Part shown: positions 1 through 64,000 of the stretch, in pieces
How the letters are laid out: each line of letters starts with the position of its first letter
How positions within the stretch are numbered: position 1 is the stretch's first letter
Assembly (NCBI GenBank): GCA_040388415.1
Contig: JAZKBV010000004.1
Span: forward strand, 24,069-88,068
Direction of reading: 5' to 3'
DNA length: 64,000 nt
Source of the DNA: Patescibacteria group bacterium
GTDB lineage: Bacteria > Patescibacteriota > Minisyncoccia > Phycocordibacterales > PALSA-1337
Made by a program: the position numbers and the translations under genes
Notes under the pieces: model-generated
What the model was told of the DNA's origin: nothing
What the model saw: the letters and a program-made list of their open reading frames with translations, nothing else
Database searches by the model: none

Positions 1-2158
1 CACGGTTGTGGGTAATGAGAATGAGTTGTGAATGCTTTGAAAGATTTTCGATCATATCGCCATATTTTTTACTATTGGCTTCATCGAGGGCGGCGTCGGT
101 CTCGTCAAGGATGATGAATGGAGGCGGATTGACCTGAGAGACAGCAAAGAGAAGCGCAATTGAAGTGAGAGCACGCTCGCCACCTGAAAGCATCATAAGA
201 CCTTTCACTTTCTTGCGAGGCAAACTAACGTTAACCTCGAGACCCTCTGGTCCTTCTTGTGATTCTTCATTCTCCATTCTTCCTTCTTCGTTTTCTACTC
301 CTTCCAGCATGTCACCCAACTCTTCAGTATCTCCTTTCTTCTTTCTCCTTACTTCTCTAATTACAGTAAGCTCTGCATTGCCTCCACCAAACATCAAAGA
401 AAAATAATTCGTAAACTCCTTATTTATCTTTAATATTCCCTGCTTGAACTCTACATCGATGCGTACATCGAGCTCAGCTATGAGCTTATTTAGTTCATCC
501 TTTGCCTTCTCAAGATCAATAAGCTCACGCGCAAGGAAAGCATCGCGCTCCTCAGTTTCTTTATACTCTTTCATCACTTCAGCGCCACCACCCGCACCCA
601 TGTCTTCGAGACGAATTTTCAGTTTATCTATCTGATGCTTGCGTTCTTGTTGCTCTTGTCTTTGCTCTTGCGTTCTTCCTTCTCCTTTCTCTTTACTTCT
701 TTCTTCTTCGTACTGCGTCGCCTCACGCCCTACGATCATTCCCGCTTCACCCAACTCTCTTTTGAATTCCGCATCGGCAAAATCTATCTTCTGAACCTCC
801 GCGGTCAAACTACCGACAATATGTCGTACCTCGTTTTGACGTGCGATAATCCTAAACACTTCTTTTTCAGCGTCGCGGTTCGTATCCTTCTCATGCTCGA
901 TCTTTTGCTTGAGCGCGTTATATTCGCTGACGATCTTCTTTTCAAAATCCCCCAGCTCAGCTCTCTTATGCTCAAAGCTTTTCTTCTCATCAGATAAACG
1001 CGCAATCTCCTTTTCCATCTCAGCGATGAACTGCGAATCATTGGTTGAACGATGACCTTTGATGAAATGCCTGAAGGCGTCGATGACTTCTTTTACTGTT
1101 TGAAAGAGCTCAACCTTACTGATGACTTCTTCAACATCTTTCAAATAGACAGTTTTAAACTCCTCCTGCTTCATTCTCCCTTCTTCTTTCTCCTTCGCGC
1201 GTTTATTGGCATTTATTTCGCCCTCTATACGGCCGAGTTCACGTACAACAGTATCAGTCTCGGTGCGCGTTTCAGCTAGCTTCTTTTCAAGTGAAATCAA
1301 TTCGTCACTGGTCACATCTTTGTTCTTTGACGCTGTTAATATCTCTTTAGCTTTGTTGAGCGCATGCTCAAGGTCAGACAGCTCTTTCTTTGGTCCAGCA
1401 ATCTCTGCATGTAAACGACTCTTTTCAGTGGTGATATAGTGGTCTTCATGAGCAAAATATATTTTATATATTGAAATAAGCTCACGGCGCATCTCTTCGG
1501 CTTTTTCAACTTTCTCAACTTGTTTCTTCAAAAAGCGCAGGTGCGGAGCGATCTCACGACGGAGCGACTCTACTTGCTTCATATTCTCTTCGGTGCGCTC
1601 GAGCTTGCGGATGCTTTCCAATTTCTTCCATTGATATATCTTGAGACCGAGAGCATCCTCGATCATTTCACGACGTTCGCGAATGCTTGCCGAGAGGATG
1701 CGGTCAGCTTCGCCCTGAGAGATGATGTGGTGACCAGTTGCGCCAACATGAGCAGTCGCCAGAAGCTCGATGATATCTTTGAGACGCACTGCGGTGCCAT
1801 TCAATAAATATTCATTGCTATTATCACGATGGACGATGCGTTCAATAGTCACTTCATCAAAATCAATCGATGCAAACATGCGGCTCGAATTATCAAATGT
1901 TAGTTTTGCGCTGGCACGATTTGCTCTGCCCGCAGCAGAAGGACCATCGCCGCCACCATTCCAGATCATATCCTCACCACGTTTGCCGCGAAGAGATTTG
2001 ATAGATTGCTCGCCGAGCACAAAACGAAATGCTTCAGCAGTGTTCGACTTGCCTGAACCGTTCGGACCTACGATACCCGTGATCGATGAGGTGAAATTGA
2101 GCGTTGCCTTTTTGGCAAATGATTTAAAGCCAGATACTTCGAGGGATTTCAGATACAT
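1..2158 (-). CDS. smc: Chromosome segregation protein SMC (C-terminal end runs off the window start)
   Basis: The reverse complement from 2158 reads MYLKSLEVSGFKSFAKKATLNFTSSITGIVGPNGSGKSN (Walker A). Near position 1 it reads LSGGERALTSIALLFA...PFIILDETDAALDE (ABC signature and Walker B). It is not in the ORF track because no stop codon lies in the window. The + strand ORFs at 165-1807 are low-complexity antisense artefacts. Confidence 0.85.
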   Translation of the reverse strand, partial: MYLKSLEVSGFKSFAKKATLNFTSSITGIVGPNGSGKSNTAEAFRFVLGEQSIKSLRGKRGEDMIWNGGGDGPSAAGRANRASAKLTFDNSSRMFASIDFDEVTIERIVHRDNSNEYLLNGTAVRLKDIIELLATAHVGATGHHIISQGEADRILSASIRERREMIEDALGLKIYQWKKLESIRKLERTEENMKQVESLRREIAPHLRFLKKQVEKVEKAEEMRRELISIYKIYFAHEDHYITTEKSRLHAEIAGPKKELSDLEHALNKAKEILTASKNKDVTSDELISLEKKLAETRTETDTVVRELGRIEGEINANKRAKEKEEGRMKQEEFKTVYLKDVEEVISKVELFQTVKEVIDAFRHFIKGHRSTNDSQFIAEMEKEIARLSDEKKSFEHKRAELGDFEKKIVSEYNALKQKIEHEKDTNRDAEKEVFRIIARQNEVRHIVGSLTAEVQKIDFADAEFKRELGEAGMIVGREATQYEEERSKEKGEGRTQEQRQEQQERKHQIDKLKIRLEDMGAGGGAEVMKEYKETEERDAFLARELIDLEKAKDELNKLIAELDVRIDVEFKQGILKINKEFTNYFSLMFGGGNAELTVIREVRRKKKGDTEELGDMLEGVENEEGRMENEESQEGPEGLEVNVSLPRKKVKGLMMLSGGERALTSIALLFAVSQVNPPPFIILDETDAALDEANSKKYGDMIENLSKHSQLILITHNR

Positions 2159-2532
2159 GGCTGATATTTTAGCATAAAAAAGTCCCTCCAGACCAAAAAG
2201 GTGTGGAGGGGTGAAAGAGGCACTGCTATGCAGATAGTGGAAATGGAAAGCGTAGCTGACTCTCCTTGTGTTGATTGAATCCGAGACAAGTCCTTAGATG
2301 CTCAGAATACTTGATCACCGGAAAATCTGACTCACACAACCCGCACGTTTGCATGAGGGCTGTAATATCTACTGCCTTCATTTGAAGAATTGCACTCGAG
2401 GTGCTTGCGACCAGGACACTGTTCGACCCGCCACTTCTACCGAAGTCGAGATGTAATTCGTGCATATAAAAACTAAAGTTCAGAAAGTTCGTAACTATTG
2501 TAACATAGTCAGTGATTTAGCCGCTCTTCAAT

Positions 2533-3249
2533 TTACCACTTCTTAACCACCAAAGCGTTTTCAGCCGCCTTCTGCTCCGCCTCCTGCTTTGACTTCCCTT
2601 CCCCTGTCGCAACCTGCACATCACCGAGAAATACGGCAAGCGTGAACTTCTTGTCATGATCAGGACCTGTTTCTTTGAGCGTCTTATATGATGGCGTGAC
2701 TCCCGCTTTCTCCTGCGCTTTTTCTTGAAACATGCTCTTTGCATCGATCCATGTCTTGTTCTTCACAATCTCATCGATGTCGATAATATTTAAAATATGT
2801 TCAGAAATAAAATTCGCAGATGTATCATAGCCACTATCCATATAAATAGCACCGATAACTGCTTCAACTGCATTGGCGAGGATGATAGCGCGCGCACGAC
2901 CAGTATCCTTTGCCTCACCTTTTGAAAGGAGCATATAGTCGTTGAGACCAACCTTGTCACCAACTTTTGCCAAACTAACCGTATTCACAATGGCTGAACG
3001 AAAGGCGGTGAGCTCTCCCTCAGCCTTCTTTGGAAATTTACGGAAAAGAAAACTGGTCACTACAAGCTCGAGCACGGCATCACCGAGAAATTCGAGGCGC
3101 TCATTGTGCTCCAAACCAGATTCGCGATTCTCATTGATATATGAGCGATGCGTACATGCGGTGCGCAAAAGAGCCATGTCATTGAACGTGACATTGATAT
3201 GCTCTGCCAAATTTTCGAAGTTTATTTTCATAAAAATACGCCTGCCCAA
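2533..3249 (-). CDS. rnc: Ribonuclease III
   Basis: ERLEFLGDAVLELVV signature and a C-terminal dsRBD (GEGKSKQEAEQKAAENAL). The start may be the internal MKINFEN at 3231. Confidence 0.9.
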   Translation of the reverse strand: MGRRIFMKINFENLAEHINVTFNDMALLRTACTHRSYINENRESGLEHNERLEFLGDAVLELVVTSFLFRKFPKKAEGELTAFRSAIVNTVSLAKVGDKVGLNDYMLLSKGEAKDTGRARAIILANAVEAVIGAIYMDSGYDTSANFISEHILNIIDIDEIVKNKTWIDAKSMFQEKAQEKAGVTPSYKTLKETGPDHDKKFTLAVFLGDVQVATGEGKSKQEAEQKAAENALVVKKW

Positions 3250-3250
3250 C

Positions 3251-4150
3251 TTATTTCTCCTCGCTCACAATCGTCACCGCTTTTGCTACTATAGGTAAAA
3301 TATCGTTATAGAAGTTAAGTTCAAGGATAGCGTCGAGCTTGAACCATTTTGCATCAGCGAGTCCCGGTTTCTTAGCGAGAGTGAGCGTCTTGAAATCAGA
3401 CTCGGCGAGATAGTAGTGCACTTGCTTGCGGATCTTGCCGATCTCGGGATCATTGGCGATATATTCATTTTCACCGAGGTCAGCGATGATCTTTACTTCA
3501 AGACCGATCTCTTCCATCACTTTGTTGATAGTACCCTGCTTCGGATCAACTTCCGGTGGAATCTTGCCCTTTGAGAGGGTCCAGTGGCCGAAGACATCAT
3601 AGACGAAGGCCATATAGACATCTGCGCCGTCACGAGCATATACCACTGCACCACCTAAGTGTTGGATTGGCATTTGCTCATAAGGGACTTCAACCTTCTT
3701 TTTCTTTATCGGCTGGGCATCCTTTCCTGGCTCACCGAGCTCTTTGTAAACTGCACCGAGAACGCCGTTGACGAAACGACCGCTTGTCTCACCGCCAAAG
3801 GTCTTTGCAAGCTCGATGGCTTCATTGATAGCTACTTTCGCAGGCACTTCAACGCGATCAGCAAAGAGAAGCTCATAAAGACCGAGACGGAGCACGTTAC
3901 GGTCTATCGGTGAGATCTTGTCGATAGGCCACTCAGGCGCTGCCTTTGAGATGATGTCATCGAGCTCACTATGTTTAGCGAGGATACCCTTCATAAGCTC
4001 ATCCATGAATGAAACATCGGCTACCCCGGGAGCGAACTCTTTTGCATCGCGCTCTATGATAACAGATGAGGTTGCATCTTTTTTGCCACAAAAATCCCAC
4101 TCAAAAAGTGCCTGGAGGACAACTGAGCGAGATAAATGTCTATTTGCCAT
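3251..4150 (-). CDS. nusB: NusB-family antitermination domain fused to a C-terminal Nudix-like domain (degenerate Nudix box)
   Basis: The N-terminus has RSVVLQALFEWDF...DRNVLRLGLYEL...VPAKVAINEAIELAKTFGGETSGRFVNGVLG, which is typical NusB. The C-terminal 150 aa reads GAVVYARDG...GHWTLSKGKIPPEVDPKQGTINKVMEEIGLEV, matching Gx5Ex7REUxEExGU only at the EExGU positions. Confidence 0.75.
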   Translation of the reverse strand: MANRHLSRSVVLQALFEWDFCGKKDATSSVIIERDAKEFAPGVADVSFMDELMKGILAKHSELDDIISKAAPEWPIDKISPIDRNVLRLGLYELLFADRVEVPAKVAINEAIELAKTFGGETSGRFVNGVLGAVYKELGEPGKDAQPIKKKKVEVPYEQMPIQHLGGAVVYARDGADVYMAFVYDVFGHWTLSKGKIPPEVDPKQGTINKVMEEIGLEVKIIADLGENEYIANDPEIGKIRKQVHYYLAESDFKTLTLAKKPGLADAKWFKLDAILELNFYNDILPIVAKAVTIVSEEK

Positions 4151-4264
4151 GAGTTTATTTGAAGAACATTGTTACGATAACCTGATTATAAAATTCCAAA
4201 TTCCAAATATCAATCACCAAACGAGCACATACCCTTTGGAACTTGTATCTTGGAGCTTGGAACT

Positions 4265-4483
4265 TTACTTAGCTGCCTTTGCAACCTTTGCCGCCTTCTT
4301 GGTAGCAGCGATAGTAAGATCAAGGACCTTACGGCCATTGTACCATCCACAGTTCATACAGACTGCATGACTCTTGTGAGCGGCCTTACAATTTTGGCAA
4401 ACAGAAGTACGTGCAGCATCGAGAGCATGATGTGAACGTCTATTGTCGCGATGAGCTCGCGTTGCGCGCATTCGGTTTACCAT
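4265..4483 (-). CDS. rpmF: 50S ribosomal protein L32
   Basis: RRSHHAL...C.NC...H..C.NCG.YNGRKV zinc-ribbon pattern. Confidence 0.85.
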   Translation of the reverse strand: MVNRMRATRAHRDNRRSHHALDAARTSVCQNCKAAHKSHAVCMNCGWYNGRKVLDLTIAATKKAAKVAKAAK

Positions 4484-4650
4484 GTGGAACAGTATTACAT
4501 ACCATCAAAAAAAACTCAAGTGATTTGTCTAATTAATGAAAACCTGTTATGTTATTACCTGAGTAAGTTATGTGAAATCTGGTCAAAAACTTTTCTGCCG
4601 CATACGCAGCATAAAAGTCTTTTGATCCGAATTTCGCAAAACCGAAATTC

Positions 4651-4723
4651 GCGCCCATAGCTCAGCTGGTAGAGCAGATCCCTCTTAAGGATAAGGTCGT
4701 AGGTTCGATCCCTACTGGGCGCA
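4651..4723 (+). tRNA. tRNA-Lys (anticodon CTT)
   Basis: Cloverleaf folded by hand. The acceptor GCGCCCA pairs with TGGGCGC. The anticodon loop is CTCTTAA and the T-loop is GGTTCGATCC. Confidence 0.85.
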
Positions 4724-4870
4724 CAAACCGAGGGCACGCAGGTTTGTGCGAGCCGCAGGCCTGACGAGGCCGAGGCGGGGTCGCGAGATTTTCTAGCAAG
4801 AAAATACTCGTGACCACAAACATCGTGATAAGATGTGAAAATCAAAGTATAATAACAATACAAATAATTT

Positions 4871-4952
4871 GCCGGGGTGGCGAAATTGGTAGACGCACGT
4901 GGCTTAGGACCACGCGGAGCAATCCTTGGAGGTTCGAGTCCTCTCCCCGGCA
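4871..4952 (+). tRNA. tRNA-Leu (anticodon TAG)
   Basis: The acceptor GCCGGGG pairs with CCCCGGC. The D-loop is AAATTGGTAGA, the anticodon loop is CTTAGGA, and there is a long variable arm. Confidence 0.85.
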
Positions 4953-5127
4953 CAATAACGCTATTTTAAGCCCTACATTGCTATATATAGTACCTATTGA
5001 CTTTTAGTGTAATATGTAGTAAGATTATACCAGCGTGCATTCGGAGGTTTTAACCTCAAGAGCACATTGAAAACCACATTAACCCCTTCCGTGAATTTCA
5101 CGGAAACAACACAAGGAGAGACGGATT

Positions 5128-6528
5128 ATGAGTACGAGCAACCCAAGCGACCCCAAGATGGGTCAGGTCACTAAACTGACCTTCAATCGCAAAAACGGTA
5201 ACTTCAGCTACAAGATCCCTGGCACCGGTGCCCGAAACGGCATCCAGTTCTATATCACGCCGACTGGCAACATCAAAGATGCCGTGCTCAGTATGGGCAT
5301 CTCTGGCGATCTTATCAAAATCGCCGCGAAGAACGGTAGCCTCACGCACAACTTGTCAGACTTCGGCCTTGTGTCGGAAAAGACTGTTGTGCGGGCGGGA
5401 GATTACTACCTTGTCCCGATCACCGTAGCGCACAGCACTTCTGGTCAGTCGCCGAGTGACCCGTTCTCGAAACCGGTCACACTCAGTCAAACGTTGGTGA
5501 ACGCTCTCGATGTCGTCTGGATCAAGAACAAGATCAACGTCCTGGAGTTGAATATCAATAAATTGAAAAAGGACGTTAACGGGATTCCGACTGATGCGCA
5601 CATCAAAGACCTCGCGAAAATCGAGGCGGCGACTGCATTCAGCGGCTATCAGGCTGAACTCAATGAACTTCGGGAGCTGCTCGACAAAAAGCAGCCCAAG
5701 GTCATCGTCAAGCGCACCGTCGCTTTGAACCTCGGAATGATCCTGATGAAAGCGCTCAGCAAGTGGACGGAGGCACGGAAGAAGAAAGCTCAAGCGAAAG
5801 CTGCGGCTACCCCTTCTTCTCCTGCCAAACCGGCTCTGAGCCCTCACCGCGCCCAGAAGCATGCGAACTATCGTCTGCGCTGGGCGTTGGCGGGAATCGC
5901 ATTCCTCATCCTCTGTCTCTCTGCGTTGGGGTATTACTTGAACCAAAAGTCCGGTCACCAAGGGGTCACTCCTTTGGCATCGGCTTTGGTCAACACCAAT
6001 GCGGGTGCAAGCAGTAACGCGCCGGCGAGCAGTGTGGCGACGATTGTCACCACGAACAGCCTCGGAACGAATGCGAACTCAGCTGTTTTGACTGCTGCTG
6101 CGACAAATAGCGCTTCAGTCATTCAGCAGATGGTCGTCGGACCTAATTGCAGTAACGTAAGCGGGCCAGTCAACATGAACTTTAGTCTGTTGTCTGTTCC
6201 CCCGCAACCAATCGTTGTGAAAACAATTGTGAAAACAACGGTCATCGTTACGAATCCGGTCGCTGTGAAAAAACCGTTCACGCCAGCCGTAGGGTATCAA
6301 CCGCCCGTGGCACAAAAAACCTTTGTGCCTGCGCAAGCGGTAACGCCCCCACAGGCCTCGGTGATCATCATCAACAATCAGACTGTCAACCGAGGAGGTT
6401 ATGGTCCTGGCACGGTATTGATAAGCGGCTGGCAGTATGACAATCAGCTCAGAGGCGGGAGACAAGTTTGCTACCGGGACAACTACCGGGCAATACGATC
6501 CTTCCCTCCGCCGTGTCGCCATCAATAA
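5128..6528 (+). CDS. Hypothetical protein with a central TM helix and a C-terminal low-complexity V/T/P-rich region, in a higher-GC segment
   Basis: A 466-aa ORF with an AAGGAGAG RBS 8 nt upstream. One TM segment reads WALAGIAFLILCLSALGYYL. Local GC is about 50-55% against about 43% in the core. An intrinsic terminator follows at 6551-6583. Confidence 0.6.
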   Translation: MSTSNPSDPKMGQVTKLTFNRKNGNFSYKIPGTGARNGIQFYITPTGNIKDAVLSMGISGDLIKIAAKNGSLTHNLSDFGLVSEKTVVRAGDYYLVPITVAHSTSGQSPSDPFSKPVTLSQTLVNALDVVWIKNKINVLELNINKLKKDVNGIPTDAHIKDLAKIEAATAFSGYQAELNELRELLDKKQPKVIVKRTVALNLGMILMKALSKWTEARKKKAQAKAAATPSSPAKPALSPHRAQKHANYRLRWALAGIAFLILCLSALGYYLNQKSGHQGVTPLASALVNTNAGASSNAPASSVATIVTTNSLGTNANSAVLTAAATNSASVIQQMVVGPNCSNVSGPVNMNFSLLSVPPQPIVVKTIVKTTVIVTNPVAVKKPFTPAVGYQPPVAQKTFVPAQAVTPPQASVIIINNQTVNRGGYGPGTVLISGWQYDNQLRGGRQVCYRDNYRAIRSFPPPCRHQ

Positions 6529-6550
6529 ATTCGACGCGGAACAAAATCAC

Positions 6551-6583
6551 AAAACCCACAGACTTAATCTGTGGGTTTTTTTT
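6551..6583 (+). terminator. Rho-independent terminator
   Basis: AACCCACAGA cttaa TCTGTGGGTT followed by TTTTTT. Confidence 0.8.
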
Positions 6584-6612
6584 CATATCTGTATTTTTCG
6601 TATGTGCCTACC

Positions 6613-6903
6613 CTATCTACCAGCGATCGTATTTGAAATGAAATAGACAATGCCCCATGCAGATACCATGATCATGATGCCAACGACGCCGGCCAACATA
6701 TGATTGCGTCCTTTCGTGCGCGCGTCGCCATCTTCACCGTTAATCATCATCTGTATGACGCCCCATACAAAAACTATGATGGCAACCGCGAACATGAGCA
6801 TGATCAGTGGATTGACTATGTGCGTGAATATAGGATCAACCACAGAGGCAAAAGCCGCTGTGGGATCCGCTGCTGCATGTACTGTATCGATGAGATAGCT
6901 CAT
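6613..6903 (-). CDS. Pilin-like small membrane protein (TrbC/VirB2-like topology), paralog 1, lacking an N-terminal signal peptide
   Basis: Two hydrophobic helices are separated by a charged loop (NGEDGDARTKGRN). The C-terminal motif SAWGIVYFISNTIAG is shared with four upstream paralogs. Confidence 0.4.
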   Translation of the reverse strand: MSYLIDTVHAAADPTAAFASVVDPIFTHIVNPLIMLMFAVAIIVFVWGVIQMMINGEDGDARTKGRNHMLAGVVGIMIMVSAWGIVYFISNTIAGR

Positions 6904-6908
6904 TCTCT

Positions 6909-7268
6909 TTACGGAATCTGAGGAGGATAGTTCAACTGTGGGAAGTTCTGCGTAGGAGCGTTCGTGTTTGTTCTGAACGTATTTGAGAGAATATTAACGA
7001 GACCCCAGATCGAAAGGATAACAAAGAGACCGACGATGCCCCAGAGCACAGCCATACCAATCGACTTGCGCTTTTCTGGATCCTCAGCGGCCATGATATA
7101 ACGAACAACATTGAAGATGATATAGAGAACCGCAAAAGCGATAAGAATCTCAATAGCGACGTTACCGAGGTTCGTCAGTTTGTTGGTAAGAGAGTTGACG
7201 TCCGTAATAGCCTGAGCGCTCACGATAGCTGGAGCAAAAACGGCGACAAGTGCGATGATTTTTTTCAT
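6909..7268 (-). CDS. Pilin-like secreted/membrane protein (TrbC/VirB2-like), paralog 2
   Basis: Signal peptide MKKIIALVAVFAPAIVSAQA. Two TM helices with loop AAEDPEKRKS. C-terminal motif LSIWGLVNILSNTF. Confidence 0.5.
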   Translation of the reverse strand: MKKIIALVAVFAPAIVSAQAITDVNSLTNKLTNLGNVAIEILIAFAVLYIIFNVVRYIMAAEDPEKRKSIGMAVLWGIVGLFVILSIWGLVNILSNTFRTNTNAPTQNFPQLNYPPQIP

Positions 7269-7377
7269 TTTCTTATAAACTAAATTGGATAATAAAATCT
7301 AATACGATACCTCTAGTATACCCCACATTATTCGCGAGGAGCAACATAACGTGTGGATTAGTCGGTGATGTATTTCA

Positions 7378-7818
7378 CTAGCGTGGGAAGATGTTCGAGA
7401 TCTCTGTCCATGACCCAGGCCCGTAACCTGTATTGCCGAGACCAAATGTATTTTGAAGGATATTGACCAAACCCCACATCGAAAGGATGACGAAGAAGCC
7501 GATGACGCTGTACATGACATATGAACCAGCCTCTTTCTTATCGGCATCAGGCTTAATGAAATAGTTGAATATGTAGTAGACGAATACGACTACCGAAAGA
7601 CCGATCAATAAAAAGAGGATCTGGTTCAAATAACCGATAACACGGTTGATAAGTGTACAAAGCGTCATGGCATTTGAAGTACACTGACTACCCGATGAGG
7701 CGTAATTTCCATATGAGGCGTTACCACCAATGTTGAAAGTAACCGGCGATGTTGCATATGTAGCTATTGGGCTCACGAGCAGAACAAAAGCAAAAAGAGA
7801 AATAAGTGTTTTTTTCAT
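7378..7818 (-). CDS. Pilin-like secreted/membrane protein, paralog 3
   Basis: Start taken at MKKTLISLF (7818), which abuts the stop of paralog 4. Signal peptide present. Two TM helices with loop KPDADKKEAGS. C-terminal motif LSMWGLVNILQNTFG. Confidence 0.5.
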   Translation of the reverse strand: MKKTLISLFAFVLLVSPIATYATSPVTFNIGGNASYGNYASSGSQCTSNAMTLCTLINRVIGYLNQILFLLIGLSVVVFVYYIFNYFIKPDADKKEAGSYVMYSVIGFFVILSMWGLVNILQNTFGLGNTGYGPGSWTEISNIFPR

Positions 7819-7828
7819 AAAATAATAA

Positions 7829-8539
7829 TTACTGGTTATTAATAGCATTCTGCGCATTTTGAATGATCGCTGGATTGACTGTGCCAGTCGCCTGGAGCGT
7901 ATTGATGACGACGCTGATCAATATGCGCGCACCAAGGATGACACCGATGCCAACAACAACCCAGAGGAGCTGGTTGCTGCGGGTCTTAATCGCTTCCGGA
8001 TTTCCCTGCGCCAATACGAACTGGAGACCGACCCACATGAGCATGAGCACACCAAAAATCACTGCGATGTAGCTGACGATCTTCATAAAGGTCAAAATAA
8101 GATCGCTCACCGAATTGACTCCCTTAAGCGGATTGGAGAGTGTCGTCACTGGTGCAGGCGCAGGAGCTTGATCAGAAGCACTCGGTGTTTTTGCTGTAGA
8201 CGTGCGAGCTGCTGGCTGACCGGCAGTCGTTGGAGAACTAACTGTCGTTGGAGATGTAGCGTTATCAACTGCATTTACATTTGATCCTGAATACGGCACT
8301 GGAATAGTCGAGGGAGATGAATCATATGTTGTATCATACGAATTATAATCATAGCTCGAATCAGTGGATGGGTCTGTTGCTGATGGGTCTGTCGAATCTG
8401 CACCGGCACAGCTTTCTGGCGTACCTCCTTCGTTCAAACAATAATCATAATCGCTATTTTGTGCATAGCTGACGAATGGGCTCGCGATAATAACCGCTAA
8501 AGTAAGATATGTGACGTAGATTTTTAGAGTTGTTTTCAT
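7829..8539 (-). CDS. Pilin-like secreted/membrane protein with a long S/T/P/D-rich insert, paralog 4
   Basis: Signal peptide MKTTLKIYVTYLTLAVIIASPFVSYAQ. An approximately 110-aa low-complexity S/T/P/D-rich region. The C-terminal two-TM core ends in ARILISVVINTLQATG. Confidence 0.5.
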   Translation of the reverse strand: MKTTLKIYVTYLTLAVIIASPFVSYAQNSDYDYCLNEGGTPESCAGADSTDPSATDPSTDSSYDYNSYDTTYDSSPSTIPVPYSGSNVNAVDNATSPTTVSSPTTAGQPAARTSTAKTPSASDQAPAPAPVTTLSNPLKGVNSVSDLILTFMKIVSYIAVIFGVLMLMWVGLQFVLAQGNPEAIKTRSNQLLWVVVGIGVILGARILISVVINTLQATGTVNPAIIQNAQNAINNQ

Positions 8540-8573
8540 GAAAAAAAGATCAAATTAATAATTGAGTCAGTAA

Positions 8574-9095
8574 TTATGGACTACCGAGCAACTTGGTAAA
8601 CGCACCATTTCCCGTCAGCCAATTGAGGATCTGATAAACGATGAACCATGCTGACAGCATGATGATCAAACCAATGAATATCTTTGGAAAAATATCCTTG
8701 GCATGACTACGGTCACTATCCTTACCTGTCATAAGTAAATATCCTGCATAGGTAAAGAGAACAATGGCGGCGAGGACACCGAGCACCATGGCAATGTTGA
8801 TGAGATGCTGGACCTGTATCATCATGCCATTAAAATTGCAGGGCACATATGGCTGCGCATGTCCGAATTTTTTCATAAATGCGGTCTCACCTGAAGGCGA
8901 TAATATCTCTCTCGTCTTCGTATCGAGATTAGCTGGCAGCTCTGGGCCATCGCACGCAACGATCCTGAATGACGACTGAGTAGGATCCTCACTTGCGCTA
9001 GGAGACGTTAATGTTTGAGTATTCTGTGCAAAGACTGAAGACGTAGCAAGGAGGCTAACGCTGAGAAGTATGAGAGAAAGGGTAATTTTTTTCAT
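8574..9095 (-). CDS. Pilin-like secreted/membrane protein, paralog 5
   Basis: Signal peptide MKKITLSLILLSVSLLATSSVFAQ. Two TM helices with loop MTGKDSDRSHAKD. C-terminal motif LSAWFIVYQILNWLTGNG. Confidence 0.5.
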   Translation of the reverse strand: MKKITLSLILLSVSLLATSSVFAQNTQTLTSPSASEDPTQSSFRIVACDGPELPANLDTKTREILSPSGETAFMKKFGHAQPYVPCNFNGMMIQVQHLINIAMVLGVLAAIVLFTYAGYLLMTGKDSDRSHAKDIFPKIFIGLIIMLSAWFIVYQILNWLTGNGAFTKLLGSP

Positions 9096-9099
9096 GGTA

Positions 9100-10398
9100 T
9101 TACTGCGTTGTCGCTTGTCTGATCAAAGAGTCATATCGTATGCCCGTATCTTCGATCGCTTGGAAAGACGACCTCTGCCCTGTCGTGATTGATTCTATCA
9201 TATTGCCGAGTAATTGGGCTGACTGAACTGGGTCTGGATCGAGCCATGCTTTGCTGACAAGTGCTGCCTCGCCGAATACTGAAAGATATGGATCACTCGA
9301 GCCTTGAGCGATAAGATCGGTGCGCACGGGAGGCAGATACATCGTCTTTGCGAGCGAAGCGAGATAGGTTGGTTGAGTCAGTATAGAGAGAACTTGATAT
9401 GTGCCGTTGGCATTTGCACTTGAACGAACGATGGAGAAACCGTACATGCGTCCATAGGTCGCCTTGACGCCTCCCTTGCGTATCTGCGGAAGCGGTGCAG
9501 CGTCAAAATTGAGATTCTGGTTTTTTTCACGGATACTCGAAAGCTCTGAAGCAAATCCAAAATACGTAGCAAGATCGCCCGCAAGGAAAGCAGTGCGAGA
9601 ATCTGACATGCCGCGGTTCCAAGAATAATTCGGGTTGGTGGCGTCGACAAATTGTGAGAAGAAATCAAGTACGAGCTTTGGATTCACTTGCGCCGATAGA
9701 CGCAATGTCGACTGAAGCGTTCCTTGAGCATTGTATGCAGTGACAGGGTTACCCATTTGCATCAGGAGTGAGCCGAGGATCTCACGAGCACTCAAGACAT
9801 TGGTGAAATCGCCAAGAGCGATGGCCGATTTTCTGACGTTGCCGTTTGAATCTTTGACGGTGAGCTTTGGGATGATAGTGGTGAACTCGTCCCAGTAATG
9901 GGGATAAGTTGCTATGCCTGCAGTATTGAACATGTCGCGATTCCAATACATGATCAATGGATCAATAGTGAAAGGCAGTGCGAGTATGCCTGTATCCGTC
10001 GTATACATCTGAGCCTCCTGGATATACGTATCTCTATATGTGCGTGCAGAAAGCGCAGAGTACGGTATGAGCGCAATCTTGTCCTCATGTGGCAAGATTG
10101 TGTCTGCCGGGATGAGGATAGCGTCAGGGCCTATACCGCGTGCGAGAGCTGCGATGAACTGCTGTGAGAAAGCTGATGGATCTATCTGCTTGTAGGTAAC
10201 TGAAATCGGCGATGACGAGTTGTTATTTATATTTGAAACATAATCGTTGAATATGCCTGAAGAAAATGTGCCCCATATGGTGATAGCGGGCAATTGTGTG
10301 CTGCTGCTCGTATTCCCTTTGTACATAGCAAATGAAACTACACCCACAATGATGAAAAGTACGAATACGCCGAGAAGGATAATTTGAAATTTGGTCAT
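9100..10398 (-). CDS. Membrane-anchored extracellular solute-binding-protein-like protein (SBP family 1-like), orphan
   Basis: N-terminal TM anchor. SBP-like motifs: LPAITIWGTF, GIGPDAILIPADTI, YWNRDMFNTAGI. No adjacent permease or ATPase genes. Confidence 0.45.
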   Translation of the reverse strand: MTKFQIILLGVFVLFIIVGVVSFAMYKGNTSSSTQLPAITIWGTFSSGIFNDYVSNINNNSSSPISVTYKQIDPSAFSQQFIAALARGIGPDAILIPADTILPHEDKIALIPYSALSARTYRDTYIQEAQMYTTDTGILALPFTIDPLIMYWNRDMFNTAGIATYPHYWDEFTTIIPKLTVKDSNGNVRKSAIALGDFTNVLSAREILGSLLMQMGNPVTAYNAQGTLQSTLRLSAQVNPKLVLDFFSQFVDATNPNYSWNRGMSDSRTAFLAGDLATYFGFASELSSIREKNQNLNFDAAPLPQIRKGGVKATYGRMYGFSIVRSSANANGTYQVLSILTQPTYLASLAKTMYLPPVRTDLIAQGSSDPYLSVFGEAALVSKAWLDPDPVQSAQLLGNMIESITTGQRSSFQAIEDTGIRYDSLIRQATTQ

Positions 10399-10408
10399 AA
10401 ATAAGTGT

Positions 10409-10927
10409 CTATAATCTCGTTAATACCAAACCGTAGTGGTGATCTCCGGCGCCAAATGACTGATCGAGCTTGAAACCACTTTTTTCAAAGAGCATTTGGG
10501 CACGGGCAGATGAAAACAATGTCTTTGGACTGAGCGGGCTACCACCATTCCAATCGATGACCATGACTTTGCCCCCTGGTTTAAGTACTCGCTTTATCTC
10601 CAATGCGAACTCTTCCGGCTTCTCTATTTGAAAGAGCACATTTGAAACGATCACACGGTCAGCGATATTTTCACGGAGCTTTGTGCCGCCGATCTTCTCG
10701 ATATTTGCCCAGATGACTTCTATATTATTCAAATGCTGGCTTGTGCCTGCTACGCGGATGCGCTCAAGGATGTCTTTTTGGATATCGATAGCATATACGC
10801 GACCGCCAGGACCGACGCGACGGGCTGATTCGATAGAATAAAAACCTGAACCAGCGCCGAGATCGACGACTTTCATACCGAGTGCAAGTCCGAGTTTAGA
10901 CAAGTTGGCATTTGGGTCTGAGAACAT
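10409..10927 (-). CDS. Class I SAM-dependent methyltransferase
   Basis: VVDLGAGSGFYS glycine-rich SAM motif. Start taken at MFSDPN (10927), downstream of the gyrA stop. Confidence 0.7.
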   Translation of the reverse strand: MFSDPNANLSKLGLALGMKVVDLGAGSGFYSIESARRVGPGGRVYAIDIQKDILERIRVAGTSQHLNNIEVIWANIEKIGGTKLRENIADRVIVSNVLFQIEKPEEFALEIKRVLKPGGKVMVIDWNGGSPLSPKTLFSSARAQMLFEKSGFKLDQSFGAGDHHYGLVLTRL

Positions 10928-10983
10928 GGCTATAGTATAGCAAAGGAGTAGGAAGAATGGAGAAAGGAGTATGGGGACAAATA

Positions 10984-13482
10984 CTAGAGGCACACCAAAC
11001 TGGCCAACTCATCTCCTTCACGAAGCTTCATGATGCGTACACCTTGAGTTGCACGACTGAGCGCAGGGATCTCTTTGATATCAACACGGATAACCTGACT
11101 GTTTTTTGACATAGCGATAATCTCTTCATCATCATCAGTGACTACCTTTGCAGCCATGAGAGCACCAGTCTTTGGAGTGACATTCATTGTGAGGATACCT
11201 GAACCACCACGACCTTGGACCTTATATTCGCTCAGGTCAGTCTTCTTACCATAACCATTGCCGCCCATGACAAAGAGAGCGGGATTCTTTGCATCTTTTG
11301 AAATGATATCAGCAGAGATAACCGCATCAGCCTCGATCTTTTTCTTTGGATCTGCATCAGCAAGCTTCATGACGCGTACGCCAGCGGCGTTTCTTCCCAT
11401 TTCACGTACATCACTTTCTTTGAAGCGAATCGACTGACCCTCCTTGGTTGCAATCATGACATCTTGTCCCTTTGAGACAAACGAAGCTGAGATGAGCACG
11501 TCGCCAGCATCGAGCGTGATAGCGATGAGTCCTGAACGACGCACATCTTTGAACTGCTGAGCTGATGTCTTCTTGCCTGTTCCATTACGGGTAACCATCA
11601 TGAGTGAAAGACCTTCTGCGGCTCTCTTGTCTTTTGGCATTGGCAAAATAGAAGTGATGCGCTCGCCATCAGCCAGAGAAATAAAGTTCATAATCGACTT
11701 GCCACGTGTAGCGCGCTTACCCTCTGGAATCTCAAACATCTTGATCTGATATGCCTTTCCACGATCACTGAAGAACAAGAGGTCGTTGTGCGTTGAAGCA
11801 TACACAAGGTGCGTGATGAAATCTTCCTCCTTTGTATCGAGATCGACAACGCCAACGCCACCGCGCTTCTGTTTGCGGTATTCACCTGGATCAGTACGCT
11901 TGATATAACCACCCTTGGTGAGAACGAGTACTGACTCTTGATCTGGGATGAGGTCTTCAGCCACAAACTCCTTTACCCCGTGCTTGACGAGCTTGGTACG
12001 ACGTTCATTGCCATAACGAGCCTTGATCTCAGTGAGTTCGTTCTTGATGATAGAACGAATCTTTTTGTCACTGCCGAGAATGCCCTTGAGCTCTTCGATG
12101 AGCGCTTGGACTTCTGCCAACTCATCGAGGACCTTTTTACGCTCGAGACCAGCGAGTTTGACGAGACGCATATCAAGGATGGCTTGTGCTTGAAGATCAC
12201 TGAACTTGAATTTCTTTATAAGAGCTGCCTTTGCTTCGACGGCGTCCTTTGAAGCACGGATAAGAGAAATGATCTCGTCGATATGGTCGAGAGCTTTCTT
12301 GAGACCGAGGAGGATATGCTCGCGCGCTTCAGCAGCATTGAGATCGAACTGAGTGCGACGACGAATGACTTCGATACGATGTTTAACGAACTCTTGAAGG
12401 ATAGTCTTGAGGCCAAGTGTATGAGGCACACCATCGACGAGCGCCACCATGTTGACGTGGAACGACTCTTCGAGCTGAGTGTGCTTGTAAATGAGGTTGA
12501 GGACCTTTTCTGGGAATGAACCGGACTTGAGATCAATGACGATGCGGATATCTTTGTCTGACTCATCACGGAGACCACGTACACCCTCAAGAATCTTTTC
12601 GCGGACGAGATCTGCGATCTTGATGATGAGCTCGTTCTTGTTCACGCGGAACGGGATCGAGGTGATAATGATCTGATACTGACCTTTTTTATCTTCAGTT
12701 ATCTCAGCTTCACCACGCACGACGATGCCACCACGGCCAGTTGCGTAGGCATGATGAATGTCTTTTTCGCCATACATGACTGCACCGAGTGGAAAGTCGG
12801 GGCCTTTGATGAATGTGAGCATATCCTCAGTCGTTGCTTGGGGGTTTTCGATGAGATGTACTGTGGCGTCGACTATCTCTCCCAAGTTATGTGGAGGAAT
12901 GTTCGTCGCCATACCGACAGCGATGCCGAGAGTGCCGTTTAAAAGAAGGTTCGGGACAGCGGTCGGCATGACGCTCGGCTCTTTCTTTGTACCATCGTAG
13001 TTTGGATGAAAATTGACTGTGTCTTTGTCGATATCGCGGAGGAGCTCGGCTGACATGCGTGACATGCGCGCTTCGGTATAACGCATAGCAGCAGCTGGGT
13101 CACCGTCGACAGTACCAAAGTTACCTTGTCCTTGGACCAGCGGATAACGCATAGTGAAATCCTGAGCCATCTTGACCATAGAATCGTACACAGCAACATC
13201 GCCGTGTGGGTGATAGTTACCGAGCACATCACCCACAACCACGGCAGACTTACGGAACTTGGCAGAAGCAGTCAGGCCTTTTTCATGCATAGCAAAAAGG
13301 ATACGGCGGTGCACTGGCTTGAGACCGTCACGGACATCAGGCAATGCGCGGTCAGTAATAACTGACATAGCATAGTCGAGGAACGAGTTGCGCATCTCAA
13401 CCGTGATTGATCGTGCGCGGATACCATCTGCTTCAGGACGCTTCTCAACAGGGATTTCAGGCTGTTCTGATTTTTTTGCCAT
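10984..13482 (-). CDS. gyrA: DNA gyrase subunit A
   Basis: [10 protein letters not shown] and [10 protein letters not shown] motifs, the active-site region, and C-terminal beta-pinwheel repeats. 832 aa. Confidence 0.95.
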
Positions 13483-13598
13483 GGGAATTACAAAATAATA
13501 GGAAAATTAATGATAGGAATGTCTATATATTATAGCATTTTTTCATACATCAAACACATTGACATGATGTAGATTTACTGTAGTTATTTAACTCTGTT

Positions 13599-13895
13599 CT
13601 ACTTCCCTGGCGCAACTTGAATATCAGTATAGGTAACGACACGAGGTTTGAATATGAGATCTTTGATATCGCCAAAAAAACCTCCAACACTGGCAGTTAA
13701 CGACTGAGCTGGCGTACCAGCCTGCTCCACTGCATGAGCAACTGCTTGCTGGGTGTTCTTGCCAACGCTCGTAAATGAAGCGATCCAAAAAGTGAAAATA
13801 ACAAGCGTAATGCCGAATGCTGACCAAAAAGCGATCTGCTTTCTCACATGCTCAGGTTTTGATCGTAAATTTTCTATATGTGTTTGGATGCTCAT
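13599..13895 (-). CDS. Hypothetical small membrane protein
   Basis: 98 aa with one TM helix (FWSAFGITLVIFTFWIASF). Confidence 0.4.
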   Translation of the reverse strand: MSIQTHIENLRSKPEHVRKQIAFWSAFGITLVIFTFWIASFTSVGKNTQQAVAHAVEQAGTPAQSLTASVGGFFGDIKDLIFKPRVVTYTDIQVAPGK

Positions 13896-13936
13896 GTGTA
13901 TTTAGTTTAGCATTCGTACCTCGAGGCGCAAGTGTA

Positions 13937-14569
13937 TTATTCTTGCTCCAAAACGATAACCTCCGCATCCTTGCCTTCAAGATCTTTTTTCTTGAGAGTG
14001 AGCTTCGGTTCTGGCTTTGGATTCTCACCGGCTTCTTTGAGGAATATCTTGAGCGAATCTTTGTTACCAATATCACCATAGTGCATAGGAATAATGATCT
14101 TTGGCTCAAGAGCGACAGCGAGCTTATATGCTTTTGAAGCATCGAGAACGCCTTCACCACCGATCGGTACAAAGAGAATATCGATACCATCGACGCCTTC
14201 GTCCGCATCTTTTGGAAGCGCTTCCTGATCAATCGCACCAAGGAAACAGATATTCATGCCTTCGAGAGCAACAGAATAAATCGTATTGATGCGCTTTTCG
14301 CCATCATAATTCGACTCTGAGCCAAAGCCTTTGATGAAGACACCTTTGACTTCATATTCGCCAGGACCACTAATAGCAAACGGCTTCTTTTCACCGAAAC
14401 CGACCTGATCGATACCATTCATGTCAGGATGATTGAGCGTCGAAAGGACCACATCAGCACCAAACTTGCTCGTTTTGAGCTTTGAATCTTTTGAAATAGG
14501 GTTAAATGCAAGCGTTGTATCACCAAATGAAACTTTGAATGACTCGCCACCAAGGTATGTAATAATCAT
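13937..14569 (-). CDS. MBL-fold metal-dependent hydrolase
   Basis: A family resemblance to beta-lactamase-fold hydrolases of this size. The canonical HxHxDH motif was not explicitly located. Confidence 0.6.
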   Translation of the reverse strand: MIITYLGGESFKVSFGDTTLAFNPISKDSKLKTSKFGADVVLSTLNHPDMNGIDQVGFGEKKPFAISGPGEYEVKGVFIKGFGSESNYDGEKRINTIYSVALEGMNICFLGAIDQEALPKDADEGVDGIDILFVPIGGEGVLDASKAYKLAVALEPKIIIPMHYGDIGNKDSLKIFLKEAGENPKPEPKLTLKKKDLEGKDAEVIVLEQE

Positions 14570-14690
14570 AGTTTTTTGATTGTATCATATCAATATTTGC
14601 GGCACTAGGGCTTTATTGACTTTATCTGTAAAGAGTGCTAGAGTGCTCAATCGCTGTTCTTAGGCGAAAGCCATTCCTACACGTGTAGAA

Positions 14691-15203
14691 ATGGCTCACA
14701 AACCAACTGAAAACCAAATACCGTTACACATGTCATTAAGCACACATAAGCAACCGAAGCATCTCTTACTCTTCACGGGTGACAATACCGTCAACCTCGA
14801 GGATTACTCCGATACTCTCGGAGACAATTACTACCTGCGCTCATGCGGTTGTCTGACCCTCGGTCGGATGGTCTTGCGTGAAGCCCGGGGACACAAGCTC
14901 GATCTGGTCGTCATCATGTGGGAACACATCGACCTCAAGACGGCTTCTGATATCGCCAAAGCAGTCAGAAGCGAGTTTCCTGATATGCCCATCGTCGTCA
15001 TTGCGCATCCGCGCGTGCACGAGTCCGAAATCAAGAAAATTGACCCTAAGGACGAGATGCATGTGATCCGGCTCAGCAAGGGCAAAGACCACATTCGGCT
15101 CTTTGCCAGCATCGTGCCCAACCTCGTCGGGGATCATGAGGACCACTGTCATCGTGACTCTCATGCGCACGAAACAACTGAAGTTCAACTGGCAACCGCC
15201 TGA
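14691..15203 (+). CDS. Hypothetical protein, possibly a degenerate receiver (CheY-like) domain, in a higher-GC segment
   Basis: KLDLVVIMWEHIDLKTASDIAKAVRSEFPDMPIVVIAHP resembles a response-regulator receiver. A palindrome overlaps the start codon. A terminator follows at 15226-15258. Confidence 0.45.
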   Translation: MAHKPTENQIPLHMSLSTHKQPKHLLLFTGDNTVNLEDYSDTLGDNYYLRSCGCLTLGRMVLREARGHKLDLVVIMWEHIDLKTASDIAKAVRSEFPDMPIVVIAHPRVHESEIKKIDPKDEMHVIRLSKGKDHIRLFASIVPNLVGDHEDHCHRDSHAHETTEVQLATA

Positions 15204-15225
15204 ATCTGTTAGTATTTGAAACACA

Positions 15226-15258
15226 CCACCGCCCAGAAGCAATTCGGGCGGTTTTTTA
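15226..15258 (+). terminator. Rho-independent terminator
   Basis: CCGCCCagaagcaattcGGGCGG followed by TTTTTT. Confidence 0.8.
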
Positions 15259-15418
15259 TTGGACAAATGAGACGTTTTAAGTTATTCTCTTCCATACGGC
15301 TGTAGAGCCATTTTTAGTCCGGTTATCAGTTCGTTTTAATAACTTCGTGTTATCCCGCACTTATCAAACCGCCATGGGGCGTTTATCAAATTAAAAAGCG
15401 GAGCGCGAAAAAATAAAT

Positions 15419-16633
15419 ATGTTCAAAAAAATAAAAGATTCGTTCGCAGGTAAGAGTGATTCGAAAGAAGTAAAGGGTGCAAAAACTCAGACAGAGATGA
15501 CAGACGATGAGTCTCGTGAGGCCAGTATCATTGCCAAGAAAAATGAGGCGATGATCATGACCGACGCTCAAAAGTCTACCGTCATGGGCAAAATGGTCGG
15601 TTCAATGAAGAACCCTCCACAGATCGGCGACCTCGTCGAAGGTCCAGTTCTCGCTATCGAGAAGTCATCTATATACGTTGACCTTGCTCCATTTGGAACA
15701 GGTATCATTTATGGACGTGAATTCATCATAGCTCGCGACGTTATCAAGAAGATCAACATCGGCGACACTATCGCCGCAAAGATTGTTGATAACACTCATC
15801 CAGAAGGCTATTACGAGCTCTCTCTCAAGGAAGCTCGTCAGGCACTCATTTGGAGCGAAGCTGAAGTCGCTATCAAAGAAAAGAAAGTTCTCGAAATCCT
15901 CGTCAAAGAGGCAAACAAGGGTGGTCTTCTCATGGAATGGCAAGGTATCGTTGGTTTCCTTCCAGCTTCACAGTTGAAGGGCGAGCACTATCCAAAGGTT
16001 GGTGATGGTGACAAGGATAAGATCCTCGAAGAGCTCAAAAAGCTCGTAGGTACACGTCTCTCAGTCTCTATCATCACTGCAGATCCAAAGGAAGGTAAGC
16101 TCATCTTCTCAGAAAAGGGTCCTGAATCTAAAGAAAAGGAAAAGATTGTCAGTAAGTACGAAGTCGGCGATGAAGTCGACGGTACAGTCACTGGCGTCGT
16201 TGATTTCGGTGTCTTCGTCAAGCTTGAAGAAGGTCTCGAAGGTCTCGTCCATATCTCTGAGATCGACTGGGGCCTCGTCGAGGATCCGAAGACCTTCGTT
16301 AAGGTTGGCTCAAAGATCCGCGTCAAGATCATCGAAGTTAAAGAAGGCAAGATTTCCCTCTCTATCAAACAGCTCCGTCCAAACCCATGGACAGAGGCTA
16401 GTAAGAAGTACAAAAAGGACATGCCTGTCACTGGCGTTATCATCAAGTTCAACAAGCATGGTGCCCTCGCTTCTATCGAAGAAGGCGTCGCTGGCTTGGT
16501 CCATGTATCAGAGTTCGGTTCAGAGGAGAAGTTGCGCAAGGCTCTCGAGCTCGGCAAGACCTATCCTTTCAAGATAACCGTCTTCGATCCAAAGGAACAG
16601 AAGATGGCTCTCGCGTATACAGGAACGAAATAG
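15419..16633 (+). CDS. rpsA: 30S ribosomal protein S1 (short form, four S1 domains)
   Basis: Repeated S1-domain signatures: GDLVEGPVLAIEKSSIYVDL; VGDEVDGTVTGVVDFGVFVKL...GLVHISEI; MPVTGVIIKFNKHGALASI...GLVHVSE. Confidence 0.8.
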   Translation: MFKKIKDSFAGKSDSKEVKGAKTQTEMTDDESREASIIAKKNEAMIMTDAQKSTVMGKMVGSMKNPPQIGDLVEGPVLAIEKSSIYVDLAPFGTGIIYGREFIIARDVIKKINIGDTIAAKIVDNTHPEGYYELSLKEARQALIWSEAEVAIKEKKVLEILVKEANKGGLLMEWQGIVGFLPASQLKGEHYPKVGDGDKDKILEELKKLVGTRLSVSIITADPKEGKLIFSEKGPESKEKEKIVSKYEVGDEVDGTVTGVVDFGVFVKLEEGLEGLVHISEIDWGLVEDPKTFVKVGSKIRVKIIEVKEGKISLSIKQLRPNPWTEASKKYKKDMPVTGVIIKFNKHGALASIEEGVAGLVHVSEFGSEEKLRKALELGKTYPFKITVFDPKEQKMALAYTGTK

Positions 16634-16726
16634 GGAGAAAGAGAATCATAAAGAAAAGGCCGCCAGAGATGGTGGCTTTTTCTATTGATTATGCTAATTT
16701 ATGCTCTGAAAGGTACAAAGAACACA

Positions 16727-17005
16727 ATGAAAATAAAAACAAAACTGGAACCGGCACCGACAAAAGCGGCAAAGCTACTGGCAGCCATGGCGAAACTGGC
16801 CCGGGAATATCCTGGACTGTTCCTCCTCATGGAGCGCAAAACATTCAAATTGCTCGGCATCAACCCCAAACTAAAACGTTTTTTTGAACCGGGCGAGGAA
16901 ATGAAAAGCTTGCGCGAATACCAGAAGACGCTTCCTGGATCGGTTAGCACGATCATTTTCGGTTCGACACCGGATGGTCAGCTCCTCGCGGGAAACTTCG
17001 GGTGA
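16727..17005 (+). CDS. Hypothetical small protein
   Basis: Start taken at MKIKTKLEP. No recognisable domain. A bidirectional terminator hairpin follows at 17026-17058. Confidence 0.35.
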   Translation: MKIKTKLEPAPTKAAKLLAAMAKLAREYPGLFLLMERKTFKLLGINPKLKRFFEPGEEMKSLREYQKTLPGSVSTIIFGSTPDGQLLAGNFG

Positions 17006-17025
17006 TCACTGTTCGGTGCTCATAT

Positions 17026-17058
17026 AAAAATCGGCAGGTATTTTATCTGCCGATTTTC
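17026..17058. terminator. Bidirectional intrinsic terminator between the small ORF and pth
   Basis: AAAAATCGGCAG gtattttat CTGCCGATTTT, with A/T runs on both sides. Confidence 0.7.
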
Positions 17059-17079
17059 ATTACCACTTTTTTAGTTTTA

Positions 17080-17715
17080 TTATTCCGTATTCGCCAGATT
17101 TGTCGCTCGTTCCCTACCATCCTTGATCCAGACTTGAACAACTTCAATCGCTTTCTTTGCCATCTTCTTGAGTTCCTTCATCTCTTCTTCTTTGAACTTG
17201 CCGAGAATGAACTTTTCAATCACATCTTCACCGTGTGGAACTTTAGCATCACCACTCTTTTTTGCCACAGCTGTACCGATACGGAGACGAGGAAAGGCTT
17301 CGGTCTTAACTGACTTGATAACAGACTCGAGACCGTTGTGCCCACCAGAACTTTTATTATAAGAAATTTTCATACGACCGATCGGCAACTGAAAATCATC
17401 ATAGATAACGAGGAGATCATCGGCAGCTTTGATTGACACCTTCTTTTCACCAACAAGCATCTTTATTGACTTCGTCTTCACAATTGATGCAAGAGACTTA
17501 CCGGAGTTATTCATAAAATTATCCGGCGCAACAAGCAACACTTTCTCTTTACCAACTTTTACTTCAGCAGTAAGAGCATTCAACTTTTTATTTATTTCAA
17601 ATTCACTGCCCGAATATTCTTTTCTAATGGCATCCAAAATAATACGTCCTGCGTTGTGACGAGTATTTTCATATTCTGCTCCTGGATTACCGAGACCAGC
17701 AATGATGTATGACAT
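17080..17715 (-). CDS. pth: Peptidyl-tRNA hydrolase
   Basis: MSYIIAGLGNPGAEYENTRHNAG N-terminal signature. Confidence 0.9.
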   Translation of the reverse strand: MSYIIAGLGNPGAEYENTRHNAGRIILDAIRKEYSGSEFEINKKLNALTAEVKVGKEKVLLVAPDNFMNNSGKSLASIVKTKSIKMLVGEKKVSIKAADDLLVIYDDFQLPIGRMKISYNKSSGGHNGLESVIKSVKTEAFPRLRIGTAVAKKSGDAKVPHGEDVIEKFILGKFKEEEMKELKKMAKKAIEVVQVWIKDGRERATNLANTE

Positions 17716-17770
17716 AACAACCAGTAAAACACGCCTTCCTCTCTTGTGTCAAACCCATTTTGGTACTACA

Positions 17771-18397
17771 ATGTATGTCATTATGGAGAACGAAAACAAT
17801 TTTCAGTTGAACGCAAATCAACCAGCTTCTCCCCTCCGCGAAAATGAGGACACGCTTTGGGACTCTATCAAAGAATGGGTCCAGGTCATCATTGTTGCAC
17901 TCATCATCGCCCTCCCTATCCGCTGGTATGTAGCCGAGCCATTCATCGTCAATGGCGCATCGATGGATCCTACCTTTGCTACGGGACAATTTCTCGTTGT
18001 TGACCGCCTCACCTATCATTTCGAAAATCCAAATCGTGGGGATGTTATCGTTTTTGAATATCCAAATGACCCAAGCACATACTATATCAAGCGCATCATC
18101 GGTCTTCCTGGCGAAACTGTCGATATAAAAGATGGTGAGATTACGATCATCAACAAAAAATACCCTGACGGCATCAAGCTCAACGAACCATATCTGGCTA
18201 ACGAGCATCTTTCGCATGACACTTCAACAAAGACATTGGGCCAGACAGAATATTTTGTCCTTGGCGACAACCGCGCACAAAGTTCAGATTCCCGTTTCTG
18301 GGGACCGCTCGACAAGCATTTCATCATCGGCCGTCCTATCGTACGATTGATGCCTATAACAAAACTCTCGCTCTGGCCTGGCCAAGAGAGTCAGTAG
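17771..18397 (+). CDS. lepB: Signal peptidase I
   Basis: GASMDPTF (Ser box), YIKRIIGLPGETV (Lys box) and GDNRAQSSDSRFWGP. Start moved to MYVIMENEN to avoid overlapping the divergent pth start. Confidence 0.85.
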   Translation: MYVIMENENNFQLNANQPASPLRENEDTLWDSIKEWVQVIIVALIIALPIRWYVAEPFIVNGASMDPTFATGQFLVVDRLTYHFENPNRGDVIVFEYPNDPSTYYIKRIIGLPGETVDIKDGEITIINKKYPDGIKLNEPYLANEHLSHDTSTKTLGQTEYFVLGDNRAQSSDSRFWGPLDKHFIIGRPIVRLMPITKLSLWPGQESQ

Positions 18398-18425
18398 AAG
18401 TCATCCTGAGATCGCTTATCACTGA

Positions 18426-19676
18426 TTGAATAAAAATACACGTATGAATACTAAGAATAAAAAGCCTCAAGATAGTAAATTTATTCCCTACGACCATCTC
18501 GACAAGATCGGTGAGACAAGCATCTATTACGGTTTTACGCCGACAAAGAGCCCCGTCATCACCAAAGCTGACCTTGATGCCGCAAAAGACATCATGGAGG
18601 GCGATCATATCGATGATGAATCTGAAAAGCATGGACGTCTCCCTCTCCATGCAGAGGAAAAGATAGCGATCATCCGTTCATATCATGAAGCGGGCTGGCA
18701 CGCTCAGCCTCAGCCAGTCATGTTGTATTTCAAAGACCCTTTCCGTGGTTCAATCAAAAAGAACGGCTATCATCGCTACGCCGATCTCGAAATCATCGGT
18801 TCATCTGGTTCTATTGCGGAAGCAACACTCATACAGACGACTCGCGCAATGCTCGCTGAAGAAGGCTATGTTGAAACTGCTGTTGAGATCAACTCGATCG
18901 GTGATCGTGATTCGATAGCCCGTTTTGCGCGCGAACTGACTGCGTATTACCGCAAACATATCAATGAAATGACTCCTGAGGCGCGTCAGATCCTCAAACG
19001 TGACCCATTTGAGCTCCTCTCATGGCACGATGAATCATGCACTGAGCTCAACGCCAAAGCGCCTCGTTCAATGGATTTCTTATCTGAAAGTAGCCGTCGT
19101 CACCTTGAGGAGATACTCGAATACTGTGAGACGCTCGGTATCCCCTACACCGTGAACAATAGTTTGATCGGAAATCGTAAATACTGCACAGAAACGATCA
19201 TCGCAATAGTCAACACTTCTACCAACAAAAAAGACCAGCGTTTGCTCGCAATCGGCGTTCGCTATAACGGTCTTGCAAAGCGCCTCAATATGAAGCGCGA
19301 TGTGCCAGGAGTAGGCATGTCCATGCTCGTCAAAGAGAGCAGTCCAGCGCTCCGAAAGTCTGTATCAAAGATGAAGCGCCCTATCGCATCGTTTGTTCAG
19401 CTTGGTATGGAATCAAAACTTGTCGCACTCAATGTTGTTGAACAGCTTCGCCAAGCAAAGATCCCGCTGTATCTCTGTCTCGCCAAAGATCGTCTCACCG
19501 CGCAAGTTTCTGCAAACGAAAAATTCCATATGCCCTACACAATAGTCATGGGAAAAAAGGAGGCGGTCGAGAAAACTGCTATCGTCCGAAATACTGATAC
19601 GCATGCCCAGAGCATCATCCCTCTCGATGAATTGTCGAAATATATGAAGAAGACCGAGGCTGACTATTGGGGGTAG
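18426..19676 (+). CDS. hisS: Histidyl-tRNA synthetase-like protein (divergent class II core plus HisRS-type anticodon-binding domain)
   Basis: FRGSIKKNGYHRYADLEIIGS is motif-2-like. The C-terminal anticodon-binding domain reads PIASFVQLGMESKLVALNVVEQLRQAKIPLY...MPYTIVMGKKE. Catalytic motifs are degenerate, so a HisZ-like paralog is not excluded. Confidence 0.6.
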   Translation: MNKNTRMNTKNKKPQDSKFIPYDHLDKIGETSIYYGFTPTKSPVITKADLDAAKDIMEGDHIDDESEKHGRLPLHAEEKIAIIRSYHEAGWHAQPQPVMLYFKDPFRGSIKKNGYHRYADLEIIGSSGSIAEATLIQTTRAMLAEEGYVETAVEINSIGDRDSIARFARELTAYYRKHINEMTPEARQILKRDPFELLSWHDESCTELNAKAPRSMDFLSESSRRHLEEILEYCETLGIPYTVNNSLIGNRKYCTETIIAIVNTSTNKKDQRLLAIGVRYNGLAKRLNMKRDVPGVGMSMLVKESSPALRKSVSKMKRPIASFVQLGMESKLVALNVVEQLRQAKIPLYLCLAKDRLTAQVSANEKFHMPYTIVMGKKEAVEKTAIVRNTDTHAQSIIPLDELSKYMKKTEADYWG

Positions 19677-19724
19677 GCGCATCTATTGCACCCAAATAAA
19701 ACCTGTGTTATCCTAGTAGCCTAT

Positions 19725-19973
19725 ATGATAAACGTAGAAATAACCCGCAACCCAAACGAGAACGCCCTTGGTGTCCTCCGCCGTTTTAGCAGAAAAGTCC
19801 AGAGTTCTGGCGTCATCAACCGCAAGCGTTCGCTTCGTTATGCTACGCGCACTCAGTCTCCTTACAAGATCAAGCAAAAGACTCTCAAGTCTATTGTCCG
19901 CAAAGCCGCTCTCGCTGAGCTCGTCAAACAAGGCAAGGCTCCAGTCAAACCAGAACGCCCAGGACGCAAATAA
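19725..19973 (+). CDS. rpsU: 30S ribosomal protein S21
   Basis: VEITRNPNENALGVLRRFSRKVQSSGV...RKRSLRYATR matches the S21 pattern. Start taken at MINVEI. Confidence 0.75.
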   Translation: MINVEITRNPNENALGVLRRFSRKVQSSGVINRKRSLRYATRTQSPYKIKQKTLKSIVRKAALAELVKQGKAPVKPERPGRK

Positions 19974-19979
19974 GAGTAG

Positions 19980-20354
19980 ATGTTCACTCTCATCAACGAA
20001 ACAAAAGAAAAGATACCTCGTGTCGAATTTGAGGCTATTAAAGACGAGATTCTTGGTGCAGATTATGTCTTGAATGTTATCATCACCACTTCGGAGAACA
20101 TAAAGAAATTAAATACTATTTATCGAAACAAGGAGCATGCTACAGATATCTTGAGTTTTCCTCTATCAGACACTGAAGGAGAGATCTACATCTCAACCAA
20201 AGAGACCAAAGAAGAGGCGAAGAAATTCGATCGTCCTTACGAGAACTTTTTTCCTTTTCTATTCATTCACGGTTGTACACATTTGAAAGGACACGACCAT
20301 GGGGCTATAATGGAGGGTATAGAAGTCAAAGCACGCGAAAAATTCGGTATATAG
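19980..20354 (+). CDS. ybeY: rRNA maturation RNase YbeY
   Basis: HGCTHLKGHDHG zinc-binding motif (H..H.....H). Confidence 0.85.
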   Translation: MFTLINETKEKIPRVEFEAIKDEILGADYVLNVIITTSENIKKLNTIYRNKEHATDILSFPLSDTEGEIYISTKETKEEAKKFDRPYENFFPFLFIHGCTHLKGHDHGAIMEGIEVKAREKFGI

Positions 20355-20376
20355 CTTTGTCTTTTGACCTAACTCC

Positions 20377-21564
20377 ATGTCCAGAAACATCATCACAGGC
20401 ATCGACGTCGGAACATACCATGTAAAGGTCGTGATCGCTGATTCGCGTGAAAAAAATGAAAAAGGCCTCCCCAAAATCATTGGCGCGGGCATGGCCGATA
20501 GTCACGGCCTCCGTCATGGCTATGTCACAAATGTAAAAGATGTCGCTGAAAGCATCAAGCGCGCTCTTGCACAAGCAGAAGAAAAAGCTGGCATCAAAGT
20601 CAAAAAGGCTTTTGTTGGCGTGAGTGGTATTGGTTTGTCGGGCGTAACTATCACCAGCTCGATCATGACGTCACGTGCTGATGCTGAGATCACCGACATC
20701 GACCTTACAAAGCTTCAGGAGCAGTGCGAAAAGGATATCCCTCGCTCCTCTATCGCTAATAGGCGCATCGTACATAGTATCCCCGTTCAATACACTATCG
20801 ACGGCACTCCCGCTCTCGGCAATCCAAAAGGGCTCACGGGCAACAAAATAGAACTTACGACCCTTTTCATCACTTCGCTTGATCATCATGTCGCTGACCT
20901 TATCCAAGCAGTCAATGAAGCCGGTCTCCAAGTCGAGGATATCATGGCATCACCTATCGTTGCTGGATTCGTTACGCTTTCAAAGTCGCAAAAGATCGCC
21001 GGCTGCGTCCTCGCCAACATTGGTGCCGAAACGGTCTCAATCGCCGTATTTGAAAATAATATCCCTACCTCACTCGAAGTCTTTCCGATCGGTTCAACTG
21101 ACATCACCAATGATATCGCTCTCGGCCTCAAAGTTCCTCTGGAGGAAGCAGAGCAGATCAAGATCGGTGCCATCACTGGCAGCTCATATCCTCGTAAAAA
21201 GCTTGAGGAAATCATTAGTGCGCGTGTATCTGATATGTTCGAGCTCATAGAAGCACACCTCAAAAAAATCGGCCGTAACGGTCTCCTTCCAGCCGGCATC
21301 ATCATTACCGGTGGCGGTTCCGGCATGCATTCTATCGACGATATGGCACGTATATCACTTCGTCTACCTTCACGCATCGGCTCAATCACTGATACGACAA
21401 ATGGCGCAAAGACTTCATTCAAAGATGGCACATGGGCGGTTGCATACGGATTGTGCATCTGGGGACTTCATGCTGATGAAGGACCAGAAATTGATGGCAC
21501 AAAGATATTTTTCACTCACCTCTGGAAAGCTGCCACACGTTGGATTAAGCAGTTTTTACCTTAA
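20377..21564 (+). CDS. ftsA: Cell division protein FtsA
   Basis: Actin-fold N-terminus ITGIDVGTYHVKVVIA. Size and synteny upstream of ftsZ. Confidence 0.9.
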   Translation: MSRNIITGIDVGTYHVKVVIADSREKNEKGLPKIIGAGMADSHGLRHGYVTNVKDVAESIKRALAQAEEKAGIKVKKAFVGVSGIGLSGVTITSSIMTSRADAEITDIDLTKLQEQCEKDIPRSSIANRRIVHSIPVQYTIDGTPALGNPKGLTGNKIELTTLFITSLDHHVADLIQAVNEAGLQVEDIMASPIVAGFVTLSKSQKIAGCVLANIGAETVSIAVFENNIPTSLEVFPIGSTDITNDIALGLKVPLEEAEQIKIGAITGSSYPRKKLEEIISARVSDMFELIEAHLKKIGRNGLLPAGIIITGGGSGMHSIDDMARISLRLPSRIGSITDTTNGAKTSFKDGTWAVAYGLCIWGLHADEGPEIDGTKIFFTHLWKAATRWIKQFLP

Positions 21565-21573
21565 TACATATAC

Positions 21574-21948
21574 ATGAGAACGTACCTCTCAGCATTGGTT
21601 GCCCTAGTTGTTTTATTTATTGCCCACATACTAGGTAATTCATTTGATTTCTACACGCGCATCACTGGATATGACATACCCATGCATATTCTTGGTGGTA
21701 TCGGCATTGGATTTTCTATCGTCGCAGTACTTCGCTCATGCACATTTAAAATTGATAGTCGCTATTGGGTGGCTATCATATTTGTTTTTATCGGCGGATT
21801 CTTGTGGGAATTATTCGAGGCGTACTATGGCATAGCCGGAGCACCAGTAGGAACTAAGGCGTACTACATCGATACTATAAAAGATCTATTCGATGACACG
21901 CTCGGCGGACTTCTCGTTGTCTACATAGAGAAGCACAGAAAAAAATAA
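21574..21948 (+). CDS. Hypothetical membrane protein between ftsA and ftsZ
   Basis: 124 aa with 3-4 hydrophobic helices. No recognisable family. Confidence 0.45.
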   Translation: MRTYLSALVALVVLFIAHILGNSFDFYTRITGYDIPMHILGGIGIGFSIVAVLRSCTFKIDSRYWVAIIFVFIGGFLWELFEAYYGIAGAPVGTKAYYIDTIKDLFDDTLGGLLVVYIEKHRKK

Positions 21949-22113
21949 TCTGTCAATGATAGCGACGCCTTGCACACAAGCTATAACTTGATATGATACT
22001 AGGCATATTCAGCTGTTTAGAGACTGCTTGCCCCCAACGCCACTAATCAAGATTGGCGTACGGATTGTGCTGTCTTCACTTTTACTTTTAACCTTAAACC
22101 TTAAACTACCTTC

Positions 22114-23343
22114 ATGCCCCACATCACTCCCGACATCGAGACATTCGCACGCATCAAAGTCCTTGGCGTGGGCGGTTCAGGTCGCAATGCGGTCAATCAC
22201 ATGATCACCGCAAAGGTTAAAGGCGTAGATTTTATCGTCGTCAACACTGATGCGCAAGATTTGCACGGTTCGCTCGCAAAAAAGAAGATCCATATCGGTA
22301 AAAATCTCACTCGTGGTCTTGGTACAGGCATGAATCCAGACCTTGGTCGCCGCGCAGCAGAAGAGACTCGTGATGAAGTTCAAGACGCTATCAAAGGCGC
22401 AGATATGGTTTTTGTCACCTGTGGTATGGGTGGTGGCACTGGTAGTGGCGCATCTCCGATGGTTGCCCGTATCGCCAAAGAGCTCGGCTGTCTCACAGTC
22501 GGCGTCGTCACCAAGCCATTCTTCTTTGAAGGACGCCAGCGCACTCGTATCGCAGATACAGCGCTTGAAGAGCTCAAAAAAGAAGTTGATGCTATCATCG
22601 TCGTACCGAACGACCGCCTTCTCTCTACGGTTGGTAAAGACACAACAGTAAAGAACGCGTTCGGCATGTGCGATGAGATACTCCGTCATGCTGTCGAAGG
22701 TATTTCAGACCTCATCACTACACCTGGTTTGATCAATATCGACTTTGCTGACATCAGAACAATCATGGAGAACGCTGGCTCAGCGCTCATGGGCATAGGC
22801 TCTGCTACCGGTGAAAATCGCGCTATAGAAGCAGCCAAGGCCGCTATCAACAGTCCACTCCTCGATGTGTCGATCACTGGCGCAAAGGGCGTACTCTTTT
22901 CGATCGCTGGCGGTGAAGACCTTACCATGTTTGAAATCCAAGATGCCGCAAAGGTCATCACAGAATCTATCGACCCTGAAGCCAAGATCATATTCGGTAC
23001 TGTTCGTGATGATAAGCTCAAAAAGAACGAGGTCCGCGTCACTGTTATCGCTACCGGTTTCCCTGAAACAAATACTTCGAAGACCACTACAAATACTCCT
23101 GCTCAGGAATCCCCTATCAGTGCTCTTTCAAAAGGATCTGACAGACCTGTGAACAAGGGTGGCATCGTCAATTCAGCTGGCAAGATATTCAATACACTTT
23201 CTGCCTCTGACAGCCGTAAGGAAACACCTTTACCGATAAAATCCGCCGACTCAGTCATTCGAAAAGAAGTGAAGCCCGAGACGAACGATGATGACGATTG
23301 GGGTGCAGTGCCCGCATTCTTGAGGAGATCACGATTGAAATAA
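22114..23343 (+). CDS. ftsZ: Cell division protein FtsZ
   Basis: GVGGSGRNAV, the GGGTGSGASP tubulin signature, and a C-terminal disordered tail. Confidence 0.95.
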   Translation: MPHITPDIETFARIKVLGVGGSGRNAVNHMITAKVKGVDFIVVNTDAQDLHGSLAKKKIHIGKNLTRGLGTGMNPDLGRRAAEETRDEVQDAIKGADMVFVTCGMGGGTGSGASPMVARIAKELGCLTVGVVTKPFFFEGRQRTRIADTALEELKKEVDAIIVVPNDRLLSTVGKDTTVKNAFGMCDEILRHAVEGISDLITTPGLINIDFADIRTIMENAGSALMGIGSATGENRAIEAAKAAINSPLLDVSITGAKGVLFSIAGGEDLTMFEIQDAAKVITESIDPEAKIIFGTVRDDKLKKNEVRVTVIATGFPETNTSKTTTNTPAQESPISALSKGSDRPVNKGGIVNSAGKIFNTLSASDSRKETPLPIKSADSVIRKEVKPETNDDDDWGAVPAFLRRSRLK

Positions 23344-23391
23344 GCTCAAAAAAACCGGATAAATTCCGGTTTTTTATTTGATGTAAAATAT

Positions 23392-24963
23392 TTAGTCAAT
23401 CAAGGGTAACATGATCATAAACGTCGTTCCCTTGCCTTCCCCACCTGATTCAACGGTTATTTTGCCACGATGACGCTCGATGATATGTTTTGAAAGATAC
23501 AAGCCGATACCCATGCCTTCAGTATCTGCCTTTCTTCCATTTTCCGCACGATAAAACTTAGTGAATATATATTTTATCTCCTCTTTTGGAATACCAATGC
23601 CCGTATCGCTGATGCGTATCGTCAGTCTATTTCCTTTAAATCTGCCACTACTGCTTTCTACAGCGACCGTAACTTTCCCGCCAGCGGGAGTGTAGCTCAA
23701 CGCATTATCCATGAGCGTCTGAAAGACGAATTTTATCTTTTGTTCATCACCAAAAACATAGAAAGGCAGCTGCTGTTTATATACGATATCGATATTCTTC
23801 GCGGAAGACTTTTTTATTGTTTCTTCCACGCATTTATTGAGCAACAAGCCAACATCAATATTTGTAAATATATATTCATAACTCTTATCATCTGAACCGG
23901 ATAGATTTGAGAGCAGCGTCGTAAGCTCAACGAGACGTTCATTTGCTACTTCGATGTCCTGCAGATCATCTTTAATATTTTCGGGAGCTATTTCCTTGAG
24001 ATTCTCTGTTATCCACTTGATAGACGTGAGTGGCGTGCGGAATTTATGTGTCACCACATTCATGAACTCATACTTGAGCACATCTGCTTCACGTGCCTTA
24101 TTCCAGATCAATGAAACTGCCAAAGCAGTGAGACATGCCAAGATAATTGACGCAACCCAGTTAGGAAAATTTGGGTACATGGCTATCATGACTGTATTGA
24201 AATAATTCAGTCCGCTCAACATGAGACCAATGAACGCTGCTACAACCGCGTATACCAGAGCTTTTTTTGCCACCACAGATATGCTCATCAGTTCGTACTG
24301 CAAAGCCGCGTAGGTATACGGGATGACCGAAAGCGGAACGAAGAGAAAACCGATGAGTGGATCAATCGGAATATCATATATCAATAAGAAATCGATCGAA
24401 CCAATGGTATAGCCGAAAAAGAGAGCAAGAAAGAAGTACTTTATTCTGTTTTTCTCGATGCCGTTTGAGATGGCATACACCCCCCTCATCCATACCAAGA
24501 AATACACTGTAAGGAGGAAAAAGAATAGGAGCATGACCCAGTAGTAAGGTCCGGGAACATAATAATTTGGGAAATAGAGCTTGGGCATTGACGTGAGCAG
24601 AAACAAACTTGGCTTGATGATAAATATCGTAGCCATAGCAATAGCGATGCTATAGCACACGATGAGGACTTTTCTCTGGCTACGATTTTTTTCAAGGAGC
24701 GCGAATACAGAATGAGCGCTGAACAACGGTAAAAAGATGTCCACAAGATTGAACATCAGTATCTTGCGAGACAATTCACCATCCTGAACCATGACACCGA
24801 GAGCATGCGACACAACAAAGATGATGACACATACCCACGTCATGATGAGCGTGTATTTTGAAGCGCCTGGCTTTGCTTTGAAAGCAATCAGGCCTATGAG
24901 AAATACTACAAGGAGCACATCGATCGAGTACGCGACAGTGTGAAGCAAGAGATGAATATTCAT
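23392..24963 (-). CDS. Multi-TM sensor histidine kinase (orphan, no adjacent response regulator)
   Basis: About 8 N-terminal TM helices. HisKA H-box THKFRTPLTSIKW. HATPase_c boxes include ISDTGIGIP and GMGIGLYLSK. Confidence 0.8.
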   Translation of the reverse strand: MNIHLLLHTVAYSIDVLLVVFLIGLIAFKAKPGASKYTLIMTWVCVIIFVVSHALGVMVQDGELSRKILMFNLVDIFLPLFSAHSVFALLEKNRSQRKVLIVCYSIAIAMATIFIIKPSLFLLTSMPKLYFPNYYVPGPYYWVMLLFFFLLTVYFLVWMRGVYAISNGIEKNRIKYFFLALFFGYTIGSIDFLLIYDIPIDPLIGFLFVPLSVIPYTYAALQYELMSISVVAKKALVYAVVAAFIGLMLSGLNYFNTVMIAMYPNFPNWVASIILACLTALAVSLIWNKAREADVLKYEFMNVVTHKFRTPLTSIKWITENLKEIAPENIKDDLQDIEVANERLVELTTLLSNLSGSDDKSYEYIFTNIDVGLLLNKCVEETIKKSSAKNIDIVYKQQLPFYVFGDEQKIKFVFQTLMDNALSYTPAGGKVTVAVESSSGRFKGNRLTIRISDTGIGIPKEEIKYIFTKFYRAENGRKADTEGMGIGLYLSKHIIERHRGKITVESGGEGKGTTFMIMLPLID

Positions 24964-25030
24964 TTACACTATTATACCATCAATTTGAGATTCTACTGAA
25001 TCGAACCTGTGATATACTATTTCCACTATT

Positions 25031-25969
25031 ATGATATACGACCTCGCAATCATCGGTGGTGGACCTGCAGGTGCAGCTGGAGCAGTCTATGCGGCACGCA
25101 AGCGTCTCAAAACCGTCGTCATTACAAAAGACTGGCTCGGCCAGAGCAACGTTTCTGAAAAGATAGAAAACTGGGTGGGTACTGTGGCTATCTCTGGATT
25201 TGAATTGTCACAAAGCCTTGAAAAACATGCAAAAGCATATGGCACTGACGTGCTTGAGTTCGTCGAGGGACAATATGTAACAAAAGTTACAAGTAACAAG
25301 GGACAAGGCCAAAGCAAAACTACGTTTACTGTTACAACAGAAAAGGGTTCGTACGAGGCTCGTGCTGTCCTTGTAACTGCTGGCAGCCGTCGACGCAAGC
25401 TCGATGTTCCTGGTGCTGATATCTTTGAGCACAAAGGTCTTACGTACTGCGCTACCTGCGACGGACCGCTCTATGGTGACCAAGACGTCATCGTCGTTGG
25501 TGGAGGCAATGCGGGCTTCGAGAGCGCATCTCAGCTCCTCGCCTACTGCAAGAGCGTTACCCTTTTGAGCAGAAGTGAGTTCAAAGCTGATCCAGGCACC
25601 GTAGAAGCTGTTTCAAAGAATCCTAAGTTCAAAGGTATCGAGTTCGCTGTGCCAACAGAGGTCAAAGGCGACAAATTCCTCACATCACTCGTATATCGTG
25701 ATACCAAAGCAAACATAGACGTTGAACTCAAAGTCACGGGCGTATTCGCTGAGATAGGCTCTGTACCTAATACCGATTTTATCAAAGATGTCGCTGTACT
25801 CGACCAGTATAACCACGTCACTGTAGACGCAAAAAACCAGCGCGCTTCAACAGAAGGTGTCTGGGCGGCTGGTGATTGCACTGATGGTCTCTATCATCAA
25901 AACAACATCGCTGCTGGTGATGCAGTTAAGGCAATAGAAGACATCTATATTTGGTTACAAAAGAATTAA
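25031..25969 (+). CDS. trxB: Thioredoxin reductase
   Basis: GGGPAGAAGAVYAAR FAD motif. CATCDG redox-active site. VVGGGNAG NADPH motif. Confidence 0.9.
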   Translation: MIYDLAIIGGGPAGAAGAVYAARKRLKTVVITKDWLGQSNVSEKIENWVGTVAISGFELSQSLEKHAKAYGTDVLEFVEGQYVTKVTSNKGQGQSKTTFTVTTEKGSYEARAVLVTAGSRRRKLDVPGADIFEHKGLTYCATCDGPLYGDQDVIVVGGGNAGFESASQLLAYCKSVTLLSRSEFKADPGTVEAVSKNPKFKGIEFAVPTEVKGDKFLTSLVYRDTKANIDVELKVTGVFAEIGSVPNTDFIKDVAVLDQYNHVTVDAKNQRASTEGVWAAGDCTDGLYHQNNIAAGDAVKAIEDIYIWLQKN

Positions 25970-25974
25970 GCTAT

Positions 25975-26553
25975 TTATTCTTTACAACTTCCCCACAACC
26001 CCTTCCCTGATTTCCTTGCTGTTAACTCATCTTCTTTGAAGATTTTTTGATACTGATACGGGTTTTTCACGTTGAAGGTATATTCTCTTCCGTACCCTTC
26101 TCTAATCAGATAATTATTCACAAAGAGCGTATCTACCCACACATACGCAAGCAGGCGACCGAACTTATCTGTGCGCTCATAATTTTTGTTTATAGCCACA
26201 AAAACATTCTTTCCAGTTAATAGCTTCTTCGACTCTTCTGATGCCTCTGTACCGAAACATTCGACTGGTTTGCGTGGATCAATAACTTCAGGTGTATTCA
26301 CACCGAGCAAACGAGTTGTGATGTCATGCCCTGCAATATGGATTTTAAGCGTATCTCCATCAACTACTTCAGCTACCGGATAGAGCATATGTGGATCAAT
26401 AGGCACCGTAAGCGCCCATGAAGCGGATTTTTTCTTACCATTTCCTATAACGCTCTTTTTATATTCATTCCCAAACATCATTGCCACGCTCGCACTGATC
26501 AAACCTACGCACAAAACAACGATCACCATGATCTTTTTATACTTTCTAAACAT
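25975..26553 (-). CDS. Membrane-anchored thermonuclease (SNase-like) homolog
   Basis: VVDGDTLKI...TRLLGVNTPE...GTEASE...GRLLAYVW, the staphylococcal-nuclease pattern. N-terminal TM anchor. Confidence 0.7.
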   Translation of the reverse strand: MFRKYKKIMVIVVLCVGLISASVAMMFGNEYKKSVIGNGKKKSASWALTVPIDPHMLYPVAEVVDGDTLKIHIAGHDITTRLLGVNTPEVIDPRKPVECFGTEASEESKKLLTGKNVFVAINKNYERTDKFGRLLAYVWVDTLFVNNYLIREGYGREYTFNVKNPYQYQKIFKEDELTARKSGKGLWGSCKE

Positions 26554-26604
26554 ATGTAGTTGTACATCACCACCAATGCACGCTCTTCACCTAACTCTAA
26601 ATTG

Positions 26605-26691
26605 CGGAGAGGGAGGGATTTGAACCCTCGAGGAGCTTACGCCCCTGCTGGTTTTCGAAACCAGTGCCTTCAACCACTCAGCCACCTCTCC
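26605..26691 (-). tRNA. tRNA-Ser (anticodon CGA)
   Basis: The reverse complement folds with acceptor GGAGAGG/CCTCTCC, anticodon loop TTCGAAA, and a long variable arm. Confidence 0.8.
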
Positions 26692-26732
26692 AGCAGTTAC
26701 CCGAGGATATTACCTTACCATTTTTTGGAGTT

Positions 26733-26767
26733 TTGTAAATTAACATAAATATGATAGTATCTTTTTT
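26733..26767 (+). promoter_or_regulatory. Sigma70-like promoter for tRNA-Glu
   Basis: TTGTAA, a 16-nt spacer, then TAGTAT, ending about 5 nt before the tRNA 5' end. Coordinates are approximate. Confidence 0.55.
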
Positions 26768-26770
26768 ATT

Positions 26771-26842
26771 GGCCCTATCGTCTAACGGTTAGGACACCGC
26801 CTTTTCAAGGCAGTAATCGGGGTTCGATTCCCCGTAGGGCTA
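26771..26842 (+). tRNA. tRNA-Glu (anticodon TTC)
   Basis: GGCCCTATCGTCTAACGGTTAGGACACCGCCTTTTCAAGGCAG...GGTTCGATTCC. Matches the bacterial tRNA-Glu consensus. Confidence 0.85.
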
Positions 26843-27069
26843 CACGAACAAAGTGAGTGGAGACCGTAAGCTCGTGCCTGCGCACGAGCGTCGGGGAATC
26901 GAAAAGGCTCTCCCATATTTTCGAGGAGCTTTGCTCTGAGAAAATGGGAAGCCTGCACTGCGCCTGTAAGGCGAGATTCCTAGCAAGCCGAGACCTGTGA
27001 CTGATTCTACAAATAAAAACCACGCGCAGTCAGAAGACATACGCGCGGGTGATTGAGTGGGTGAGTTAT

Positions 27070-27180
27070 TCAGCTCCGGTTACGTTTGAGCACCGAGGCT
27101 ACAATGCAAGCAAGACCGATGATGAGAACTCCAACAACCAAAACTCCTGGCAAGGTGACATGGAGGGACATAATGTGCAT
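27070..27180 (-). CDS. Candidate 36-aa single-TM small membrane peptide
   Basis: Reads MHIMSLHVTLPGVLVVGVLIIGLACIVASVLKRNRS. An AAAGGAAA RBS-like sequence sits 5 nt upstream. An intrinsic terminator (CCACGCGC...GCGCGTGG plus T-run, 27012-27050) follows on the same strand. It is not in the ORF track because it is under 60 aa. Confidence 0.3.
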   Translation of the reverse strand: MHIMSLHVTLPGVLVVGVLIIGLACIVASVLKRNRS

Positions 27181-27376
27181 AAATTTCCTTTCGTTGGTTT
27201 TTCGACCTACAGCCAATTATAACATAGTATAATAAGCATGTAAATAGGCATTCTGTGGACAATTTGTTCCAGATACCATATATCCTAGCTATTTTCTCTG
27301 TACCATGCTATTATCATAAACCTAGTGGAAATAGCTCTCTAACGTCGAATTTCTTCAAATTAAAGCAAACAATAAC

Positions 27377-27574
27377 ATGACAGGAACAATCAAGACTCTC
27401 ACAGACAAAGGATTCGGTTTCATTGCTCGCGAAGGCGAAGCAAAGGACCTCTTCTTTCACTCAAACGATCTTTCAGGCGTTACTTTCAACGAACTCCAGG
27501 TTGGTGATACACTCAACTTCGAAGTAGTTGATGGCCAGAAAGGCCCTAGTGCAAAGAACGTAACACGCGTTTAG
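27377..27574 (+). CDS. cspA: Cold-shock protein (CspA family)
   Basis: GTIKTLTDKGFGFIAREGEAKDLFFH RNP motifs. 65 aa. Terminator at 27598-27627 (AACCGCC cttgt GGCGGTT TTTTT). Confidence 0.9.
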   Translation: MTGTIKTLTDKGFGFIAREGEAKDLFFHSNDLSGVTFNELQVGDTLNFEVVDGQKGPSAKNVTRV

Positions 27575-27650
27575 TTACGCGGGCTATGCCCTTTAACAAA
27601 AAACCGCCCTTGTGGCGGTTTTTTGTTTGCACATATATACCTTGTTCTAA

Positions 27651-28040
27651 CTAATCATTCCAACCCAAGAGATTTGCATACCCGCGTGATGAAAAATCAT
27701 TAAAGAGAGCGACCTTTGTTACTGGGCCATAATATCCTACTGCTGGCGTAACATTGAGTCTAGCCTGATAGTTAACAACTGCGTTCTTTGTCATTGATCC
27801 GTAGTAGCCCAATGGAATGCCTGCTGGTACATTGAGATATCCCATCTCAGACAAAAGCGCCTGAAGCGTGACAACACTAGCCCCCGCCATGCCGACAGTA
27901 AGATTCTCACTTACGGTGATATTCTGAGTTTCAGCATGAGCTTGTGGAGCAAGGATAATGGCACCCATAACAAACGCGAGTGCAAATGCACTGCCTACTA
28001 CTACGCGAGATGAAGTGACTAATTGTATGATTTTATTCAT
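27651..28040 (-). CDS. Secreted peptidoglycan-binding-domain protein
   Basis: Signal peptide. PG_binding_1-like repeat VVTLQALLSEMGYL...GYYGSMTKNAVVNYQARLNV...GYYGPVTKVAL. Confidence 0.55.
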   Translation of the reverse strand: MNKIIQLVTSSRVVVGSAFALAFVMGAIILAPQAHAETQNITVSENLTVGMAGASVVTLQALLSEMGYLNVPAGIPLGYYGSMTKNAVVNYQARLNVTPAVGYYGPVTKVALFNDFSSRGYANLLGWND

Positions 28041-28263
28041 ATATTTATTATTGTTAGATTTATTAAAGTGAACTTTCAGCTATGATGTCGGTGGTAACGT
28101 AATATGATTACAGTGTCATGTCGTGCGCACCCTATCTATAATCCAAATACTGTGATACACTGTTAATTGACAACTATCTATTTGTTTAGCACAATATATA
28201 TACCTGTAATAACCCTCTCACTTCTACGGCATCGTACTGTCTTCATCACGATACTATCTCTTT

Positions 28264-28776
28264 ATGAATACCAAAGAAAAAACAGCGATGAACCTCGTTC
28301 TCTCGGACGCGCATTTTGATTTTCAAAAAGGTTTAAACGCGCGGGCATTTTTCAAGATAAGCGACCATGAGATGGGCCAGGATCTTGTACAGGAAACATT
28401 TTTGAAAACATGGAAGCACCTCGTGAGCGGTGGCAAGATCCATATGATGAAAGCTTTTTTATATCATATTTTGAATCACCTTATCATTGATGAATATAGA
28501 AAGCGTAAAACGAGCTCCTTGGACGATCTATTGGAAAAAGGCTTTGAAGTTGGCACTGATGATACTGAACATCTTTTCAATACGCTTGATGGCAAGATCC
28601 TTATTCTTCTCATAAAAAGCTTGCCGGAAAAATATAAAGAAGTTATACATCTGCGATTCATCAAAGATTTATCGCTCAAAGAAATATCGCTTATAACAGG
28701 AAAAACAAAAAACAGTGTAGCTGTTCAGATACACCGTGGATTGATACAACTCAAGCTACTGTATAAGCATGCTTAG
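28264..28776 (+). CDS. ECF-type RNA polymerase sigma factor (sigma-70 family, regions 2 and 4)
   Basis: Region 2: QETFLKTWKHL. Region 4 HTH: LPEKYKEVIHLRFIKDLSLKEISLITGKTKNSVAVQIHRGLIQLK. No adjacent anti-sigma factor. Confidence 0.75.
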   Translation: MNTKEKTAMNLVLSDAHFDFQKGLNARAFFKISDHEMGQDLVQETFLKTWKHLVSGGKIHMMKAFLYHILNHLIIDEYRKRKTSSLDDLLEKGFEVGTDDTEHLFNTLDGKILILLIKSLPEKYKEVIHLRFIKDLSLKEISLITGKTKNSVAVQIHRGLIQLKLLYKHA

Positions 28777-28777
28777 A

Positions 28778-30775
28778 CTACGCTACTAGAACATAATCTA
28801 ATGTCTTCTTATCAAGATCAGCTGCGATAGCTTTGAACTTGACCTTATCACCAAGAGTAAATACCTTCCCTGTCTTTTCACCAATGATCGAATATGACTT
28901 TTCATTAAATACATAGAAGTCAGTGCCGAGACTGCGCATGCCGATCATACCTTCTGACTTGCTCTCATTTTCTTCAACATACATACCCCACTTGGTCACA
29001 CCAGTGATCGTACCTTCAAAGACGATACCAAGGCGGGTGCTCATATACTCAACCTGCTTGAGCTTCTTTGACTCGCGCTCGGCTTCAGAAGCACTGATCT
29101 CACGTCGTGTTGAGCTATCAGCGATATGTTGGAATGCGATGATATCCTTGTCTCCAAACGGCTCATTATGCAGATGCTTTGCCAAGACACGATGAACAAG
29201 CAGATCAGGGTAACGACGAATCGGCGAGGTGAAGTGTGTATAGAATTCAAAAGCCAACCCGAAGTGACCAACATTTTTTGTCGAATAGACAGCCTTCTGC
29301 ATTGAACGAAGGATAGCGGTGCGGATAAGATTTTCCTGAGGCTTGCCGTCGATCTGCTCCAGAAGATCATTCAAACCGTGGGCAGTGACAACACCATCTT
29401 TGTCAGCACGAAGGTCGAAACCGAGCGCTTTGACGAAAAGAGCGAGATTCTTGATCTTATCTTTGTCCGGCGCATCGTGGATACGATATATGGCACCCGT
29501 ATCACGCTTTCCCTTTGTCTTGATCTGATCAAAGACGAACTTAGCTACTTCGCGATTGGCAAGCAGCATAAACTCTTCGACGAGCTTGTGGGTATCAATA
29601 CGCTCATATGCATATACGCCGATCGGTTTGCCGTCTTTATCGAGTCTGAACTTGATCTCTTGTGTCTCAAACTCTATAGCTCCACGAGAAAACTTCTCTT
29701 TTTGCAGGATCTTTGCGATGTTATTTAAGGTAATGAGCTGCTCGCGATATGGCATGCCTGCATCGACTGAAGATGCGACTTGTATGCCCTTTGAATATTT
29801 TTCGACATTTGCGGGTACACCATCGATGACTGCCTGAGCAGTCTCATACGTAAAACGATGTGTTGAATTCATTACTGTTCTGCCGAACCAACGCTCATGA
29901 ATATGGCCATTATCATCTATGACAAATATCGCTGAGAAACTGAGCTTGTCTTCATGCGGATTGAGACTACAGACGTCATTTGAAAGCACCTCGGGAAGCA
30001 TAGGAATGGTGCGATCGACGAGATAGACGGAACAACCACGCTTTACGGCTTCTGCATCGAGAGCTCCGCCTTCACGGACATAATGTGACACATCGGCAAT
30101 ATGCACGCCAACTTCATATTTTCCGTCACTCAATTTCTTGAATGAGATAGCATCATCAAAGTCTTTGGCATCAAACGGGTCAATAGTGAATGTTTCCGTG
30201 CCGCGCATATCACGACGCTTAGCGATTTCTTCAGCGCTGATGATACGTTCATTTTTTTCTATCTCTTCAGCTTCTTTTTCGACCGCTTTTGGAAAACCGA
30301 CTTCAAAGCCTTTTTCAAGAACAATGGATTCCATTTCTACATTGTTCACGCCTTTCTTTCCGAGAGTTTTGACGAGAGTTGCTTTTGGCTTTTCTTTTTG
30401 ATCAGTCCACGAGAGAAACTTGATATAGACTTTATCGTCTTTTTCTAAACTTTTGAGACCGTCACCTGTCAAGACAAAAGAAGTATAGGCTTTCTTATCA
30501 TCTAGCATAACGATGTATTCACCATTGACGATAACGACGATTCCCACAAAATACTCTTTGGCACGCTCGACGACCTTGAGGATCTGGCCAACAGGCGTTT
30601 TGACGCCTCGAATCATTTTGGAAGCGACTTTAACCTCGACCAAATCACCGTTCATGGCGGTGTTGAGGGTATTTTCTTCTATATATATCGAATCCTTAAG
30701 TGGATCTGGGTCGTCTATATAACCAGCGCCTTTGCGGGTAGTGGCTATGCGACCAGTGATGATAGAGTCTTTCAT
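28778..30775 (-). CDS. rnr: Ribonuclease R / exoribonuclease II family
   Basis: RNB catalytic region HFGLAFEFYTHFTSPIRRYPDLLVHR. N-terminal cold-shock domains. C-terminal S1 domain. Confidence 0.9.
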   Translation of the reverse strand: MKDSIITGRIATTRKGAGYIDDPDPLKDSIYIEENTLNTAMNGDLVEVKVASKMIRGVKTPVGQILKVVERAKEYFVGIVVIVNGEYIVMLDDKKAYTSFVLTGDGLKSLEKDDKVYIKFLSWTDQKEKPKATLVKTLGKKGVNNVEMESIVLEKGFEVGFPKAVEKEAEEIEKNERIISAEEIAKRRDMRGTETFTIDPFDAKDFDDAISFKKLSDGKYEVGVHIADVSHYVREGGALDAEAVKRGCSVYLVDRTIPMLPEVLSNDVCSLNPHEDKLSFSAIFVIDDNGHIHERWFGRTVMNSTHRFTYETAQAVIDGVPANVEKYSKGIQVASSVDAGMPYREQLITLNNIAKILQKEKFSRGAIEFETQEIKFRLDKDGKPIGVYAYERIDTHKLVEEFMLLANREVAKFVFDQIKTKGKRDTGAIYRIHDAPDKDKIKNLALFVKALGFDLRADKDGVVTAHGLNDLLEQIDGKPQENLIRTAILRSMQKAVYSTKNVGHFGLAFEFYTHFTSPIRRYPDLLVHRVLAKHLHNEPFGDKDIIAFQHIADSSTRREISASEAERESKKLKQVEYMSTRLGIVFEGTITGVTKWGMYVEENESKSEGMIGMRSLGTDFYVFNEKSYSIIGEKTGKVFTLGDKVKFKAIAADLDKKTLDYVLVA

Positions 30776-30910
30776 TACCGAGAAAGTCTAGCATTTTTCA
30801 CTAATTTCTGCTATTTTAGGTAAGTTCGTTAGTGGCGGTTCTGGTCGAAAACTTTTTTCGGGCTTTGCCCAAAAAAAGTCTTTCGATCCGAATTTTGAAG
30901 TGCAAAATTC

Positions 30911-30983
30911 GCGCGGTTAGCTCAGTTGGTAGAGCGACCCCTTGACGTGGGGTAGGTCACAGGTTCGAATCCTGTATCGCGCA
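30911..30983 (+). tRNA. tRNA-Val (anticodon GAC)
   Basis: GCGCGGTTAGCTCAGTTGGTAGAGCGACCCCTTGACGTGGGGTAGGTCACAGGTTCGAATCCTGTATCGCGCA. Confidence 0.85.
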
Positions 30984-30993
30984 CACATTAAAT

Positions 30994-32211
30994 ATGATCA
31001 TTCTCGGCATCGAAACATCATGCGATGAGACCGCTCTGGCCCTTATCGAAACACGCGAAATCAAAAACTCGGGCGGCATGACGCATACGGAATACCGCAT
31101 CATCCAGTCGCTCGTCCACTCTCAGGCAGAGCTTCATAGTGCATACGGTGGCGTCTTCCCTACGCTGGCAAAACGAGAGCATAGCAAAAACCTTGTCCCA
31201 CTTCTCGACAAGATTCTCAAAGATTTACCTCCGGATACTCACAAAAAACACCCGAACTTTAAAGAAACGCTCGAATCGTTCAAAAAAGCCTACGGCGAGC
31301 AAAACGCTGACTTGCTCGAATCGTTCACTCATGCCCATTTCCTCGAACATATTCCTCAGATCGATCGTATAGCGGTCACAGAAGGCCCCGGCCTCGAACC
31401 CGCTCTCTGGGTCGGCATCATGTTCGCGCGCATGCTGGGTGAACTCTGGGGCGTTCCTGTGATACCTGTCAACCATATGGAAGGCCATGTGGTCGGCTCG
31501 TTGCTTGATAATGATAAGCCGTCCGGTGCATGGCAACAGTTAAAGAAATTGGAATTGCCAGCTATCGCTCTACTCATTAGCGGAGGACATACTGAACTCG
31601 TAAAAGTTGAAGGAAAAAATAACTCGGCCGGCTTTACGTATTCTCTCCTCGGTCAAACACGCGACGATGCCGTGGGCGAAGCATTCGACAAGACCGCTCG
31701 CTTACTCGGTCTGCAATACCCTGGTGGACCGCACATATCACGACTTGCACATGAAGCATGGGAACAAAAAATCACCTCATCAGTGAAGCTTCCTCGCCCG
31801 ATGATCAACAGTAAAGATCTTAATTTTTCATTTTCTGGATTAAAAACTGCAGTTTTATATGCAGTTCAAGATGCACAAAAAAATAACACATTCGATGACA
31901 CTTTCAAAAAGGGCCTTGCGTATGAATTTGAGCAATCTGTAACTGAAGTACTTGTAGCTAAGCTTCAAAAAGCCATTGAAGATATCGGCGCCCAGTCTAT
32001 CATCATCGGTGGAGGCGTAAGTGCAAATCATGTGCTACGCGCGCAGTTCACAAAACTGGCTGAAAAATATGCTATTCCTCTCTTCTTACCATCGATGCAC
32101 CTTTCTGGAGACAATGCCCTCATGATCGCTCTTGTCGGTTCAATGAAATCAGAAACCTCGCTTCAATCAACACCTATCCACGCCCAAGGTACAAAAAAGA
32201 TAACCGAGTAA
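30994..32211 (+). CDS. tsaD: tRNA N6-adenosine threonylcarbamoyltransferase TsaD (Kae1/YgjD family) with an approximately 35-aa insertion
   Basis: GIETSCDET at the N-terminus, HMEGH, and the GGVSAN C-terminal motif. There is an insertion between the REHSK and AVTEGPG regions relative to E. coli TsaD. Confidence 0.9.
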   Translation: MIILGIETSCDETALALIETREIKNSGGMTHTEYRIIQSLVHSQAELHSAYGGVFPTLAKREHSKNLVPLLDKILKDLPPDTHKKHPNFKETLESFKKAYGEQNADLLESFTHAHFLEHIPQIDRIAVTEGPGLEPALWVGIMFARMLGELWGVPVIPVNHMEGHVVGSLLDNDKPSGAWQQLKKLELPAIALLISGGHTELVKVEGKNNSAGFTYSLLGQTRDDAVGEAFDKTARLLGLQYPGGPHISRLAHEAWEQKITSSVKLPRPMINSKDLNFSFSGLKTAVLYAVQDAQKNNTFDDTFKKGLAYEFEQSVTEVLVAKLQKAIEDIGAQSIIIGGGVSANHVLRAQFTKLAEKYAIPLFLPSMHLSGDNALMIALVGSMKSETSLQSTPIHAQGTKKITE

Positions 32212-32230
32212 TGTTATACTAGAGGCATAT

Positions 32231-32923
32231 ATGGTTTCCTTATATCCGTTCTTATACGCTTTCATCGCTGGTATACTCCCTTCGCTCTTGTGGCTCTTTT
32301 TTTTCACTCGTGAAGATGCCTCCCACAAACGCCCTCGTGGCATCATATTCGGTTGTTTTCTGGGCGGAGCTATTGCCGTGATCATTGCCATCTTTGCGGA
32401 AAAAGTCATTGCCGACATTGTACCTGACCCAACTATGCGCTACACCCTCTGGGCCGCATTTGAAGAAACGGTAAAATTCATGGTGGCTGGAATGATCATA
32501 TTTAGCTCGCGCGCAACTGAAGACCCTGTGGATACTATGGTCTACTGCGCCAGTGTTGCACTCGGCTTTGCAGCTATCGAAAATACACTATTCATTCTCG
32601 GACCGCTCTCTCATGGCAGTCTCGTGCAGGCCATCATCACAACCAATATGCGCTTTATCGGAGCCACACTTGTACACGTAGTCAGTTCAGCACTTGTCGG
32701 CTTTATGATTGGCTATGTTTTTTACCATGGCCGTCTTGTAAAGATTGCCGCTGCGCTCGTAGGACTTGCAGGCGCGATCGCATTGCATGCAACATTTAAT
32801 TTGTCTATAATTAACGCAAGTTCCCTTGATACGCTCAAAGCATTCGGATGGATATGGGGTGCAGTAGTAATACTGATCATCCTCTTTGAAGAAGTGAAGG
32901 CTGTTCACCCGAAATATATTTGA
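32231..32923 (+). CDS. PrsW-family intramembrane protease-like protein
   Basis: Multi-TM protein with FEETVKF (EExxK), FAAIEN and HATFN motifs characteristic of PrsW. Confidence 0.6.
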   Translation: MVSLYPFLYAFIAGILPSLLWLFFFTREDASHKRPRGIIFGCFLGGAIAVIIAIFAEKVIADIVPDPTMRYTLWAAFEETVKFMVAGMIIFSSRATEDPVDTMVYCASVALGFAAIENTLFILGPLSHGSLVQAIITTNMRFIGATLVHVVSSALVGFMIGYVFYHGRLVKIAAALVGLAGAIALHATFNLSIINASSLDTLKAFGWIWGAVVILIILFEEVKAVHPKYI

Positions 32924-32956
32924 GCATTTATACATACATAATTAACATACATCACT

Positions 32957-33433
32957 ATGGCAAAAGACACTCGATCATTCTTTGAACGTCTCACGGGCAC
33001 CGTCCGCATGGACGAAGATGCTGACGTGGAGGTGGCAAAAAAGCCCGCCTCTTCAAAAAATGATCCTCTTGCCAGTGTATGGAATGATGAAGAGTCAGAG
33101 GAGGAAGGCGAATTGACTATTGATGTGTATCAAACTCCCGATGCTATTATTATAAAGAGCATGATCGCCGGCGTTCGCCCTGAGGATCTCGATGTTTCTA
33201 TTACTCGTGACACGGTCTCTATCCGTGGGCATCGCGAAGAAGAGAAGATAGCGAAAGAAGACGATTATTTTGCCCGCGAGCTCTACTGGGGTTCATTCGC
33301 TCGCACCATCCAGCTCCCAGAAGAGATCGACGTCGATGAAGCTGAAGCCGTTGAGAAACATGGTTTGCTTATTTTGAAGCTTCCAAAGCTCGACAAGAAG
33401 AGACATTCGAAGTTGAAAGTGAAGACGGCATAA
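32957..33433 (+). CDS. Hsp20/alpha-crystallin small heat-shock protein
   Basis: LTIDVYQTPDAIIIKSMIAGVRPEDLDVSI...GLLILKLPK alpha-crystallin domain. Terminator at 33444-33470 (AAAAATCCCC ttct GGGGATTTTT). Confidence 0.8.
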   Translation: MAKDTRSFFERLTGTVRMDEDADVEVAKKPASSKNDPLASVWNDEESEEEGELTIDVYQTPDAIIIKSMIAGVRPEDLDVSITRDTVSIRGHREEEKIAKEDDYFARELYWGSFARTIQLPEEIDVDEAEAVEKHGLLILKLPKLDKKRHSKLKVKTA

Positions 33434-33496
33434 CAATGCAAACTAAAAATCCCCTTCTGGGGATTTTTATTAGCAAAACTATTCCGAGCAAATAAA

Positions 33497-35641
33497 CTAA
33501 ATGTCGAGTGTCGCCAGCTTTGCATTCGACTGGATAAATGACTTGCGAGCAGGCACATCATCTCCCATAAGCATGTCGAACACCTTGTCTGCATCTGCAG
33601 CATCTTCGACATTGACCTGGATGAGGATACGCTTCTGTGAATCCATAGTTGTCTCACGGAGTTCATCAGCATTCATTTCACCGAGACCCTTATAGCGCTG
33701 GATAGAAATCTTTGCTGACTTTACAGGCGCTACAGCTTCACCTTTCTCTTTGCCCTTTTTGATCGGTTCATCAGTACCACCAGCTGCTTCGAGCAAACGT
33801 TCCTTGTCTTCTTCCAAGCCCTCTTCGCTTTGTTCGCCTTCTGCGCTCAACAACTGGCTCTCATCGAAATCCTTTCCGAGGAACTTGACCTTTTCTTCTT
33901 CAGAATAGAAATAGAACAACTCCTTGCCCTTCTTGACCTTGTACAATGGCGGCTGAGCGATATAGACATGACCATTGTCGATCAGTGGGCGGAAATAACG
34001 ATACAAGAGCGTCAGGATAAGCGTACGGATATGGGCACCGTCAACGTCGGCATCGGTTGCGAGGATAATCTTGTGATAACGAAGCTTGCTGATATCGAAC
34101 GTATCACCGATAGCAGTACCAAATGCCAAAACGAGGTTCTTGATCTGCTCTGAGCCAAGCATGCGATCAAGGCGGGCTCGCTCAATGTTCAAGATCTTTC
34201 CACGGAGTGGCAGGATAGCTTGGGTACGGCGATCACGGCCCTGCTTTGCAGTACCTCCCGCAGAGTCACCCTCCACGATGAAGAGCTCAGACTCAGCAGG
34301 ATCGCTCGACTGACAGTCAGCGAGCTTACCTGGCAATGTCATACCCTCGAGTGCTCCTTTACGCAATACGGAGTCCTTAGCAGCCTTTGCAGCCTTGCGA
34401 GCCTTCATGGCAAGGATGACCTTGTTAATCATGGCACGACCGTCTTCTGGGTTCTCTTCGAGGAAAGCAGCGAATGCCTCACCGAAAACTGTTGCGGTAG
34501 CACCCTGCGCCTCCATAGAACCGAGCTTAGCCTTGGTCTGGCCTTCGAACTGAATCTCACGGAGTTTCACTGACACAACAGCTGTCAAACCTTCGAGGAT
34601 ATCGTCACCAGTGAATGTTTCTTCGCCTTTAGAGAAGTTATTATTCTTTGCATACGTATTGAGCGTGCGAGTAAGAGCAGTTTTGAAACCAGTCACATGT
34701 GTACCACCTTCTGGTGTATGGATGTTGTTTGCGAATGCGAGGATATGTGAAGCGACATCATCTGAATACTGAAGCGCAACTTCGATCGATTCGACACCTT
34801 CAACCTTCTTTTCAACGTAGAAAATGTTCTTGTGGATAGGCTTGAGGAGCTGATTGGTGAATTTTACGAGAGAGACAAGTCCACCTTCGAAATAGAAAGT
34901 AAATGAAGGGGCATCGACGCCGGTATCACGAATATAGAAAAGTTCATTATCGAGACCGAATGTCGGCATTTGCTCGCGTGCATCGATAACGGAGATACGG
35001 AGACCTCGGACGAGATATGCCTGCTGGCGCATATGACTAACCACGCGGTTGAAATCAAAAATGACGCCTTCTTTGAAGATGGTCGGGTCAGGCTGGAATG
35101 TGACGATGGTGCCATGGAGCTTGGATGAACCGATCTTCTTGACCTGAGCCTTCGGCTTACCGATGCCGTATTCCTGTACATGAATACCTCCTTCGCTATG
35201 AACGAGCACCTTCGCATACGTCGAGAGTGCATTGACCACAGATGCACCTACACCGTGGAGACCACCAGAAACCTTATAACCACTATCTTCACCGCCGAAC
35301 TTGCCACCGGCATGGAGAACGGTCATAACCATTTCCAAAGCTGATTTCTTGGTCTGTTTGTGGATGCCAACAGGGATACCGCGACCGTTATCGGCTACAC
35401 GGACTTTGTTCTCAGGAAGGAGGACGATCTCTATATCATTGGCAAAACCACCCATGGCTTCATCGCGGGAGTTGTCGAAGATTTCTGTGATGAGGTGGTG
35501 GAGACCGTCGGGACCAGTGGTACCGATATACATACCCGGACGCTTACGGACTGGTTCGAGACCTTCGAGAACCTGAATGGAAGAGGCATCGTATCCGCCT
35601 TCTGTTTTTTTAGCCTTTGTTTCCTTGGTTTTTTCAGACAT
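33497..35641 (-). CDS. gyrB: DNA gyrase subunit B
   Basis: GHKL ATPase, a TOPRIM region (EGDSAGG) and the C-terminal tail. Start taken at MSEKTKE (35641). Confidence 0.95.
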   Translation of the reverse strand: MSEKTKETKAKKTEGGYDASSIQVLEGLEPVRKRPGMYIGTTGPDGLHHLITEIFDNSRDEAMGGFANDIEIVLLPENKVRVADNGRGIPVGIHKQTKKSALEMVMTVLHAGGKFGGEDSGYKVSGGLHGVGASVVNALSTYAKVLVHSEGGIHVQEYGIGKPKAQVKKIGSSKLHGTIVTFQPDPTIFKEGVIFDFNRVVSHMRQQAYLVRGLRISVIDAREQMPTFGLDNELFYIRDTGVDAPSFTFYFEGGLVSLVKFTNQLLKPIHKNIFYVEKKVEGVESIEVALQYSDDVASHILAFANNIHTPEGGTHVTGFKTALTRTLNTYAKNNNFSKGEETFTGDDILEGLTAVVSVKLREIQFEGQTKAKLGSMEAQGATATVFGEAFAAFLEENPEDGRAMINKVILAMKARKAAKAAKDSVLRKGALEGMTLPGKLADCQSSDPAESELFIVEGDSAGGTAKQGRDRRTQAILPLRGKILNIERARLDRMLGSEQIKNLVLAFGTAIGDTFDISKLRYHKIILATDADVDGAHIRTLILTLLYRYFRPLIDNGHVYIAQPPLYKVKKGKELFYFYSEEEKVKFLGKDFDESQLLSAEGEQSEEGLEEDKERLLEAAGGTDEPIKKGKEKGEAVAPVKSAKISIQRYKGLGEMNADELRETTMDSQKRILIQVNVEDAADADKVFDMLMGDDVPARKSFIQSNAKLATLDI

Positions 35642-35845
35642 GGGTAGTGATTTAATAAATGAAATTAATGGGTTTTTGTACTCTATATTATAGCAAATTA
35701 CCACTGGTAATGCACATATAAAAAGAGCTCAAAAATGGCTACAGATATGGGGATAAACGGATGATAGTTATGCACTTTTCGGGTTGATTTTATGGCATAT
35801 TAGGAGCAGAATGGGAGTCGGACTGAAAACAACTTTAACAAGGAG

Positions 35846-36205
35846 GTGACCATGGACAACTGTGAGCTAAAAATCGATATTAATTCATTTGTAGGCAAAA
35901 GTGTCCGGATCAAGAGTGCGCCAGGATGCTGGAAAGTGACTGATGCAGATTTTTTCAAAAATGAAAATACAGATCGAGCCCAGAATGTCTTTATATTTAT
36001 TGTTCCAAAACCTGCGCTCAAAACTGAAGGCACGCTAAAAATTGTTACTTTCCTTCAAGCGGAGTTATCTGGGAAAAAATTTCCTAATGGACGTATTATT
36101 GTCTATCTAAACCAGGAACACAGCATCACACTTGAACTTGAAAGATCAAGTAAAAAAACACGTAAGTCCATCGGTTATATGGACTACCCAAGGCATCAAA
36201 AGTAA
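35846..36205 (+). CDS. Hypothetical protein
   Basis: A strong AAGGAGGTGA RBS 5 nt upstream. Terminator at 36212-36240. Confidence 0.5.
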   Translation: MTMDNCELKIDINSFVGKSVRIKSAPGCWKVTDADFFKNENTDRAQNVFIFIVPKPALKTEGTLKIVTFLQAELSGKKFPNGRIIVYLNQEHSITLELERSSKKTRKSIGYMDYPRHQK

Positions 36206-36242
36206 ATTCATACCACCCAATCTTGGGTGGTCTTTTTATTCA

Positions 36243-36280
36243 GTTGTAAAAGTGACAACTTTTCTTGTCACTTTTACAAC
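36243..36280. repeat. Perfect 16-bp inverted repeat GTTGTAAAAGTGACAA / TTGTCACTTTTACAAC with a 6-nt spacer
   Basis: Read directly from the sequence. It sits between the terminator of the upstream + gene and the pheS-like stop codon. It is not followed by a T-run on either strand. Confidence 0.6.
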
Positions 36281-36326
36281 TAGTGGAATTAATAGTCTCC
36301 AGCTCTGCCCGCCACCGATAATTGGA

Positions 36327-37468
36327 TTACCTCAACACCGCCTTGAATTCCCCTGCTGTCCGCTCACGGATCTTCTCATGGATAGCATTGACCTCTTCGT
36401 TGGTCAGCGTACGTTCAAGGGAACGATAAATAATACGGAATGTATAGCTGACCTTATCTGCCCCGAACTTTGCTGCATTTTCAAAGGTATCTACGAGTTT
36501 GAATTCCTCGACGAGGTCACCGGCTATATCACGAACAAGCTCAAAATACGTATTGAGACTAACGCTCTTATCGACGATAAATGAGATATCACGCAACACT
36601 GCAGGATATTTACTAACTTCTTTGTATACAGAATCGATACCAGTGAACTGACTGGTAATTCGAGGATCATCAGACCAGAGGATACGGATATCAGGAATGC
36701 TCATCTTGATCATAGCAAGACGCTCGCCGAAGCCAAATGCCCAGCCATTATAAATCTCTGGATCAAGTCCGAAATTTTTTAAAACGATCGGATTGACCAG
36801 ACCAGCGCCGTTGACTTCGAGCCAGTTGCCATTGAATTTGATGTCCATCTCCAAACTCTCAACCGTATAAGGGAAATTATCCTCCAAAAATTGGTACTCG
36901 ATACCCTTTCCGAATATGCCAGACGCGAGGTCGAGTTGAACTGCCTTGAGATCATCTTGAGTTATTTTTTTCTTTTCTTTCTTGCAGATATATAAACCGT
37001 CAATCTGATGGAATGCAGGGAAATGGTGTCTATCGATTTCATCCTTGCGATAGACGATACCTGGCGCCAAAGCCATGATCTCCCCTTCTTTTTCGAGGCG
37101 CTCGCGAACCGCTGGATCAGTGAGATAGAATGACCAAAATGCCGTCATCTGAGTGCGGAGCATGTGTGCAGGGTCAATATAGTATGTGTCAGTTTCTTTG
37201 CGACTGACATGATCAGCAGGCGTATTGAGAAGATTGAAATTTTGCTCAACTGAGACGATCTTTGGAAATTCGACAAGGTCAAAATCTTTGAAACGAGGCA
37301 AGTTGATGATTTGATCAAAGAGGATTTTGACGGGTGAATTCGCTTTCTTGGTGAGGTCTGGCAATGCCAAATGACGCTTTATACGCAAAGCTGTTGTATC
37401 GGTGCGACCATCAAGGCTAGCAACGAGCTTTGATTCATTCGGATCTGTCATGATGATGTGGTTGCGCA
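36327..37468 (-). CDS. pheS: Single-chain (mitochondrial-type) phenylalanyl-tRNA synthetase: PheS catalytic core fused to a C-terminal FDX-ACB anticodon-binding domain
   Basis: TPADHVSRKETDTYY, motif 2 APGIVYRKDEIDRHHFPAFHQIDGL, and motif 3 GWAFGFGERLAMIKMSIPDIRILW. The C-terminal 100 aa (YKEVSKYPAVLRDISFIV...GDLVEEFKLVDTF...YRIIYRSLERTLTNEEVNAIHEKI) aligns with the human FARS2 and PheT FDX-ACB domain. The start may be at 37450. Confidence 0.8.
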
Positions 37469-37551
37469 TGGGTAACACTATAGCAAAAAGTGGGCAAAAT
37501 AAAAGCCCCACATTGCTGCGAGGCCGAGATTACATTCAATCTCGAAAGTGT

Positions 37552-38292
37552 TCACGAAGGAAGCTTTGGCCGATTGGCATCCTTAATTCGATTCTTAGCC
37601 TCATCGAAAATTTTCTTCTTTGGGCTAATAGACAAATCATAATCTTCGAGAACCTGCCAAAAATCAGAAAATTTCTTTCTTTCAGATTCAAGAGATGCCC
37701 CTTTAGCAATGAGATCACCGACTGTGTAGCGAAGATCTTGTCGCATCACAAGGAATTGTCCTTCAGACTGAACGACTGTTGTAGCTAAAACTATAGCAAC
37801 TTCCATGAAACGTCCGAGCATAAAAGACTCTTTTTGATGACTTTCGAAAGGATTTAGGGACTTAATAAATAACTCAAACTCCTCGAAAACTTTTTCGTAA
37901 TTATCCTGCGCAGGTCGAAGCTTCCGTATTTGACTCCGGGTAGACCATCCAGCAATACCTGCAACAAGTAATCCTGAGCCGAGTAATAAAACAGGAAACG
38001 AGATAGTCGCAATAAAACCGTGAGTCGTATCATTAACCCACTTGATATATCCCGTATGAAAACAAAGATCATACCAAACTGTTGCGGTTAGTATTGCACC
38101 CAGAACTGATGCAATTAGAAAGCGAATAACTGCCGACTCGGTTTTTGTGTTATTTTTTTCGTAGTTCGCGATGCACTGACTCACTGATTTCCCTTTCAGA
38201 AAACCATTTAGGTGTTTCTTTTCGAAAAATCCTGTAACTATAGGACCACAGAGATCAATCAGATCCCTGGTTTTATTTGTGTTCGTATTCAT
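37552..38292 (-). CDS. Hypothetical membrane protein (2 TM), low GC
   Basis: 246-aa ORF with no recognisable domain. Confidence 0.45.
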   Translation of the reverse strand: MNTNTNKTRDLIDLCGPIVTGFFEKKHLNGFLKGKSVSQCIANYEKNNTKTESAVIRFLIASVLGAILTATVWYDLCFHTGYIKWVNDTTHGFIATISFPVLLLGSGLLVAGIAGWSTRSQIRKLRPAQDNYEKVFEEFELFIKSLNPFESHQKESFMLGRFMEVAIVLATTVVQSEGQFLVMRQDLRYTVGDLIAKGASLESERKKFSDFWQVLEDYDLSISPKKKIFDEAKNRIKDANRPKLPS

Positions 38293-38452
38293 TTTTCAAT
38301 GCCTATTGTAGGATCTCTCGATCCGAGACCAAGGGGTTTCAGCCCATCTTCACAAGCTTACGACTCATGAAGATACTTCTTGTAATCCAAATAGTTCGGC
38401 AGCTATTCTCCTCACTTTATACTACTCAAAGTAGGTAAATGTCAATACAACC

Positions 38453-40153
38453 TTATTTGAGGTACTCCGGCGTATTCACATGCATCCAGTCGAGTTCCTC
38501 GCGCATGACCGCAGCCGCACCAATGAGATTTTCCACAGCACCATGATCCATCACTACCGCAAAAGCGTACTTTGGATTTTCATAGGGCCAAAAGCCGGTG
38601 ACCCATGAGTTGACGTTCGCCTTTGATACACCGAGCTCAGCGGTACCAGTCTTTGCAGCGACATTTACATATGGAACACCAAGAGCCTTTGCCACACCGA
38701 TCTGTGCCGATAGGCGCATACCTTCATGGACTACATCAAAATCAGATTTTGCCAGAGGTACAATACCCTCTACATGAGGCGCGCTATCTTTGAGTATAGA
38801 AGGTGTGAGGAGTGTACCTTCATTTGCCATTGAACCAACTGCACGGATAACCTGGGCAGGAGTCACTTGGAAGCCATACTGACCGATAGCAGTATGATAC
38901 GTATCACCGAGATACCAGTCTTCGCCGAATGTTTTTTGTTTCCATGCGGGCGTTGGAATAAGTCCTGCGGGTCCAGTGAAGAATGACGGTGCTATTTTCG
39001 TACCAAAACCGAACATACTAAAATATTTATCGAGACGCGTGATACCTAACCCAGGTTGATCTTTATATCCGCCACCTACTGTATAAAAATAGACGTCAGA
39101 TGACATAGCTATACCATGACGCAAGTCGAGGTCACCCAAAGCCTTCCAGTCGCGAAATATGCTCACTTGTGCAGGATTATATGGGTTTGTCACTGAAATA
39201 GAACCTGTATCGTGGATGATCTTGTACGGATCAATAACTTTTTCAGTCAACACGCCCATAGCCACATACGGCTTCACAATAGAACCCGGCGTATAGAGAC
39301 CATCAGTGATGCGGTCGAGGAATGGCTGATTTTTATCAGTCAAAAAACCACGGATAGCATCTGAGTCAACCTTATCTGACATCACTTCTGAACTATATTC
39401 GGGATAGCTCGTCATAGCCAAAACTTCCCCCGTATGCACATCCATGATGATGCCGGCGCCTCCTTTGAAATTGACGCGAGTGGCTACATCCTTGATGCTA
39501 TTGAATAACGCAGACTGAACACGGCTATCTATAGAAAGAGTGACGCTATTTCCCGCTTGTGCTGGACGAACAACATTTTCTGAAACGACTTTGCCGCGCG
39601 CATTTACTTCTATGAGTCGTGAACCATTCACCCCTTGCAAGATGCTATCGTAATATTTTTCAACACCAGCGACACCATTGAAATCTTCTTGATAATAAAA
39701 GCCATTTGAATCTTTTGACGGATACTGCACATAGCCGAGCACATGCGATAAACCAGTTGATGTCGCATAATTGCGCTGAGCAATGACATTATTTACATCT
39801 GCGGTCGTTGTTGCCGTTGGATCAACATCTGCGGGCGCATTCCATGCGAGCGGTATACCATTGCGGTCATATATGATGCCTCGCGCAGCGAATATCGGCA
39901 CTGGACGAAGGAGATTTGCTTGACTGCGAGCGCTGTATTCTGAACCATGCACTATTTGAAGATTAGCTGTTTGAAATATATATGCGGATGCGACAAGAAT
40001 GAAAAAACCGAGCACAGAATAAAGCACTGTCTTGGAAATCGGCCGTTCCATGCGACCTTCGAACTGATCACGATCGAACTGCGAGATATTGTGCGCATCC
40101 ATCAGCACTTCATCAGGATCTATTTCATATGATTTTCTTCTGCGTAGCGGCAT
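38453..40153 (-). CDS. mrdA: Penicillin-binding protein 2 (elongasome transpeptidase)
   Basis: SIVKP (SxxK), the SSD region, and the KTGTAE transpeptidase motif. N-terminal TM helix. Synteny after mreBCD. Confidence 0.85.
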   Translation of the reverse strand: MPLRRRKSYEIDPDEVLMDAHNISQFDRDQFEGRMERPISKTVLYSVLGFFILVASAYIFQTANLQIVHGSEYSARSQANLLRPVPIFAARGIIYDRNGIPLAWNAPADVDPTATTTADVNNVIAQRNYATSTGLSHVLGYVQYPSKDSNGFYYQEDFNGVAGVEKYYDSILQGVNGSRLIEVNARGKVVSENVVRPAQAGNSVTLSIDSRVQSALFNSIKDVATRVNFKGGAGIIMDVHTGEVLAMTSYPEYSSEVMSDKVDSDAIRGFLTDKNQPFLDRITDGLYTPGSIVKPYVAMGVLTEKVIDPYKIIHDTGSISVTNPYNPAQVSIFRDWKALGDLDLRHGIAMSSDVYFYTVGGGYKDQPGLGITRLDKYFSMFGFGTKIAPSFFTGPAGLIPTPAWKQKTFGEDWYLGDTYHTAIGQYGFQVTPAQVIRAVGSMANEGTLLTPSILKDSAPHVEGIVPLAKSDFDVVHEGMRLSAQIGVAKALGVPYVNVAAKTGTAELGVSKANVNSWVTGFWPYENPKYAFAVVMDHGAVENLIGAAAVMREELDWMHVNTPEYLK

Positions 40154-40171
40154 CTTTATATCGTATCACAA

Positions 40172-40435
40172 TTACCTCACTATTTTTTTCAAAAAATAAA
40201 AAACTACCAATATGATGCACGCGGTTATCGTACCTGCATACCCCCAGATGCCCGCTGCCGGTATCATGCCAAAAAGCGCATCATACATGATACCCGCAAC
40301 AATAATTTCAACGACGAAATACAAACGCCATATGCCGATGAGTACGAGCGGGAACGCTATGAACCACCATCCGTTGATGATAGAGATGAACAACGCTATA
40401 TCAATAAGTATACGAAATATAATTGATCGATTCAT
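40172..40435 (-). CDS. mreD: Rod shape-determining protein MreD (probable)
   Basis: 87-aa polytopic membrane protein positioned between mreC and PBP2. Confidence 0.5.
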   Translation of the reverse strand: MNRSIIFRILIDIALFISIINGWWFIAFPLVLIGIWRLYFVVEIIVAGIMYDALFGMIPAAGIWGYAGTITACIILVVFYFLKKIVR

Positions 40436-40439
40436 GAAA

Positions 40440-41366
40440 TTATTTTTTTGCTTTTGTCGAAGTTGATGTGATATTCGGATTGATCAGTACCCAACGAAGC
40501 TGATACACGCTCACCCCTGGAGAGAAGAGTACTGTTTCAAATGGATCCGCGGGATTATTGATGACAGCAGTGACCGTACCAAACGCCCCATCATCGAGAG
40601 ACGTATCAAGGATAATGTCTCCCTCAGCGATCTTTGTTGCTTGAGGAACCTGAGCCTCGTACTGGCCACCACCGCGACCGACAGCGGTTGCAGGTATATG
40701 ATTTGAGCCAATCAACACAGGATATGTTTGCCCTGGTGAAGACAGTAAAGTTATTTTTGAGGTCTGTCCGAACACATCAGTCGTAGTGCCAATAAGTATA
40801 TTTCCTGGAGCATATACTTTTGTGCCAAGCGCTACACCTTGATTGAGCCCTGCATCGACGATCAGTTCGTCATATCCAGTCAGTGGTGGACGAACAAGCA
40901 CTGCGGCAAGGATTCGCCCATTGACCGAACTGAGTGATGCAAATGTTTTGCTGATATTCGACACTGATGTGGATGATGCGGATGTAGATGAACCAAAATC
41001 TTCAGCCTCACTGCCTGTTGTGTTAAAAGAAGTTATATTGAGATCAGGGCGGCCAAGGACAGAGAGGAGGTCTGCATTCTGCGTGCGCACCAGATCAGCA
41101 GCGGCGTCTTGTATTGACACTTCTTGAAGGCGCACCTTGAGAGCTTCATTCACAGCCAAAAGCTCGGTAGGAGATCTGAGCGAACCGCTTTGTATAGAAA
41201 ATTCTACGCGCCAAAATGGACGAGCAATAGTGGTAAAAAGAGCCGGTAAAAAATGCGGTATGAGGAACTGAAAGACGGCCACAACAACAATCAGAACACC
41301 GATAATGAGTCCTGCAATTCGAGTGCGACGTTCTGATGGCCTGCTACTTGTTCGGATATACATCAT
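40440..41366 (-). CDS. mreC: Rod shape-determining protein MreC
   Basis: N-terminal TM helix, coiled-coil, then a beta-rich domain. The start ATGATG at 41366/41363 overlaps the mreB 3' end. Confidence 0.75.
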   Translation of the reverse strand: MMYIRTSSRPSERRTRIAGLIIGVLIVVVAVFQFLIPHFLPALFTTIARPFWRVEFSIQSGSLRSPTELLAVNEALKVRLQEVSIQDAAADLVRTQNADLLSVLGRPDLNITSFNTTGSEAEDFGSSTSASSTSVSNISKTFASLSSVNGRILAAVLVRPPLTGYDELIVDAGLNQGVALGTKVYAPGNILIGTTTDVFGQTSKITLLSSPGQTYPVLIGSNHIPATAVGRGGGQYEAQVPQATKIAEGDIILDTSLDDGAFGTVTAVINNPADPFETVLFSPGVSVYQLRWVLINPNITSTSTKAKK

Positions 41367-42414
41367 CGTCGCTGTCCAACAGGACCGCCTTATACTTATC
41401 CAAATCTTCCAAGATGATACCTGCACCGCGTGCAATAGCGGTCAACGGATCTTCAGCTATCGTTACAGGAATATTGAGCGTCTCACGGAGCAGTTCATCC
41501 AATCCTTTGATGAGAGCACCACCACCGACCAAGTGGATGCCACGCTTCATGATGTCAGCAAGAATCTCAGGGGGAGTTGTTTCAAGGGCTTCTCGTGCGG
41601 ACTCGACGATACTATTGATCGACTGGTTCATCGCTTCACGGATATCTGAGTCAGTGATGATCACTTCACGTGGGAGACCTGTGATGAGATCGCGTCCACG
41701 GATAGTAGTCTCGACAGCCTCTCCTGGCATAACGATACCGACACTGATCTTTACTTGCTCAGCCGTTGTCTCACCGATCAAGATTTTAAATTCATTGCGG
41801 ATATATGAAATGATATCGTTATTGAGCTTATCGCCAGCGATCTTGAGATTTTTTGAGCGCACAATACCGCCAAGTGAAATAATAGCGATGTCTGTCGTTC
41901 CTCCGCCAATATCGATGACCATAGAGCCAACGGGGTCATGTACAGGGAGACGAATACCAATCGCGCCTGCCATCGGTTGTTCTACGATGTAGACTTCTCT
42001 CGCACCAGCATTTTTTGCTGCATCACGAACTGCGCGGACTTCAACGTTCGTTACGCCAGATGGTACGCCGATCACGACGCGCGGACCAAGAAACTTTTTG
42101 GGGAGATACTCGTGTGCGCGCTTCATGAGGTATGCAAGCATTTCTTCAGTCACTTCAAAATCAGAGATGACTCCATCGACGAGCGGACGCACCGCAGTGA
42201 TATGAGTTGGCGTACGTCCCAACATTTCTTTTGCAGCAGTACCTACAGCGACAACTTGTCCTGTTTTTTGATTGACTGCGACCACCGAAGGTTCGTTGAC
42301 CACGATACCCTTTCCACGCACATACACGAGCGTATTGGCAGTACCAAGGTCAATGCCGATATCGTTAGAAAAACGGCTGAGTAGCTTGTCTTTTTTCTCC
42401 TTGAAAGACGTCAT
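41344..42414 (-). CDS. mreB: Rod shape-determining protein MreB
   Basis: IGIDLGTANTLVYV actin-fold phosphate 1 motif. 356 aa. Confidence 0.9.
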   Translation of the reverse strand: MTSFKEKKDKLLSRFSNDIGIDLGTANTLVYVRGKGIVVNEPSVVAVNQKTGQVVAVGTAAKEMLGRTPTHITAVRPLVDGVISDFEVTEEMLAYLMKRAHEYLPKKFLGPRVVIGVPSGVTNVEVRAVRDAAKNAGAREVYIVEQPMAGAIGIRLPVHDPVGSMVIDIGGGTTDIAIISLGGIVRSKNLKIAGDKLNNDIISYIRNEFKILIGETTAEQVKISVGIVMPGEAVETTIRGRDLITGLPREVIITDSDIREAMNQSINSIVESAREALETTPPEILADIMKRGIHLVGGGALIKGLDELLRETLNIPVTIAEDPLTAIARGAGIILEDLDKYKAVLLDSDDDVYPNK

Positions 42415-42470
42415 AGGGTCAACTCTACCATAAATCCAAAAAGGAAGTAGTTGACAGGTATTATTTTCTT

Positions 42471-43709
42471 TTACATAACATCAGAAAGCTTCACCATCTC
42501 CACTTTCCCAGTCAATCTATCTTTCTTTTCAACTGAATCCTCTGCGATAGTTTTTGCACTGATCGTATAGCGAGTTGGAATACCGATCAGATCTGAGTCA
42601 CCAAATTTTTCACCTGCTGTAGTATCACGATCATCATAGAGAACTTCAACTCCCTTTGCTTTCATTTTTTCATATAATTCATCTGCGACTGGTTTTACCT
42701 TTCCTTCTTTATCGAAAAGCGCGACGAGATGCACTGCGAATGGTGCGACCGCAACTGGCCAGACAAGACCCTTGTCATCACCGTACGTTTCAACGATCGT
42801 ACCCATGAGACGCCCAGGACCAATGCCGTAACTACCCATGACGACAGGAACTGACTTACCTGCTTCATTGGCATATACGAGTCCAAGCGCATCAGAAAAA
42901 CGCGTACCCAACGAAAAGATATTACCTACCTCTACCGCTTTCTTTTCAATGAGTTCTTCTCGCTTCACACCAAGGTCAGCGAGCACTTCATCATTCAACA
43001 CTTCTTTGTTGATAGCGATTTTTTTGCCTTCGTGAATGTAAATCAAATCTTCGCCCGCATCAGTGATAGTTTGGAATTCGTGGGAATACTTTGAGAATGA
43101 TCCTCCGCTCGCAAATGTGACATATGTCTGTGAACCCAGACCTACACGATCAAATATTCGTACGTATGCCTCCTTGGCCTTCTCATAAAAATCCGCATGG
43201 GCATGTTCGTCGACATTGAATGAATAGAGATCTTTCATCAAGAATTCACGGCCGCGCATGATGCCGGATTTGGCGCGCGCTTCATTACGGAACTTAGTTT
43301 GAAATTGATATGCGGACACAGGTAAATCACGGAATGAACGAATATAGTTGCGCATGAGGACAGTCAACGGCTCTTCATGAGTAAAACCGAGGCCAAGCTC
43401 TGTGCCATTTTTGAGCTGTGTCTTGAACCAATTATCAACCAGCTTGTCATCCCATCGTCCAGATGTTTCCCACGGAGTTTTGTCCTGAAGCGCGGTGAGC
43501 GAGACTTCCTGTCCGCCGATTGTATTCATCTCTTCGCGGATGATACCCACAATCTTGTTGAGCACACGTAAACCTAGTGGGAGATACGAGTAGACTCCTG
43601 CCATCTCCTTGTTGATATAGCCTGCACGGATGAGCAACTGAGCATTCTTGGCAACTTCATCTTTTGGAGCCTCGCGACGCGTCTTGGTAAATAGGTGTGT
43701 TTGTTTCAT
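42471..43709 (-). CDS. proS: Prolyl-tRNA synthetase, short bacterial form without an editing domain
   Basis: Class II motifs FRNEARAKSGIMRGREF and GSYGIGPGR, plus a C-terminal anticodon-binding domain. Start taken at MKQTHLF (43709). Confidence 0.85.
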   Translation of the reverse strand: MKQTHLFTKTRREAPKDEVAKNAQLLIRAGYINKEMAGVYSYLPLGLRVLNKIVGIIREEMNTIGGQEVSLTALQDKTPWETSGRWDDKLVDNWFKTQLKNGTELGLGFTHEEPLTVLMRNYIRSFRDLPVSAYQFQTKFRNEARAKSGIMRGREFLMKDLYSFNVDEHAHADFYEKAKEAYVRIFDRVGLGSQTYVTFASGGSFSKYSHEFQTITDAGEDLIYIHEGKKIAINKEVLNDEVLADLGVKREELIEKKAVEVGNIFSLGTRFSDALGLVYANEAGKSVPVVMGSYGIGPGRLMGTIVETYGDDKGLVWPVAVAPFAVHLVALFDKEGKVKPVADELYEKMKAKGVEVLYDDRDTTAGEKFGDSDLIGIPTRYTISAKTIAEDSVEKKDRLTGKVEMVKLSDVM

Positions 43710-43823
43710 GGGGATAATGATACCCAATAATGAAGATATTTGCACGGCATTGACGTGCGCACACATGAAAGATAAAGTAGTGACAGTCTTAGATCGGTAT
43801 GGCATGAAGCTATACCTTTTACA

Positions 43824-44381
43824 ATGAAAGGAATTATGTCAAACACTTCATTATTACATGTCGGCAACATTTGCTGGATAGCAGTGGGTGCGATACTTCT
43901 GTATCTCATCATCTTGTTCATCAGATCAGCTATTGCCAGAGCTGTTGAATTGAAGAAAAACAAGGAATACTATACGAAAGTGTGGCGCGAACAGATTGTT
44001 CCGGGATTTCGTGATCACACTCACAAAAATCCTCATGAAGTTTTCTTGCGGGCTGAAGAATACTTATTCGAAGGCTTCTTCACTGAGGTACAGATCGGTA
44101 TTTCGTTGGACGAGCTTCTCAAGCACGCACTTACCTGCCAAAAAAAACTCATTGTGGAGGCGCAACACGGCCTGCATCTTGAAGAACTGCGACTTGAAGA
44201 TCAACGCTTGGATGTCGGTTTATCACCCAGACTATGGGAAGAAACTCTTCGCAGCACACTTTCAGGTATTACCGGCTGGAGAAATATGATTGCTACTGGC
44301 GAAAAAAGGTATGCGGAACTCGAGGCTCGCTGGAAAAAAATAGTTACTGACCAACCCCAGCTCGTTTTAAAACTTGCTTAA
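43824..44381 (+). CDS. Hypothetical protein with an N-terminal TM helix
   Basis: 185 aa with a hydrophobic N-terminus (ICWIAVGAILLYLIILFI). No recognisable domain. Confidence 0.45.
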   Translation: MKGIMSNTSLLHVGNICWIAVGAILLYLIILFIRSAIARAVELKKNKEYYTKVWREQIVPGFRDHTHKNPHEVFLRAEEYLFEGFFTEVQIGISLDELLKHALTCQKKLIVEAQHGLHLEELRLEDQRLDVGLSPRLWEETLRSTLSGITGWRNMIATGEKRYAELEARWKKIVTDQPQLVLKLA

Positions 44382-44428
44382 TCTTATCCGCAAAACACAA
44401 ACCGCCAGAGGTATCTCGGACGGTTTTT

Positions 44429-44752
44429 TTATTTATCCACTGTCGTTTTCTTCTCATAAAGCAGATCCGACACTTTGTTGAGAGCGTCGTCACTATCGCC
44501 ATGCATATATTCATCTAAAAATTCAGGATGCTCTTTGATTATTTCGGCAAACTTCTTTGAGTCTTTCATTATCCAATCCATAAATACGCTGTCATCACGA
44601 AAACCATAATAACGTCCCGCAAGATCTACTTGCATTTGTTTTCGACAAAGGTTGATATAGTCGGGGGTCTCGATTTTTCTCTCGAAATCCTGTGCATATA
44701 GCACATCTTCAGCTTCATTATTTGATTGTTCTTGTATTCCTTCAAAACTCAT
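44429..44752 (-). CDS. Hypothetical protein
   Basis: 107-aa acidic protein with no recognisable domain. Confidence 0.4.
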   Translation of the reverse strand: MSFEGIQEQSNNEAEDVLYAQDFERKIETPDYINLCRKQMQVDLAGRYYGFRDDSVFMDWIMKDSKKFAEIIKEHPEFLDEYMHGDSDDALNKVSDLLYEKKTTVDK

Positions 44753-44784
44753 ACATGTAATCTTACCAAACCCACCAAGAAAAA

Positions 44785-45882
44785 CTACTTGAACAACTTC
44801 ACCACATCCTTGTATGTCACCACCACCATAAGGAGCATAAGGAGGCTAAAACCAACCAGATTGACCATATTGGTGAACTTCGCTGGGATAGGACGGCGAA
44901 TGATCGACTCGATGATAACAAAGAATATACGCCCTCCATCAAGCGCTGGGAAAGGAATGAGGTTGATGATGGCGAGATTGATAGATATGAGCGCGGTGAT
45001 CATGAGGAGGTAGGTGATGCCAAGACGGGCAGCATCTCCAACAACACCGGCGATGCCGACTGGGCCAGAGATCTCAGAGAAATTAGCTTTACCGTGAAAT
45101 ATTTGCGCTACAAAACCATACAAACCAGTAACAGTTTCTTTGAGCATGACACCTGTATAATGTGCACCTTCCCATACTGCAACAAAGAACGGCAACTTCA
45201 TATCGACCACATCGCTCATAGCAATGCCGATAGCGTATTTTTCAGGAACAATCTCTTGTTTTGGAGCTATTTCAGCATCAACCGTCTTTCCATTTCTCTC
45301 ATAACGAATCGGGATAACCGCGCCCTTACTTGATGAAATGGTGTTTTGAATTTGAACAATACTCTGAGTGCCGACAAGGACATCGCCCGATCTGAGTCCA
45401 GCTTTATCAGCAGGCGAGTCTTTGAGTACATCAGTGATCATGATGCGTTGATTGCTGAAATAATCTGCATATTTTGAAAAGCCATCTGCTGTCGCAGTCA
45501 CACCATGACTGAACAATCCCACGTACAACAACCATGCAAATAAAACATTAAACAATACGCCACCAGCCAACACGAGTACCTGTTGCCATTTAGATTTGTG
45601 GACTAAACTACGCTTCGAATCAACCCCAACACATGACTCAGCATCTGGCGTCTCACCAAAAATCTTCACATATCCGCCGAATGGGATGAGATTTACGCCA
45701 TACTCGGTCTCACCTTTTTTGCCATCTTTACCTTTTGGCGTCCACGCAAAAATCTTTGGTCCAAAACCAATCTTGAAAGCATCGACACGGATACCGCACA
45801 AGCGCGCGAACAAAAAATGCCCGAGCTCATGAACGAATATGAGTATAGCGAGAACAACTAAGAATATGATTACTGTAAGCAT
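44785..45882 (-). CDS. rseP: RseP/RasP-type site-2 protease (M50 zinc metalloprotease with PDZ)
   Basis: HELGHF zinc motif within TM1. A PDZ region. The start at 45882 lies 3 nt after the frr stop. Confidence 0.8.
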   Translation of the reverse strand: MLTVIIFLVVLAILIFVHELGHFLFARLCGIRVDAFKIGFGPKIFAWTPKGKDGKKGETEYGVNLIPFGGYVKIFGETPDAESCVGVDSKRSLVHKSKWQQVLVLAGGVLFNVLFAWLLYVGLFSHGVTATADGFSKYADYFSNQRIMITDVLKDSPADKAGLRSGDVLVGTQSIVQIQNTISSSKGAVIPIRYERNGKTVDAEIAPKQEIVPEKYAIGIAMSDVVDMKLPFFVAVWEGAHYTGVMLKETVTGLYGFVAQIFHGKANFSEISGPVGIAGVVGDAARLGITYLLMITALISINLAIINLIPFPALDGGRIFFVIIESIIRRPIPAKFTNMVNLVGFSLLMLLMVVVTYKDVVKLFK

Positions 45883-45884
45883 GA

Positions 45885-46436
45885 TTATCCGATGAGTTCT
45901 TTCTCTTTCTTTGCGAACTCTCCTTCCATCTTTTTGTTGCAATCATCGACGAGCTTTTGTGCGTCTTTCTTGCCACGGAAAACATCATCCTTACCCATAG
46001 CGCCTGACTTCTCTTTTGCGTCAAGGTCTTTGATGACAACATCACGATGTGAGCGAAGCTGTTTCTTTCCCTCTTCGAGCTTTTCTTTTGCTATTTTGAC
46101 GATCTCAGCACGACGATCAGAGGTGAGCTCAGGGAAATTGACGCGGAGGCCTTGGTCATCAACGATAACTGAAAGGCCGAGATTTGCGAGGGTAATACCC
46201 TTTTCTATATCTTTGATTTGGCCCTTGTCCCAAGGAGAAACACGCAAGGTGCGAGCACCTTCGATCATGACACTTGCGACTTCCTTGAGCGCCATCGGCG
46301 CGCCGTAGACCTCAACTTTAACCCCATCAAGAATAGACGGAGACGCCTGTCCCGTACGAATCTGCTGAAACTCCTTTTTGAGCCACTCTTCTGTCGAAGT
46401 TATTTGTTTTTTGAAAGGATTAAAATCGTAGGCCAT
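45885..46436 (-). CDS. frr: Ribosome recycling factor
   Basis: 183 aa with typical Frr composition and a coiled-coil C-terminus (LRSHRDVVIKDLD...). Confidence 0.85.
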   Translation of the reverse strand: MAYDFNPFKKQITSTEEWLKKEFQQIRTGQASPSILDGVKVEVYGAPMALKEVASVMIEGARTLRVSPWDKGQIKDIEKGITLANLGLSVIVDDQGLRVNFPELTSDRRAEIVKIAKEKLEEGKKQLRSHRDVVIKDLDAKEKSGAMGKDDVFRGKKDAQKLVDDCNKKMEGEFAKKEKELIG

Positions 46437-46465
46437 GGAATTAAGTTAAATAGGTAATATATTCA

Positions 46466-47191
46466 TTATACATTAAGTGCCACGTATTCCAAGAGCATCT
46501 TCACTGATGGCGCGCGATCATTCAAATAATTTCGTGCCACCTCAATCGCTTCGAGTGCTAACTTTCCTTCTTTCACACTTTTCTCTTTATAAACAAGCCC
46601 CTGTACCGCATTCAAAAAATCAATCGCGTCCTGCTTTGTCTTTTTTTCTTTTGAAATAGCGTCAACAAGTGTTTTTACGATATCTAGTCTTTTTGACTGA
46701 TTGGCTTTGATGAAAGCTTCTGCATCCTTGATCAAGTCAGCGTCAGTTTCTTTTGAAGAACTCGCCTCGCCAATCAAAGAAAGGCGCGACTTCACCGTTG
46801 GCAGTAATAAATGTGCTGAAGGAATGATCAAAAAGAAACGTGCGTACTCTGCAGGCTCTTCGAGAAGTTTGAGGAGCGCATTCTGAGCTTCTATGGTGAT
46901 GCCGTTCATCGTAAGCACAAATATTTTCTTGCCTGCGCCATTATTTCCTTTTATCGAACCCTCGTCGGTTAGTGGTCGACTGCTATGTAATGATTTGATC
47001 TCACGCGCATCATCAATAGTGAATGTTTCGTAATTGCGAATATAAAAATCAGGATTGCCCTGTGCGGTTATTGTATGTTTCTTTTCAAGTATAGAAATGA
47101 GTTCGTCACGCGTTTCGGTGGTACCGACGAGGCCATATGCGTGGTGAGAAAGACTGCTGAGCTGATCAAAATGTTCGTTACTAGATTTCAT
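46466..47191 (-). CDS. holB: DNA polymerase III delta-prime-like subunit (degenerate P-loop)
   Basis: NALLKLLEEPAEYARFFLI...LLPTVKSRL matches the delta' sensor and box motifs. No intact Walker A. Confidence 0.6.
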   Translation of the reverse strand: MKSSNEHFDQLSSLSHHAYGLVGTTETRDELISILEKKHTITAQGNPDFYIRNYETFTIDDAREIKSLHSSRPLTDEGSIKGNNGAGKKIFVLTMNGITIEAQNALLKLLEEPAEYARFFLIIPSAHLLLPTVKSRLSLIGEASSSKETDADLIKDAEAFIKANQSKRLDIVKTLVDAISKEKKTKQDAIDFLNAVQGLVYKEKSVKEGKLALEAIEVARNYLNDRAPSVKMLLEYVALNV

Positions 47192-47269
47192 GCGGTTATT
47201 CTAGCATTTTTGAAAGGGTCGACCTACTATCCCCAGTTTTTTGTTAGATCCGACCTAGGAATTGTTGAT

Positions 47270-47308
47270 AAATAAAAAAGCGCTCGCCGACAGCTTGTCG
47301 ACGAGCGC
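47270..47308 (-). terminator. Intrinsic terminator on the minus strand upstream of holB
   Basis: On the minus strand, GCGCTCGTCGACAAGCTGTCGGCGAGCGC is followed by TTTTTTATTT. Confidence 0.75.
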
Positions 47309-47780
47309 ATGTGGGTGAATGTGTCATCCCCGGTTCGAAACATGTTCGTATACCGTCATAGACGACACTGGATTACGATTGAATGTTCTGCAGGAGCACT
47401 CTTTCAATTTAATCCTCTCTATATTTCAATTCTTGCTGTGAGTGAATTTCTGTCGCGCAACAGATTTCCAAGCAAGAACCATGGACAGAGTTGTCCGAAC
47501 CATGGCCGAGTTGGCGAATGGACTAACATTGATTTTCAAAGCACCTTCATCAATGATTCGTTTTGTACGCGGTCAATACGACGCGGAGTGCACGGGGACT
47601 TCCCACCGTTCATCATGCACTATCCAGCATCGCGACCGCGAGATTCGCGCAAAAGAAGCCGGCAATGATACTAACACTTCTCTTTAAGGCCGGCAAACAT
47701 TTGCGCTTTTTCAATGAACTAATGAACCTCGGAACTTTCGTACTTTGGATCAATCGACGATACTTACCGTCGTACCTGAG
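47309..47780 (-). ncRNA. Candidate structured ncRNA or long regulatory leader (about 480-500 nt), identity unknown
   Basis: Minus-strand promoter TTGACA (47810-47805), 16-nt spacer, TATGAT (47788-47783). The region is GC-enriched with multiple hairpins (e.g. GCGCAAAtgtttGCCGGCC...GCCGGCttcTTTTGCGC). It ends in the terminator at 47308-47270. Only short or implausible ORFs are present. Confidence 0.45.
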
Positions 47781-47782
47781 TA

Positions 47783-47810
47783 TCATAGCACCCCATACAA
47801 TATTTGTCAA
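47783..47810 (-). promoter_or_regulatory. Near-consensus sigma70 promoter TTGACA-N16-TATGAT (minus strand)
   Basis: Read directly from the reverse complement of 47783-47810. Confidence 0.65.
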
Positions 47811-47904
47811 GTACTATAAAATATTGCAAAATTGGCACTAAAAAACCTTATTTTCAGGGTTTTTTCTCCTCTCTAGATTCTCCTTACTTCTTTCTTCCTG
47901 TAAT

Positions 47905-48918
47905 TTATCTCTTCGCCACAATCGCCTTCTTATATACACCCAAATGCTCGAGAGCGATACCAGTTCCCTTTGCTACACAGAGGAGCGGTTCTTCGGCTAG
48001 CTGTGCCTTAACGCCAGTGCGACGGAATACAAGCTCAGGAAGGTTACGGAGCAGTGACGAACCACCAGTGAGCATGATGCCCTGATCGATGATATCAGCA
48101 GCGAGCTCAGGCGGTGTCTCTTGGAGAACGTCTTTGATCGCTTTGATCATATCGCGGAGCTCGGCAGTGATCGCTTTGACGATCTCATTTGTCTTGATCT
48201 CAGTTGAGCGTGGGAGACCGGTGATGAAGTCGCGACCCTTAACCTGCATCGAGAGCTCCTGATCGAGCGGAATAGCTGAGCCAATATTCATTTTGATATT
48301 TTCTGCCATATGATCACCGATAGCGAGGTTAAATGTTTTCTTTACATAATCAGTGATAGCATTGTCGATTTTATTTCCTGCGCACTTCACCGACGTCGAT
48401 GAAACGATACCGCCGAGAGAAATAACTGCGACGTCAGTTGTACCGCCACCGATATCTACCACCATATGACCTTTTGCTTCATGAATAGGAATGCCTGCAC
48501 CGATTGCAGCGAGAATAGGCTCTTTGACAACATATGCATTCTTGGCACCAGCACGAATAGCAGCTTCGATGACCGCACGACGCTCGGTAGATGTAACACC
48601 TGCGGGAACAGAGACCATGACATCAGGTTTGAAAAGATTGAAACGACCGAGTGCTTTGTCGATGAAATAGCGGAGCATTGCTTCGGTCACACGATAGTCA
48701 GCGATAACCCCATCTTTCATAGGACGATAGGCGACAATCGTATCTGGCGTACGACCGACCATTTCTTTTGCCTCGACGCCAACAGCAAGAACTTTCTTAT
48801 CGACTTCAGAGATAGCGACGACGGTTGGTTCATTGAGAACGATTCCCTTTCCAGGCACAAAAACAAGAGTATTTGCCGTACCCAAATCAATGCCGAGTTT
48901 TGGAGAAAACATGTTCAT
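47905..48918 (-). CDS. mbl: Second MreB/Mbl-like actin homolog
   Basis: LGIDLGTANTLVFV. 337 aa and colinear with MreB at 41344-42414. Confidence 0.85.
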   Translation of the reverse strand: MNMFSPKLGIDLGTANTLVFVPGKGIVLNEPTVVAISEVDKKVLAVGVEAKEMVGRTPDTIVAYRPMKDGVIADYRVTEAMLRYFIDKALGRFNLFKPDVMVSVPAGVTSTERRAVIEAAIRAGAKNAYVVKEPILAAIGAGIPIHEAKGHMVVDIGGGTTDVAVISLGGIVSSTSVKCAGNKIDNAITDYVKKTFNLAIGDHMAENIKMNIGSAIPLDQELSMQVKGRDFITGLPRSTEIKTNEIVKAITAELRDMIKAIKDVLQETPPELAADIIDQGIMLTGGSSLLRNLPELVFRRTGVKAQLAEEPLLCVAKGTGIALEHLGVYKKAIVAKR

Positions 48919-48938
48919 TCGTACTGGCGACTATAGCA

Positions 48939-50267
48939 CTAGTTCTCCTTCCTTTCAATCTTTGCTCCCAGCATTTGCAAGCGGTATTCCAACTTCTCAT
49001 ACCCCCTATCTATAAGATGAATGTTGGTGATAGTGAACTGACCTTTACCCGCAAGCGCTGCCATAACCACCGCAAATCCGGCACGGATATCGCGCGCCTC
49101 AAGAGTAGATCCTTCTGGCTGTGCTTTGAATGCTGTTGGGCCATTGATGCTGATCTCGCGCGGATTGAGGAATGAGATGCCTGCACCGATCGTATTTAGA
49201 TCTTCCACATACTTGTAGCGTCCCTCATAAATAGTTTCAAAAACTTTACTCTTGCCATTTGTCTGCGTGAGATATGTTACGAGTGGCGCTTGCAAATCGG
49301 TTGGAAAACCGGGGTACTCATGCGTGCGAATATCGGCGACAGAACTAAGCAGAGATGTTGGCGCAACATTATTTACGATTTTAATTGTGGTTGGCTCAAT
49401 AACAAGTGGCACGCCAGAATCGCGGAGTAGATTGATGAGCGACTCAACATGCTTTGGTTCACAGTCAGTGATAGACATATCTTGCGCGCACAATGCCCCG
49501 AGCAACAGATAACTACCCGTTTCGATACGATCCGGAATGGTCACATACGGATGCTTCTTCGCTGAGAGGAGTTTGCCCCCAGTGCCCGTGATCTCGATCG
49601 TCGGTGTACCAACGCCACGAATATCTGCACCACAAGCATTGAGCCACTCGGCAACATTGACGATCTCTGGTTCCATAGCACAATTTTTGAGGATAGTCGT
49701 ACCGCTACTGAGCACCGCTGCCATCATAAGCGTTTCGGTGCCGCCGACGGTTTGTTTATTAAAAAATATCTCTGTCTCATGAAGCTTGTTCGGTGCAGTT
49801 ATATAATATGAGTTCTTATCTTCATCAATCTTGGCGCCCATCTTTTTGTAACCATCGATGAAAAGGTCGATCGGGCGTGCGCCGATGACGCAACCTCCTG
49901 GTGTTGGGAATGAGACTTTGTTGTAACGCGCAAGCAAAGGACCCGTGAGCACAACTGATGCGCGCATACTGCCAGCGAGGTTTGGATCGATATCTGTCGA
50001 GGCAATACGAGCCACCTCTATCTTGAGTGATAGTTCGCCGTCAGTGAATATGCGCTCAACTGTTGCACCAAGCTTAGTGAGTATCGTGCCCATGGTCAGT
50101 ACATCAGCATTATCAGGGATATTTTCGAGCATGACAGGACCGTCAAAGAGGATCGCTGCTGCCATAGCTTTGAGCGCGGCATTCTTTGCCCCTTGGATAG
50201 AGACTGAACCTGTGAGCATCTTTTCGCCAGCAAGACCGGTGATGTGGAAGGATTGTTTTGGATTCAT
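48939..50267 (-). CDS. murA: UDP-N-acetylglucosamine 1-carboxyvinyltransferase
   Basis: MNPKQSFHITG...GAKNAALK and the EPSP-synthase-fold repeats. 442 aa. Confidence 0.9.
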   Translation of the reverse strand: MNPKQSFHITGLAGEKMLTGSVSIQGAKNAALKAMAAAILFDGPVMLENIPDNADVLTMGTILTKLGATVERIFTDGELSLKIEVARIASTDIDPNLAGSMRASVVLTGPLLARYNKVSFPTPGGCVIGARPIDLFIDGYKKMGAKIDEDKNSYYITAPNKLHETEIFFNKQTVGGTETLMMAAVLSSGTTILKNCAMEPEIVNVAEWLNACGADIRGVGTPTIEITGTGGKLLSAKKHPYVTIPDRIETGSYLLLGALCAQDMSITDCEPKHVESLINLLRDSGVPLVIEPTTIKIVNNVAPTSLLSSVADIRTHEYPGFPTDLQAPLVTYLTQTNGKSKVFETIYEGRYKYVEDLNTIGAGISFLNPREISINGPTAFKAQPEGSTLEARDIRAGFAVVMAALAGKGQFTITNIHLIDRGYEKLEYRLQMLGAKIERKEN

Positions 50268-50291
50268 GGAAAGTATTAATATCGAGCGTCC

Positions 50292-50837
50292 CTACATTCT
50301 AGACGAAATTGTAAGTCTTGGGAAATAACGGTCGCCGAAAAAGTTTGACAAAATTCTTTGGTTTTCTATACTATAAGTACGTGAAGAGGTTCTTATCTTC
50401 ACGACATTGGCTTCGGCCTCCAAGGACCCCACAATTGTGGGGTCTGTTACATTTATGAGAAGGCTACAGACACAACCAACAACAGTATTAAAATCAGTGA
50501 CAGACATTACCCCGATCTTTTTACCGAGACGACGACTATCGAAAGATCTCACGTGAAGCAGTAGTAGGTCCGTTTTTCTTCCCCTTAGAACATAATGAAA
50601 CCTGAATTGTTCCTCGCTGATCGTCGTAGTGAATGGTACCCCTAAAAATATCGTCTGAGTGAATTTCTTGAGGACTAAGATTGGCCTGCTAAAATCACCT
50701 GAATAAGAATCCTGTTCTGATCCGATATTTACACCTATTTTGCACCACCAAATCTCACGTTCATGAAAATTAACCGGACGACGTTCGTTGTTGATGATCT
50801 TTTTGTATTCATTCCATGTATCAAAATCTTTTGGCAT
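50292..50837 (-). CDS. MazF/PemK-family endoribonuclease toxin-like protein with N- and C-terminal extensions, no adjacent antitoxin gene
   Basis: REIWWCKIGVNIGSEQDSYSGDFSRPILVL...GVPFTTT...HVRSFDSRRLGKKIGVMSVTDFNTVVGCVCSLLI aligns with MazF (GDLIWVDFDPTKGSEQ...RPAVVLS...VPCTT...IRS.D.R...). A TTGTAA-N16-TAAAAT promoter ends 6 nt before the ATG, so the mRNA looks leaderless. Confidence 0.6.
   Translation of the reverse strand: MPKDFDTWNEYKKIINNERRPVNFHEREIWWCKIGVNIGSEQDSYSGDFSRPILVLKKFTQTIFLGVPFTTTISEEQFRFHYVLRGRKTDLLLLHVRSFDSRRLGKKIGVMSVTDFNTVVGCVCSLLINVTDPTIVGSLEAEANVVKIRTSSRTYSIENQRILSNFFGDRYFPRLTISSRM
50344..50443 (+). promoter_or_regulatory. Convergent sigma70 promoter (TTGACA-N16-TATACT) plus three consecutive hairpins, antisense to the 3' part of the mazF-like ORF
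   Basis: -35 at 50344-50349 and -10 at 50366-50371. Hairpins: GTGAAGAggttcttATCTTCAC (50380-50402), GGCttcgGCC (50408-50417), and the perfect palindrome GACCCCACAATTGTGGGGTC (50424-50443). Confidence 0.5.
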
Positions 50838-50871
50838 CCAGATATTTTATTCTTCTGGGAGGAAATTTACA

Positions 50872-50913
50872 AATAAAAAAACAGTCCGCGTCTCAACATG
50901 AGAAACGGACTGT
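50872..50913 (-). terminator. Intrinsic terminator after the 157-aa gene (minus strand)
   Basis: On the minus strand, ACAGTCCGTTTCTCATGTTGAGACGCGGACTGT is followed by TTTTTTTATTT. Confidence 0.75.
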
Positions 50914-50932
50914 TGTGATTGAAGACCACTGA

Positions 50933-51406
50933 TCAATGTTTTGATTTACTGTGGACCCACACATTGTCACCAAAGAAAACTTGTAGTGGAGTTCCATTGC
51001 TTGATCCACTCATCGCTAAAAAGTTTACTGAAACATGAAAGAATGGGACCCTGGGTGATTTTTTCGAGAAGAAATTCACACTTAAGCGAAGAGTTCTCGA
51101 TTGCACACCCGGAAATTCCACACTACTTTCAAAAACCATTGACTGTTCAAGTCTGCAGGCTTTTTGTGCTGCCTCACGGAATTCATAGTATGAGGTTTCA
51201 TCGCCCTTTTTATCTGGGACCCAATCGTTACAAAGAATTTGATCAATCTCAAACTTGGTAAAAATAAATGAGCAGGCATTTGTTCTTGATGAAACATGTT
51301 CTGCGTGAACGCAAAATTTATTTCCAACTTCTTTGGCTGATAACCAAACTGCATGATCATCAGCAGACGTGACTGATGGATTGAACCGCGTTATTTTTCG
51401 TATCAT
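50933..51406 (-). CDS. Hypothetical protein
   Basis: An AAAAGGAGAA RBS 7 nt upstream of the ATG. 157 aa with no recognisable domain. Confidence 0.5.
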   Translation of the reverse strand: MIRKITRFNPSVTSADDHAVWLSAKEVGNKFCVHAEHVSSRTNACSFIFTKFEIDQILCNDWVPDKKGDETSYYEFREAAQKACRLEQSMVFESSVEFPGVQSRTLRLSVNFFSKKSPRVPFFHVSVNFLAMSGSSNGTPLQVFFGDNVWVHSKSKH

Positions 51407-51569
51407 AATGATTCTCCTTTTGGGAATGGCTCATGTGTAGGGCCATATGGTTTTATTTCAACACGGCTTCCATAAAATGGGGCCGATAACTACTCGGGTA
51501 CAATTATACCACCATAAATACCATTCTGTCAATCCTCCCTCAACCCTTAAAATAAGCTATATTCAAGCC

Positions 51570-53555
51570 ATGAACCTGATAACCGTCATTCCGCTCACCC
51601 GTCAGAAAGTGGCTCCAACACTTTCGTATTTTACCTCGTCGGTTGTACCGGTTGGCGCTATCGTGACCGTCCCCCTCCGTTCAAAGACGATCAGTGCTAT
51701 CGTCTCAGACTCGCGTCCTGTGGCAGACGTCAAAGCAGACGTGAAAAGCGCGCCGTTCGAAATACGCAAGTTGGGCGCCGTCAAAGCCATCGCCTTCTTC
51801 CCTCCTTCATTCATCGAAGCATGTCGTTCGCTCGCCCTTCACTATGCCACTACTACAGGCAGCATCATCGACGCAATCATTCCTGACATCTTGATGGAAA
51901 ATGCACACAAGATCACTCCCCCCAACTCCGCACTCCCAACTTCTATCTCCAATGCGATACCTAACGAAGTCTACGTAGTCCAAGGCGACGATGCTGACCG
52001 CTTTAGCACGTGGCGCAGTCTGATCCGTCAGGAGTTCGCACGAAAAAAATCGGTTGTCTTTCATACGCCTACAATCGAAGATGCAAAGAACATGTTCAAA
52101 CTCCTCGAAAAAGGCATTGAGGGATATATTTTTATTCTTCATAACAAGCTCGCCAAAAAAGAAATCATCGAAACATGGGAGCTGATCGCAAAAACAGATC
52201 ATGCAGTGGCTATTATTACTGCCGGCATATTCCCCCTTCTTCCTCGCAACGATATCTCATCGGTCGTCATTGAGAGAGAAAACGGCCGTGGCTGGATATC
52301 ACCAAAGATGCCATACATGGACTTGCGCAAAGCGTTCGAGATCATCAACAAGCTCGCGCCCGGCAGAAATATATATCTTGCTGATAGTCTGCTCCGTAAC
52401 GAGACACTTCATCGTCTCGATCGTAACGAAATCTCACAGGGTTCACCATTCAAGTGGCGCTCCATCTCTACCGCCATTGATACACTCATCAATATGGTGC
52501 CGGAGAGGTCACAAGAGATAAGAGATAAGAGCTTGGAGGTAAGAAAAGACACAGAAACTATAGATGCTGACTCTAAGCTCCTAGCTCCTAGCTCCAATCT
52601 CTCTTTTCGTATCCTCTCTCCAGAGCTCGAGCGTTTGATCACCACAAATCGGGATGAGAATAGTCACCTCTTCATCTATGCGGTACGTAGAGGCCTCGCC
52701 ACCATGACAGTCTGTAGCGACTGTGAGACCATCGTAACGTGTGCCTCATGCTCATCACCGGTGGTCCTGCATGCATCAAAAGAAACGGGCAGAAACTTCT
52801 TCATGTGCCACGTCTGCGGTATTCGTCGCAGTGCCGATGAGGTCTGTCGCGTATGCGGAGGCTGGAGACTAACCGCGCTCGGCATCGGCCTCGATCGCGT
52901 CGAACAAGAGATCAAAGCAAAGTACCCGAACATCGACGTATACAAGATAGACGCCGATATCACCAAGACAGACAAACAGATCGCTGCAACGCTCGATAAG
53001 TTCCGTTCAAAACCGGGCAGTATATTACTTGGTACAGAAATCGCATCTTTGCACTTACATGAAACTGTTGATCATTGCGCTATCGTATCACTAGATTCAT
53101 TATTTGCTCTCCCTGACTTCCGCATACCGGAAAAGATAATGTATACGCTCATCCGCCTGCGCACGCTTGCCAGCCGTTCGATACTCGTACAGACGCGCCG
53201 TATAGAAGAAAAAGTATTCGAGTATGGCCTCAAAGGAAACTTGAGCGACTTTCATCGTGAGACTATCAGTGAGCGTCGCCGTTTTGGATATCCGCCATTT
53301 ATGACGCTCATCAAGATTAGTATTGAGGGTAAAAAGGATTCTATTGCAGAACAGATGGCTGACATTCAGAAAATCATTGAGCCTTATGAAATAGACATAT
53401 TTCCTGCATTCACTGGCGCTGCGCGAGGCAACTCCATCATCCACGGGCTCCTCAAATTACCACCTGAAATGTGGCCGAACATTGAGCTTGCCGAAAAGCT
53501 TCGCAATCTTCCTCAAAATGTCAGCGTGAAAGTCGATCCGGAGAGCTTGTTGTAG
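51570..53555 (+). CDS. priA: Primosomal protein N' (PriA)-like, helicase Walker A motif absent
   Basis: N-terminal 3'-DNA-binding-like region (VIPLTRQKV...VPVGAIVTVPL). A C-terminal Cys-rich zinc-binding region (CSDCETIVTCASCSSPVV...CHVCGIRRSADEVCRVCGG). A GSGKT/S P-loop was not found where expected (YVVQGDDADRFSTW). Confidence 0.7.
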   Translation: MNLITVIPLTRQKVAPTLSYFTSSVVPVGAIVTVPLRSKTISAIVSDSRPVADVKADVKSAPFEIRKLGAVKAIAFFPPSFIEACRSLALHYATTTGSIIDAIIPDILMENAHKITPPNSALPTSISNAIPNEVYVVQGDDADRFSTWRSLIRQEFARKKSVVFHTPTIEDAKNMFKLLEKGIEGYIFILHNKLAKKEIIETWELIAKTDHAVAIITAGIFPLLPRNDISSVVIERENGRGWISPKMPYMDLRKAFEIINKLAPGRNIYLADSLLRNETLHRLDRNEISQGSPFKWRSISTAIDTLINMVPERSQEIRDKSLEVRKDTETIDADSKLLAPSSNLSFRILSPELERLITTNRDENSHLFIYAVRRGLATMTVCSDCETIVTCASCSSPVVLHASKETGRNFFMCHVCGIRRSADEVCRVCGGWRLTALGIGLDRVEQEIKAKYPNIDVYKIDADITKTDKQIAATLDKFRSKPGSILLGTEIASLHLHETVDHCAIVSLDSLFALPDFRIPEKIMYTLIRLRTLASRSILVQTRRIEEKVFEYGLKGNLSDFHRETISERRRFGYPPFMTLIKISIEGKKDSIAEQMADIQKIIEPYEIDIFPAFTGAARGNSIIHGLLKLPPEMWPNIELAEKLRNLPQNVSVKVDPESLL

Positions 53556-53589
53556 TAACATTGCCAAAACTCCACAAAATAGGTATTAT

Positions 53590-54126
53590 TTGCCCATGCT
53601 CGAAATCGTCCAACAAAAGGACCCCGTCCTCAGAAAAAAGGCTAAACCCGTCCCTTCATCGATGATCGGAACACCTGAACTGACCAAAGTGCTCAATGAT
53701 ATGCGCAGAGCTATGGCAACCCAAAAAGATGGCGTGGCAATCGCTGCCCCACAAATCGGCGCATCACTGCAAATCTTCATGGTCTCTGGCGCAGTGTTGA
53801 GCAAAGCCGACCAAGACTATGCTGGCGATACCACTGATCTCGTCTTCATAAATCCTACCATCACCAAACTTTCAAAAGATAAAAAACTCGTTGAAGAAGG
53901 GTGCCTCTCAGTCCGTTGGCTCTACGGCACTATCAAGCGCTCTACCCGCGCATCGATCACTGCCCTCAATGAGAAAGGAGAAAAAGTAGAACGTGGTGCA
54001 TCTGGTTTGCTCGCACAAATATTCCAACATGAGACAGATCACCTCAAAGGAACACTGTTTATTGATGGCGCAGAAGAAGTATGGGAAATGAGCGAGGAAG
54101 AGATTGCGCAAGCTCAGGGAAAGTAA
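53590..54126 (+). CDS. def: Peptide deformylase
   Basis: GVAIAAPQIG (motif 1), EGCLSV (motif 2) and QHETDHL (motif 3). Confidence 0.9.
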   Translation: MPMLEIVQQKDPVLRKKAKPVPSSMIGTPELTKVLNDMRRAMATQKDGVAIAAPQIGASLQIFMVSGAVLSKADQDYAGDTTDLVFINPTITKLSKDKKLVEEGCLSVRWLYGTIKRSTRASITALNEKGEKVERGASGLLAQIFQHETDHLKGTLFIDGAEEVWEMSEEEIAQAQGK

Positions 54127-54167
54127 GAGGTAACACGAATCAACGAATGAACACACGAATACCACAA

Positions 54168-55079
54168 ATGTCCGACCTATCGCCTATTCCCTTTGTGTAT
54201 TTTGGTAGTTCACGCCTGTCAGTTATTGTCTTGGACGAGTTGCTCAGACTTGGCTATAAGCCTACACTGATTGTCACTACTACCGATAAGCCTCAAGGAA
54301 GAAAATTGATTGTCACGCCTAATGTCGTTAAGACATGGGCAGTCGAGCACAATATTCAAGTACTCAGTCCTGCAAAACTCGATAGTGAATTCATTGCGCC
54401 ATTGGTTATTGGAAATTGGTCATTATTTATTGTTGCCTCGTATGGAAAAATTATCCCCACGAGCATAATTGAATTACCTAAGTTCAAAACCCTAAATATT
54501 CACCCTTCTCTCTTACCACAGTATCGCGGTGCATCACCACTCCCTACTGCCATCCTTGAAGATACAAAGAAGACCGGTGTATCAATCATGCAACTCGATG
54601 CGGAGATGGATCATGGACCAGTTATCGTTCAGAAAGAAATCAATATTGCTGATCATTTCAAAGAGTGGCCAACATACGAAGATTTTGAAGAATTCATGGC
54701 TAAACAAGGTGCACTGCTATTGGCAGATGTTCTACCAGACTGGGTAGCAGGAAAAATTACCCCGCACGAACAAGATCATTCAAAAGCGACCTATACAAAA
54801 AAAATCACCAAAGAAGATGGTTTGATTGATTTTAACGTTGAAGAATTAAAAAATCTCACAAAGATTTCACCTGATCGCGCATATAGACTATTTCGCAAGA
54901 TTCAAGCTTTCCATGAGTGGCCTCAAGCATATTTCTTCATTGAAAAAGATGACGCAAAAATACGCATCAAAATAACCAATGCTTCATTTGAACATAATAA
55001 ATTAACCATCGATACAGTTATCCCAGAAGGAAAAAAAGAGATGAGCTATAACGACTTTATTCGAGGCTATATACAGTAA
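54168..55079 (+). CDS. fmt: Methionyl-tRNA formyltransferase
   Basis: Formyl-transferase N-terminal domain (FGSSRLSVIVLDELL...NIHPSLLPQYRGASP) plus a C-terminal domain. Synteny after def. Confidence 0.85.
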   Translation: MSDLSPIPFVYFGSSRLSVIVLDELLRLGYKPTLIVTTTDKPQGRKLIVTPNVVKTWAVEHNIQVLSPAKLDSEFIAPLVIGNWSLFIVASYGKIIPTSIIELPKFKTLNIHPSLLPQYRGASPLPTAILEDTKKTGVSIMQLDAEMDHGPVIVQKEINIADHFKEWPTYEDFEEFMAKQGALLLADVLPDWVAGKITPHEQDHSKATYTKKITKEDGLIDFNVEELKNLTKISPDRAYRLFRKIQAFHEWPQAYFFIEKDDAKIRIKITNASFEHNKLTIDTVIPEGKKEMSYNDFIRGYIQ

Positions 55080-55293
55080 AACTACCTGAAGCTTATTTCG
55101 CTTGAAGCTCCTGAGTGATTTGTGCGTTGCTAGTCGCGATAGTAGAGAGTTGATCTTTGATGTAATACACAACCACCCAAATGGTCCATGAAACCATGAG
55201 ACCAATGCACAACCATTGATTAATCGGTTGTCTTATCGAGAGGCTGAAAAAGTTTTGGTTGAGCATACGCTCTAGTATACTATATTTCCCTTT

Positions 55294-55659
55294 TTAAAAT
55301 GGCCATATACCTTTCATCATCGCCTTTACTTGAGCGCCACCGCGTCTCATGAATGAAAGTTGCTTGCCTTTGCTTGCTTTGACTTCACGTATGACTTCAT
55401 CGCGCATCGCATCGATAGCTGCGTAAAGGTCACTGTCTTCAGCACTGGCATAGAGATCCTTGCCTTTGCCTACGATATGTATTTCCGCACGGAAAATATC
55501 ACCATTTTTGTGATGGGCAGTTGTTTTTGCCAGTTCCACGTCGCATATAAAAGAAGGGTCGCCACCAATTATTTTTGTTATTTTAAGCAATCGCTTGTCA
55601 GCATATTCTGAGATTGCAGGAGTAAGAGTTATACCAGTTGTTTTTATTTTGATATTCAT
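55294..55659 (-). CDS. hpf: Ribosome hibernation promoting factor / RaiA family
   Basis: MNIKIKTTGITLTPAISEYADKRL...IHIVGKGKDLYASAEDSDLYAAIDA matches the sigma-54 modulation protein family. Confidence 0.8.
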   Translation of the reverse strand: MNIKIKTTGITLTPAISEYADKRLLKITKIIGGDPSFICDVELAKTTAHHKNGDIFRAEIHIVGKGKDLYASAEDSDLYAAIDAMRDEVIREVKASKGKQLSFMRRGGAQVKAMMKGIWPF

Positions 55660-55807
55660 GTTATTGAAAATATCTAGCGAGCTGATAATGGAGACTCTGC
55701 ACCTATTATAGCGCATGCAAGTGGAGACGAACAAGATTGCTTTTTATTACTGAGTCTATGCCTTTACTACTACGCGCAAAATAAAACTGGTGCACAAAAA
55801 GTGTGGT

Positions 55808-56032
55808 CTAATTATTTTTATCGCTGATTTCTATGAGCTTACTCGGCGAATGGTGTCCGTTCACGATTTTCACTGCCCTGTTCGGGTACATTGAACACAT
55901 GATCTCAAGGATTCGCTTGTTGGCGAGACCACGTTCTGGTGGTTGACGGAGATACATCTCTATATGATCATCCTCTATTTTCTGGATGACTTCTTTTGGG
56001 GCACCTGTTATGACTCGGACTTTGATATACAT
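55808..56032 (-). CDS. DUF167/YggU-family protein
   Basis: IKVRVITGAPKEVI...LRQPPERGLANKRILEIM matches the YggU pattern (APP..G.AN..L...L). Confidence 0.55.
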   Translation of the reverse strand: MYIKVRVITGAPKEVIQKIEDDHIEMYLRQPPERGLANKRILEIMCSMYPNRAVKIVNGHHSPSKLIEISDKNN

Positions 56033-56128
56033 ATTTTGATTTCGGATACGATATATGGTACATTTTCACATACCTCTTATTGGAGAGGATACCATATTAC
56101 TGGTACTTCGTTTGAAAAGTAAATACAT

Positions 56129-56201
56129 TCCTCGGTAGCTCAGCTGGTAGAGCAGCTCGCTGTTAACGAGTTGGTCGTAGGTTCGAATCCTACCCGAGGA
56201 G
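56129..56201 (+). tRNA. tRNA-Asn (anticodon GTT); its 3' end is overlapped by the recombinase gene (integration site)
   Basis: TCCTCGGTAGCTCAGCTGGTAGAGCAGCTCGCTGTTAACGAGTTGGTCGTAGGTTCGAATCCTACCCGAGGAG. Confidence 0.85.
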
Positions 56202-57743
56202 CATTGTAGGACGAGAGGGCACAAAAGTGCTCTCTTTTCTTTTTATGGAGCCATTATTTTCTGGTTCGAAAGTGTTATTAAGTAAAGGCACCCATTTAGC
56301 AAGAAATTCAAAGGCTAAAGTGTATTGTGGGGCTATAACATTAGCTTTCATTGAGATGTTCGAAAATATCTGACTTAAAAGCAATCTCTTTTGCTCAACA
56401 GTCGTCTTTGGACCCAAATATATATCTTTTGCCTTCATAGCTAGCTCATGAATTGAATACCCTGCTTCGTAATATCTCTGACGGTCCTCAGAAAGTTTTT
56501 TTAATGAATCCAACAGGACTTCATTTTCTCTTTTTGTATCTTCAAAGACCTTTGTGTACATCTCTCCAGTAATGGCACCATCCAGTTTATCCATATAAAC
56601 TTTCTCCATTCTGTTGTCATTACGCTTAATGAGCCTAGATATCTCTTCTTTCCTGAGACCATGTTCTTGAATCTCATCTGCATGACTTTCTTTTAATGCT
56701 TTTTCTAACCACGCAATAACCCTAGGATTTTTAGGGGCTATCTTGTCGAAATAAGCAAAAAGCTCTTTTTCAACCTCTTCCTGTCGAATCCATTTAGCCT
56801 TTGGACAGCCTTTATAATAATTACAGTGCCCATACCAATGCCCTTTTTGAGTCTCCCATGTAATCACACCTTTACATACCTCACAGTTAAGCTTCGCTTT
56901 GAATACTGGAGTGTGTTTTCTATATGAAGGAGACTGATTTTTACGGTTTAATTTATCTTGAACAAGATTAAATAATTCTTGTGAAATCAATGGCTCATGC
57001 TTTCCTTGATAAATCTCATTGTTCCACCTTATCTTTCCGTAGTAGAAAGGGTCACTCAAAAAATCATGCATTCTCGTCTTACCTACTCTGGTTCCAAAAT
57101 TATTTCTAAATCCCTCCTTATACAAAACATTACTCAGTTCTTGGACCGAATAGTTGCCAGTTGAATACAGGTCAAACATCCGCTTTATATACTGAGCCTT
57201 TTCAGGATTAATTACATGTATCTTATGACCCTTTTCTCCTTGTGATTTATAACCTAATGGTGCCCTAACAGGTGCCCAGCCTTGAGAAAGCTTCTCTTTC
57301 TGCCCTTTGCGGACCTCTTCAGACAAATTTGATATATACTTCTTAGCCAAAACTATTTCAATGTCCCATCTAAACCTTTCATCAGATTTTGCATTTCTGT
57401 GTATCACTAAATTTTGCTTCACAAAGTGAATCTTGCGATTTACATCAGCATCAATCCAATCGTTCGCCACGACTGCTTCCTTGAGGTTTCTAGTTAGTCG
57501 GTCAACCTTTTCGCACAACAGATTATTAACCCCATTCTTAGTCATGTAATCAATCATGTCTGAAAACACCTTTCTTTGCTTTGCACCACTTGCAGATTCA
57601 GCAACAGAAAAAGTTTTTACTACCTTCATATCCTTTCTTTGCGCATGTTCCTCTAGCAACTTCTCTTGTGCTGGCAAAGAATAGCCAGTTTCCTCCTGTT
57701 CTTTTGAACTCACTCGGGCATATATAACAGCTTTTTCTTTCAT
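56190..57743 (-). CDS. Large serine recombinase (serine integrase)
   Basis: N-terminal resolvase catalytic domain (AVIYARVSSKEQ, catalytic Ser). Recombinase domain. Zinc-ribbon and coiled-coil region (CEVCKGVITWETQKGHWYGHCNYYKGCP). 517 aa. Confidence 0.85.
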   Translation of the reverse strand: MKEKAVIYARVSSKEQEETGYSLPAQEKLLEEHAQRKDMKVVKTFSVAESASGAKQRKVFSDMIDYMTKNGVNNLLCEKVDRLTRNLKEAVVANDWIDADVNRKIHFVKQNLVIHRNAKSDERFRWDIEIVLAKKYISNLSEEVRKGQKEKLSQGWAPVRAPLGYKSQGEKGHKIHVINPEKAQYIKRMFDLYSTGNYSVQELSNVLYKEGFRNNFGTRVGKTRMHDFLSDPFYYGKIRWNNEIYQGKHEPLISQELFNLVQDKLNRKNQSPSYRKHTPVFKAKLNCEVCKGVITWETQKGHWYGHCNYYKGCPKAKWIRQEEVEKELFAYFDKIAPKNPRVIAWLEKALKESHADEIQEHGLRKEEISRLIKRNDNRMEKVYMDKLDGAITGEMYTKVFEDTKRENEVLLDSLKKLSEDRQRYYEAGYSIHELAMKAKDIYLGPKTTVEQKRLLLSQIFSNISMKANVIAPQYTLAFEFLAKWVPLLNNTFEPENNGSIKRKESTFVPSRPTMLLG

Positions 57744-58178
57744 GTATTATGTTAATTATACTGCTAAATTGTTTTTTTAAATACAACCAACTTTTACCTT
57801 TAATGAGAGGTAATTAGCTATATCTAATATGTTACCCAATACTGTAATCTAACGATGGTACTACCTTTTGAATAATATTCTTATGAAGCAAACTTATTCG
57901 ACATTAGCCCATCAAAGATTTGAGATACTTCGATACTTTTTAAACGGCTGGGCGAGAAGTTGTCACTCGTTTTCCCAGCATTCTCAAAAATACCTAAATA
58001 TCCCTTTATTGTTTGTTACATGCAACGCTTCAGTGGCATATAATTTTATAAGATTCCAAGTTGTTTTGGTGTAGTAGTTTAGTCTTATGACTACTCTGTA
58101 TTGTGGTTTTTAACAAACGGGTACATTTAATCAAATACCCTTATCTATCTCATTATCTAATGGGACACACAAGGAAAT

Positions 58179-58364
58179 TCAATTCTGTTGATGATTAATC
58201 AATGCAAGTAAATCAAAGTAGCCCGTAAGGTCACGAGCCAATTCAGATACTTTCTCTGGGACAAGCTGAATGCCATATTCCTCGAAAATTATCTGACCCA
58301 ATTCTTTGATTGTTTCTGCTTTTAAATTCATTATGATTTTCGTTTCTAACACTTTATATTTCAC
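58179..58364 (-). CDS. Hypothetical small protein (island cargo)
   Basis: 61-aa ORF with low GC. No domain recognised. Confidence 0.3.
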   Translation of the reverse strand: MKYKVLETKIIMNLKAETIKELGQIIFEEYGIQLVPEKVSELARDLTGYFDLLALINHQQN

Positions 58365-58425
58365 TAAACGTAATCTATATCAACTTTGCTATTTACTAAC
58401 CCTATAAGTGAAATTCAGTCCATTT

Positions 58426-58647
58426 TTATGCGTCCTCAGGGGTATTTGCGAGCTTCTCAAGACTATTAATTAAGCTGAACTTGTCTTTGTTATTAAATTC
58501 ATCTTTAGGAACGAGTAACTCGAATGCCTTATTAAGAGCTGAACGCTTAAAACTTTGACCTCGAACAGCTCTCATTAAAGCTGTGTAAGCAGATAGTCCG
58601 GAATCGGACTGCATAGTATTGACAAATCGTTTTTTGATACTTCTCAT
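58426..58647 (-). CDS. Hypothetical small protein (island cargo)
   Basis: 73-aa ORF. No domain recognised. Confidence 0.3.
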   Translation of the reverse strand: MRSIKKRFVNTMQSDSGLSAYTALMRAVRGQSFKRSALNKAFELLVPKDEFNNKDKFSLINSLEKLANTPEDA

Positions 58648-58811
58648 GTAATTTAATTTTGGTAAATAAAAAAAGCCCGTTTGGGGGCTGTGCTCCCATT
58701 ATAACATTTTTCAAACATTCATTATAGACCTCCTAGTAAATTTGTGTTATAAAAATGTGGCTCAAATAAGCCACTAAACTTATCCACATTAAAAATAGTT
58801 TGGAGGACCCA

Positions 58812-59489
58812 TTAATTAACTGCTTCAAGTACATATTTGTCGTTAATCGCATATGTGCCCTGAGAAATCTTAATTATTAACGGTTCAGTCATATTACAAC
58901 GCTTTTTTAATTGGGAATTAATTCTTTTACATTGCAGGTAGATATTACTTCTGTCCTCATATTTAGTAATTGCCTGAATTTCACTACCTAATAGTATTTC
59001 TTTACTTAAAAAAGCAGAAACAAGTAGAAAACTTTTTTTACTTTTACCTGAGGATTTAAGTCTATAGTATTCTTCTCGTTTACCCTGAACATATAATCCA
59101 TAATTCGATTCCAAACATATTTTTACTCTGTCTCCACCGTTTGTATCTATAAAATTTATCAGGTATGCCTTCAGTTTTTCCATATCAGCATCAAAATACA
59201 AATACAACACTCTGTTTTGAGTATCTTGAGAAGCTATTTGTTGTTTTTCCCCTCTTTTATAACTACTAACCTGTGTATTTGTTATCAAATTCTCCTTATT
59301 TAACATATCGATAAAATCGGTCCAACCAATAAAATTCTGAATAACGATTGATTCCGAAGGTGAAAATCCGCTTTTAAAATCCAATTTACTAATCTCTTTA
59401 AGTAAGAGATTGGCAATGTTTATAGCACTTAAACCGTATGTATCCCTGTGACTGGTCATGCAACCTAGATTAGCACAATGGAAAACCAT
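58812..59489 (-). CDS. Hypothetical protein (island cargo)
   Basis: 225-aa ORF. No domain recognised. Confidence 0.4.
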   Translation of the reverse strand: MVFHCANLGCMTSHRDTYGLSAINIANLLLKEISKLDFKSGFSPSESIVIQNFIGWTDFIDMLNKENLITNTQVSSYKRGEKQQIASQDTQNRVLYLYFDADMEKLKAYLINFIDTNGGDRVKICLESNYGLYVQGKREEYYRLKSSGKSKKSFLLVSAFLSKEILLGSEIQAITKYEDRSNIYLQCKRINSQLKKRCNMTEPLIIKISQGTYAINDKYVLEAVN

Positions 59490-59495
59490 TAAAAA

Positions 59496-59891
59496 CTAGT
59501 TACTCAGACAAGCTGAGTATGCCTGTTGATACTGAGCTTGATAGTAAACATTTTTTGCATTATCTGTATTCTTATTTAATTCTGACATGAGCCCATTAGC
59601 GCAAGCTAAACTACCAGCCTCGCACACTATCTTTGCTTGTTCAACAATCTTCTGTACCTCAGCATTTGCAATCGTTGGAGTGGCTAACTGTAATTGCTGT
59701 TTAGCGAGAATATCTGAAGATATTTTACACTTCTCAATCTTTATCTGCGGGCCATTGTTTACTTTAGGGACAGTGGTTATTGGCATTGGTACTGCCTGTT
59801 TGATATTTACAATGATGAGCGTTGAAACTAACAATAAAAGCACTGCGACAATACTCAACTTAAACCAATTTTCTTTTAAAAAACTATTCAT
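59496..59891 (-). CDS. Hypothetical membrane-anchored protein (island cargo)
   Basis: N-terminal TM helix (LSIVAVLLLLVSTLIIV). Cys-containing extracytoplasmic domain. Start chosen at MNSFLKE to abut the upstream gene. It could instead be 59933. Confidence 0.4.
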   Translation of the reverse strand: MNSFLKENWFKLSIVAVLLLLVSTLIIVNIKQAVPMPITTVPKVNNGPQIKIEKCKISSDILAKQQLQLATPTIANAEVQKIVEQAKIVCEAGSLACANGLMSELNKNTDNAKNVYYQAQYQQAYSACLSN

Positions 59892-59892
59892 A

Positions 59893-60651
59893 TCATTTAA
59901 ATCCACAAAGATGGGACCGGAGTTTCGTTTCAAGTTCTTCCTTATTTAACTGCACCGAATCAATGGTTTTTTGCAACAATGCTTTTTGTGCCTGAAGTGA
60001 CTTAAATTCTTCTTGTTTGTTAGTAGTGGTTGATTGAGGTGAATCTTGTTGTATAAGAACATATATTTCTTTTTGCAACGACTGAAGCCCTTGTTGCTTC
60101 ACCGTTAGTATCGATTTTATGTCATCAAACTGACTTGCATATGTTAAACAAAGATTGGTGTCTGCAACTGGCACTACTATTGCAAAAGGTTCTCCACCAC
60201 ACTTTGAGGCGTAATTCCCATATTTTTCTTTTAATGAGAGCAGGATAGCCTTATACAAAGGTTGTGCCTCATACGAGAGTTGTTTAGGTATGTAACCTGT
60301 CTTTAATAAATAAAGTGTACGGGCATAAAATTTATTGACGGTAGAAACATCACCCCAATTCTCGGTCCCACTTGTTAGTGGCACATCCTTTTCTAACTCA
60401 GAACACATCACTTGTAACTTTAATGAGTTATTGTTAATTTCAACCTCATTTATTCGATTACTTAATGTAACCTGTTCAGTCTCAATTGAAGATACCTTAC
60501 CAAAAATAGTGTTTATCTGAGAAACTATCGAAGACATCGCTTCAGTAGGCGTTTTGCCACCGAGAACAGAAATTGCAAACGTACCTGCAAATGTAATTAC
60601 AGGGAAAGCAATAATGACTCCGAGTACTATAAAAATTATGTGTTTTCTCAT
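59893..60651 (-). CDS. Hypothetical secreted/membrane-anchored protein with a coiled-coil C-terminus (island cargo)
   Basis: Start taken at MRKHIIFIVLGVIIAFPVITFAG (60651). The upstream region carries GTTACTGG repeats and a CACGTG hairpin. Confidence 0.45.
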   Translation of the reverse strand: MRKHIIFIVLGVIIAFPVITFAGTFAISVLGGKTPTEAMSSIVSQINTIFGKVSSIETEQVTLSNRINEVEINNNSLKLQVMCSELEKDVPLTSGTENWGDVSTVNKFYARTLYLLKTGYIPKQLSYEAQPLYKAILLSLKEKYGNYASKCGGEPFAIVVPVADTNLCLTYASQFDDIKSILTVKQQGLQSLQKEIYVLIQQDSPQSTTTNKQEEFKSLQAQKALLQKTIDSVQLNKEELETKLRSHLCGFK

Positions 60652-60948
60652 TTTGTTACTGGTTTTAGGTAGCATAAAGCCCACCACGTGGGCGACGGCT
60701 TGCGCCATCCATACCAGTTTCCCGATATGACCAGTAACGATAGCCCCACATGATGGGTTTTCTACTCGTTACTGGTTTTTTCACCATGTCAGTATTTCTA
60801 CTGATTTAGGCTACTCGTATAAAATATTGAATTGTGTTCCCATTAAACCATAAAATACTCTCGTTTAAAAGTGACATTGGGGCATTTGTTGATAAGTTTA
60901 ATATCAATCTAGTGTATAATATTGATATCAGTTTTTGATATTTGAACA

Positions 60949-61548
60949 ATGCTCTCAATCAATAAAAATCAGCACACTAGCGATTTAAAGATTAGACATA
61001 ATCTAATTAAATACATTGGGAAACAGTACAATAATCACCCAGCAAAAATAATCGAGGAATTTTCTGTTTGTGACGGGGCTGCACGAGTAGATTTAGCGGC
61101 AGTGAATGGAATAATGCACGGATTTGAAATTAAAAGTGATATTGATTCATTAAATAGACTTCCGCACCAAATTGAACTCTACGGCTCAGTATTTGATAGG
61201 GTTACCTTGGTTGTGGGGGCAACTCATTTGTATGAGGCTTTTAATATGATTCCAGAATGGTGGGGTGTCTTAGTGGCTAGAATAAATAAAAATGGGACAG
61301 TTTCTTTTAACGAAATCAGAAGCCCAAAAAAGAACAGGAACGTAAAAATTCATTCTGTTGTAAAACTCTTGTGGAAGGAGGAGGCAATCAGTGTTCTTGA
61401 AGGAATAGGTTTTGCTCGTGGGTATAAGTCGAAAAATAGAGAACAAATCTGCAGAAAAATTACCGAGGAACTTGATTTAAAAACAATTTCTACGAAAGTT
61501 AGGGAATCAATTTTATTTAACCGACAAGGTTGGAAAGTTGGTGTATAA
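60949..61548 (+). CDS. Candidate PD-(D/E)xK-fold nuclease-like protein (possibly sce7726-like family)
   Basis: VCDGAARVDLAAVNGIMHGFEIKSDID fits a D...D/E-x-K catalytic pattern. An extended -10 promoter (TGTATAAT, 60913-60920) is flanked by the inverted repeat TAATATCAAT/ATTGATATCA (60899-60930). The 3' end overlaps the convergent 387-aa gene by 32 nt. Confidence 0.5.
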   Translation: MLSINKNQHTSDLKIRHNLIKYIGKQYNNHPAKIIEEFSVCDGAARVDLAAVNGIMHGFEIKSDIDSLNRLPHQIELYGSVFDRVTLVVGATHLYEAFNMIPEWWGVLVARINKNGTVSFNEIRSPKKNRNVKIHSVVKLLWKEEAISVLEGIGFARGYKSKNREQICRKITEELDLKTISTKVRESILFNRQGWKVGV

Positions 61549-62680
61549 CCACTGCAGTGTGGTGACTGATTCCATATGCAATCCAGTCCCATGTACGCCC
61601 CGTGCCCTTTACACTATTATCTTTTGCATAAACTTTAAAGTGTTCAGCTTTTTCACATATCTTTTTATCTCCCCAACTAAATTTTTCTCCCATACCGTAA
61701 GTCGCACTTTTAAATTCTGGCTGAAGAACAAGCAAAGAGGCGTTCGTCAGATACAGATGCAACGCTCTTTTTTTACCTTTCATAATCATCCATTGTGGTC
61801 CGAGAGTGTATTTGAGTGTCGACGTTGATTCAATAAATTGCAACGAATCATTGTACATGGGATGTCGAATACTGTAATCACTGTAGGTTGGGATTCGATT
61901 AACACCGTTTTTTAATACATTACTTTCCCAGCTGGTCCAATCTGTTCTTGGTAGATATGTAGATTCATCGATTGGACACTCTGACATATCGACTGGAAAT
62001 GCCCCACTCGCAAAGATAAATTCCTTAAATTGCTTCAAACCAGTTATTTTCTGTGCTTTATCAAATAATAGCCCGTACGTTTCAGGTGAGTGGTCTAAGT
62101 ACTTTAAATCAATCAATAAATGGGTGTCCTCCTTTGACACCTTAAGTACATTTACGAGTAAATCAGATATTTTTTTGTCTAAAATATCTATATCCCTCAA
62201 ATTTGATGGGGTTACCCTTAAACACACCTCATTGATTAATTTTTTAGAAATTAATTGACCAATGTTATTTACGATTGAATGTTCATCTGCAACATTAAAT
62301 ACCGGCACTATTTCAATCCCTTTTATCCTTCCTTCTTCAACTAGCTTGTTCAATGTTTCTATTTTTAACTCACTAGTTTTATGTCTATCATGAAGCAACG
62401 TAACATCAACATAAATTTTATCTACACCCCAAAATTCCTTAATTTCCTCTGGTATTTCACCTAATCGACTTGAAAGCATCTTTTCAACCATTTCTGCATG
62501 AATTTCATCATCAGTTTTTTTTATCGTCCTTTCTTTATCTTTATGTGTATTAACGCTTGGAAGCACTAGTTCAATCAGAGGTACGACATGTTTCTTGTCT
62601 ATAGAAGAGATGTTGCTGAGAGCTGCCATTTCTCCAGCTTTCCATTTTAATATGGGTACGTATTTAATGTTTTTGGTCAT
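61517..62680 (-). CDS. Hypothetical 387-aa protein, co-transcribed with the HTH-ImmA gene (possibly sce7725/beta-protein-like; candidate effector)
   Basis: The ORF starts 4 nt after the upstream gene's stop. No motif recognised by eye. Confidence 0.5.
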   Translation of the reverse strand: MTKNIKYVPILKWKAGEMAALSNISSIDKKHVVPLIELVLPSVNTHKDKERTIKKTDDEIHAEMVEKMLSSRLGEIPEEIKEFWGVDKIYVDVTLLHDRHKTSELKIETLNKLVEEGRIKGIEIVPVFNVADEHSIVNNIGQLISKKLINEVCLRVTPSNLRDIDILDKKISDLLVNVLKVSKEDTHLLIDLKYLDHSPETYGLLFDKAQKITGLKQFKEFIFASGAFPVDMSECPIDESTYLPRTDWTSWESNVLKNGVNRIPTYSDYSIRHPMYNDSLQFIESTSTLKYTLGPQWMIMKGKKRALHLYLTNASLLVLQPEFKSATYGMGEKFSWGDKKICEKAEHFKVYAKDNSVKGTGRTWDWIAYGISHHTAVVIHQLSNLVG

Positions 62681-62684
62681 AAAT

Positions 62685-63887
62685 TTATTTAATCCACATC
62701 ACTTCAGGAAAATAATCCCGTACCGCTGATTCAGTAATTATTTTTGTTAATTTGTTCCAACTATTCATTTCGTATCTAATTTTTCCGGCAACAATAGCCA
62801 TATGTACACCAATTTCACTAGCCAAAGCACTAGCGGCTAGTTTGGAAGGTATAAGTTTTGCCGCACTGACTTCCCACTTATCTGAAGGAACCAGAGCTTC
62901 ACTAGCCAATGTATCTGCCTCTTTTTCAATTTTACTAATTTCTACACCAGATACATTTTCTAATTCATCGTAGAAAATATGATTTTCATGTTCACTGTGA
63001 AGTGCAATGTGTGCAAGTTCATGCATTAGCGTAAACCAAAAACTATCAAGACGGTCAAATCTTAAGGTTAAAGCAATAATCGGGTTGTTTTTATCTACGA
63101 AAATTGCCGCTCCATCAAGACGTGTACCTTTAAAATGAGGCTCAATAACTAATATAATCCCATTTTCCAAAAGAAAATTTTGAATCTTTTTTGGGGCATT
63201 TTCTAAAATACTCATTTGCGCCACTTTACGCATAAATTGCAAATTAACAGTGCCCTTTTTATATAAGCAATTAATTTTAGCCGCTTCCGCACGCTTAAGC
63301 ACACATCCAAACCAAGCCGCTAAAGCATTCTTATCCGTTAATGGTGATGTTCTGTAGTTAGACTGACGAAGTAATCCTGCAAATTGAACTTCTTGATTTC
63401 TGAACTGGAACAGTTTACTTAAATCCACACCATTGATACGTGTAGTAATTTCTGATACCAACTTTGTGCTCCAATTTAAAATATTTTTAGTATCACGACT
63501 TTCTGTTTCTTGAATCAATACCTTAAAAGGAATATCAAGCCCGCTTTCAAGTGCTCGAATCATTTTTATGGTTAAAGGTCTCTTACCCGATAAAATCTCT
63601 GACGCTTTACTGCGACTACCGATATAAGGTTCGAGGTCAACAGGCTTCAAATTTTGTTGTTCCATTCTGAAACGTATAGCCTCAATAGGACTTGGAAGAC
63701 TGGAAGAAAAGTTGTTTCTTTCGTAATCCTCAATAAGAGTAGCGAGCAGTTGAAGTTGGTCCGCCTCTTTAGAGCCAGATTTGGGGTTAACAATCATCAG
63801 CTCTTCAAGTGCTGACAGAGCTTCTTCGTGGTCTTTTTGAGTTTTTATTACTTTAATATTTATCATGGTTTTTATTTGATATTCCAC
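62685..63887 (-). CDS. XRE-family HTH domain fused to an ImmA/IrrE-family zinc metallopeptidase
   Basis: HTH region: IEAIRFRMEQQNLKPVDLEPYIGSRSKASEILSGKRPLTIKMIRAL. C-terminal HEXXH: FTLMHELAHIALHSEH. Confidence 0.75.
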   Translation of the reverse strand: MEYQIKTMINIKVIKTQKDHEEALSALEELMIVNPKSGSKEADQLQLLATLIEDYERNNFSSSLPSPIEAIRFRMEQQNLKPVDLEPYIGSRSKASEILSGKRPLTIKMIRALESGLDIPFKVLIQETESRDTKNILNWSTKLVSEITTRINGVDLSKLFQFRNQEVQFAGLLRQSNYRTSPLTDKNALAAWFGCVLKRAEAAKINCLYKKGTVNLQFMRKVAQMSILENAPKKIQNFLLENGIILVIEPHFKGTRLDGAAIFVDKNNPIIALTLRFDRLDSFWFTLMHELAHIALHSEHENHIFYDELENVSGVEISKIEKEADTLASEALVPSDKWEVSAAKLIPSKLAASALASEIGVHMAIVAGKIRYEMNSWNKLTKIITESAVRDYFPEVMWIK

Positions 63888-64000
63888 TTTTCGTACTCCT
63901 CATGTGTTCCTACCGCTTTAATATTTACTATCTGATGTTCATAGCTAATTTGTACCCATATCCTATACTTATTGCCACATATATTGAAAACCGTATTTAA

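What the first reader, a model, noticed from the sequence alone, without database searches (positions are those of the whole stretch)
3251..4150. NusB antitermination factor fused to a Nudix-like domain with a degenerate catalytic box
The N-terminal about 140 aa is an unambiguous NusB. After a Lys-rich linker, about 150 aa has a Nudix-fold-like beginning (GAVVYARDG...FGHWTLSKG) and a Nudix box that keeps EExGU (VMEEIGL) but replaces the RE pair with NK. This could be an inactive, RNA-binding or regulatory module. Nudix enzymes of the RppH type act on RNA 5' ends, so a fusion to NusB (which binds nascent rRNA boxA) is functionally suggestive.
Basis: partly seen in the sequence, partly recalled or inferred. 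Interest (0 to 1): 0.5.

Follow-up and report, generated by a model that had tools for sequence, protein, structure and literature searches.

The report
NusB fused to degenerate Nudix domain
A real, lineage-wide gene in Paceibacteria (candidate phyla radiation) joins the rRNA antitermination factor NusB to a domain derived from an Ap4A-hydrolase-type Nudix enzyme; in this genome's clade the domain has lost key catalytic residues but kept its nucleotide-binding pocket, so it probably binds rather than cleaves.

Summary
Window 3251-4150 (minus strand) is one intact 299-aa ORF. It has a bona fide NusB domain (res 1-138), a Lys-rich linker (139-162) and a Nudix-fold domain (163-299). The Nudix box GKIPPEVDPKQGTINKVMEEIGL lacks three signature residues (E->V, R->N, E->K) but keeps EExGU.

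It is not an assembly artefact. Thousands of about 300-aa homologues carry both domains. All 80 fetched species-representative genomes have the fusion, nearly always in the order rpmF, nusB::nudix, rnc.

The Nudix domain is closest to Ap4A/Ap6A hydrolases of the NUDT2 type, not to RppH. The triple substitution occurs only in the window's immediate clade; close relatives keep a canonical box. Across the family the catalytic Glu/Arg positions vary, whereas the phosphate-binding Lys and the two adenine-stacking Tyr are nearly invariant. The degenerate domain evolves as slowly as NusB.

Best reading: a catalytically crippled module that binds a nucleoside polyphosphate and is tethered to NusB. It most likely holds the 5' (p)ppN or Np4-capped end of boxA-bearing nascent rRNA. 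A free-nucleotide sensor or a residual hydrolase remain open. I found no paper describing the fusion. Function is untested.

The parts
3251..4150 (-). Whole nusB::nudix ORF (299 aa plus the stop codon at 3251-3253). Identical to NCBI protein MES2314886.1, which is annotated only as 'transcription antitermination factor NusB'.
3737..4150 (-). NusB domain, res 1-138. All-helical.
   Evidence: Pfam PF01029 E 4e-34. TIGR01951 scores 124 bits against a cut-off of 88. phmmer against solved NusB proteins gives E 6e-22 to 1e-14, aligned through res 133-138 for most of them. Foldseek target TM 0.82-0.87 to NusB, including the NusB-NusE-boxA complex 3R2C.
3665..3736 (-). Linker, res 139-162: GEPGKDAQPIKKKKVEVPYEQMPI. 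It contains the conserved GEPGK motif and a Lys run. Most of it is predicted flexible.
   Evidence: Translation. pLDDT is below 50 for res 141-153 and pTM is 0.49. G139, E140, P141 and K143 are invariant and G142 is at least 90% conserved in the 150-sequence alignment A2. For most solved NusB proteins the aligned region ends before the motif.
3254..3664 (-). Nudix-fold domain, res 163-299, of the Ap4A-hydrolase (NUDT2-like) subtype.
   Evidence: Pfam PF00293 above its gathering score. Family profile against PDB sequences: 3I7U 1e-18, CT771 1e-14, Ndx1 1e-13, human NUDT2 1.5e-10. Foldseek target TM 0.86-0.87 to 3I7U.
3500..3568 (-). Degenerate Nudix box, res 195-217: GKIPPEVDPKQGTINKVMEEIGL. 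V201, N209 and K210 replace the box residues E, R and E (MutT E44, R52, E53). E213 and E214 are kept.
   Evidence: Translation. Family comparison.
2533..3249 (-). rnc (RNase III). Its start lies one base downstream of the nusB::nudix stop codon, so the two are probably co-transcribed.
   Evidence: Pfam Ribonucleas_3_3 E 1e-38 plus dsrm. rnc lies downstream on the same strand in 79 of 80 related loci.
4265..4483 (-). rpmF (ribosomal protein L32), directly upstream.
   Evidence: Pfam Ribosomal_L32p E 2e-16. It lies upstream on the same strand in 73 of 80 related loci.
4185..4213 (-). Promoter-like site TTGATA-17-TATAAT (11 of 12 positions match) between rpmF and nusB::nudix. This is a consensus match only.

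Best explanation
The gene encodes the cell's NusB with a second domain tethered to it by a flexible, Lys-rich linker of about 24 residues. NusB is the boxA-RNA-binding subunit of the rRNA antitermination complex. The second domain descends from an Ap4A-hydrolase-type Nudix enzyme.

In this genome's clade the domain has lost three Nudix-box residues needed for metal-dependent hydrolysis (E->V, R->N, E->K). It keeps the P1-phosphate-binding His and Lys and the two aromatic residues that clamp the adenine. It therefore most likely acts as a binding module for a purine nucleoside polyphosphate, with little or no hydrolysis.

Because it hangs on a flexible tether next to NusB-bound leader RNA, the most likely ligand is the 5' end of that same nascent transcript, either pppA/pppG or an Np4N cap. 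Holding that end at the elongation complex would protect it or position it while the long-range RNase III processing stem forms. Relatives with an intact box would instead hydrolyse that end.

Shown: the domain identities, the fusion and its conservation, the box degeneration, the pocket conservation, the purifying selection and the synteny with rnc.

Inferred: loss of catalysis, retention of binding, the identity of the ligand and the physiological role.
For: The NusB domain is genuine. The Nudix fold is of the NUDT2/Ap4A-hydrolase subtype.

By profile alignment to human NUDT2, Aquifex Ap4A hydrolase and CT771, H189 and K194 match the P1-phosphate His and Lys, Y246 matches the loop-5 stacking Tyr, and Y281 matches human Phe128. 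The roles of those residues are taken from PMC4734340.

In 80 species-representative genomes K194 is present in 80 of 80, Y246 in 78 of 80 (the other two are Phe) and Y281 in 79 of 79. The full canonical box occurs in only 22 of 80, and the E53-equivalent Glu in 34 of 80. The same trend holds in 40 representatives at 50% identity. A rough neighbour-joining tree with parsimony gives at least 31 switches of box state among 280 sequences.

In the degenerate clade K210 is fixed in 116 of 120 sequences. There the Nudix domain is as conserved as NusB: 80.9 against 81.4% pairwise identity, and dN 0.156 against 0.160 with saturated synonymous sites.

The linker has pLDDT below 50 and pTM is 0.49, which fits a tether rather than a rigid allosteric unit. 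The order rpmF, nusB::nudix, rnc is conserved.

From established knowledge (my memory, not checked here): in C. elegans Ap4A hydrolase, E52Q (the E53 equivalent) lowers kcat about 1000-fold. In the TRPM2 NUDT9-H domain the same box Glu is replaced and the domain binds ADP-ribose without hydrolysing it. NUDT2 and RppH act on 5'-triphosphate or Np4-capped RNA.
Against: No biochemical data exist for any member.

The two box glutamates that matter most for catalysis (E213 and E214, equivalent to MutT E56 and E57) are invariant in the degenerate clade. That could mean a metal site and some chemistry persist.

The Nudix domain is acidic (net charge about -4, pI about 5.3), which argues against an extended RNA-binding surface.

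The conserved pocket residues could be kept partly for structural reasons.

No rRNA operon lies in the window, and the E. coli-type boxA pattern was no commoner in it than expected by chance. The geometry between boxA and the RNA 5' end therefore could not be examined.

Whether the genome has another NusB, an RppH or an ApaH is unknown; only 64 kb were available.
Confidence: 0.4

Rival explanations
1. Free-nucleotide sensor. The degenerate Nudix domain binds a free small molecule (Ap4A or another NpnN, ATP/GTP, ppGpp, ADP-ribose). It thereby tunes NusB activity and rRNA antitermination to the nutritional or stress state. This would resemble the NrtR and AraR regulators, in which a Nudix-like domain is the effector-binding domain.
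For: The pocket residues are conserved while the catalytic residues drift. The NrtR Nudix domain bound to ADP-ribose (3GZ8) is among the top Foldseek hits, and AraR (5BS6) appears in the profile search. The domain is acidic, like small-ligand Nudix proteins. A different fusion of the same Nudix subtype to DNA-binding HTH domains exists (P0183).
Against: The flexible, low-confidence linker and pTM of 0.49 give no sign of a fixed interface through which ligand binding could be passed on to NusB. NusB has no known allosteric regulation. There is no evidence on which ligand would be sensed.
Confidence: 0.2
2. Still an enzyme. Despite the variant box, the domain remains a pyrophosphohydrolase, perhaps slow or with altered chemistry. 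Tethered to NusB, it converts the 5'-ppp or Np4 cap of leader RNA to 5'-p. That licenses 5'-end-dependent RNases after RNase III cleavage, an RppH-like role.
For: E213, E214, G195 and G216 of the box are invariant in the clade. Many family members keep a fully canonical box (22 of 80 species representatives; 60 of 120), so the ancestral domain was probably active. The profile also matches Dcp2 decapping enzymes at E 1e-9. The gene is syntenic with rnc. Some Nudix enzymes with atypical boxes are active (my own knowledge, e.g. GDP-mannose hydrolase).
Against: Three box residues are lost at once, including a metal ligand that is replaced by Lys. The position aligned with the third catalytic Glu of Ap4A hydrolases (human SHEHQ, Aquifex SWEVK) is Pro-Gly here and Gly-Gly in most of the family. 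Across the family the E53-equivalent position is free to be K, R, V, I, A, S, G or N, which is not what an obligatory catalytic residue would show. The RppH model scores far below its cut-off.
Confidence: 0.2
3. Protein-protein scaffold. The Nudix domain has been recruited purely as a structural subunit of the antitermination complex. It would contact RNA polymerase, NusE/S10, NusA/NusG or RNase III. The parallel is SuhB, an inositol-monophosphatase-fold protein that serves structurally in the E. coli rRNA antitermination complex.
For: The domain is conserved although the catalytic residues are not. The linker motif GEPGK is conserved yet predicted disordered, as expected for a short docking motif.
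Against: The most conserved residues are those that line the nucleotide pocket in homologues, not an obvious separate surface. No partner could be tested with the tools available.
Confidence: 0.1
4. Artefact. Two adjacent genes (nusB and a Nudix gene) were joined by a frameshift, a lost stop codon or a chimeric assembly specific to this genome.
For: None was found. Some 130-180-aa 'solo' Nudix entries in the 50%-identity library begin inside the linker (MPVE..., MGEP...) and look like truncated gene calls of the fusion rather than separate genes.
Against: All 120 hits listed in each of three searches are 271-329 aa long and carry both Pfam domains. All 80 species-representative loci match query residues from 1 to at least 279, most of them to 292-299. 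Eight intact orthologous ORFs were checked at DNA level.
Confidence: 0.01

Closest known systems
NusB (E. coli, Aquifex aeolicus, Thermotoga maritima; the NusB-NusE-boxA complex 3R2C)
   Same: The N-terminal 138 aa pass the NCBIfam equivalog model. They are up to 39% identical to T. maritima NusB and superpose on solved NusB structures with target TM 0.82-0.87.
   Different: Canonical NusB is a single-domain protein of about 140 aa. This protein continues with a conserved GEPGK motif, a Lys-rich linker and a 137-aa Nudix domain.
Ap4A/Ap6A hydrolases of the NUDT2 type (Aquifex aq_158 3I7U, Chlamydia CT771, T. thermophilus Ndx1, human NUDT2, C. elegans Ap4A hydrolase)
   Same: These are the best matches by sequence profile (E 1e-18 to 6e-10) and by fold (target TM up to 0.87). 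The (H/Y)WxxxKG motif, the P1-phosphate Lys and both adenine-stacking aromatic residues are shared.
   Different: These proteins are standalone enzymes with an intact REUxEE and a further catalytic Glu. The window protein has NK in place of RE, Val in place of the first box Glu, and Pro-Gly where the extra Glu aligns. It is also fused to NusB.
RppH (bacterial RNA 5' pyrophosphohydrolase) and Dcp2 (mRNA decapping Nudix)
   Same: Both have a Nudix fold and act on RNA 5' ends, which is the kind of substrate a NusB-tethered Nudix would meet. Dcp2 is the next-best group in the profile search (E 1e-9).
   Different: The RppH model scores 13-15 bits against a cut-off of 118, so this protein is not an RppH. 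The catalytic box is incomplete.
Non-catalytic Nudix domains: TRPM2 NUDT9-H, CFIm25/NUDT21, and the NrtR and AraR Nudix-type regulators
   Same: In each case a Nudix fold keeps its ligand pocket but loses box glutamates and is used for binding: ADP-ribose for channel gating or repression, UGUA RNA in 3' processing. The NrtR Nudix domain (3GZ8) is among the top Foldseek hits. This is the closest functional analogy.
   Different: The Nudix subtypes and the partner domains differ (ion channel, wHTH, none). No homology beyond the superfamily level was shown here. The roles of NUDT9-H and CFIm25 are cited from my own knowledge.
RsmB/Sun (NusB-like N-terminal domain fused to a 16S rRNA m5C methyltransferase)
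   Same: It is a precedent for a NusB-fold RNA-binding domain fused to an enzyme domain that acts on rRNA. The RsmB models hit the N-domain only.
   Different: The scores are far below the RsmB cut-offs (64 against 319 bits). There is no methyltransferase domain, and the N-domain here is orthologous NusB, not the RsmB paralogue.

Membership tests
NusB (TIGR01951 / PF01029) | Sequence matches the curated equivalog model above its cut-off | tested here: met
   TIGR01951 scores 124 bits against a cut-off of 88.35. PF01029 scores 118 bits against 23.1.
NusB (TIGR01951 / PF01029) | All-helical NusB fold | tested here: met
   The AlphaFold2 model has seven helices at res 4-138, with pLDDT of about 80-96 per 10-residue block. 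Foldseek target TM is 0.82-0.87 to 1TZV, 3R2C, 3R2D and 4EYA.
NusB (TIGR01951 / PF01029) | Binds boxA RNA together with NusE (S10) and supports rRNA antitermination | not testable with these tools
   This needs biochemistry or genetics. No rRNA operon lies in the window, and the E. coli-type boxA pattern was no commoner than expected by chance.
NusB (TIGR01951 / PF01029) | Single-domain protein of about 130-160 aa | tested here: not met
   The protein is 299 aa with an extra C-terminal domain. Solved NusB proteins are 139-156 aa, and most align only as far as res 133-138 of this protein.
Nudix superfamily (PF00293) | Profile match above the gathering score | tested here: met
   33.7 bits (36.3 for the domain alone) against a gathering score of 21.1.
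Nudix superfamily (PF00293) | Alpha/beta/alpha Nudix fold | tested here: met
   The AlphaFold2 model has pLDDT of about 90 in this domain. Foldseek gives 3I7U at target TM 0.86-0.87 and rmsd 2.3-2.5 A, plus many other Nudix structures.
Nudix superfamily (PF00293) | Nudix box GX5EX7REUXEEXGU complete | tested here: not met
   In GKIPPEVDPKQGTINKVMEEIGL the first E is V201, R is N209 and the E of RE is K210. G, U, EE, G and U are kept.
Ap4A hydrolase / NUDT2-like Nudix subfamily | Closest relatives by sequence profile and by fold are Ap4A/Ap6A hydrolases | tested here: met
   One search gives 3I7U 1e-18, 4ILQ 1e-14, 1VC8 1e-13, 3U53 1.5e-10 and 1KT9 6e-10. One search agrees.
Ap4A hydrolase / NUDT2-like Nudix subfamily | P1-phosphate His and Lys and the adenine-stacking Tyr plus Tyr/Phe | tested here: met
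   H189, K194, Y246 and Y281 align with these residues (their roles come from PMC4734340). K194, Y246 and Y281 are nearly invariant across the family.
Ap4A hydrolase / NUDT2-like Nudix subfamily | Catalytic glutamates: two or three in the box plus one outside it | tested here: not met
   K210 replaces the first box metal ligand. The position aligned with the extra Glu (human SHEHQ) is Pro-Gly. The loop alignment is uncertain by one residue.
Ap4A hydrolase / NUDT2-like Nudix subfamily | Hydrolyses Ap4A to ATP and AMP | not testable with these tools
   This needs an enzyme assay.
RppH (RNA pyrophosphohydrolase) | Matches the RppH equivalog model above its cut-off | tested here: not met
   NF001936 scores 12.7 bits (15.0 for the domain alone) against a cut-off of 118.
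Nudix-related transcriptional regulators (NrtR type) | Nudix-like effector domain fused to a winged-helix DNA-binding domain | tested here: not met
   There is no wHTH; the partner domain is NusB. The resemblance is one of logic only: a degenerate Nudix joined to a nucleic-acid-binding factor.
RsmB/Sun | NusB-like domain plus a SAM-dependent m5C methyltransferase domain, scoring above the cut-off | tested here: not met
   PRK14902 scores 63.9 bits against a cut-off of 319, covering res 8-160 only.

The most novel reading that the evidence does not exclude
The dead Ap4A-hydrolase domain is a bacterial reader of RNA 5' ends or caps. It recognises the pppN or Np4N-capped 5' end of the nascent rRNA leader and, through its tether to NusB, holds that end on the elongating polymerase. 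This would couple the chemical state of the transcript's 5' end (and hence cellular Np4N or stress levels) to rRNA antitermination, folding and RNase III processing in genome-reduced Paceibacteria. Canonical-box relatives would be the matching erasers. The family would then show repeated enzyme-to-reader conversions.
Probability: 0.2. Interest if true: 0.75.

Novelty: new variant of a known kind. Interest (0 to 1): 0.5.

Why it matters
NusB is a universal, normally single-domain factor that nucleates the rRNA antitermination complex on boxA RNA. In a large class of ultra-small candidate-phyla-radiation bacteria it is permanently fused to a Nudix module. That points to an undescribed link between rRNA transcription or processing and nucleoside polyphosphates or the chemistry of RNA 5' ends.

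The family is also a natural series. Some members have a canonical box, some a partly eroded one and some a strongly eroded one, all on an otherwise conserved scaffold. This makes it a clean system for studying how an enzyme becomes a binding domain, and it gives testable pairs of proteins (the window protein against relatives such as P0021).

Public annotation calls all of these proteins simply 'NusB', and I found no paper that mentions the fusion, so the extra domain is currently invisible to users of those annotations.

Tried and rejected
1. Frameshift or assembly artefact: rejected.

2. RppH membership: rejected. The model scores far below its cut-off.

3. A decaying, selection-free remnant domain: rejected. 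Conservation and dN are equal to those of the NusB domain, and dN/dS is at most 0.08 in the few pairs where dS could be computed.

4. Separate 'solo' versions of this Nudix next to nusB: the 120-180-aa entries in the 50%-identity library mostly start inside the linker and look like truncated gene calls. Their genomic context could not be looked up because the tool refuses ids from that library.

5. Literature: five searches (NusB+Nudix; NusB+Candidate Phyla Radiation; Nudix+domain architecture+antitermination; NusB+Patescibacteria; Nudix+Parcubacteria) found nothing relevant. A search for the C. elegans Ap4A hydrolase mutagenesis paper failed, so those numbers are cited from memory.

6. boxA search in the window with the E. 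coli consensus: 30 hits against 25.8 expected by chance, none near the gene.

7. No rRNA operon in the window and no terminator-like sites around the operon.

8. Foldseek against afdb50 was not available, so UniProt-level naming and taxonomic spread were not obtained.

9. A second NusB or a second Nudix of this type in the 64-kb window: none. The whole genome was not available.

10. Domain-domain orientation: not defined by AlphaFold2 (pTM 0.49).

11. The parsimony count of box-state switches rests on a rough neighbour-joining tree of a biased sample. It shows only that switches were many.
Full report
**Observation.** Window 3251-4150 holds a single ATG-initiated ORF of 299 aa on the minus strand. 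Pfam finds NusB at res 7-136 (E 4.1e-34) and NUDIX at res 185-287 (33.7 bits against a gathering score of 21.1). The C-terminal 140 aa alone give E 6.9e-9. The NCBIfam NusB equivalog TIGR01951 is passed (124 bits against 88). The MutT, RppH and RsmB models all score far below their cut-offs. The linker is GEPGKDAQPIKKKKVEVPYEQMPI. The Nudix box is GKIPPEVDPKQGTINKVMEEIGL. G, U, EE, G and U remain. The protein is identical to NCBI MES2314886.1, which is annotated only as 'transcription antitermination factor NusB' from a Patescibacteria MAG.

**Structure.** I ran AlphaFold2 on a 150-sequence alignment. The model has mean pLDDT 86, an all-helical N-domain (res 4-138) and an alpha/beta C-domain (res 162-297). 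Residues 141-153 have pLDDT below 50 and pTM is 0.49, so these are two well-folded domains on a flexible tether with no defined mutual orientation. Foldseek against the PDB places the C-domain next to Aquifex Ap4A hydrolase 3I7U (target TM 0.86-0.87, rmsd 2.3-2.5 A, 25-26% identity). T. thermophilus Ap6A hydrolase Ndx1 (0.84), C. elegans and human Ap4A hydrolases and Chlamydia CT771 follow. The NrtR Nudix domain and NudC also appear. The N-domain matches NusB from Thermotoga (39% identity), Aquifex (including the NusB-NusE-boxA complex) and Mycobacterium.

**Subtype of the Nudix domain.** I built a profile from the Nudix domains of 34 diverse fusion proteins and searched it against PDB sequences. 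The order of hits is the same as for the fold search: Aquifex Ap4A hydrolase 1e-18, CT771 1e-14, Ndx1 1e-13, human NUDT2 1.5e-10, C. elegans Ap4A hydrolase 6e-10, then Dcp2 decapping enzymes at about 1e-9. The domain is therefore derived from an Ap4A hydrolase of the NUDT2 type. It is not an RppH orthologue.

**The fusion is real and lineage-wide.** Three database searches were run, one with the protein and two with profiles of diverse members. Each scored the 8000 candidates sharing most words with the query. All 120 hits listed in each search are 271-329 aa long and carry both PF01029 and PF00293. Where a name is given it reads Patescibacteria, Paceibacterota, Parcubacteria, Taylor-, Nomura-, Moranbacteria and the like.

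In a library of one representative per 50%-identity cluster, the Nudix domain alone finds 479 representatives at E up to 1e-3. The 38 full-length NusB fusions in that list go down to about 30% identity.

A scan of one genome per GTDB species found at least 595 relatives. The scan pattern lies in the NusB domain, so not all of these need be fusions. All 80 loci that were fetched match the query from residue 1 to at least residue 279, most of them to 292-299.

Synteny is conserved. rpmF lies directly upstream in 73 of 80 loci, and rnc lies downstream on the same strand in 79 of 80, within 300 nt in 71. In the window, rnc starts one base after the nusB::nudix stop codon. smc follows further downstream.

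**State of the Nudix box across the family.** The triple substitution ([V/I/T] at the first Glu, N/A/S at Arg, Lys at the second Glu) is found in 116 of the 120 closest sequence clusters. Among the 80 species representatives it occurs only in the seven closest (L001-L004 and L006-L008).

Four close relatives whose NusB domains are 85-95% identical to the window's keep a perfect box, GKLEGEEDVKDGTIREIKEEMGID. So does the Taylorbacteria locus L005. Intermediate forms exist in which only the first Glu is lost (for example ...IVDEEEGTIREIKEE).

Family-wide the box is unstable. Only 22 of 80 species representatives have all five E/R/E/E/E residues. The Glu of RE is kept in 34 of 80 and is otherwise K, V, A, S, I, G or N, and R in other members. 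A rough neighbour-joining tree with parsimony needs at least 31 switches among 280 sequences.

**What is conserved instead.** By the profile alignments to human NUDT2, Aquifex Ap4A hydrolase and CT771:
- H189 and K194 correspond to the His and Lys that bind the P1 phosphate.
- Y246 corresponds to the loop-5 Tyr that stacks on the adenine.
- Y281 corresponds to the second stacking aromatic residue (human Phe128).

The roles of these residues are as described for the Plasmodium and human enzymes in PMC4734340.

| Residue | 80 species representatives | 40 representatives at 50% identity, 38 of them fusions |
|---|---|---|
| K194 | 80/80 | 39/40 |
| Y246 | 78/80 (two Phe) | 38/40 |
| Y281 | 79/79 | 37/40 |
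| W190 | not counted | 40/40 |
| Glu of RE | 34/80 | 9/40 |
| Next box Glu | not counted | 22/40 |

The position aligned with the additional catalytic Glu of Ap4A hydrolases (human SHEHQ, Aquifex SWEVK) is Pro-Gly in the window and Gly-Gly in most of the family. That loop alignment could be off by one residue.

**Selection.** Within the degenerate clade the Nudix domain is as conserved as the NusB domain (80.9 against 81.4% mean pairwise identity). It is relatively better conserved than in a canonical-box group (70.0 against 78.3%). At codon level, eight intact orthologues give dN 0.156 for Nudix and 0.160 for NusB. Synonymous sites are saturated (pS about 0.8), and dN/dS is at most 0.08 in the few pairs where it can be computed. 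The domain is therefore not decaying; something other than classical catalysis is being selected.

**Mechanism.** The following is established knowledge cited from my memory, not checked here. The RE Glu and the EE pair are the metal ligands of Nudix hydrolases. In C. elegans Ap4A hydrolase, E52Q (equivalent to K210 here) lowers kcat about 1000-fold and E56Q about 100,000-fold. In TRPM2 NUDT9-H the same Glu is replaced and the domain binds ADP-ribose without hydrolysing it. CFIm25 and NrtR are further Nudix folds used for binding.

From this and the conservation pattern, I infer that the window's Nudix domain binds a purine nucleoside polyphosphate moiety but hydrolyses it poorly or not at all. 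K210 may take the place of the metal in contacting phosphate.

NusB binds boxA in the 5' leader of nascent rRNA. The domain hangs on a flexible Lys-rich tether with no predicted interface to NusB. The most economical ligand is therefore the 5' pppN or Np4N-capped end of the same transcript. NUDT2, RppH and Dcp2 relatives act on such ends (my own knowledge). Holding or shielding the 5' end at the elongation complex would fit NusB's known role in bringing the leader to its distant partner for RNase III processing. It would also fit the conserved nusB::nudix-rnc gene pair. I give this reading about 0.4.

The rivals are:
- a free-nucleotide sensor on the NrtR logic (0.2);
- a residual or altered hydrolase, supported by the invariant EE pair and the many canonical-box relatives (0.2);
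- a pure protein-protein scaffold analogous to SuhB (0.1);
- an artefact (about 0.01, refuted).

Points against the favoured reading: the domain is acidic (net charge about -4), the EE pair is retained, there is no biochemical evidence, and I could not examine an rRNA leader.

**Comparison and novelty.** The N-domain is a member of NusB by every test I could run, except that the protein is not single-domain. The C-domain is a member of the Nudix superfamily by profile and fold and belongs to the Ap4A-hydrolase subtype by nearest neighbours and pocket residues. It fails the defining Nudix-box and catalytic-Glu tests, so it should not be called an Ap4A hydrolase or an RppH.

The logic resembles RsmB (a NusB-like domain fused to an rRNA enzyme) and NrtR, TRPM2 NUDT9-H and CFIm25 (Nudix folds turned into binders). 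I found no description of a NusB-Nudix fusion in five literature searches. Public annotation names only NusB, although the two Pfam domains are precomputed in the databases. I rate it a new variant of a known kind, of moderate interest (0.5). It is real, widespread, undescribed and mechanistically suggestive, but built from two familiar domains and functionally untested.

**Limits.** Only 64 kb of the genome was available, so a second NusB, RppH, ApaH or the RNase repertoire could not be checked. The afdb50 fold library was unavailable. The taxon labels on loci are those of the submitters; many read 'uncultured Candidatus Saccharibacteria', although every other named hit points to Paceibacteria. 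The sequence samples are biased towards relatives of the queries.

Noticed in passing
window 6613-9095 (minus strand): Five tandem paralogous small membrane proteins (96-236 aa) all match PF18895 T4SS_pilin, and two also match TrbC/VirB2. They form a pilin gene array typical of candidate-phyla-radiation genomes.
   Followed up: partly
window 60694-60812 (minus strand): A LOOT RNA (Rfam RF03000) matches at 87.5 bits against a gathering score of 46.4, over the full model length.
   Followed up: no
window 5128-6528 (plus strand): A 466-aa ORF with no Pfam match. It has a predicted membrane-spanning stretch and a long Ala/Ser/Thr/Val/Pro-rich C-terminal half.
   Followed up: no
window 3722-3736 (minus strand; res 139-143 of the protein): The linker motif GEPGK is almost fixed in a 150-sequence alignment (G139, E140, P141 and K143 invariant; G142 at least 90%) and recurs in fusions only 30-50% identical. 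Yet AlphaFold2 gives it low confidence, and for most solved NusB proteins the aligned region ends before it. It may be a short docking or RNA-contact motif specific to the fusion family.
   Followed up: partly
window 4185-4213 (minus strand): A near-consensus sigma-70-like site, TTGATA-17-TATAAT (11 of 12 positions), lies between rpmF and nusB::nudix. This suggests nusB::nudix-rnc may have its own promoter. It is a consensus match only.
   Followed up: no
protein P0183 (50%-identity representative library; not in the window): The same Nudix subtype (39% identical, with box RK..EE, so it also lacks the RE Glu) is fused to Sigma70_r4 and Bac_DnaA_C helix-turn-helix domains. This is a second fusion of this Nudix type to a nucleic-acid-binding protein. 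Only one representative was seen.
   Followed up: partly
window 2-2158 (minus strand), running off the window start: An smc gene (SMC_N, E 8e-56) lies downstream of rnc, giving the order rpmF, nusB::nudix, rnc, smc. As I recall, rnc-smc adjacency is also known in Bacillus.
   Followed up: partly
loci L001-L080 (record titles): Many species-representative MAGs that carry this Paceibacteria-type fusion are titled 'uncultured Candidatus Saccharibacteria bacterium'. Every other named hit points to Paceibacteria or Parcubacteria, so these look like generic or wrong submitter labels.
   Followed up: no

What the first reader, a model, noticed from the sequence alone, without database searches (positions are those of the whole stretch)
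4581..4650. Conserved ~70-nt structured module immediately upstream of tRNA-Lys, repeated upstream of tRNA-Val (30843-30910), with compensatory base changes
The two tRNA leaders align as follows. Lys: GGTCaAAAACTTTTcT / hairpin CTGCcgcatacGCAG / cATAAAAGTCTTTtGATCCGAATTTcGcaaaacCGAAATTC, then the tRNA. Val: GGTCgAAAACTTTTtT / hairpin GGGCtttGCCC / AAAAAAAGTCTTTcGATCCGAATTTtGaagtgCAAAATTC, then the tRNA. The second hairpin keeps pairing through a covarying change: CGAATTTCG/CGAAATTCG in Lys against CGAATTTTG/CAAAATTCG in Val. The first hairpin is replaced by an unrelated sequence of the same shape. Structure-preserving variation argues for a functional RNA or DNA element (a leader processing signal, a regulator binding site, or a tRNA-associated promoter module) rather than chance similarity. 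The other four tRNAs in the window lack it.
Basis: seen in the sequence. Interest (0 to 1): 0.6.

Follow-up and report, generated by a model that had tools for sequence, protein, structure and literature searches.

The report
Conserved two-hairpin leader before tRNAs
Some tRNA genes in a group of tiny uncultured bacteria (Paceibacteria) carry a conserved, undescribed ~80-base RNA leader that folds into two hairpins ending exactly where the tRNA begins. It can switch between two shapes, so it may control how these tRNAs are cut out or stabilised.

Summary
It extends beyond the two copies in the window. The 68-70 nt modules at 4581-4650 (before tRNA-Lys) and 30843-30910 (before tRNA-Val) match at 42 of 46 stem and junction positions. 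All four differences form two compensatory base pairs.

Its "first hairpin" is only the tip of P1. P1 is followed by one C and then by P2, which ends at tRNA position -1.

I found 12 distinct copies in at least 8 Paceibacteria genomes or metagenome contigs. They sit before six tRNA species (Lys-CTT, Lys-TTT, Val-GAC, Thr-TGT, Leu-GAG, Trp-CCA). Every copy is tRNA-adjacent, on the tRNA strand, and downstream of a promoter-like site.

Across 11 copies, 97.5% of pair cells are paired and 5 pairs show compensatory change. No Rfam family matches and I found no paper describing it.

The 7-9 nt upstream of the module can pair with the 5' arm of P2. This alternative helix (P0) gives a second fold of similar energy.

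At the orthologous tRNA-Val locus the stems are 85-94% conserved while loops and spacer are near random. Two close relatives lack the module precisely.

The best reading is a transcribed, two-state pre-tRNA leader that RNase P removes. Its function is inferred, not shown.

The parts
4525..4553 (+). Inferred promoter of the tRNA-Lys transcript: TTGTCT (4525-4530), 17-nt spacer, TGT-TATGTT (extended -10, hexamer 4548-4553). Predicted start near 4560.
   Evidence: Read from the sequence. The block is almost unchanged in the orthologous locus L032, while the following 27 nt diverge. The consensus scan did not flag it (8 of 12 matches, below its threshold). Inferred.
4571..4579 (+). P0 5' strand (UGUGAAAUC). 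It can pair with the 5' arm of P2 (AUUUCGCA), extending P1 into a hairpin of about 28 bp.
   Evidence: P0 is part of the minimum-free-energy fold of the leader with its flank. The P0 form is -28.4 kcal/mol and the P2 form is -24.0 kcal/mol.
4581..4627 (+). P1 hairpin of the Lys copy. Lower stem GGUCAAAA/UUUUGAUC, bulged C at 4619, upper stem ACUUUU/AAAAGU, variable tip 4595-4612.
   Evidence: Fold. Pair counts over 11 copies.
4628..4628 (+). Single unpaired C between P1 and P2. It is invariant in all 12 copies.
4629..4650 (+). P2 hairpin of the Lys copy: GAAUUUCG, loop CAAAAC, CGAAAUUC. It ends at tRNA position -1.
4651..4723 (+). tRNA-Lys (CTT). No CCA is encoded.
30809..30817 (+). Inferred extended -10 of the tRNA-Val transcript (TGC-TATTTT). 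Predicted start near 30824.
   Evidence: TGnTAWWTT is kept at the orthologous Val locus of the other genomes (TGnTAGATT in L040), with or without the module. The scan did not flag it. Inferred.
30837..30841 (+). Weak P0 5' strand of the Val copy (GGUUC).
   Evidence: Only a 4-bp helix forms. In this copy the P2 form is slightly favoured (-27.1 against -26.4 kcal/mol).
30843..30888 (+). P1 hairpin of the Val copy. Lower stem GGUCGAAA/UUUCGAUC, bulged C at 30880, upper stem ACUUUU(UU)/(AA)AAAAGU, tip GGGCUUUGCCC.
30889..30910 (+). Junction C, then the P2 hairpin of the Val copy: GAAUUUUG, loop AAGUG, CAAAAUUC. It ends at tRNA position -1.
30911..30983 (+). tRNA-Val (GAC). The tsaD gene starts 10 nt downstream (30994).

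Best explanation
The module is a transcribed, structured 5' leader of a subset of pre-tRNAs in one clade of Paceibacteria (Patescibacteria/CPR). Transcription is inferred to start about 9-23 nt upstream of it. RNase P is inferred to cut at its 3' boundary, the tRNA 5' end.

The element has three mutually complementary strands around one hairpin: A (GAAAUUCU-like flank), P1, A' (CGAAUUUYG), a loop, and A again (CRAAAUUC). It can therefore take two forms:
- A long 5'-terminal hairpin (P0+P1, about 26-30 bp). This leaves the last ~14 nt single-stranded next to the tRNA and so open to RNase P. Such a hairpin could also shield the 5' end or serve as an RNase III substrate.
- P1 plus P2, where P2 abuts and probably stacks on the acceptor stem and hides the cleavage site.

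I propose it works as a cis-acting gate on the maturation or stability of these tRNAs.

Shown: the structure, its conservation and covariation, strict tRNA adjacency, strand, and in-place conservation.
Inferred: the transcription start, RNase P cleavage, the switch, and its consequence.
For: Structure:
- Both window copies fold with z about -6.
- Over 11 copies, 97.5% of pair cells are paired, against at most 64% when partners are slid.
- Five pairs carry compensatory changes in 13 cells, and 0 of 500 shuffles reach the covariation score.

RNA on the tRNA strand:
- The GGUC/GAUC G.U wobble is kept in 10 of 11 copies, and P0 holds 13 G.U pairs.
- The reverse strand scores about 60 bits lower with the model.

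Transcribed leader:
- Promoter-like sites lie 16-30 nt upstream in all copies and are conserved between orthologues.
- The scan tool flagged those of L004 and L034.

tRNA linkage:
- All 12 copies precede a tRNA. Eleven have no spacer and one has 2 nt.
- None was found elsewhere.

Two states:
- The P0 and P2 forms differ by -4.4 to +3.7 kcal/mol (median about -1.2) in 12 copies.
- P0 is in the minimum-energy fold of 7 of 8 leaders.
- 62 of 77 P0 cells pair in fixed columns.

Selection in place:
- Among orthologous Val copies the core stems are 85-94% identical.
- Spacer, P2 loop and the P1 upper part are 45-55% identical.

Enzymes:
- CPR genomes do carry (diverged) RNase P RNA (PMC8172020).
- RNase III is encoded in the window at 2533-3249.
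Against: - There are no expression or processing data. The transcription start and RNase P cleavage are inferred.
- The module is dispensable. Two close relatives (L038, L039) and more distant ones (L041, L049) have the same tRNA-Val with only an 8-12 nt gap after the -10 element.
- P0 is weak in the window Val copy (4 bp) and in L037. The energy gap between forms is not tightly tuned.
- A duplex-energy test of P0 gave only modest support per copy: p about 0.03-0.2 in most copies and above 0.7 in two, one of which (L037) was run with wrong coordinates.
- No trigger for a switch is known.
- That a hairpin abutting position -1 hampers bacterial RNase P rests on general knowledge, not on a test here.
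- The near-invariant lower stem of P1 is not explained by alternative pairing. It hints at an unidentified sequence-specific partner.
Confidence: 0.4

Rival explanations
1. A selfish, non-autonomous insertion (MITE- or REP-like palindromic cassette) that lands between promoter and tRNA. It persists or spreads by transposition or gene conversion and has no host function.
For: - Distribution over tRNA species is patchy, and the orthologous Val locus shows precise presence and absence.
- The flank GAAATTCT resembles the 3' end RAAATTC, like a target-site duplication.
- Similarities are mosaic. The window Val copy is almost identical to the L040 Thr copy, including both loops, whereas the orthologous L037 and L040 Val copies are of another type.
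- The P2 of L037 Val resembles the P2 of the window Lys copy.
Against: - All 12 copies sit at the tRNA 5' boundary and nowhere else. Only 2 copies occur in 64 kb.
- The core is under strong purifying selection in place, while neighbouring bases are randomised.
- Flank changes relative to GAAAUUC are mostly A-to-G, which keeps pairing with U, rather than random decay.
- No terminal inverted repeats flank the putative duplication.
- No transposase is next to any copy. Only about a third of the window's genes were scanned.
Confidence: 0.13
2. The leader is itself the product: a stable small RNA of about 85-90 nt, or a protein-binding scaffold. It borrows a tRNA promoter and uses RNase P cleavage at the tRNA 5' end to form its own 3' end, as MALAT1/mascRNA or plant tRNA-snoRNA transcripts do.
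For: - The block shared between paralogous copies runs from about the predicted transcription start to exactly position -1. That matches the RNA RNase P would release.
- The host tRNA differs between genomes, yet each sampled genome that has the element keeps one or more copies.
- The invariant core around the P1/P2 junction, with free loops, suits recognition by a protein.
- A second conserved structured element lies 3' of tRNAs in the same genomes.
Against: - Loops and single-stranded parts are not conserved, so base-pairing with targets in trans is unlikely.
- Some relatives lack it at Val, and their other loci could not be checked.
- There is no evidence that the released leader is stable.
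Confidence: 0.17
3. A put-like cis-acting RNA. The nascent two-hairpin leader binds the transcribing RNA polymerase and suppresses pausing or termination through the highly structured tRNA and into downstream genes such as tsaD.
For: - The architecture matches HK022 put RNA: about 70 nt, two stem-loops with bulges, just downstream of a promoter, and a distance-dependent anti-pausing effect (PMC9378689).
- Spacing to the tRNA is fixed.
- tRNA-Val is followed 10 nt later by tsaD-prsW-hsp20 with no intervening promoter seen.
Against: - The model finds no significant match anywhere in the HK022 genome (best 8 bits, E 4.4).
- Relatives with the same tRNA-Val/tsaD layout lack the module.
- The L040 Thr copy is followed directly by a terminator-like hairpin.
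- A put-like role does not explain the P0 alternative.
Confidence: 0.1
4. A DNA-level element: an operator for a dimeric regulator, a promoter part, or a cruciform.
For: - The sequence has long inverted repeats and palindromic cores (GATC, TCGA).
- It is close to promoters.
Against: - Arm spacing varies from 26 to 45 nt.
- It carries a conserved G.U wobble and a one-base bulge on one strand only.
- No promoter-like site lies inside it.
- Compensatory changes are not expected for two half-sites bound by the same protein.
Confidence: 0.04
5. Chance similarity, or a recent duplication confined to this genome.
For: None beyond the small number of copies in the window.
Against: - Zero matches are expected by chance.
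- Ten further distinct copies exist in other genomes, with covariation.
- The flanks of the two window copies do not align.
Confidence: 0.01

Closest known systems
Phage HK022 put RNA (putL/putR), a cis-acting antiterminator and anti-pausing RNA
   Same: About 70 nt. Two stem-loops with bulges side by side. Promoter-proximal, acting in cis, and sensitive to distance from its site of action (PMC9378689).
   Different: No sequence or structure match by covariance model. The host context is a tRNA gene, not a long operon. It has an alternative P0 pairing. Polymerase binding is untested.
Transcription-attenuator leaders (trp, his, pyrBI type) with mutually exclusive 1:2 and 2:3 hairpins
   Same: Three complementary strands give two exclusive folds of similar energy in the 5' leader.
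   Different: The 2:3 hairpin (P2) is not followed by a U run. A G+C-rich acceptor stem follows instead, so it is not an intrinsic terminator. There is no leader peptide, and the downstream gene is a tRNA.
RNase III-processed leader stems of rRNA and phage transcripts
   Same: P0+P1 is an imperfect duplex of 26-30 bp near the 5' end of a stable-RNA precursor. RNase III is encoded in the window.
   Different: The stem is made by the leader alone, not by leader-trailer pairing. Cleavage is untested. The lower stem is more sequence-conserved than RNase III specificity would require.
tRNA-linked non-coding RNAs matured by tRNA-processing enzymes (MALAT1/mascRNA, plant tRNA-snoRNA, E. coli 3'ETS-leuZ)
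   Same: A conserved structured RNA is physically joined to a tRNA, so RNase P cleavage would define one of its ends.
   Different: Here it lies 5' of a genuine, probably single-copy tRNA in a bacterium. Its stability and any trans function are unknown.
REP/BIME, Correia and other bacterial palindromic repeats (MITE-like)
   Same: Short imperfect palindrome, several copies per genome, patchy presence, mosaic similarity, transcribed as part of host RNAs.
   Different: Few copies, and all are at one precise position relative to tRNA genes. The core is conserved in place. No inverted repeats flank the putative duplication.

Membership tests
Any Rfam 15 family | Covariance-model score at or above the family's gathering threshold | tested here: not met
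   At the gathering threshold only tRNAs and LOOT match in the window. At E up to 10 on 4480-4740, the module gets only chance microRNA, snoRNA and CRISPR-repeat hairpin matches of 16-24 bits, against thresholds of 35-80.
HK022 put RNA | About 70 nt, two adjacent stem-loops, promoter-proximal | tested here: met
   This is a resemblance of architecture only.
HK022 put RNA | Sequence and structure homology to putL/putR | tested here: not met
   Model R1 with filters off on the whole HK022 genome gave a best score of 8.1 bits, E 4.4.
HK022 put RNA | Binds the RNA polymerase beta' zinc-binding domain and suppresses termination | not testable with these tools
   Needs in vitro transcription.
Intrinsic terminator / terminator-antiterminator attenuator | G+C-rich hairpin followed by a U run | tested here: not met
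   No terminator-like site at either module. P2 is A+U-rich and is followed by GCGC... of the tRNA.
Intrinsic terminator / terminator-antiterminator attenuator | Mutually exclusive alternative hairpins | tested here: met
   P0 and P2 share the strand CGAAUUUYG. Their energies are within about 4 kcal/mol.
MITE/REP-type mobile palindromic repeat | Many copies in varied genomic contexts | tested here: not met
   Two copies in 64 kb. All 12 copies are directly 5' of tRNAs. No orphan copy was found in about 400 kb of held sequence.
MITE/REP-type mobile palindromic repeat | Target-site duplication and terminal inverted repeats | tested here: inconclusive
   The flank GAAATTCT resembles the 3' end RAAATTC. 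The same similarity is what P0 pairing requires. The ends inside that repeat are not inverted repeats. Empty sites (L038, L039, L041) show no clean footprint.
Sigma-70 promoter | -35 and -10 hexamers placed to start transcription at or before the tRNA | tested here: not met
   No site lies inside the module. The best internal match, TTGATC-17-AAATTC, would start transcription inside the tRNA.
boxA (NusB/NusE) antitermination leader | Conserved single-stranded boxA consensus (..CUCUUUA..) | tested here: not met
   GUCUUUYGA resembles boxA only in the copies found by pattern. It is base-paired, and it reads AUAUUUUGA or UUAUUUUGA in the model-found copies.
tRNA, pseudo-tRNA or tRNA-like element | Cloverleaf recognised by ARAGORN or the Rfam tRNA model | tested here: not met
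   Neither tool calls the module. The UUCGAUC similarity to a T-loop is not kept across copies.

The most novel reading that the evidence does not exclude
The block shared between paralogous copies is the leader RNA itself, from about the transcription start to the RNase P site. The cassette has also moved between different tRNA genes: the window Val copy is nearly identical to the L040 Thr copy.

The most novel reading is a mobile or copy-pasted RNA-defined cassette. It would home to the exact 5' boundary of tRNA genes and use the host's tRNA promoter and RNase P to express and mature a small structured RNA with a role of its own.
Probability: 0.15. Interest if true: 0.85.

Novelty: new variant of a known kind. 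Interest (0 to 1): 0.6.

Why it matters
Bacterial pre-tRNA leaders are usually short and unconserved, and are treated as disposable.

Here a subset of tRNAs in genome-reduced CPR bacteria carries an elaborate leader. It shows covariation, a built-in alternative fold, and a boundary fixed to the RNase P site. Other tRNAs in these same genomes appear to have leaders of only 2-10 nt.

If the leader gates RNase P access or protects the 5' end, tRNA supply in these organisms is regulated at the level of precursor processing. If it is instead a piggy-backing small RNA or a cassette that homes to tRNA 5' ends, that would be a new kind of tRNA-linked element in bacteria.

Either way it is a clean candidate for a new RNA family. 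It also gives a simple in vitro test system: RNase P or RNase III with leaders locked in one fold.

Tried and rejected
- **Promoter inside the module.** Rejected, as the consensus scan found none there.
- **Known RNA family.** None matches.
- **Phage carriage.** Two viral-contig scans were run. The first found nothing. The second found only two bare P2-like hairpins with no P1 and no tRNA, scoring 15 bits. Neither is a member.
- **Pattern-scan false positives.**
  - Sixteen of 19 genome hits lie in coding sequence or lack the hairpins and a tRNA.
  - Thirteen of 17 metagenome hits fail in the same way.
  - L035 has two GATCCGAATTT repeats but no tRNA and only 15 bits.
- **Homology to HK022 put.** Rejected.
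- **boxA and T-loop resemblances.** The similarity is not kept in copies found by the model, or it breaks the observed covariation.
- **P2 pairing with the 3' trailer.** Seen only for the L040 Thr copy, so it is not general.
- **Duplex-energy test of P0.** It has low power for A+U-rich 7-mers. In most copies 3-22% of random 14-mers paired as well, but about 70-85% did in two copies. The L037 row used wrong coordinates. The constrained folds replace it.
- **Clean target-site duplication at empty sites.** Not found.
- **Failed look-ups.**
  - The first TsaD look-up failed because the stop codon was included.
  - P0005 and P0018 returned no DNA.
  - The L32 look-up returned only the window's own organism.
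- **Ascertainment caveat.** The copies found by exact pattern are forced to share the P1 3' arm and the P2 5' arm. Their invariance there is by construction. Conclusions about conservation rest on the partner arms and on the copies found by the model (L037, L040 Val, L048).

Full report

Yes. ARAGORN and Rfam place tRNA-Lys(CTT) at 4651-4723/4 and tRNA-Val(GAC) at 30911-30983/4. The 70 and 68 bases before them align, while the sequence further upstream does not.

The shared 24-mer AAAAGTCTTTYGATCCGAATTTYG occurs at these two places only, with none expected in shuffles.

Outside the two variable loops, 42 of 46 stem and junction positions are identical. The four differences are two compensatory pairs. 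One is in P1 (A-U against G-C, not noticed).

**2. Anatomy**

- **P1** has a lower stem GGUCRAAA/UUUYGAUC and a one-base bulge on the 3' side. Above these are an upper stem ACUUUU/AAAAGU and a variable tip.
- **One unpaired C** follows.
- **P2** (GAAUUUYG, a 5-7 nt loop, CRAAAUUC) has its last base at tRNA position -1.

Energies are -26.8 and -29.9 kcal/mol, with z of -6.1 and -5.5.

The 7-9 nt just 5' of the module (consensus GAAAUUCU) resemble the 3' arm of P2. They can pair with the 5' arm of P2, forming a helix I call P0. P0 extends P1 to 26-30 bp and excludes P2.
- With 25 nt of flank, P0 is in the minimum-energy fold of 7 of 8 leaders.
- In 12 copies the two forms differ by -4.4 to +3.7 kcal/mol, with a median near -1.2.
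- In fixed alignment columns, 62 of 77 P0 cells pair, 13 of them as G.U.
- P0 is weak in the window Val copy and in L037.

**3. A family, always at tRNA 5' ends**

One exact-pattern scan of 185,579 species genomes gave three true copies in Paceibacteria MAGs among 19 hits. These are L004 before tRNA-Leu-GAG, L007 before tRNA-Thr-TGT and L015 before tRNA-Trp.

One metagenome scan gave four true hits among 17. Three are new copies: L030 (Thr), L032 (Lys-CTT) and L034 (Lys-TTT). The fourth, L027, is the same as L015.

A covariance model built from eight copies (R1) then found four more in loci fetched through TsaD homologues. These are L037 Val (65 bits), L040 Val (62.5 bits), L040 Thr (82 bits) and L048 Val (72.5 bits). 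Three are divergent; the L040 Thr copy is close to the window Val copy.

It found no other copy in the window with filters off, nor in any other held locus.

All 12 distinct copies lie on the tRNA strand and directly before a tRNA. Eleven have no spacer and one has two extra bases. No Rfam family matches. Four literature searches found no description.

**4. Covariation, with a caveat**

On 11 copies, 97.5% of pair cells are standard pairs, against at most 64% when partners are slid. Five pairs carry changes on both sides, in 13 cells. No shuffle reaches the covariation score.

Copies found by exact pattern must share the P1 3' arm and the P2 5' arm, so invariance there is by construction.

The model-found copies are free of that bias. 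In them the upper P1 stem changes sequence but keeps pairing: ACUUUU/AAAAGU, UUUU/AAAA, AAUUUUC/GAAAAUU. L040 Thr has a U-A pair inserted on both sides. The bulge changes identity (C, U, A) while staying within one position. The core GGUC...GAUC-C-GAAUUU...AAAUUC stays invariant.

**5. RNA, and which strand**

The G.U wobble in GGUC/GAUC is kept in 10 of 11 copies, and P0 is rich in G.U. On the other strand these would be A.C mismatches. The reverse strand scores about 60 bits lower.

Promoter-like sites lie 16-30 nt upstream of every copy and are conserved between orthologues:
- TTGTCT-17-TGTTATGTT for Lys (window and L032).
- TTGCRG-17-TAATCT for Thr (L007, L030, L040).
- TGnTAWWTT for Val (TGnTAGATT in L040).

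These were read. The scan tool flagged TTGATA-17-TATAGT in L004 and TTTGCA-18-TATAGT in L034. It did not flag the weaker window sites.

The module is therefore most likely the body of a 5' leader of about 85-95 nt. This is inferred, not measured.

**6. Evolution at one locus**

The tRNA-Val/tsaD neighbourhood is syntenic across relatives.

| Locus | Module before tRNA-Val? |
|---|---|
| window (and L046, identical) | present |
| L037 | present |
| L040 | present |
| L048 | present |
| L038 | absent |
| L039 | absent |
| L041 | absent |
| L049/L050 | absent |

In the loci that lack it, the -10 element lies 8-12 nt from tRNA +1.

A TsaD tree nests L038 and L039 within the clade that carries the module. 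The simplest history is an ancestral module with two precise losses.

Among the four orthologous Val copies the core stems are 85-94% identical. The spacer, the P2 loop and the P1 upper part are 45-55% identical, which is near random for optimised alignments. This is purifying selection in place, which argues against a decaying selfish insertion.

Similarities are also mosaic. The window Val copy is nearly identical to the L040 Thr copy, including the tip CGGGCUUUGCCC and the P2 loop AAGUG. Meanwhile L037 Val and L040 Val share another type, and the P2 of L037 Val resembles the P2 of the window Lys copy. So copies are exchanged or converted between tRNA loci.

The block shared by paralogues runs from about the predicted start site to exactly position -1. 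That is the RNA RNase P would release.

**7. Mechanism**

- **Shown:** a conserved, covarying two-hairpin element on the tRNA strand that ends at the tRNA 5' end. It has a competing third helix and is conserved in place.
- **Inferred:** it is transcribed from the upstream promoter and cut off by RNase P. CPR genomes do carry diverged RNase P RNAs (PMC8172020).

My preferred model is a two-state leader.
- During transcription A pairs with A' as soon as P1 closes. This gives a long 5'-terminal hairpin and leaves the loop plus the second A strand (about 14 nt) single-stranded beside the tRNA. From general knowledge of bacterial RNase P, this is the favoured kind of substrate.
- If the 5' strand is missing, removed or displaced, P2 forms against the acceptor stem and should hinder cleavage. 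One possible route is RNase III cutting the 26-30 bp duplex; RNase III is encoded at 2533-3249.
- The long hairpin could also protect the 5' end.

The near-invariant lower P1 stem is not explained by this model. It suggests an unidentified sequence-specific partner.

I put 0.4 on this cis-acting gate. The rivals and their weights:

| Rival | Weight |
|---|---|
| Leader-derived small RNA matured by RNase P | 0.17 |
| Selfish or mobile cassette | 0.13 |
| put-like polymerase modifier | 0.10 |
| DNA-level site | 0.04 |
| Chance | 0.01 |

The rest is left unassigned. These readings are not all exclusive.

**8. Comparison with known systems**

- **HK022 put RNA** is the nearest architecture: about 70 nt, two bulged stem-loops, promoter-proximal, distance-sensitive (PMC9378689). 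The model finds nothing in HK022, so this is "may work like", not "is a member".
- **Attenuators** share the 1:2 / 2:3 logic, but P2 is no terminator.
- **REP, MITE and Correia elements** share the palindromic form and patchiness. They do not share the single fixed position or the conservation in place.
- **tRNA-linked RNAs** such as MALAT1/mascRNA share the use of tRNA processing to define an end.

**9. Verdict**

This is a real, undescribed structured RNA motif specific to a clade of Paceibacteria. It is tied to the 5' end of a changing subset of tRNA genes. Its function is unknown, and testable models are given.

Novelty: a new variant of a known kind (structured cis leader or tRNA-linked RNA). 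Interest: 0.6.

Noticed in passing
window 26888-26979 (+); L004 1620-1711 (-): A second tRNA-flanking element of about 90 nt, G+C-rich. It lies about 45 nt after tRNA-Glu here and about 68 nt after tRNA-His in another Paceibacteria genome. The two are 85% identical, with compensatory differences. It folds at -44 kcal/mol (z -3.4). There is no Rfam match at E up to 1.
   Followed up: partly
window 4725-4790 (+): A 68% G+C stretch directly after tRNA-Lys, in a window of 44% G+C. It has no match in any held locus and is absent from the orthologous L032 trailer.
   Followed up: partly
window 56129-57743 and 60694-60812: A large serine recombinase gene (56190-57743, minus strand) ends inside the 3' end of tRNA-Asn (56129-56202), as expected for an integrated element. 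A LOOT RNA (RF03000, 87.5 bits) lies about 3 kb further on, at 60694-60812 on the minus strand.
   Followed up: partly
window 2533-4483 (-): The operon divergent from the tRNA-Lys leader encodes ribosomal protein L32, a NusB-NUDIX fusion and RNase III. RNase R (28778-30775, minus strand) is divergent from the tRNA-Val leader. These neighbours are RNA-processing genes, but no link to the module was shown.
   Followed up: partly
window 6909-9095 (-): Four consecutive genes, each with a T4SS_pilin domain.
   Followed up: no
L049 18175-18260 (-): In a Taylorbacteria contig the intact tRNA-Thr(TGT) is preceded by two tandem partial copies of its own 5' half (GTGAACGCCACCTTAGCTGTCTTGGTAGAATGCAA). 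This is the position where other genomes carry the leader module.
   Followed up: no
L040 17900-17940 (-): A P2-like hairpin (AAATTTTG gttttg CAAAATCT) lies directly after the 3' end of the module-bearing tRNA-Thr, followed by a terminator-like hairpin. The model scores the region 29.6 bits on the opposite strand.
   Followed up: partly
L037 9812-9917 (+): The Val copy of this genome has an 18-nt insertion in the 5' arm of P1. It also has a GC dinucleotide between P2 and the tRNA. It is the only copy that does not end at position -1.
   Followed up: partly

What the first reader, a model, noticed from the sequence alone, without database searches (positions are those of the whole stretch)
6613..9095. 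Tandem array of five diverged pilin-like (TrbC/VirB2-topology) paralogs next to a tRNA pair
Five consecutive minus-strand genes encode small proteins sharing a C-terminal core: two hydrophobic helices separated by a short charged loop, ending in a conserved S-x-WG-hVN-hL-x-NTF-like motif. Four have signal peptides. They differ by large low-complexity inserts (paralog 4 has about 110 aa of S/T/P/D-rich sequence), and one copy (6613-6903) has lost its signal peptide. This looks like a diversifying surface or pilus-subunit family, of the kind often annotated TrbC/VirB2 in Patescibacteria. It sits downstream of tRNA-Lys/Leu together with a higher-GC gene and an orphan membrane-anchored SBP-like protein.
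Basis: partly seen in the sequence, partly recalled or inferred. Interest (0 to 1): 0.6.

Follow-up and report, generated by a model that had tools for sequence, protein, structure and literature searches.

The report
Conserved five-gene VirB2-like pilin cassette
Five neighbouring genes in an ultrasmall (Patescibacteria) bacterium encode secretion-system pilin-like membrane proteins, a gene arrangement already described for this group; they are an ancient, fixed set tied to a membrane-anchored binding protein, not a rapidly diversifying family.

Summary
Five consecutive minus-strand genes (6613-9095) each pass Pfam's threshold for PF18895 (T4SS_pilin, the Patescibacteria VirB2-like family); reversed-sequence controls do not. 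Four have Sec-type signal peptides, and all share a two-helix hairpin core.

Arrays of divergent VirB2-like pilins in Patescibacteria are already published (Wang 2023; Quinonero-Coronel 2025: 441 arrays of 2-11 genes, about 25% identity), so the kind is known.

The "diversifying" reading is not supported. The five are separate orthogroups in a fixed order (pil5-4-3-2-1) in about 80 species-level genomes. Core identity is 65% between positional orthologues against 25% between paralogues, and dN/dS is 0.04-0.22.

Three details appear to be new:
- The array is the distal part of a conserved cassette, methyltransferase / TM-anchored SBP-like protein / pilins, which persists in lineages where the SBP is only 35% identical.
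- SBP and pil5 are fused in frame in three independent lineages.
- A cassette-specific promoter-like motif (TCCACA-N29-32-TATAAT) precedes pil2.

No T4SS ATPase lies in the window or within 10 kb of the cassette in relatives. Whether the proteins depend on a T4SS is inferred, not shown.

The parts
10934..10977 (-). Promoter-like element TCCCCA-N32-TATACT. It starts just after the gyrA stop codon and ends 7 nt before the methyltransferase ATG.
   Evidence: The exact TCCACA form lies directly upstream of the MT gene in about four related species, for example 7 nt upstream in L079 and L080. Function is inferred.
10409..10927 (-). Class I SAM-dependent methyltransferase (172 aa, no TM segment). 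It is the first gene of the conserved cassette.
   Evidence: Pfam Methyltransf_31/11/25. Only generic, far sub-threshold NCBIfam matches. It sits immediately upstream of the SBP gene in all loci with enough flank, including those where gyrA is not the upstream neighbour. The substrate is unknown.
9100..10398 (-). SBP-like protein (432 aa) with an N-terminal TM anchor (KFQIILLGVFVLFIIVGVVSFAMY). There is no adjacent ABC permease or ATPase. Its stop codon lies 4 nt before the pil5 start.
   Evidence: Pfam SBP_bac_8 and SBP_bac_1. Its position is conserved in all relatives. In-frame SBP::pil5 fusions occur in six species, in three independent lineages, and also in P0184, P0189, P0366 and P0371.
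8574..9095 (-). pil5 (173 aa): signal peptide, an extracellular segment with two invariant cysteines (F[KR]IVxCDGP ... YxPC[ND]F), then the two-helix hairpin.
   Evidence: PF18895 at 34.4 bits. Orthologue alignment A3 gives the invariant residues. AlphaFold2 model with pLDDT 74. The same CxGxG...CDF motif is present in the first pilin after the SBP in distant lineages.
7829..8539 (-). pil4 (236 aa): signal peptide, about 115 aa of low-complexity S/T/P/D-rich linker, then the hairpin. It is the least conserved member.
   Evidence: PF18895 at 33.9 bits and PF04956 at 25.8 bits. Orthologue lengths range from 103 to 277 aa, and median identity to the window is 0.37.
7378..7818 (-). pil3 (146 aa from the ATG at 7818): signal peptide, a short G/S/N-rich segment with two cysteines, then the hairpin.
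   Evidence: PF18895 at 27.1 bits. Start choice.
7315..7357 (-). Internal promoter-like element TCCACA-N31-TATACT in the 109-nt pil3-pil2 gap. The -10 box ends 46 nt before the pil2 ATG.
   Evidence: The motif is present in 46 of 59 species at this position, against 0.08 expected in shuffles. In 2.2 Mb of related loci, 57 of 66 matches lie directly upstream of pil2-like genes. The window has only 2 matches, with 0.17 expected. Promoter function is inferred.
6909..7268 (-). pil2 (119 aa): signal peptide, hairpin and a short tail. It is the most conserved pilin, has near-constant length, and is the candidate major subunit.
   Evidence: PF18895 at 44.4 bits. 427 homologues were found; the 120 listed are 62-99% identical and mostly 117-121 aa. 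dN/dS is 0.044. The AlphaFold2 model has helices at 24-59 and 64-98, with pLDDT above 87 over the hairpin.
6613..6903 (-). pil1 (96 aa): a short AxA leader without n- or h-region, then the hairpin. It is the last gene of the cassette.
   Evidence: PF18895 at 35.2 bits. The conserved short leader is seen in orthologues.
6551..6579 (.). Bidirectional intrinsic-terminator-like hairpin (12-13 bp stem, T-runs on both strands). It lies between the pil1 stop (6613) and the stop of the convergent 466-aa gene (6528).

Best explanation
**What it is.** The five genes encode VirB2-like 'pilin' proteins of the Patescibacteria family PF18895. They form the distal part of a chromosomal seven-gene cassette: SAM methyltransferase, TM-anchored SBP-like protein, then pil5, pil4, pil3, pil2 and pil1. 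The cassette is conserved across Taylorbacteria-like Paceibacteria and, with 4-6 pilins, in much more distant relatives.

**Shown.**
- Family membership.
- Fixed order and purifying selection on each of the five orthogroups.
- Linkage to the SBP and methyltransferase genes, and repeated SBP::pil5 gene fusion.
- A cassette-specific conserved motif in front of pil2 (and, as a variant, in front of the methyltransferase gene), and a terminator after pil1.

**Inferred mechanism.**
1. The cassette is transcribed from a promoter at the gyrA/MT junction and boosted from the internal promoter before pil2-pil1.
2. pil2 to pil5 are exported by Sec and cleaved at AxA sites. All five insert as hairpins with N- and C-termini outside and a short basic loop in the cytoplasm, which is the VirB2/TraA topology.
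3. As with VirB2 in other T4SSs, they are then used by a VirB4-type type IV secretion machine encoded elsewhere on the chromosome, to build a pilus and/or the membrane-proximal channel.
4. pil2 is the likely major structural subunit. It is the most conserved, has constant length and has its own promoter.
5. pil3 and pil4 carry variable surface-exposed extensions.
6. pil5 is probably a membrane-resident adaptor that holds the SBP-like domain at the cell surface. In the fusion proteins the SBP keeps its own N-terminal TM anchor, so the polypeptide is pinned by three TM helices and is unlikely to be extruded into a filament.
For: **Family.**
- All five pass the PF18895 cut-off, and the reversed-sequence control is negative.
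- pil4 matches PF04956 TrbC at E 1.3e-5.
- All five match the Mycoplasma ICE pilin-like model NF045849 below its cut-off, with pil2 at 36.9 and pil4 at 30.5 bits.
- AlphaFold2 gives a signal-peptide helix plus a long two-helix hairpin.

**Ancient fixed set.**
- Synteny is conserved in L003, L004 and L006 and in essentially all 80 species-level loci.
- Core identity is 0.65 between orthologues and 0.25 between paralogues; dN/dS is 0.044 (pil2), 0.062 (pil3) and 0.217 (pil4).
- The same pil5-like first gene, pil4-like second gene and signal-peptide-less last gene are found in lineages whose SBP is only 35% identical.

**Cassette.**
- MT-SBP-pilins stay linked when the upstream neighbour changes.
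- Intergenic gaps have medians of 3-17 nt, except for about 98 nt before pil2.

**SBP coupling.**
- Six fused genes fall in three independent lineages. Two of those lineages retain the fusion across species that are 67-76% identical.
- The N-terminal anchor is retained in the fusions.
- Further fusions occur in public protein sets. One of them, P0371, has precomputed Pfam hits to both SBP families and to PF18895.

**Regulation.**

**T4SS link (literature).**
- Patescibacteria carry a chromosomal MPF-FATA-like T4SS. VirB2-like pilins occur in 1,948 VirB4-positive assemblies and lie near virB4 in 1,135 of them. Arrays of 2-11 genes are reported (PMC12102498).
- The pilin series in Southlakia is essential (PMC10633639).
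- One genome carrying this cassette (L011, GCA_001821055.1) is listed as VirB4-positive.
Against: - No VirB4, VirB6, T4CP or pilus ATPase gene is in the 64-kb window.
- None was found among the 51 large unassigned ORFs within 10 kb of the cassette in 80 relatives. The physical link to a T4SS is therefore absent here, unlike in Southlakia.
- Presence of VirB4 in this genome could not be tested.
- In the published table 9 of 23 Taylorbacteria draft genomes are scored VirB4-negative.
- PF04956 is below its curated threshold for all five.
- No pilus of this family has been visualised.
- The three-TM fusion argues that at least pil5 is not a filament subunit.
Confidence: 0.6

Rival explanations
1. 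T4SS-independent envelope complex. The 2-TM hairpin proteins oligomerise in the cytoplasmic membrane and, together with the tethered SBP-like protein, form an autonomous surface apparatus. This could be a binding-protein-dependent conduit or sensor for host-derived molecules. In this reading the 'pilin' label reflects ancestry only.
For: - The cassette is never next to T4SS genes in about 80 genomes.
- It is always linked to an SBP-like gene, even at 35% SBP identity.
- SBP::pil5 fusions have three TM anchors, as in binding domains fused to membrane translocator subunits.
- 9 of 23 Taylorbacteria drafts are scored VirB4-negative.
Against: - The only sequence-family signals are to conjugative or T4SS pilin families.
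- There is no ATPase, permease or other energising component in the cassette.
- VirB4 is widespread in Paceibacteria, and one cassette-bearing genome has it.
- The draft-MAG 'No' calls are unreliable. For example, GCA_001189105.1 has only 206 annotated CDSs.
Confidence: 0.2
2. Diversifying or antigenic-variation array. The paralogues are interchangeable pilus subunits that evolve fast to match different hosts or to evade recognition.
For: - Identity between paralogues is low, 16-34% in the core.
- The low-complexity extensions of pil3, pil4 and pil5 are hypervariable in length and sequence.
- The number of pilins differs (4, 5 or 6) between distant lineages.
- The literature draws an analogy with Bartonella and Anaplasma VirB2 paralogues.
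Against: - Each position is a separate conserved orthogroup in a fixed order.
- dN/dS is far below 1.
- pil2 is 62-99% identical among the 120 listed homologues, with nearly constant length.
- Orthogroup-specific features are conserved: the pil5 cysteines and the pil1 short leader.
- There is no recent duplication or gene conversion.
Confidence: 0.07
3. Holin-like or other phage or mobile-element hairpin membrane proteins, or type IV pilus (T4P) pilins.
For: The proteins are small and have two TM helices. One integrase-bearing region exists elsewhere in the window, at 56-64 kb.
Against: - The flanks are housekeeping genes: gyrA on one side and nusB/rnc on the other.
- The cassette sits at the same chromosomal position in about 80 species.
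- There is no endolysin or phage gene nearby.
- The leaders are Sec-type AxA signal peptides, not the class III G|F prepilin leader of T4P pilins.
- No Pfam hit to a T4P pilin or holin family was obtained.
Confidence: 0.02

Closest known systems
VirB2-like pilin arrays of Patescibacteria (Ca. Southlakia epibionticum ML1 T4SS cluster SEML1_0006-0019; 441 arrays in 383 assemblies, Quinonero-Coronel et al. 2025)
   Same: - The Pfam family is the same (PF18895/PF04956 was used to define those arrays).
- The genes are tandem, small, Sec-exported two-helix proteins.
- Pairwise identity is about 25%.
- The host is monoderm and the location is chromosomal.
   Different: - The Southlakia series lies inside the T4SS gene cluster and was shown to be essential.
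- This array lies in a separate cassette with a methyltransferase and an SBP-like protein, next to gyrA, with no T4SS gene within 10 kb.
- The published arrays are described as variable. This one is a fixed set of orthogroups under purifying selection.
- I found no published mention of the SBP link or the fusions in the searchable library.
Classical conjugative or T4SS pilins VirB2 / TrbC / TraA (Agrobacterium T-pilus, RP4, F-pilus)
   Same: - A cleavable leader, two hydrophobic helices, and a short basic loop predicted to face the cytoplasm or the pilus lumen.
- Small size.
- A weak but above-noise PF04956 match for pil4.
   Different: - All five are below the PF04956 curated threshold.
- There is no detectable similarity to solved pilin structures.
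- The classical genes are single-copy and sit inside the virB/trb/tra operon.
- There is no cyclase (TraF) or acetylase (TraX) gene here.
- Several members carry long N-terminal extracellular extensions.
Mbov_0395 / MMCAP2_0565 pilin-like conjugal transfer protein of Mycoplasma ICEs (NCBIfam NF045849)
   Same: All five proteins align over nearly the whole 80-residue model. It is a monoderm, MPF-FATA-type context, which agrees with the proposed origin of the Patescibacteria T4SS.
   Different: Scores are 16-37 bits, below the cut-off of 40. The Mycoplasma gene is single-copy and ICE-borne.
Tandem VirB2 paralogues in Bartonella and Anaplasma T4SS loci
   Same: Several VirB2 copies lie side by side (cited).
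   Different: Those copies are thought to serve antigenic or host-range variation. Here the copies are non-interchangeable orthogroups conserved over long evolutionary distances.
Substrate-binding domains fused to membrane subunits of ABC importers (e.g. GlnPQ, OpuA). This is an analogy from my own knowledge and was not tested.
   Same: An SBP-fold domain is covalently tethered to a small TM module at the outer face of a monoderm membrane, and the fusion arose repeatedly.
   Different: The cassette has no permease fold and no ATPase. The TM module is a VirB2-like hairpin.

Membership tests
PF18895 T4SS_pilin (Patescibacteria VirB2-like pilins) | Profile-HMM match at or above Pfam's gathering score | tested here: met
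   Scores are 35.2, 44.4, 27.1, 33.9 and 34.4 bits against a cut-off of 26.6. Reversed sequences give no hit. Precomputed PF18895 hits exist for the same genes on public contigs.
PF18895 T4SS_pilin (Patescibacteria VirB2-like pilins) | Small protein with a cleavable leader and two TM helices joined by a short charged loop | tested here: met
   Hydropathy and AxA sites were read from the sequence. AlphaFold2 gives hairpins at 24-59/64-98 in pil2 and 88-122/126-162 in pil5. pil1 has only a short AxA leader.
Classical TrbC/VirB2 (PF04956) | Profile-HMM match at or above the gathering score (27.9 bits) | tested here: not met
   The best score is pil4 at 25.8 bits (E 1.3e-5). pil5 scores 18.2 and pil1 16.3, which is at the noise level seen with reversed sequences.
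Classical TrbC/VirB2 (PF04956) | Fold similarity to solved conjugative pilins | tested here: inconclusive
T4SS pilin (functional sense) | Encoded with, or in the same genome as, a VirB4-type ATPase and VirB6/VirB3/VirB8-like components | tested here: not met
   - This verdict covers linkage. There is none in the 64-kb window and none among large ORFs within 10 kb in 80 relatives.
- Same-genome presence is not testable with the window; attempts to walk along the source contig failed.
- A related cassette-bearing genome, GCA_001821055.1, is listed as VirB4-positive.
T4SS pilin (functional sense) | Polymerises into an extracellular filament or is needed for substrate transfer | not testable with these tools
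   This needs microscopy, proteomics or genetics.
Patescibacteria 'VirB2 array' as defined by Quinonero-Coronel et al. 2025 | Two or more pilin genes in tandem or separated by one non-pilin gene, with low identity between copies (mean about 25%, maximum 54%) | tested here: met
   Five genes are adjacent with gaps of 5-109 nt. Core identity within the window is 16-34%. The definition is quoted.
Type IV pilus (T4P) pilins | Class III leader (G|F/M) followed by a single N-terminal hydrophobic helix, with PilD/PilB/PilC genes | tested here: not met
   The leaders are Sec/SPase I type, the hydrophobic helices are C-terminal and paired, there is no T4P Pfam hit, and there are no PilB/PilC genes in the window.
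Phage holins | Located in a lysis cassette of a (pro)phage, next to an endolysin | tested here: not met
   The flanks are housekeeping genes and are conserved across species.
SBP-dependent ABC importer (for the neighbouring SBP-like gene) | Adjacent permease and ATP-binding-cassette genes | tested here: not met
   The neighbours are the methyltransferase and the pilins in every locus.

The most novel reading that the evidence does not exclude
**Proposed reading.** The conserved methyltransferase / TM-anchored SBP / VirB2-like hairpin cassette is a distinct, previously undescribed envelope module of Paceibacteria. In it a solute-binding-fold protein is physically coupled to a pilin-like membrane subunit (pil5). 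Either it forms a T4SS-independent binding-protein-dependent conduit or sensor, or it places a ligand- or host-recognition domain at the base or tip of the T4SS pilus. This would tie the essential but functionally unexplained Patescibacteria T4SS to capture of host-derived molecules.

**A further speculation.** The set of five non-interchangeable subunits could correspond to one hetero-oligomeric layer of a five-start conjugative-type pilus. That idea rests on my own knowledge of the C5 symmetry of such pili and was not tested. It fits poorly with the 4- and 6-gene arrays seen in other lineages.
Probability: 0.2. Interest if true: 0.7.

Novelty: new variant of a known kind. Interest (0 to 1): 0.42.

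Why it matters
Patescibacteria make up a large share of bacterial diversity and live attached to other microbes. Their T4SS and its pilin series are essential in the one species tested, but nobody knows what the system transports or how the many pilin paralogues are used.

This locus adds three points:
- In a large Paceibacteria clade the paralogues are a fixed, individually conserved set. That argues for a division of labour between subunits and against antigenic variation.
- One paralogue is repeatedly fused to a membrane-anchored solute-binding-fold protein. This gives a concrete, testable partner and a hint toward ligand or host recognition.
- A cassette-specific promoter motif gives a handle on regulation.

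The array itself is an already described kind and is already annotated 'pilin' in GenBank. The value lies in these refinements, not in a new class of system.

Tried and rejected
2. **Finding VirB4 in the same genome.** I tried to walk along the source contig (a 132-kb NCBI MAG contig). The end-of-window proteins were either not on record or only on short Logan contigs.
3. **Mapping cassette-bearing genomes onto the published VirB4 table.** Only two could be matched. One is 'Yes'. The other is 'No' but has only 206 annotated CDSs.
4. **Rfam search of the array and of the second motif region.** No hits.
5. **Recent duplication or gene conversion.** Rejected by the DNA repeat analysis.
6. **The convergent genes downstream of pil1 in relatives.** Three conserved families were found, in 58, 26 and 18 loci. 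None has a Pfam match, for example to VirB6, and none has a homologue in the window.
7. **Sub-threshold Pfam hits.** Hits to DUF4134, Maff2 and DUF2165, and the TrbC hits of pil1 and pil5, were discounted. Reversed sequences reach similar scores against unrelated families.
8. **Holin and T4P readings.** Rejected on context and leader type.


Full report
**1. What is in the sequence.**

Between 6613 and 9095 there are five co-directional minus-strand ORFs. I call them, in transcription order:
- pil5 (8574-9095, 173 aa)
- pil4 (7829-8539, 236 aa)
- pil3 (7378-7818, 146 aa; the longest ORF runs to 7857, but public gene calls use the MKK start)
- pil2 (6909-7268, 119 aa)
- pil1 (6613-6903, 96 aa)

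All five end in two hydrophobic helices joined by a short charged loop. pil2 to pil5 begin with a Sec-type hydrophobic leader that ends in an AxA-like site. pil1 does not. pil4 carries about 115 aa of S/T/P/D-rich sequence.

**2. Family assignment and controls.**

- Each of the five proteins passes the curated threshold of Pfam PF18895 'T4SS_pilin': 27.1-44.4 bits against 26.6.
- PF04956 (TrbC/VirB2) is below threshold for all. Only pil4 (25.8 bits, E 1.3e-5) is clearly above noise.
- As a composition control I scanned the five reversed sequences. None hit PF18895 or PF04956, and unrelated membrane families reached at most about 18 bits.
- NCBIfam gives one consistent, sub-threshold match for all five: NF045849, the pilin-like conjugal transfer protein of Mycoplasma ICEs. 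This agrees with the published view that the Patescibacteria T4SS is related to the monoderm MPF-FATA class.
- AlphaFold2 models of pil2 (pLDDT 77.5) and pil5 (74.1) show a signal-peptide helix and a long helical hairpin. pil5 also has a small N-terminal segment beside its two invariant cysteines.
- A family HMM built from 390 orthologues finds exactly these five ORFs in the window.

**3. Organism and context.**

Close homologues come from 'Candidatus Paceibacterota', Taylorbacteria and Parcubacteria metagenome-assembled genomes. The rest of the window is housekeeping:
- gyrA, gyrB, ftsA, ftsZ, two mreB, mreC and a PBP
- RNase III, NusB, RNase R and aminoacyl-tRNA synthetases

No VirB4, VirB6, coupling protein or pilus ATPase is present in the 64 kb.

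**4. The paralogues are an ancient fixed set, not a diversifying family.**

- The 120 listed homologues of pil2 are 62-99% identical and almost all 117-121 aa long.
- In three relatives and in essentially all 80 species-representative genomes recovered, the order gyrA/other - MT - SBP - pil5 - pil4 - pil3 - pil2 - pil1 is the same. Some species have a sixth, pil2-like copy.
- Over 73 core columns, proteins at the same position in different genomes are on average 65% identical. Proteins at different positions are 25% identical.
- dN/dS between the window and its closest sequenced relative is 0.044 (pil2), 0.062 (pil3) and 0.217 (pil4). For comparison it is 0.06 for the SBP and 0.013 for gyrA. 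dS is saturated for pil1 and pil5.
- Median identity to the window across species is gyrA 0.80, MT 0.68, SBP 0.56, pil2 0.54, pil3 0.48, pil5 0.45, pil1 0.44 and pil4 0.37.
- Orthogroup-specific traits are conserved. pil5 has two invariant cysteines in the motifs F[KR]IVxCDGP and YxPC[DN]F. pil1 has a short leader ending in AxA but no n- or h-region.
- At DNA level there is no sign of recent duplication or conversion.
- What does vary freely are the low-complexity extensions (pil4 orthologues are 103-277 aa) and, at deep distances, the copy number (section 5).

**5. The real unit is a seven-gene cassette.**

- The methyltransferase and SBP-like genes stay immediately upstream of the pilins even when the gene upstream of the methyltransferase is not gyrA. 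gyrA is the upstream neighbour in 25 of 51 loci with enough flank; the others have different neighbours.
- Gaps inside the cassette have medians of 3-17 nt, except for about 98 nt before pil2.
- A search of 1.84 billion cluster representatives with a fused protein shows that the TM-anchored SBP family is large, with 958 representatives at E<=1e-30.
- Two of its distant members (35% identical to the query) could be placed on long contigs. Both sit in gyrA - methyltransferase - SBP - pilin-array blocks, with six and four PF18895 genes respectively.
- In both distant blocks the first pilin has the pil5-type Cys...CDF motif, the second resembles pil4, and the last lacks a signal peptide like pil1.
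- A third distant SBP is followed by a gene with the same motif and hairpin.

**6. SBP-pilin fusion.**

- In six species genomes the SBP ORF runs in frame into pil5, giving proteins of 560-696 aa. The pil5 signal peptide is reduced to a short linker.
- Nearest-neighbour analysis of the SBP part shows three independent fusion lineages: L013 alone, L041+L047, and L037+L062+L082. The last two retain the fusion across species that are 67-76% identical.
- Independent data sets contain further fusions: P0184, P0189, P0366 and P0371. P0371 has precomputed Pfam hits to both SBP families and to PF18895.
- The fused proteins keep the conserved N-terminal TM anchor of the SBP. The polypeptide is therefore pinned by three TM helices, with the SBP domain and the pil5 ectodomain both outside.
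- This is strong comparative evidence that the SBP-like protein and pil5 act together at the membrane. It also argues that pil5 is a membrane-resident component and not an extruded filament subunit (inference).

**7. Expression signals.**

- A 12-13-bp GC-containing hairpin with T-runs on both strands (6551-6579) separates the pil1 stop from the stop of the convergent gene.
- The conserved gap before pil2 holds TCCACA-N31-TATACT (7357-7315, minus strand).
- The pattern TCCACA-N29-32-TATAAT-like occurs at this position in 46 of 59 species, against 0.08 expected in shuffles.
- In 2.2 Mb of related loci, 57 of 66 matches are directly upstream of pil2-like genes, and about four more are directly upstream of the methyltransferase gene.
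- In the window a TCCCCA variant fills the gyrA-MT spacer and ends 7 nt before the MT start.
- The spacing is too long for a -35/-10 pair. I read TCCACA as an upstream regulator site or UP-like site and TATAAT as the -10 box. This is inference, and no transcript data were available.

**8. Relation to what is known.**

Arrays of sequence-divergent, structurally similar VirB2-like pilins in Patescibacteria are published:
- An essential series sits inside the T4SS cluster of Ca. Southlakia epibionticum (PMC10633639; reviewed in PMC12857230).
- There are 441 arrays of 2-11 genes in 383 assemblies, with mean identity 25%. Pilins are near virB4 in 1,135 of 1,948 assemblies (PMC12102498).

The window's array fits that definition, and its products are already named 'pilin' by NCBI. 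What I did not find in the searchable literature is:
- the fixed orthogroup structure
- the MT-SBP-pilin cassette
- the SBP::pilin fusions
- the promoter motif

That search covers only the held library.

**9. Link to a T4SS.**

This is the weakest step.
- No T4SS gene is in the window.
- None was detected among the 51 large unassigned ORFs within 10 kb of the cassette in the 80 relatives. Those ORFs are SMC, GroEL, ClpB, UvrD and similar.
- I could not reach the rest of the source genome.
- In the published genome table, the one well-annotated cassette-bearing genome I could match (L011 = GCA_001821055.1) is VirB4-positive. Of the 23 Taylorbacteria drafts listed there, 14 are positive and 9 negative. 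The only other match has a defective annotation.

The T4SS-dependent model is therefore the best supported by homology and literature. A T4SS-independent, SBP-coupled membrane complex is not excluded.

**10. Verdict.**

- The finding is real, and its family-level interpretation is right.
- Its 'diversifying' interpretation is wrong.
- Its description of the neighbours (orphan SBP, tRNAs, GC-rich gene) mixes one true partner, the SBP, with non-conserved neighbours.
- The kind of feature is already known. The cassette architecture and the SBP coupling make it a variant worth a modest follow-up.

Noticed in passing
window 27216-27259 (minus strand) and downstream to about 26850: This is a second exact copy of the cassette's promoter-like motif (TCCACA-N32-TATAAT). 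It is followed by an SD-like AAAGGAAA and a small ORF of about 36 aa with one TM helix (MHIMSLHVTLPGVLVVGVLIIGLACIVASVLKRNRS). After that come about 200 nt without an obvious gene. There is no Rfam match. It may be co-regulated with the pilin cassette.
   Followed up: partly
window 5128-6528 (+): This 466-aa gene has higher GC (0.50-0.53), one central TM segment and no Pfam or NCBIfam match. It has no significant homologue in any of the 80 related loci. In relatives this position holds three other conserved convergent gene families (found in 58, 26 and 18 loci), also without Pfam matches, and none of them is present in the window. The region between pil1 and nusB behaves as a variable island.
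   Followed up: partly
window 60694-60812 (-): A LOOT RNA (Rfam RF03000) scores 87.5 bits against a gathering score of 46.4. It lies directly upstream of, and on the same strand as, a 271-aa ORF without a Pfam match (59893-60708).
   Followed up: no
window 56129-64000: A large serine recombinase gene (56190-57743, minus) overlaps the 3' end of tRNA-Asn (56129-56202). It is followed by several ORFs without Pfam matches, the LOOT RNA, and a Beta_protein (PF14350) / M78-peptidase pair (61517-63887). This looks like an element integrated at tRNA-Asn.
   Followed up: no
window 50292-50837 (-) and 51447-53555 (+): There is a PemK/MazF-like toxin domain protein of 181 aa, and next to it a 702-aa ORF with no Pfam match.
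   Followed up: no
window 41344-42414 and 47905-48918 (both minus): Two full-length MreB paralogues (each about 450 bits to PF06723) lie within 7 kb of each other, together with mreC and a PBP2-like gene.
   Followed up: no
loci L032, L033, L036, L052, L056, L059, L065, L068 (between gyrA and the MT gene): In these species an additional pilin-family ORF (76-252 aa) lies on the opposite strand between gyrA and the methyltransferase gene. It is absent from the window, where the gyrA-MT spacer is only 56 nt.
   Followed up: no
L004 / L016 (ENA contig_40023 = OY969557.1, 876-kb chromosome): gyrA, the SBP gene and pil5 are each split into two or three ORFs in this assembly only. This is probably frameshift error from long-read assembly and not pseudogenisation.
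   Followed up: no
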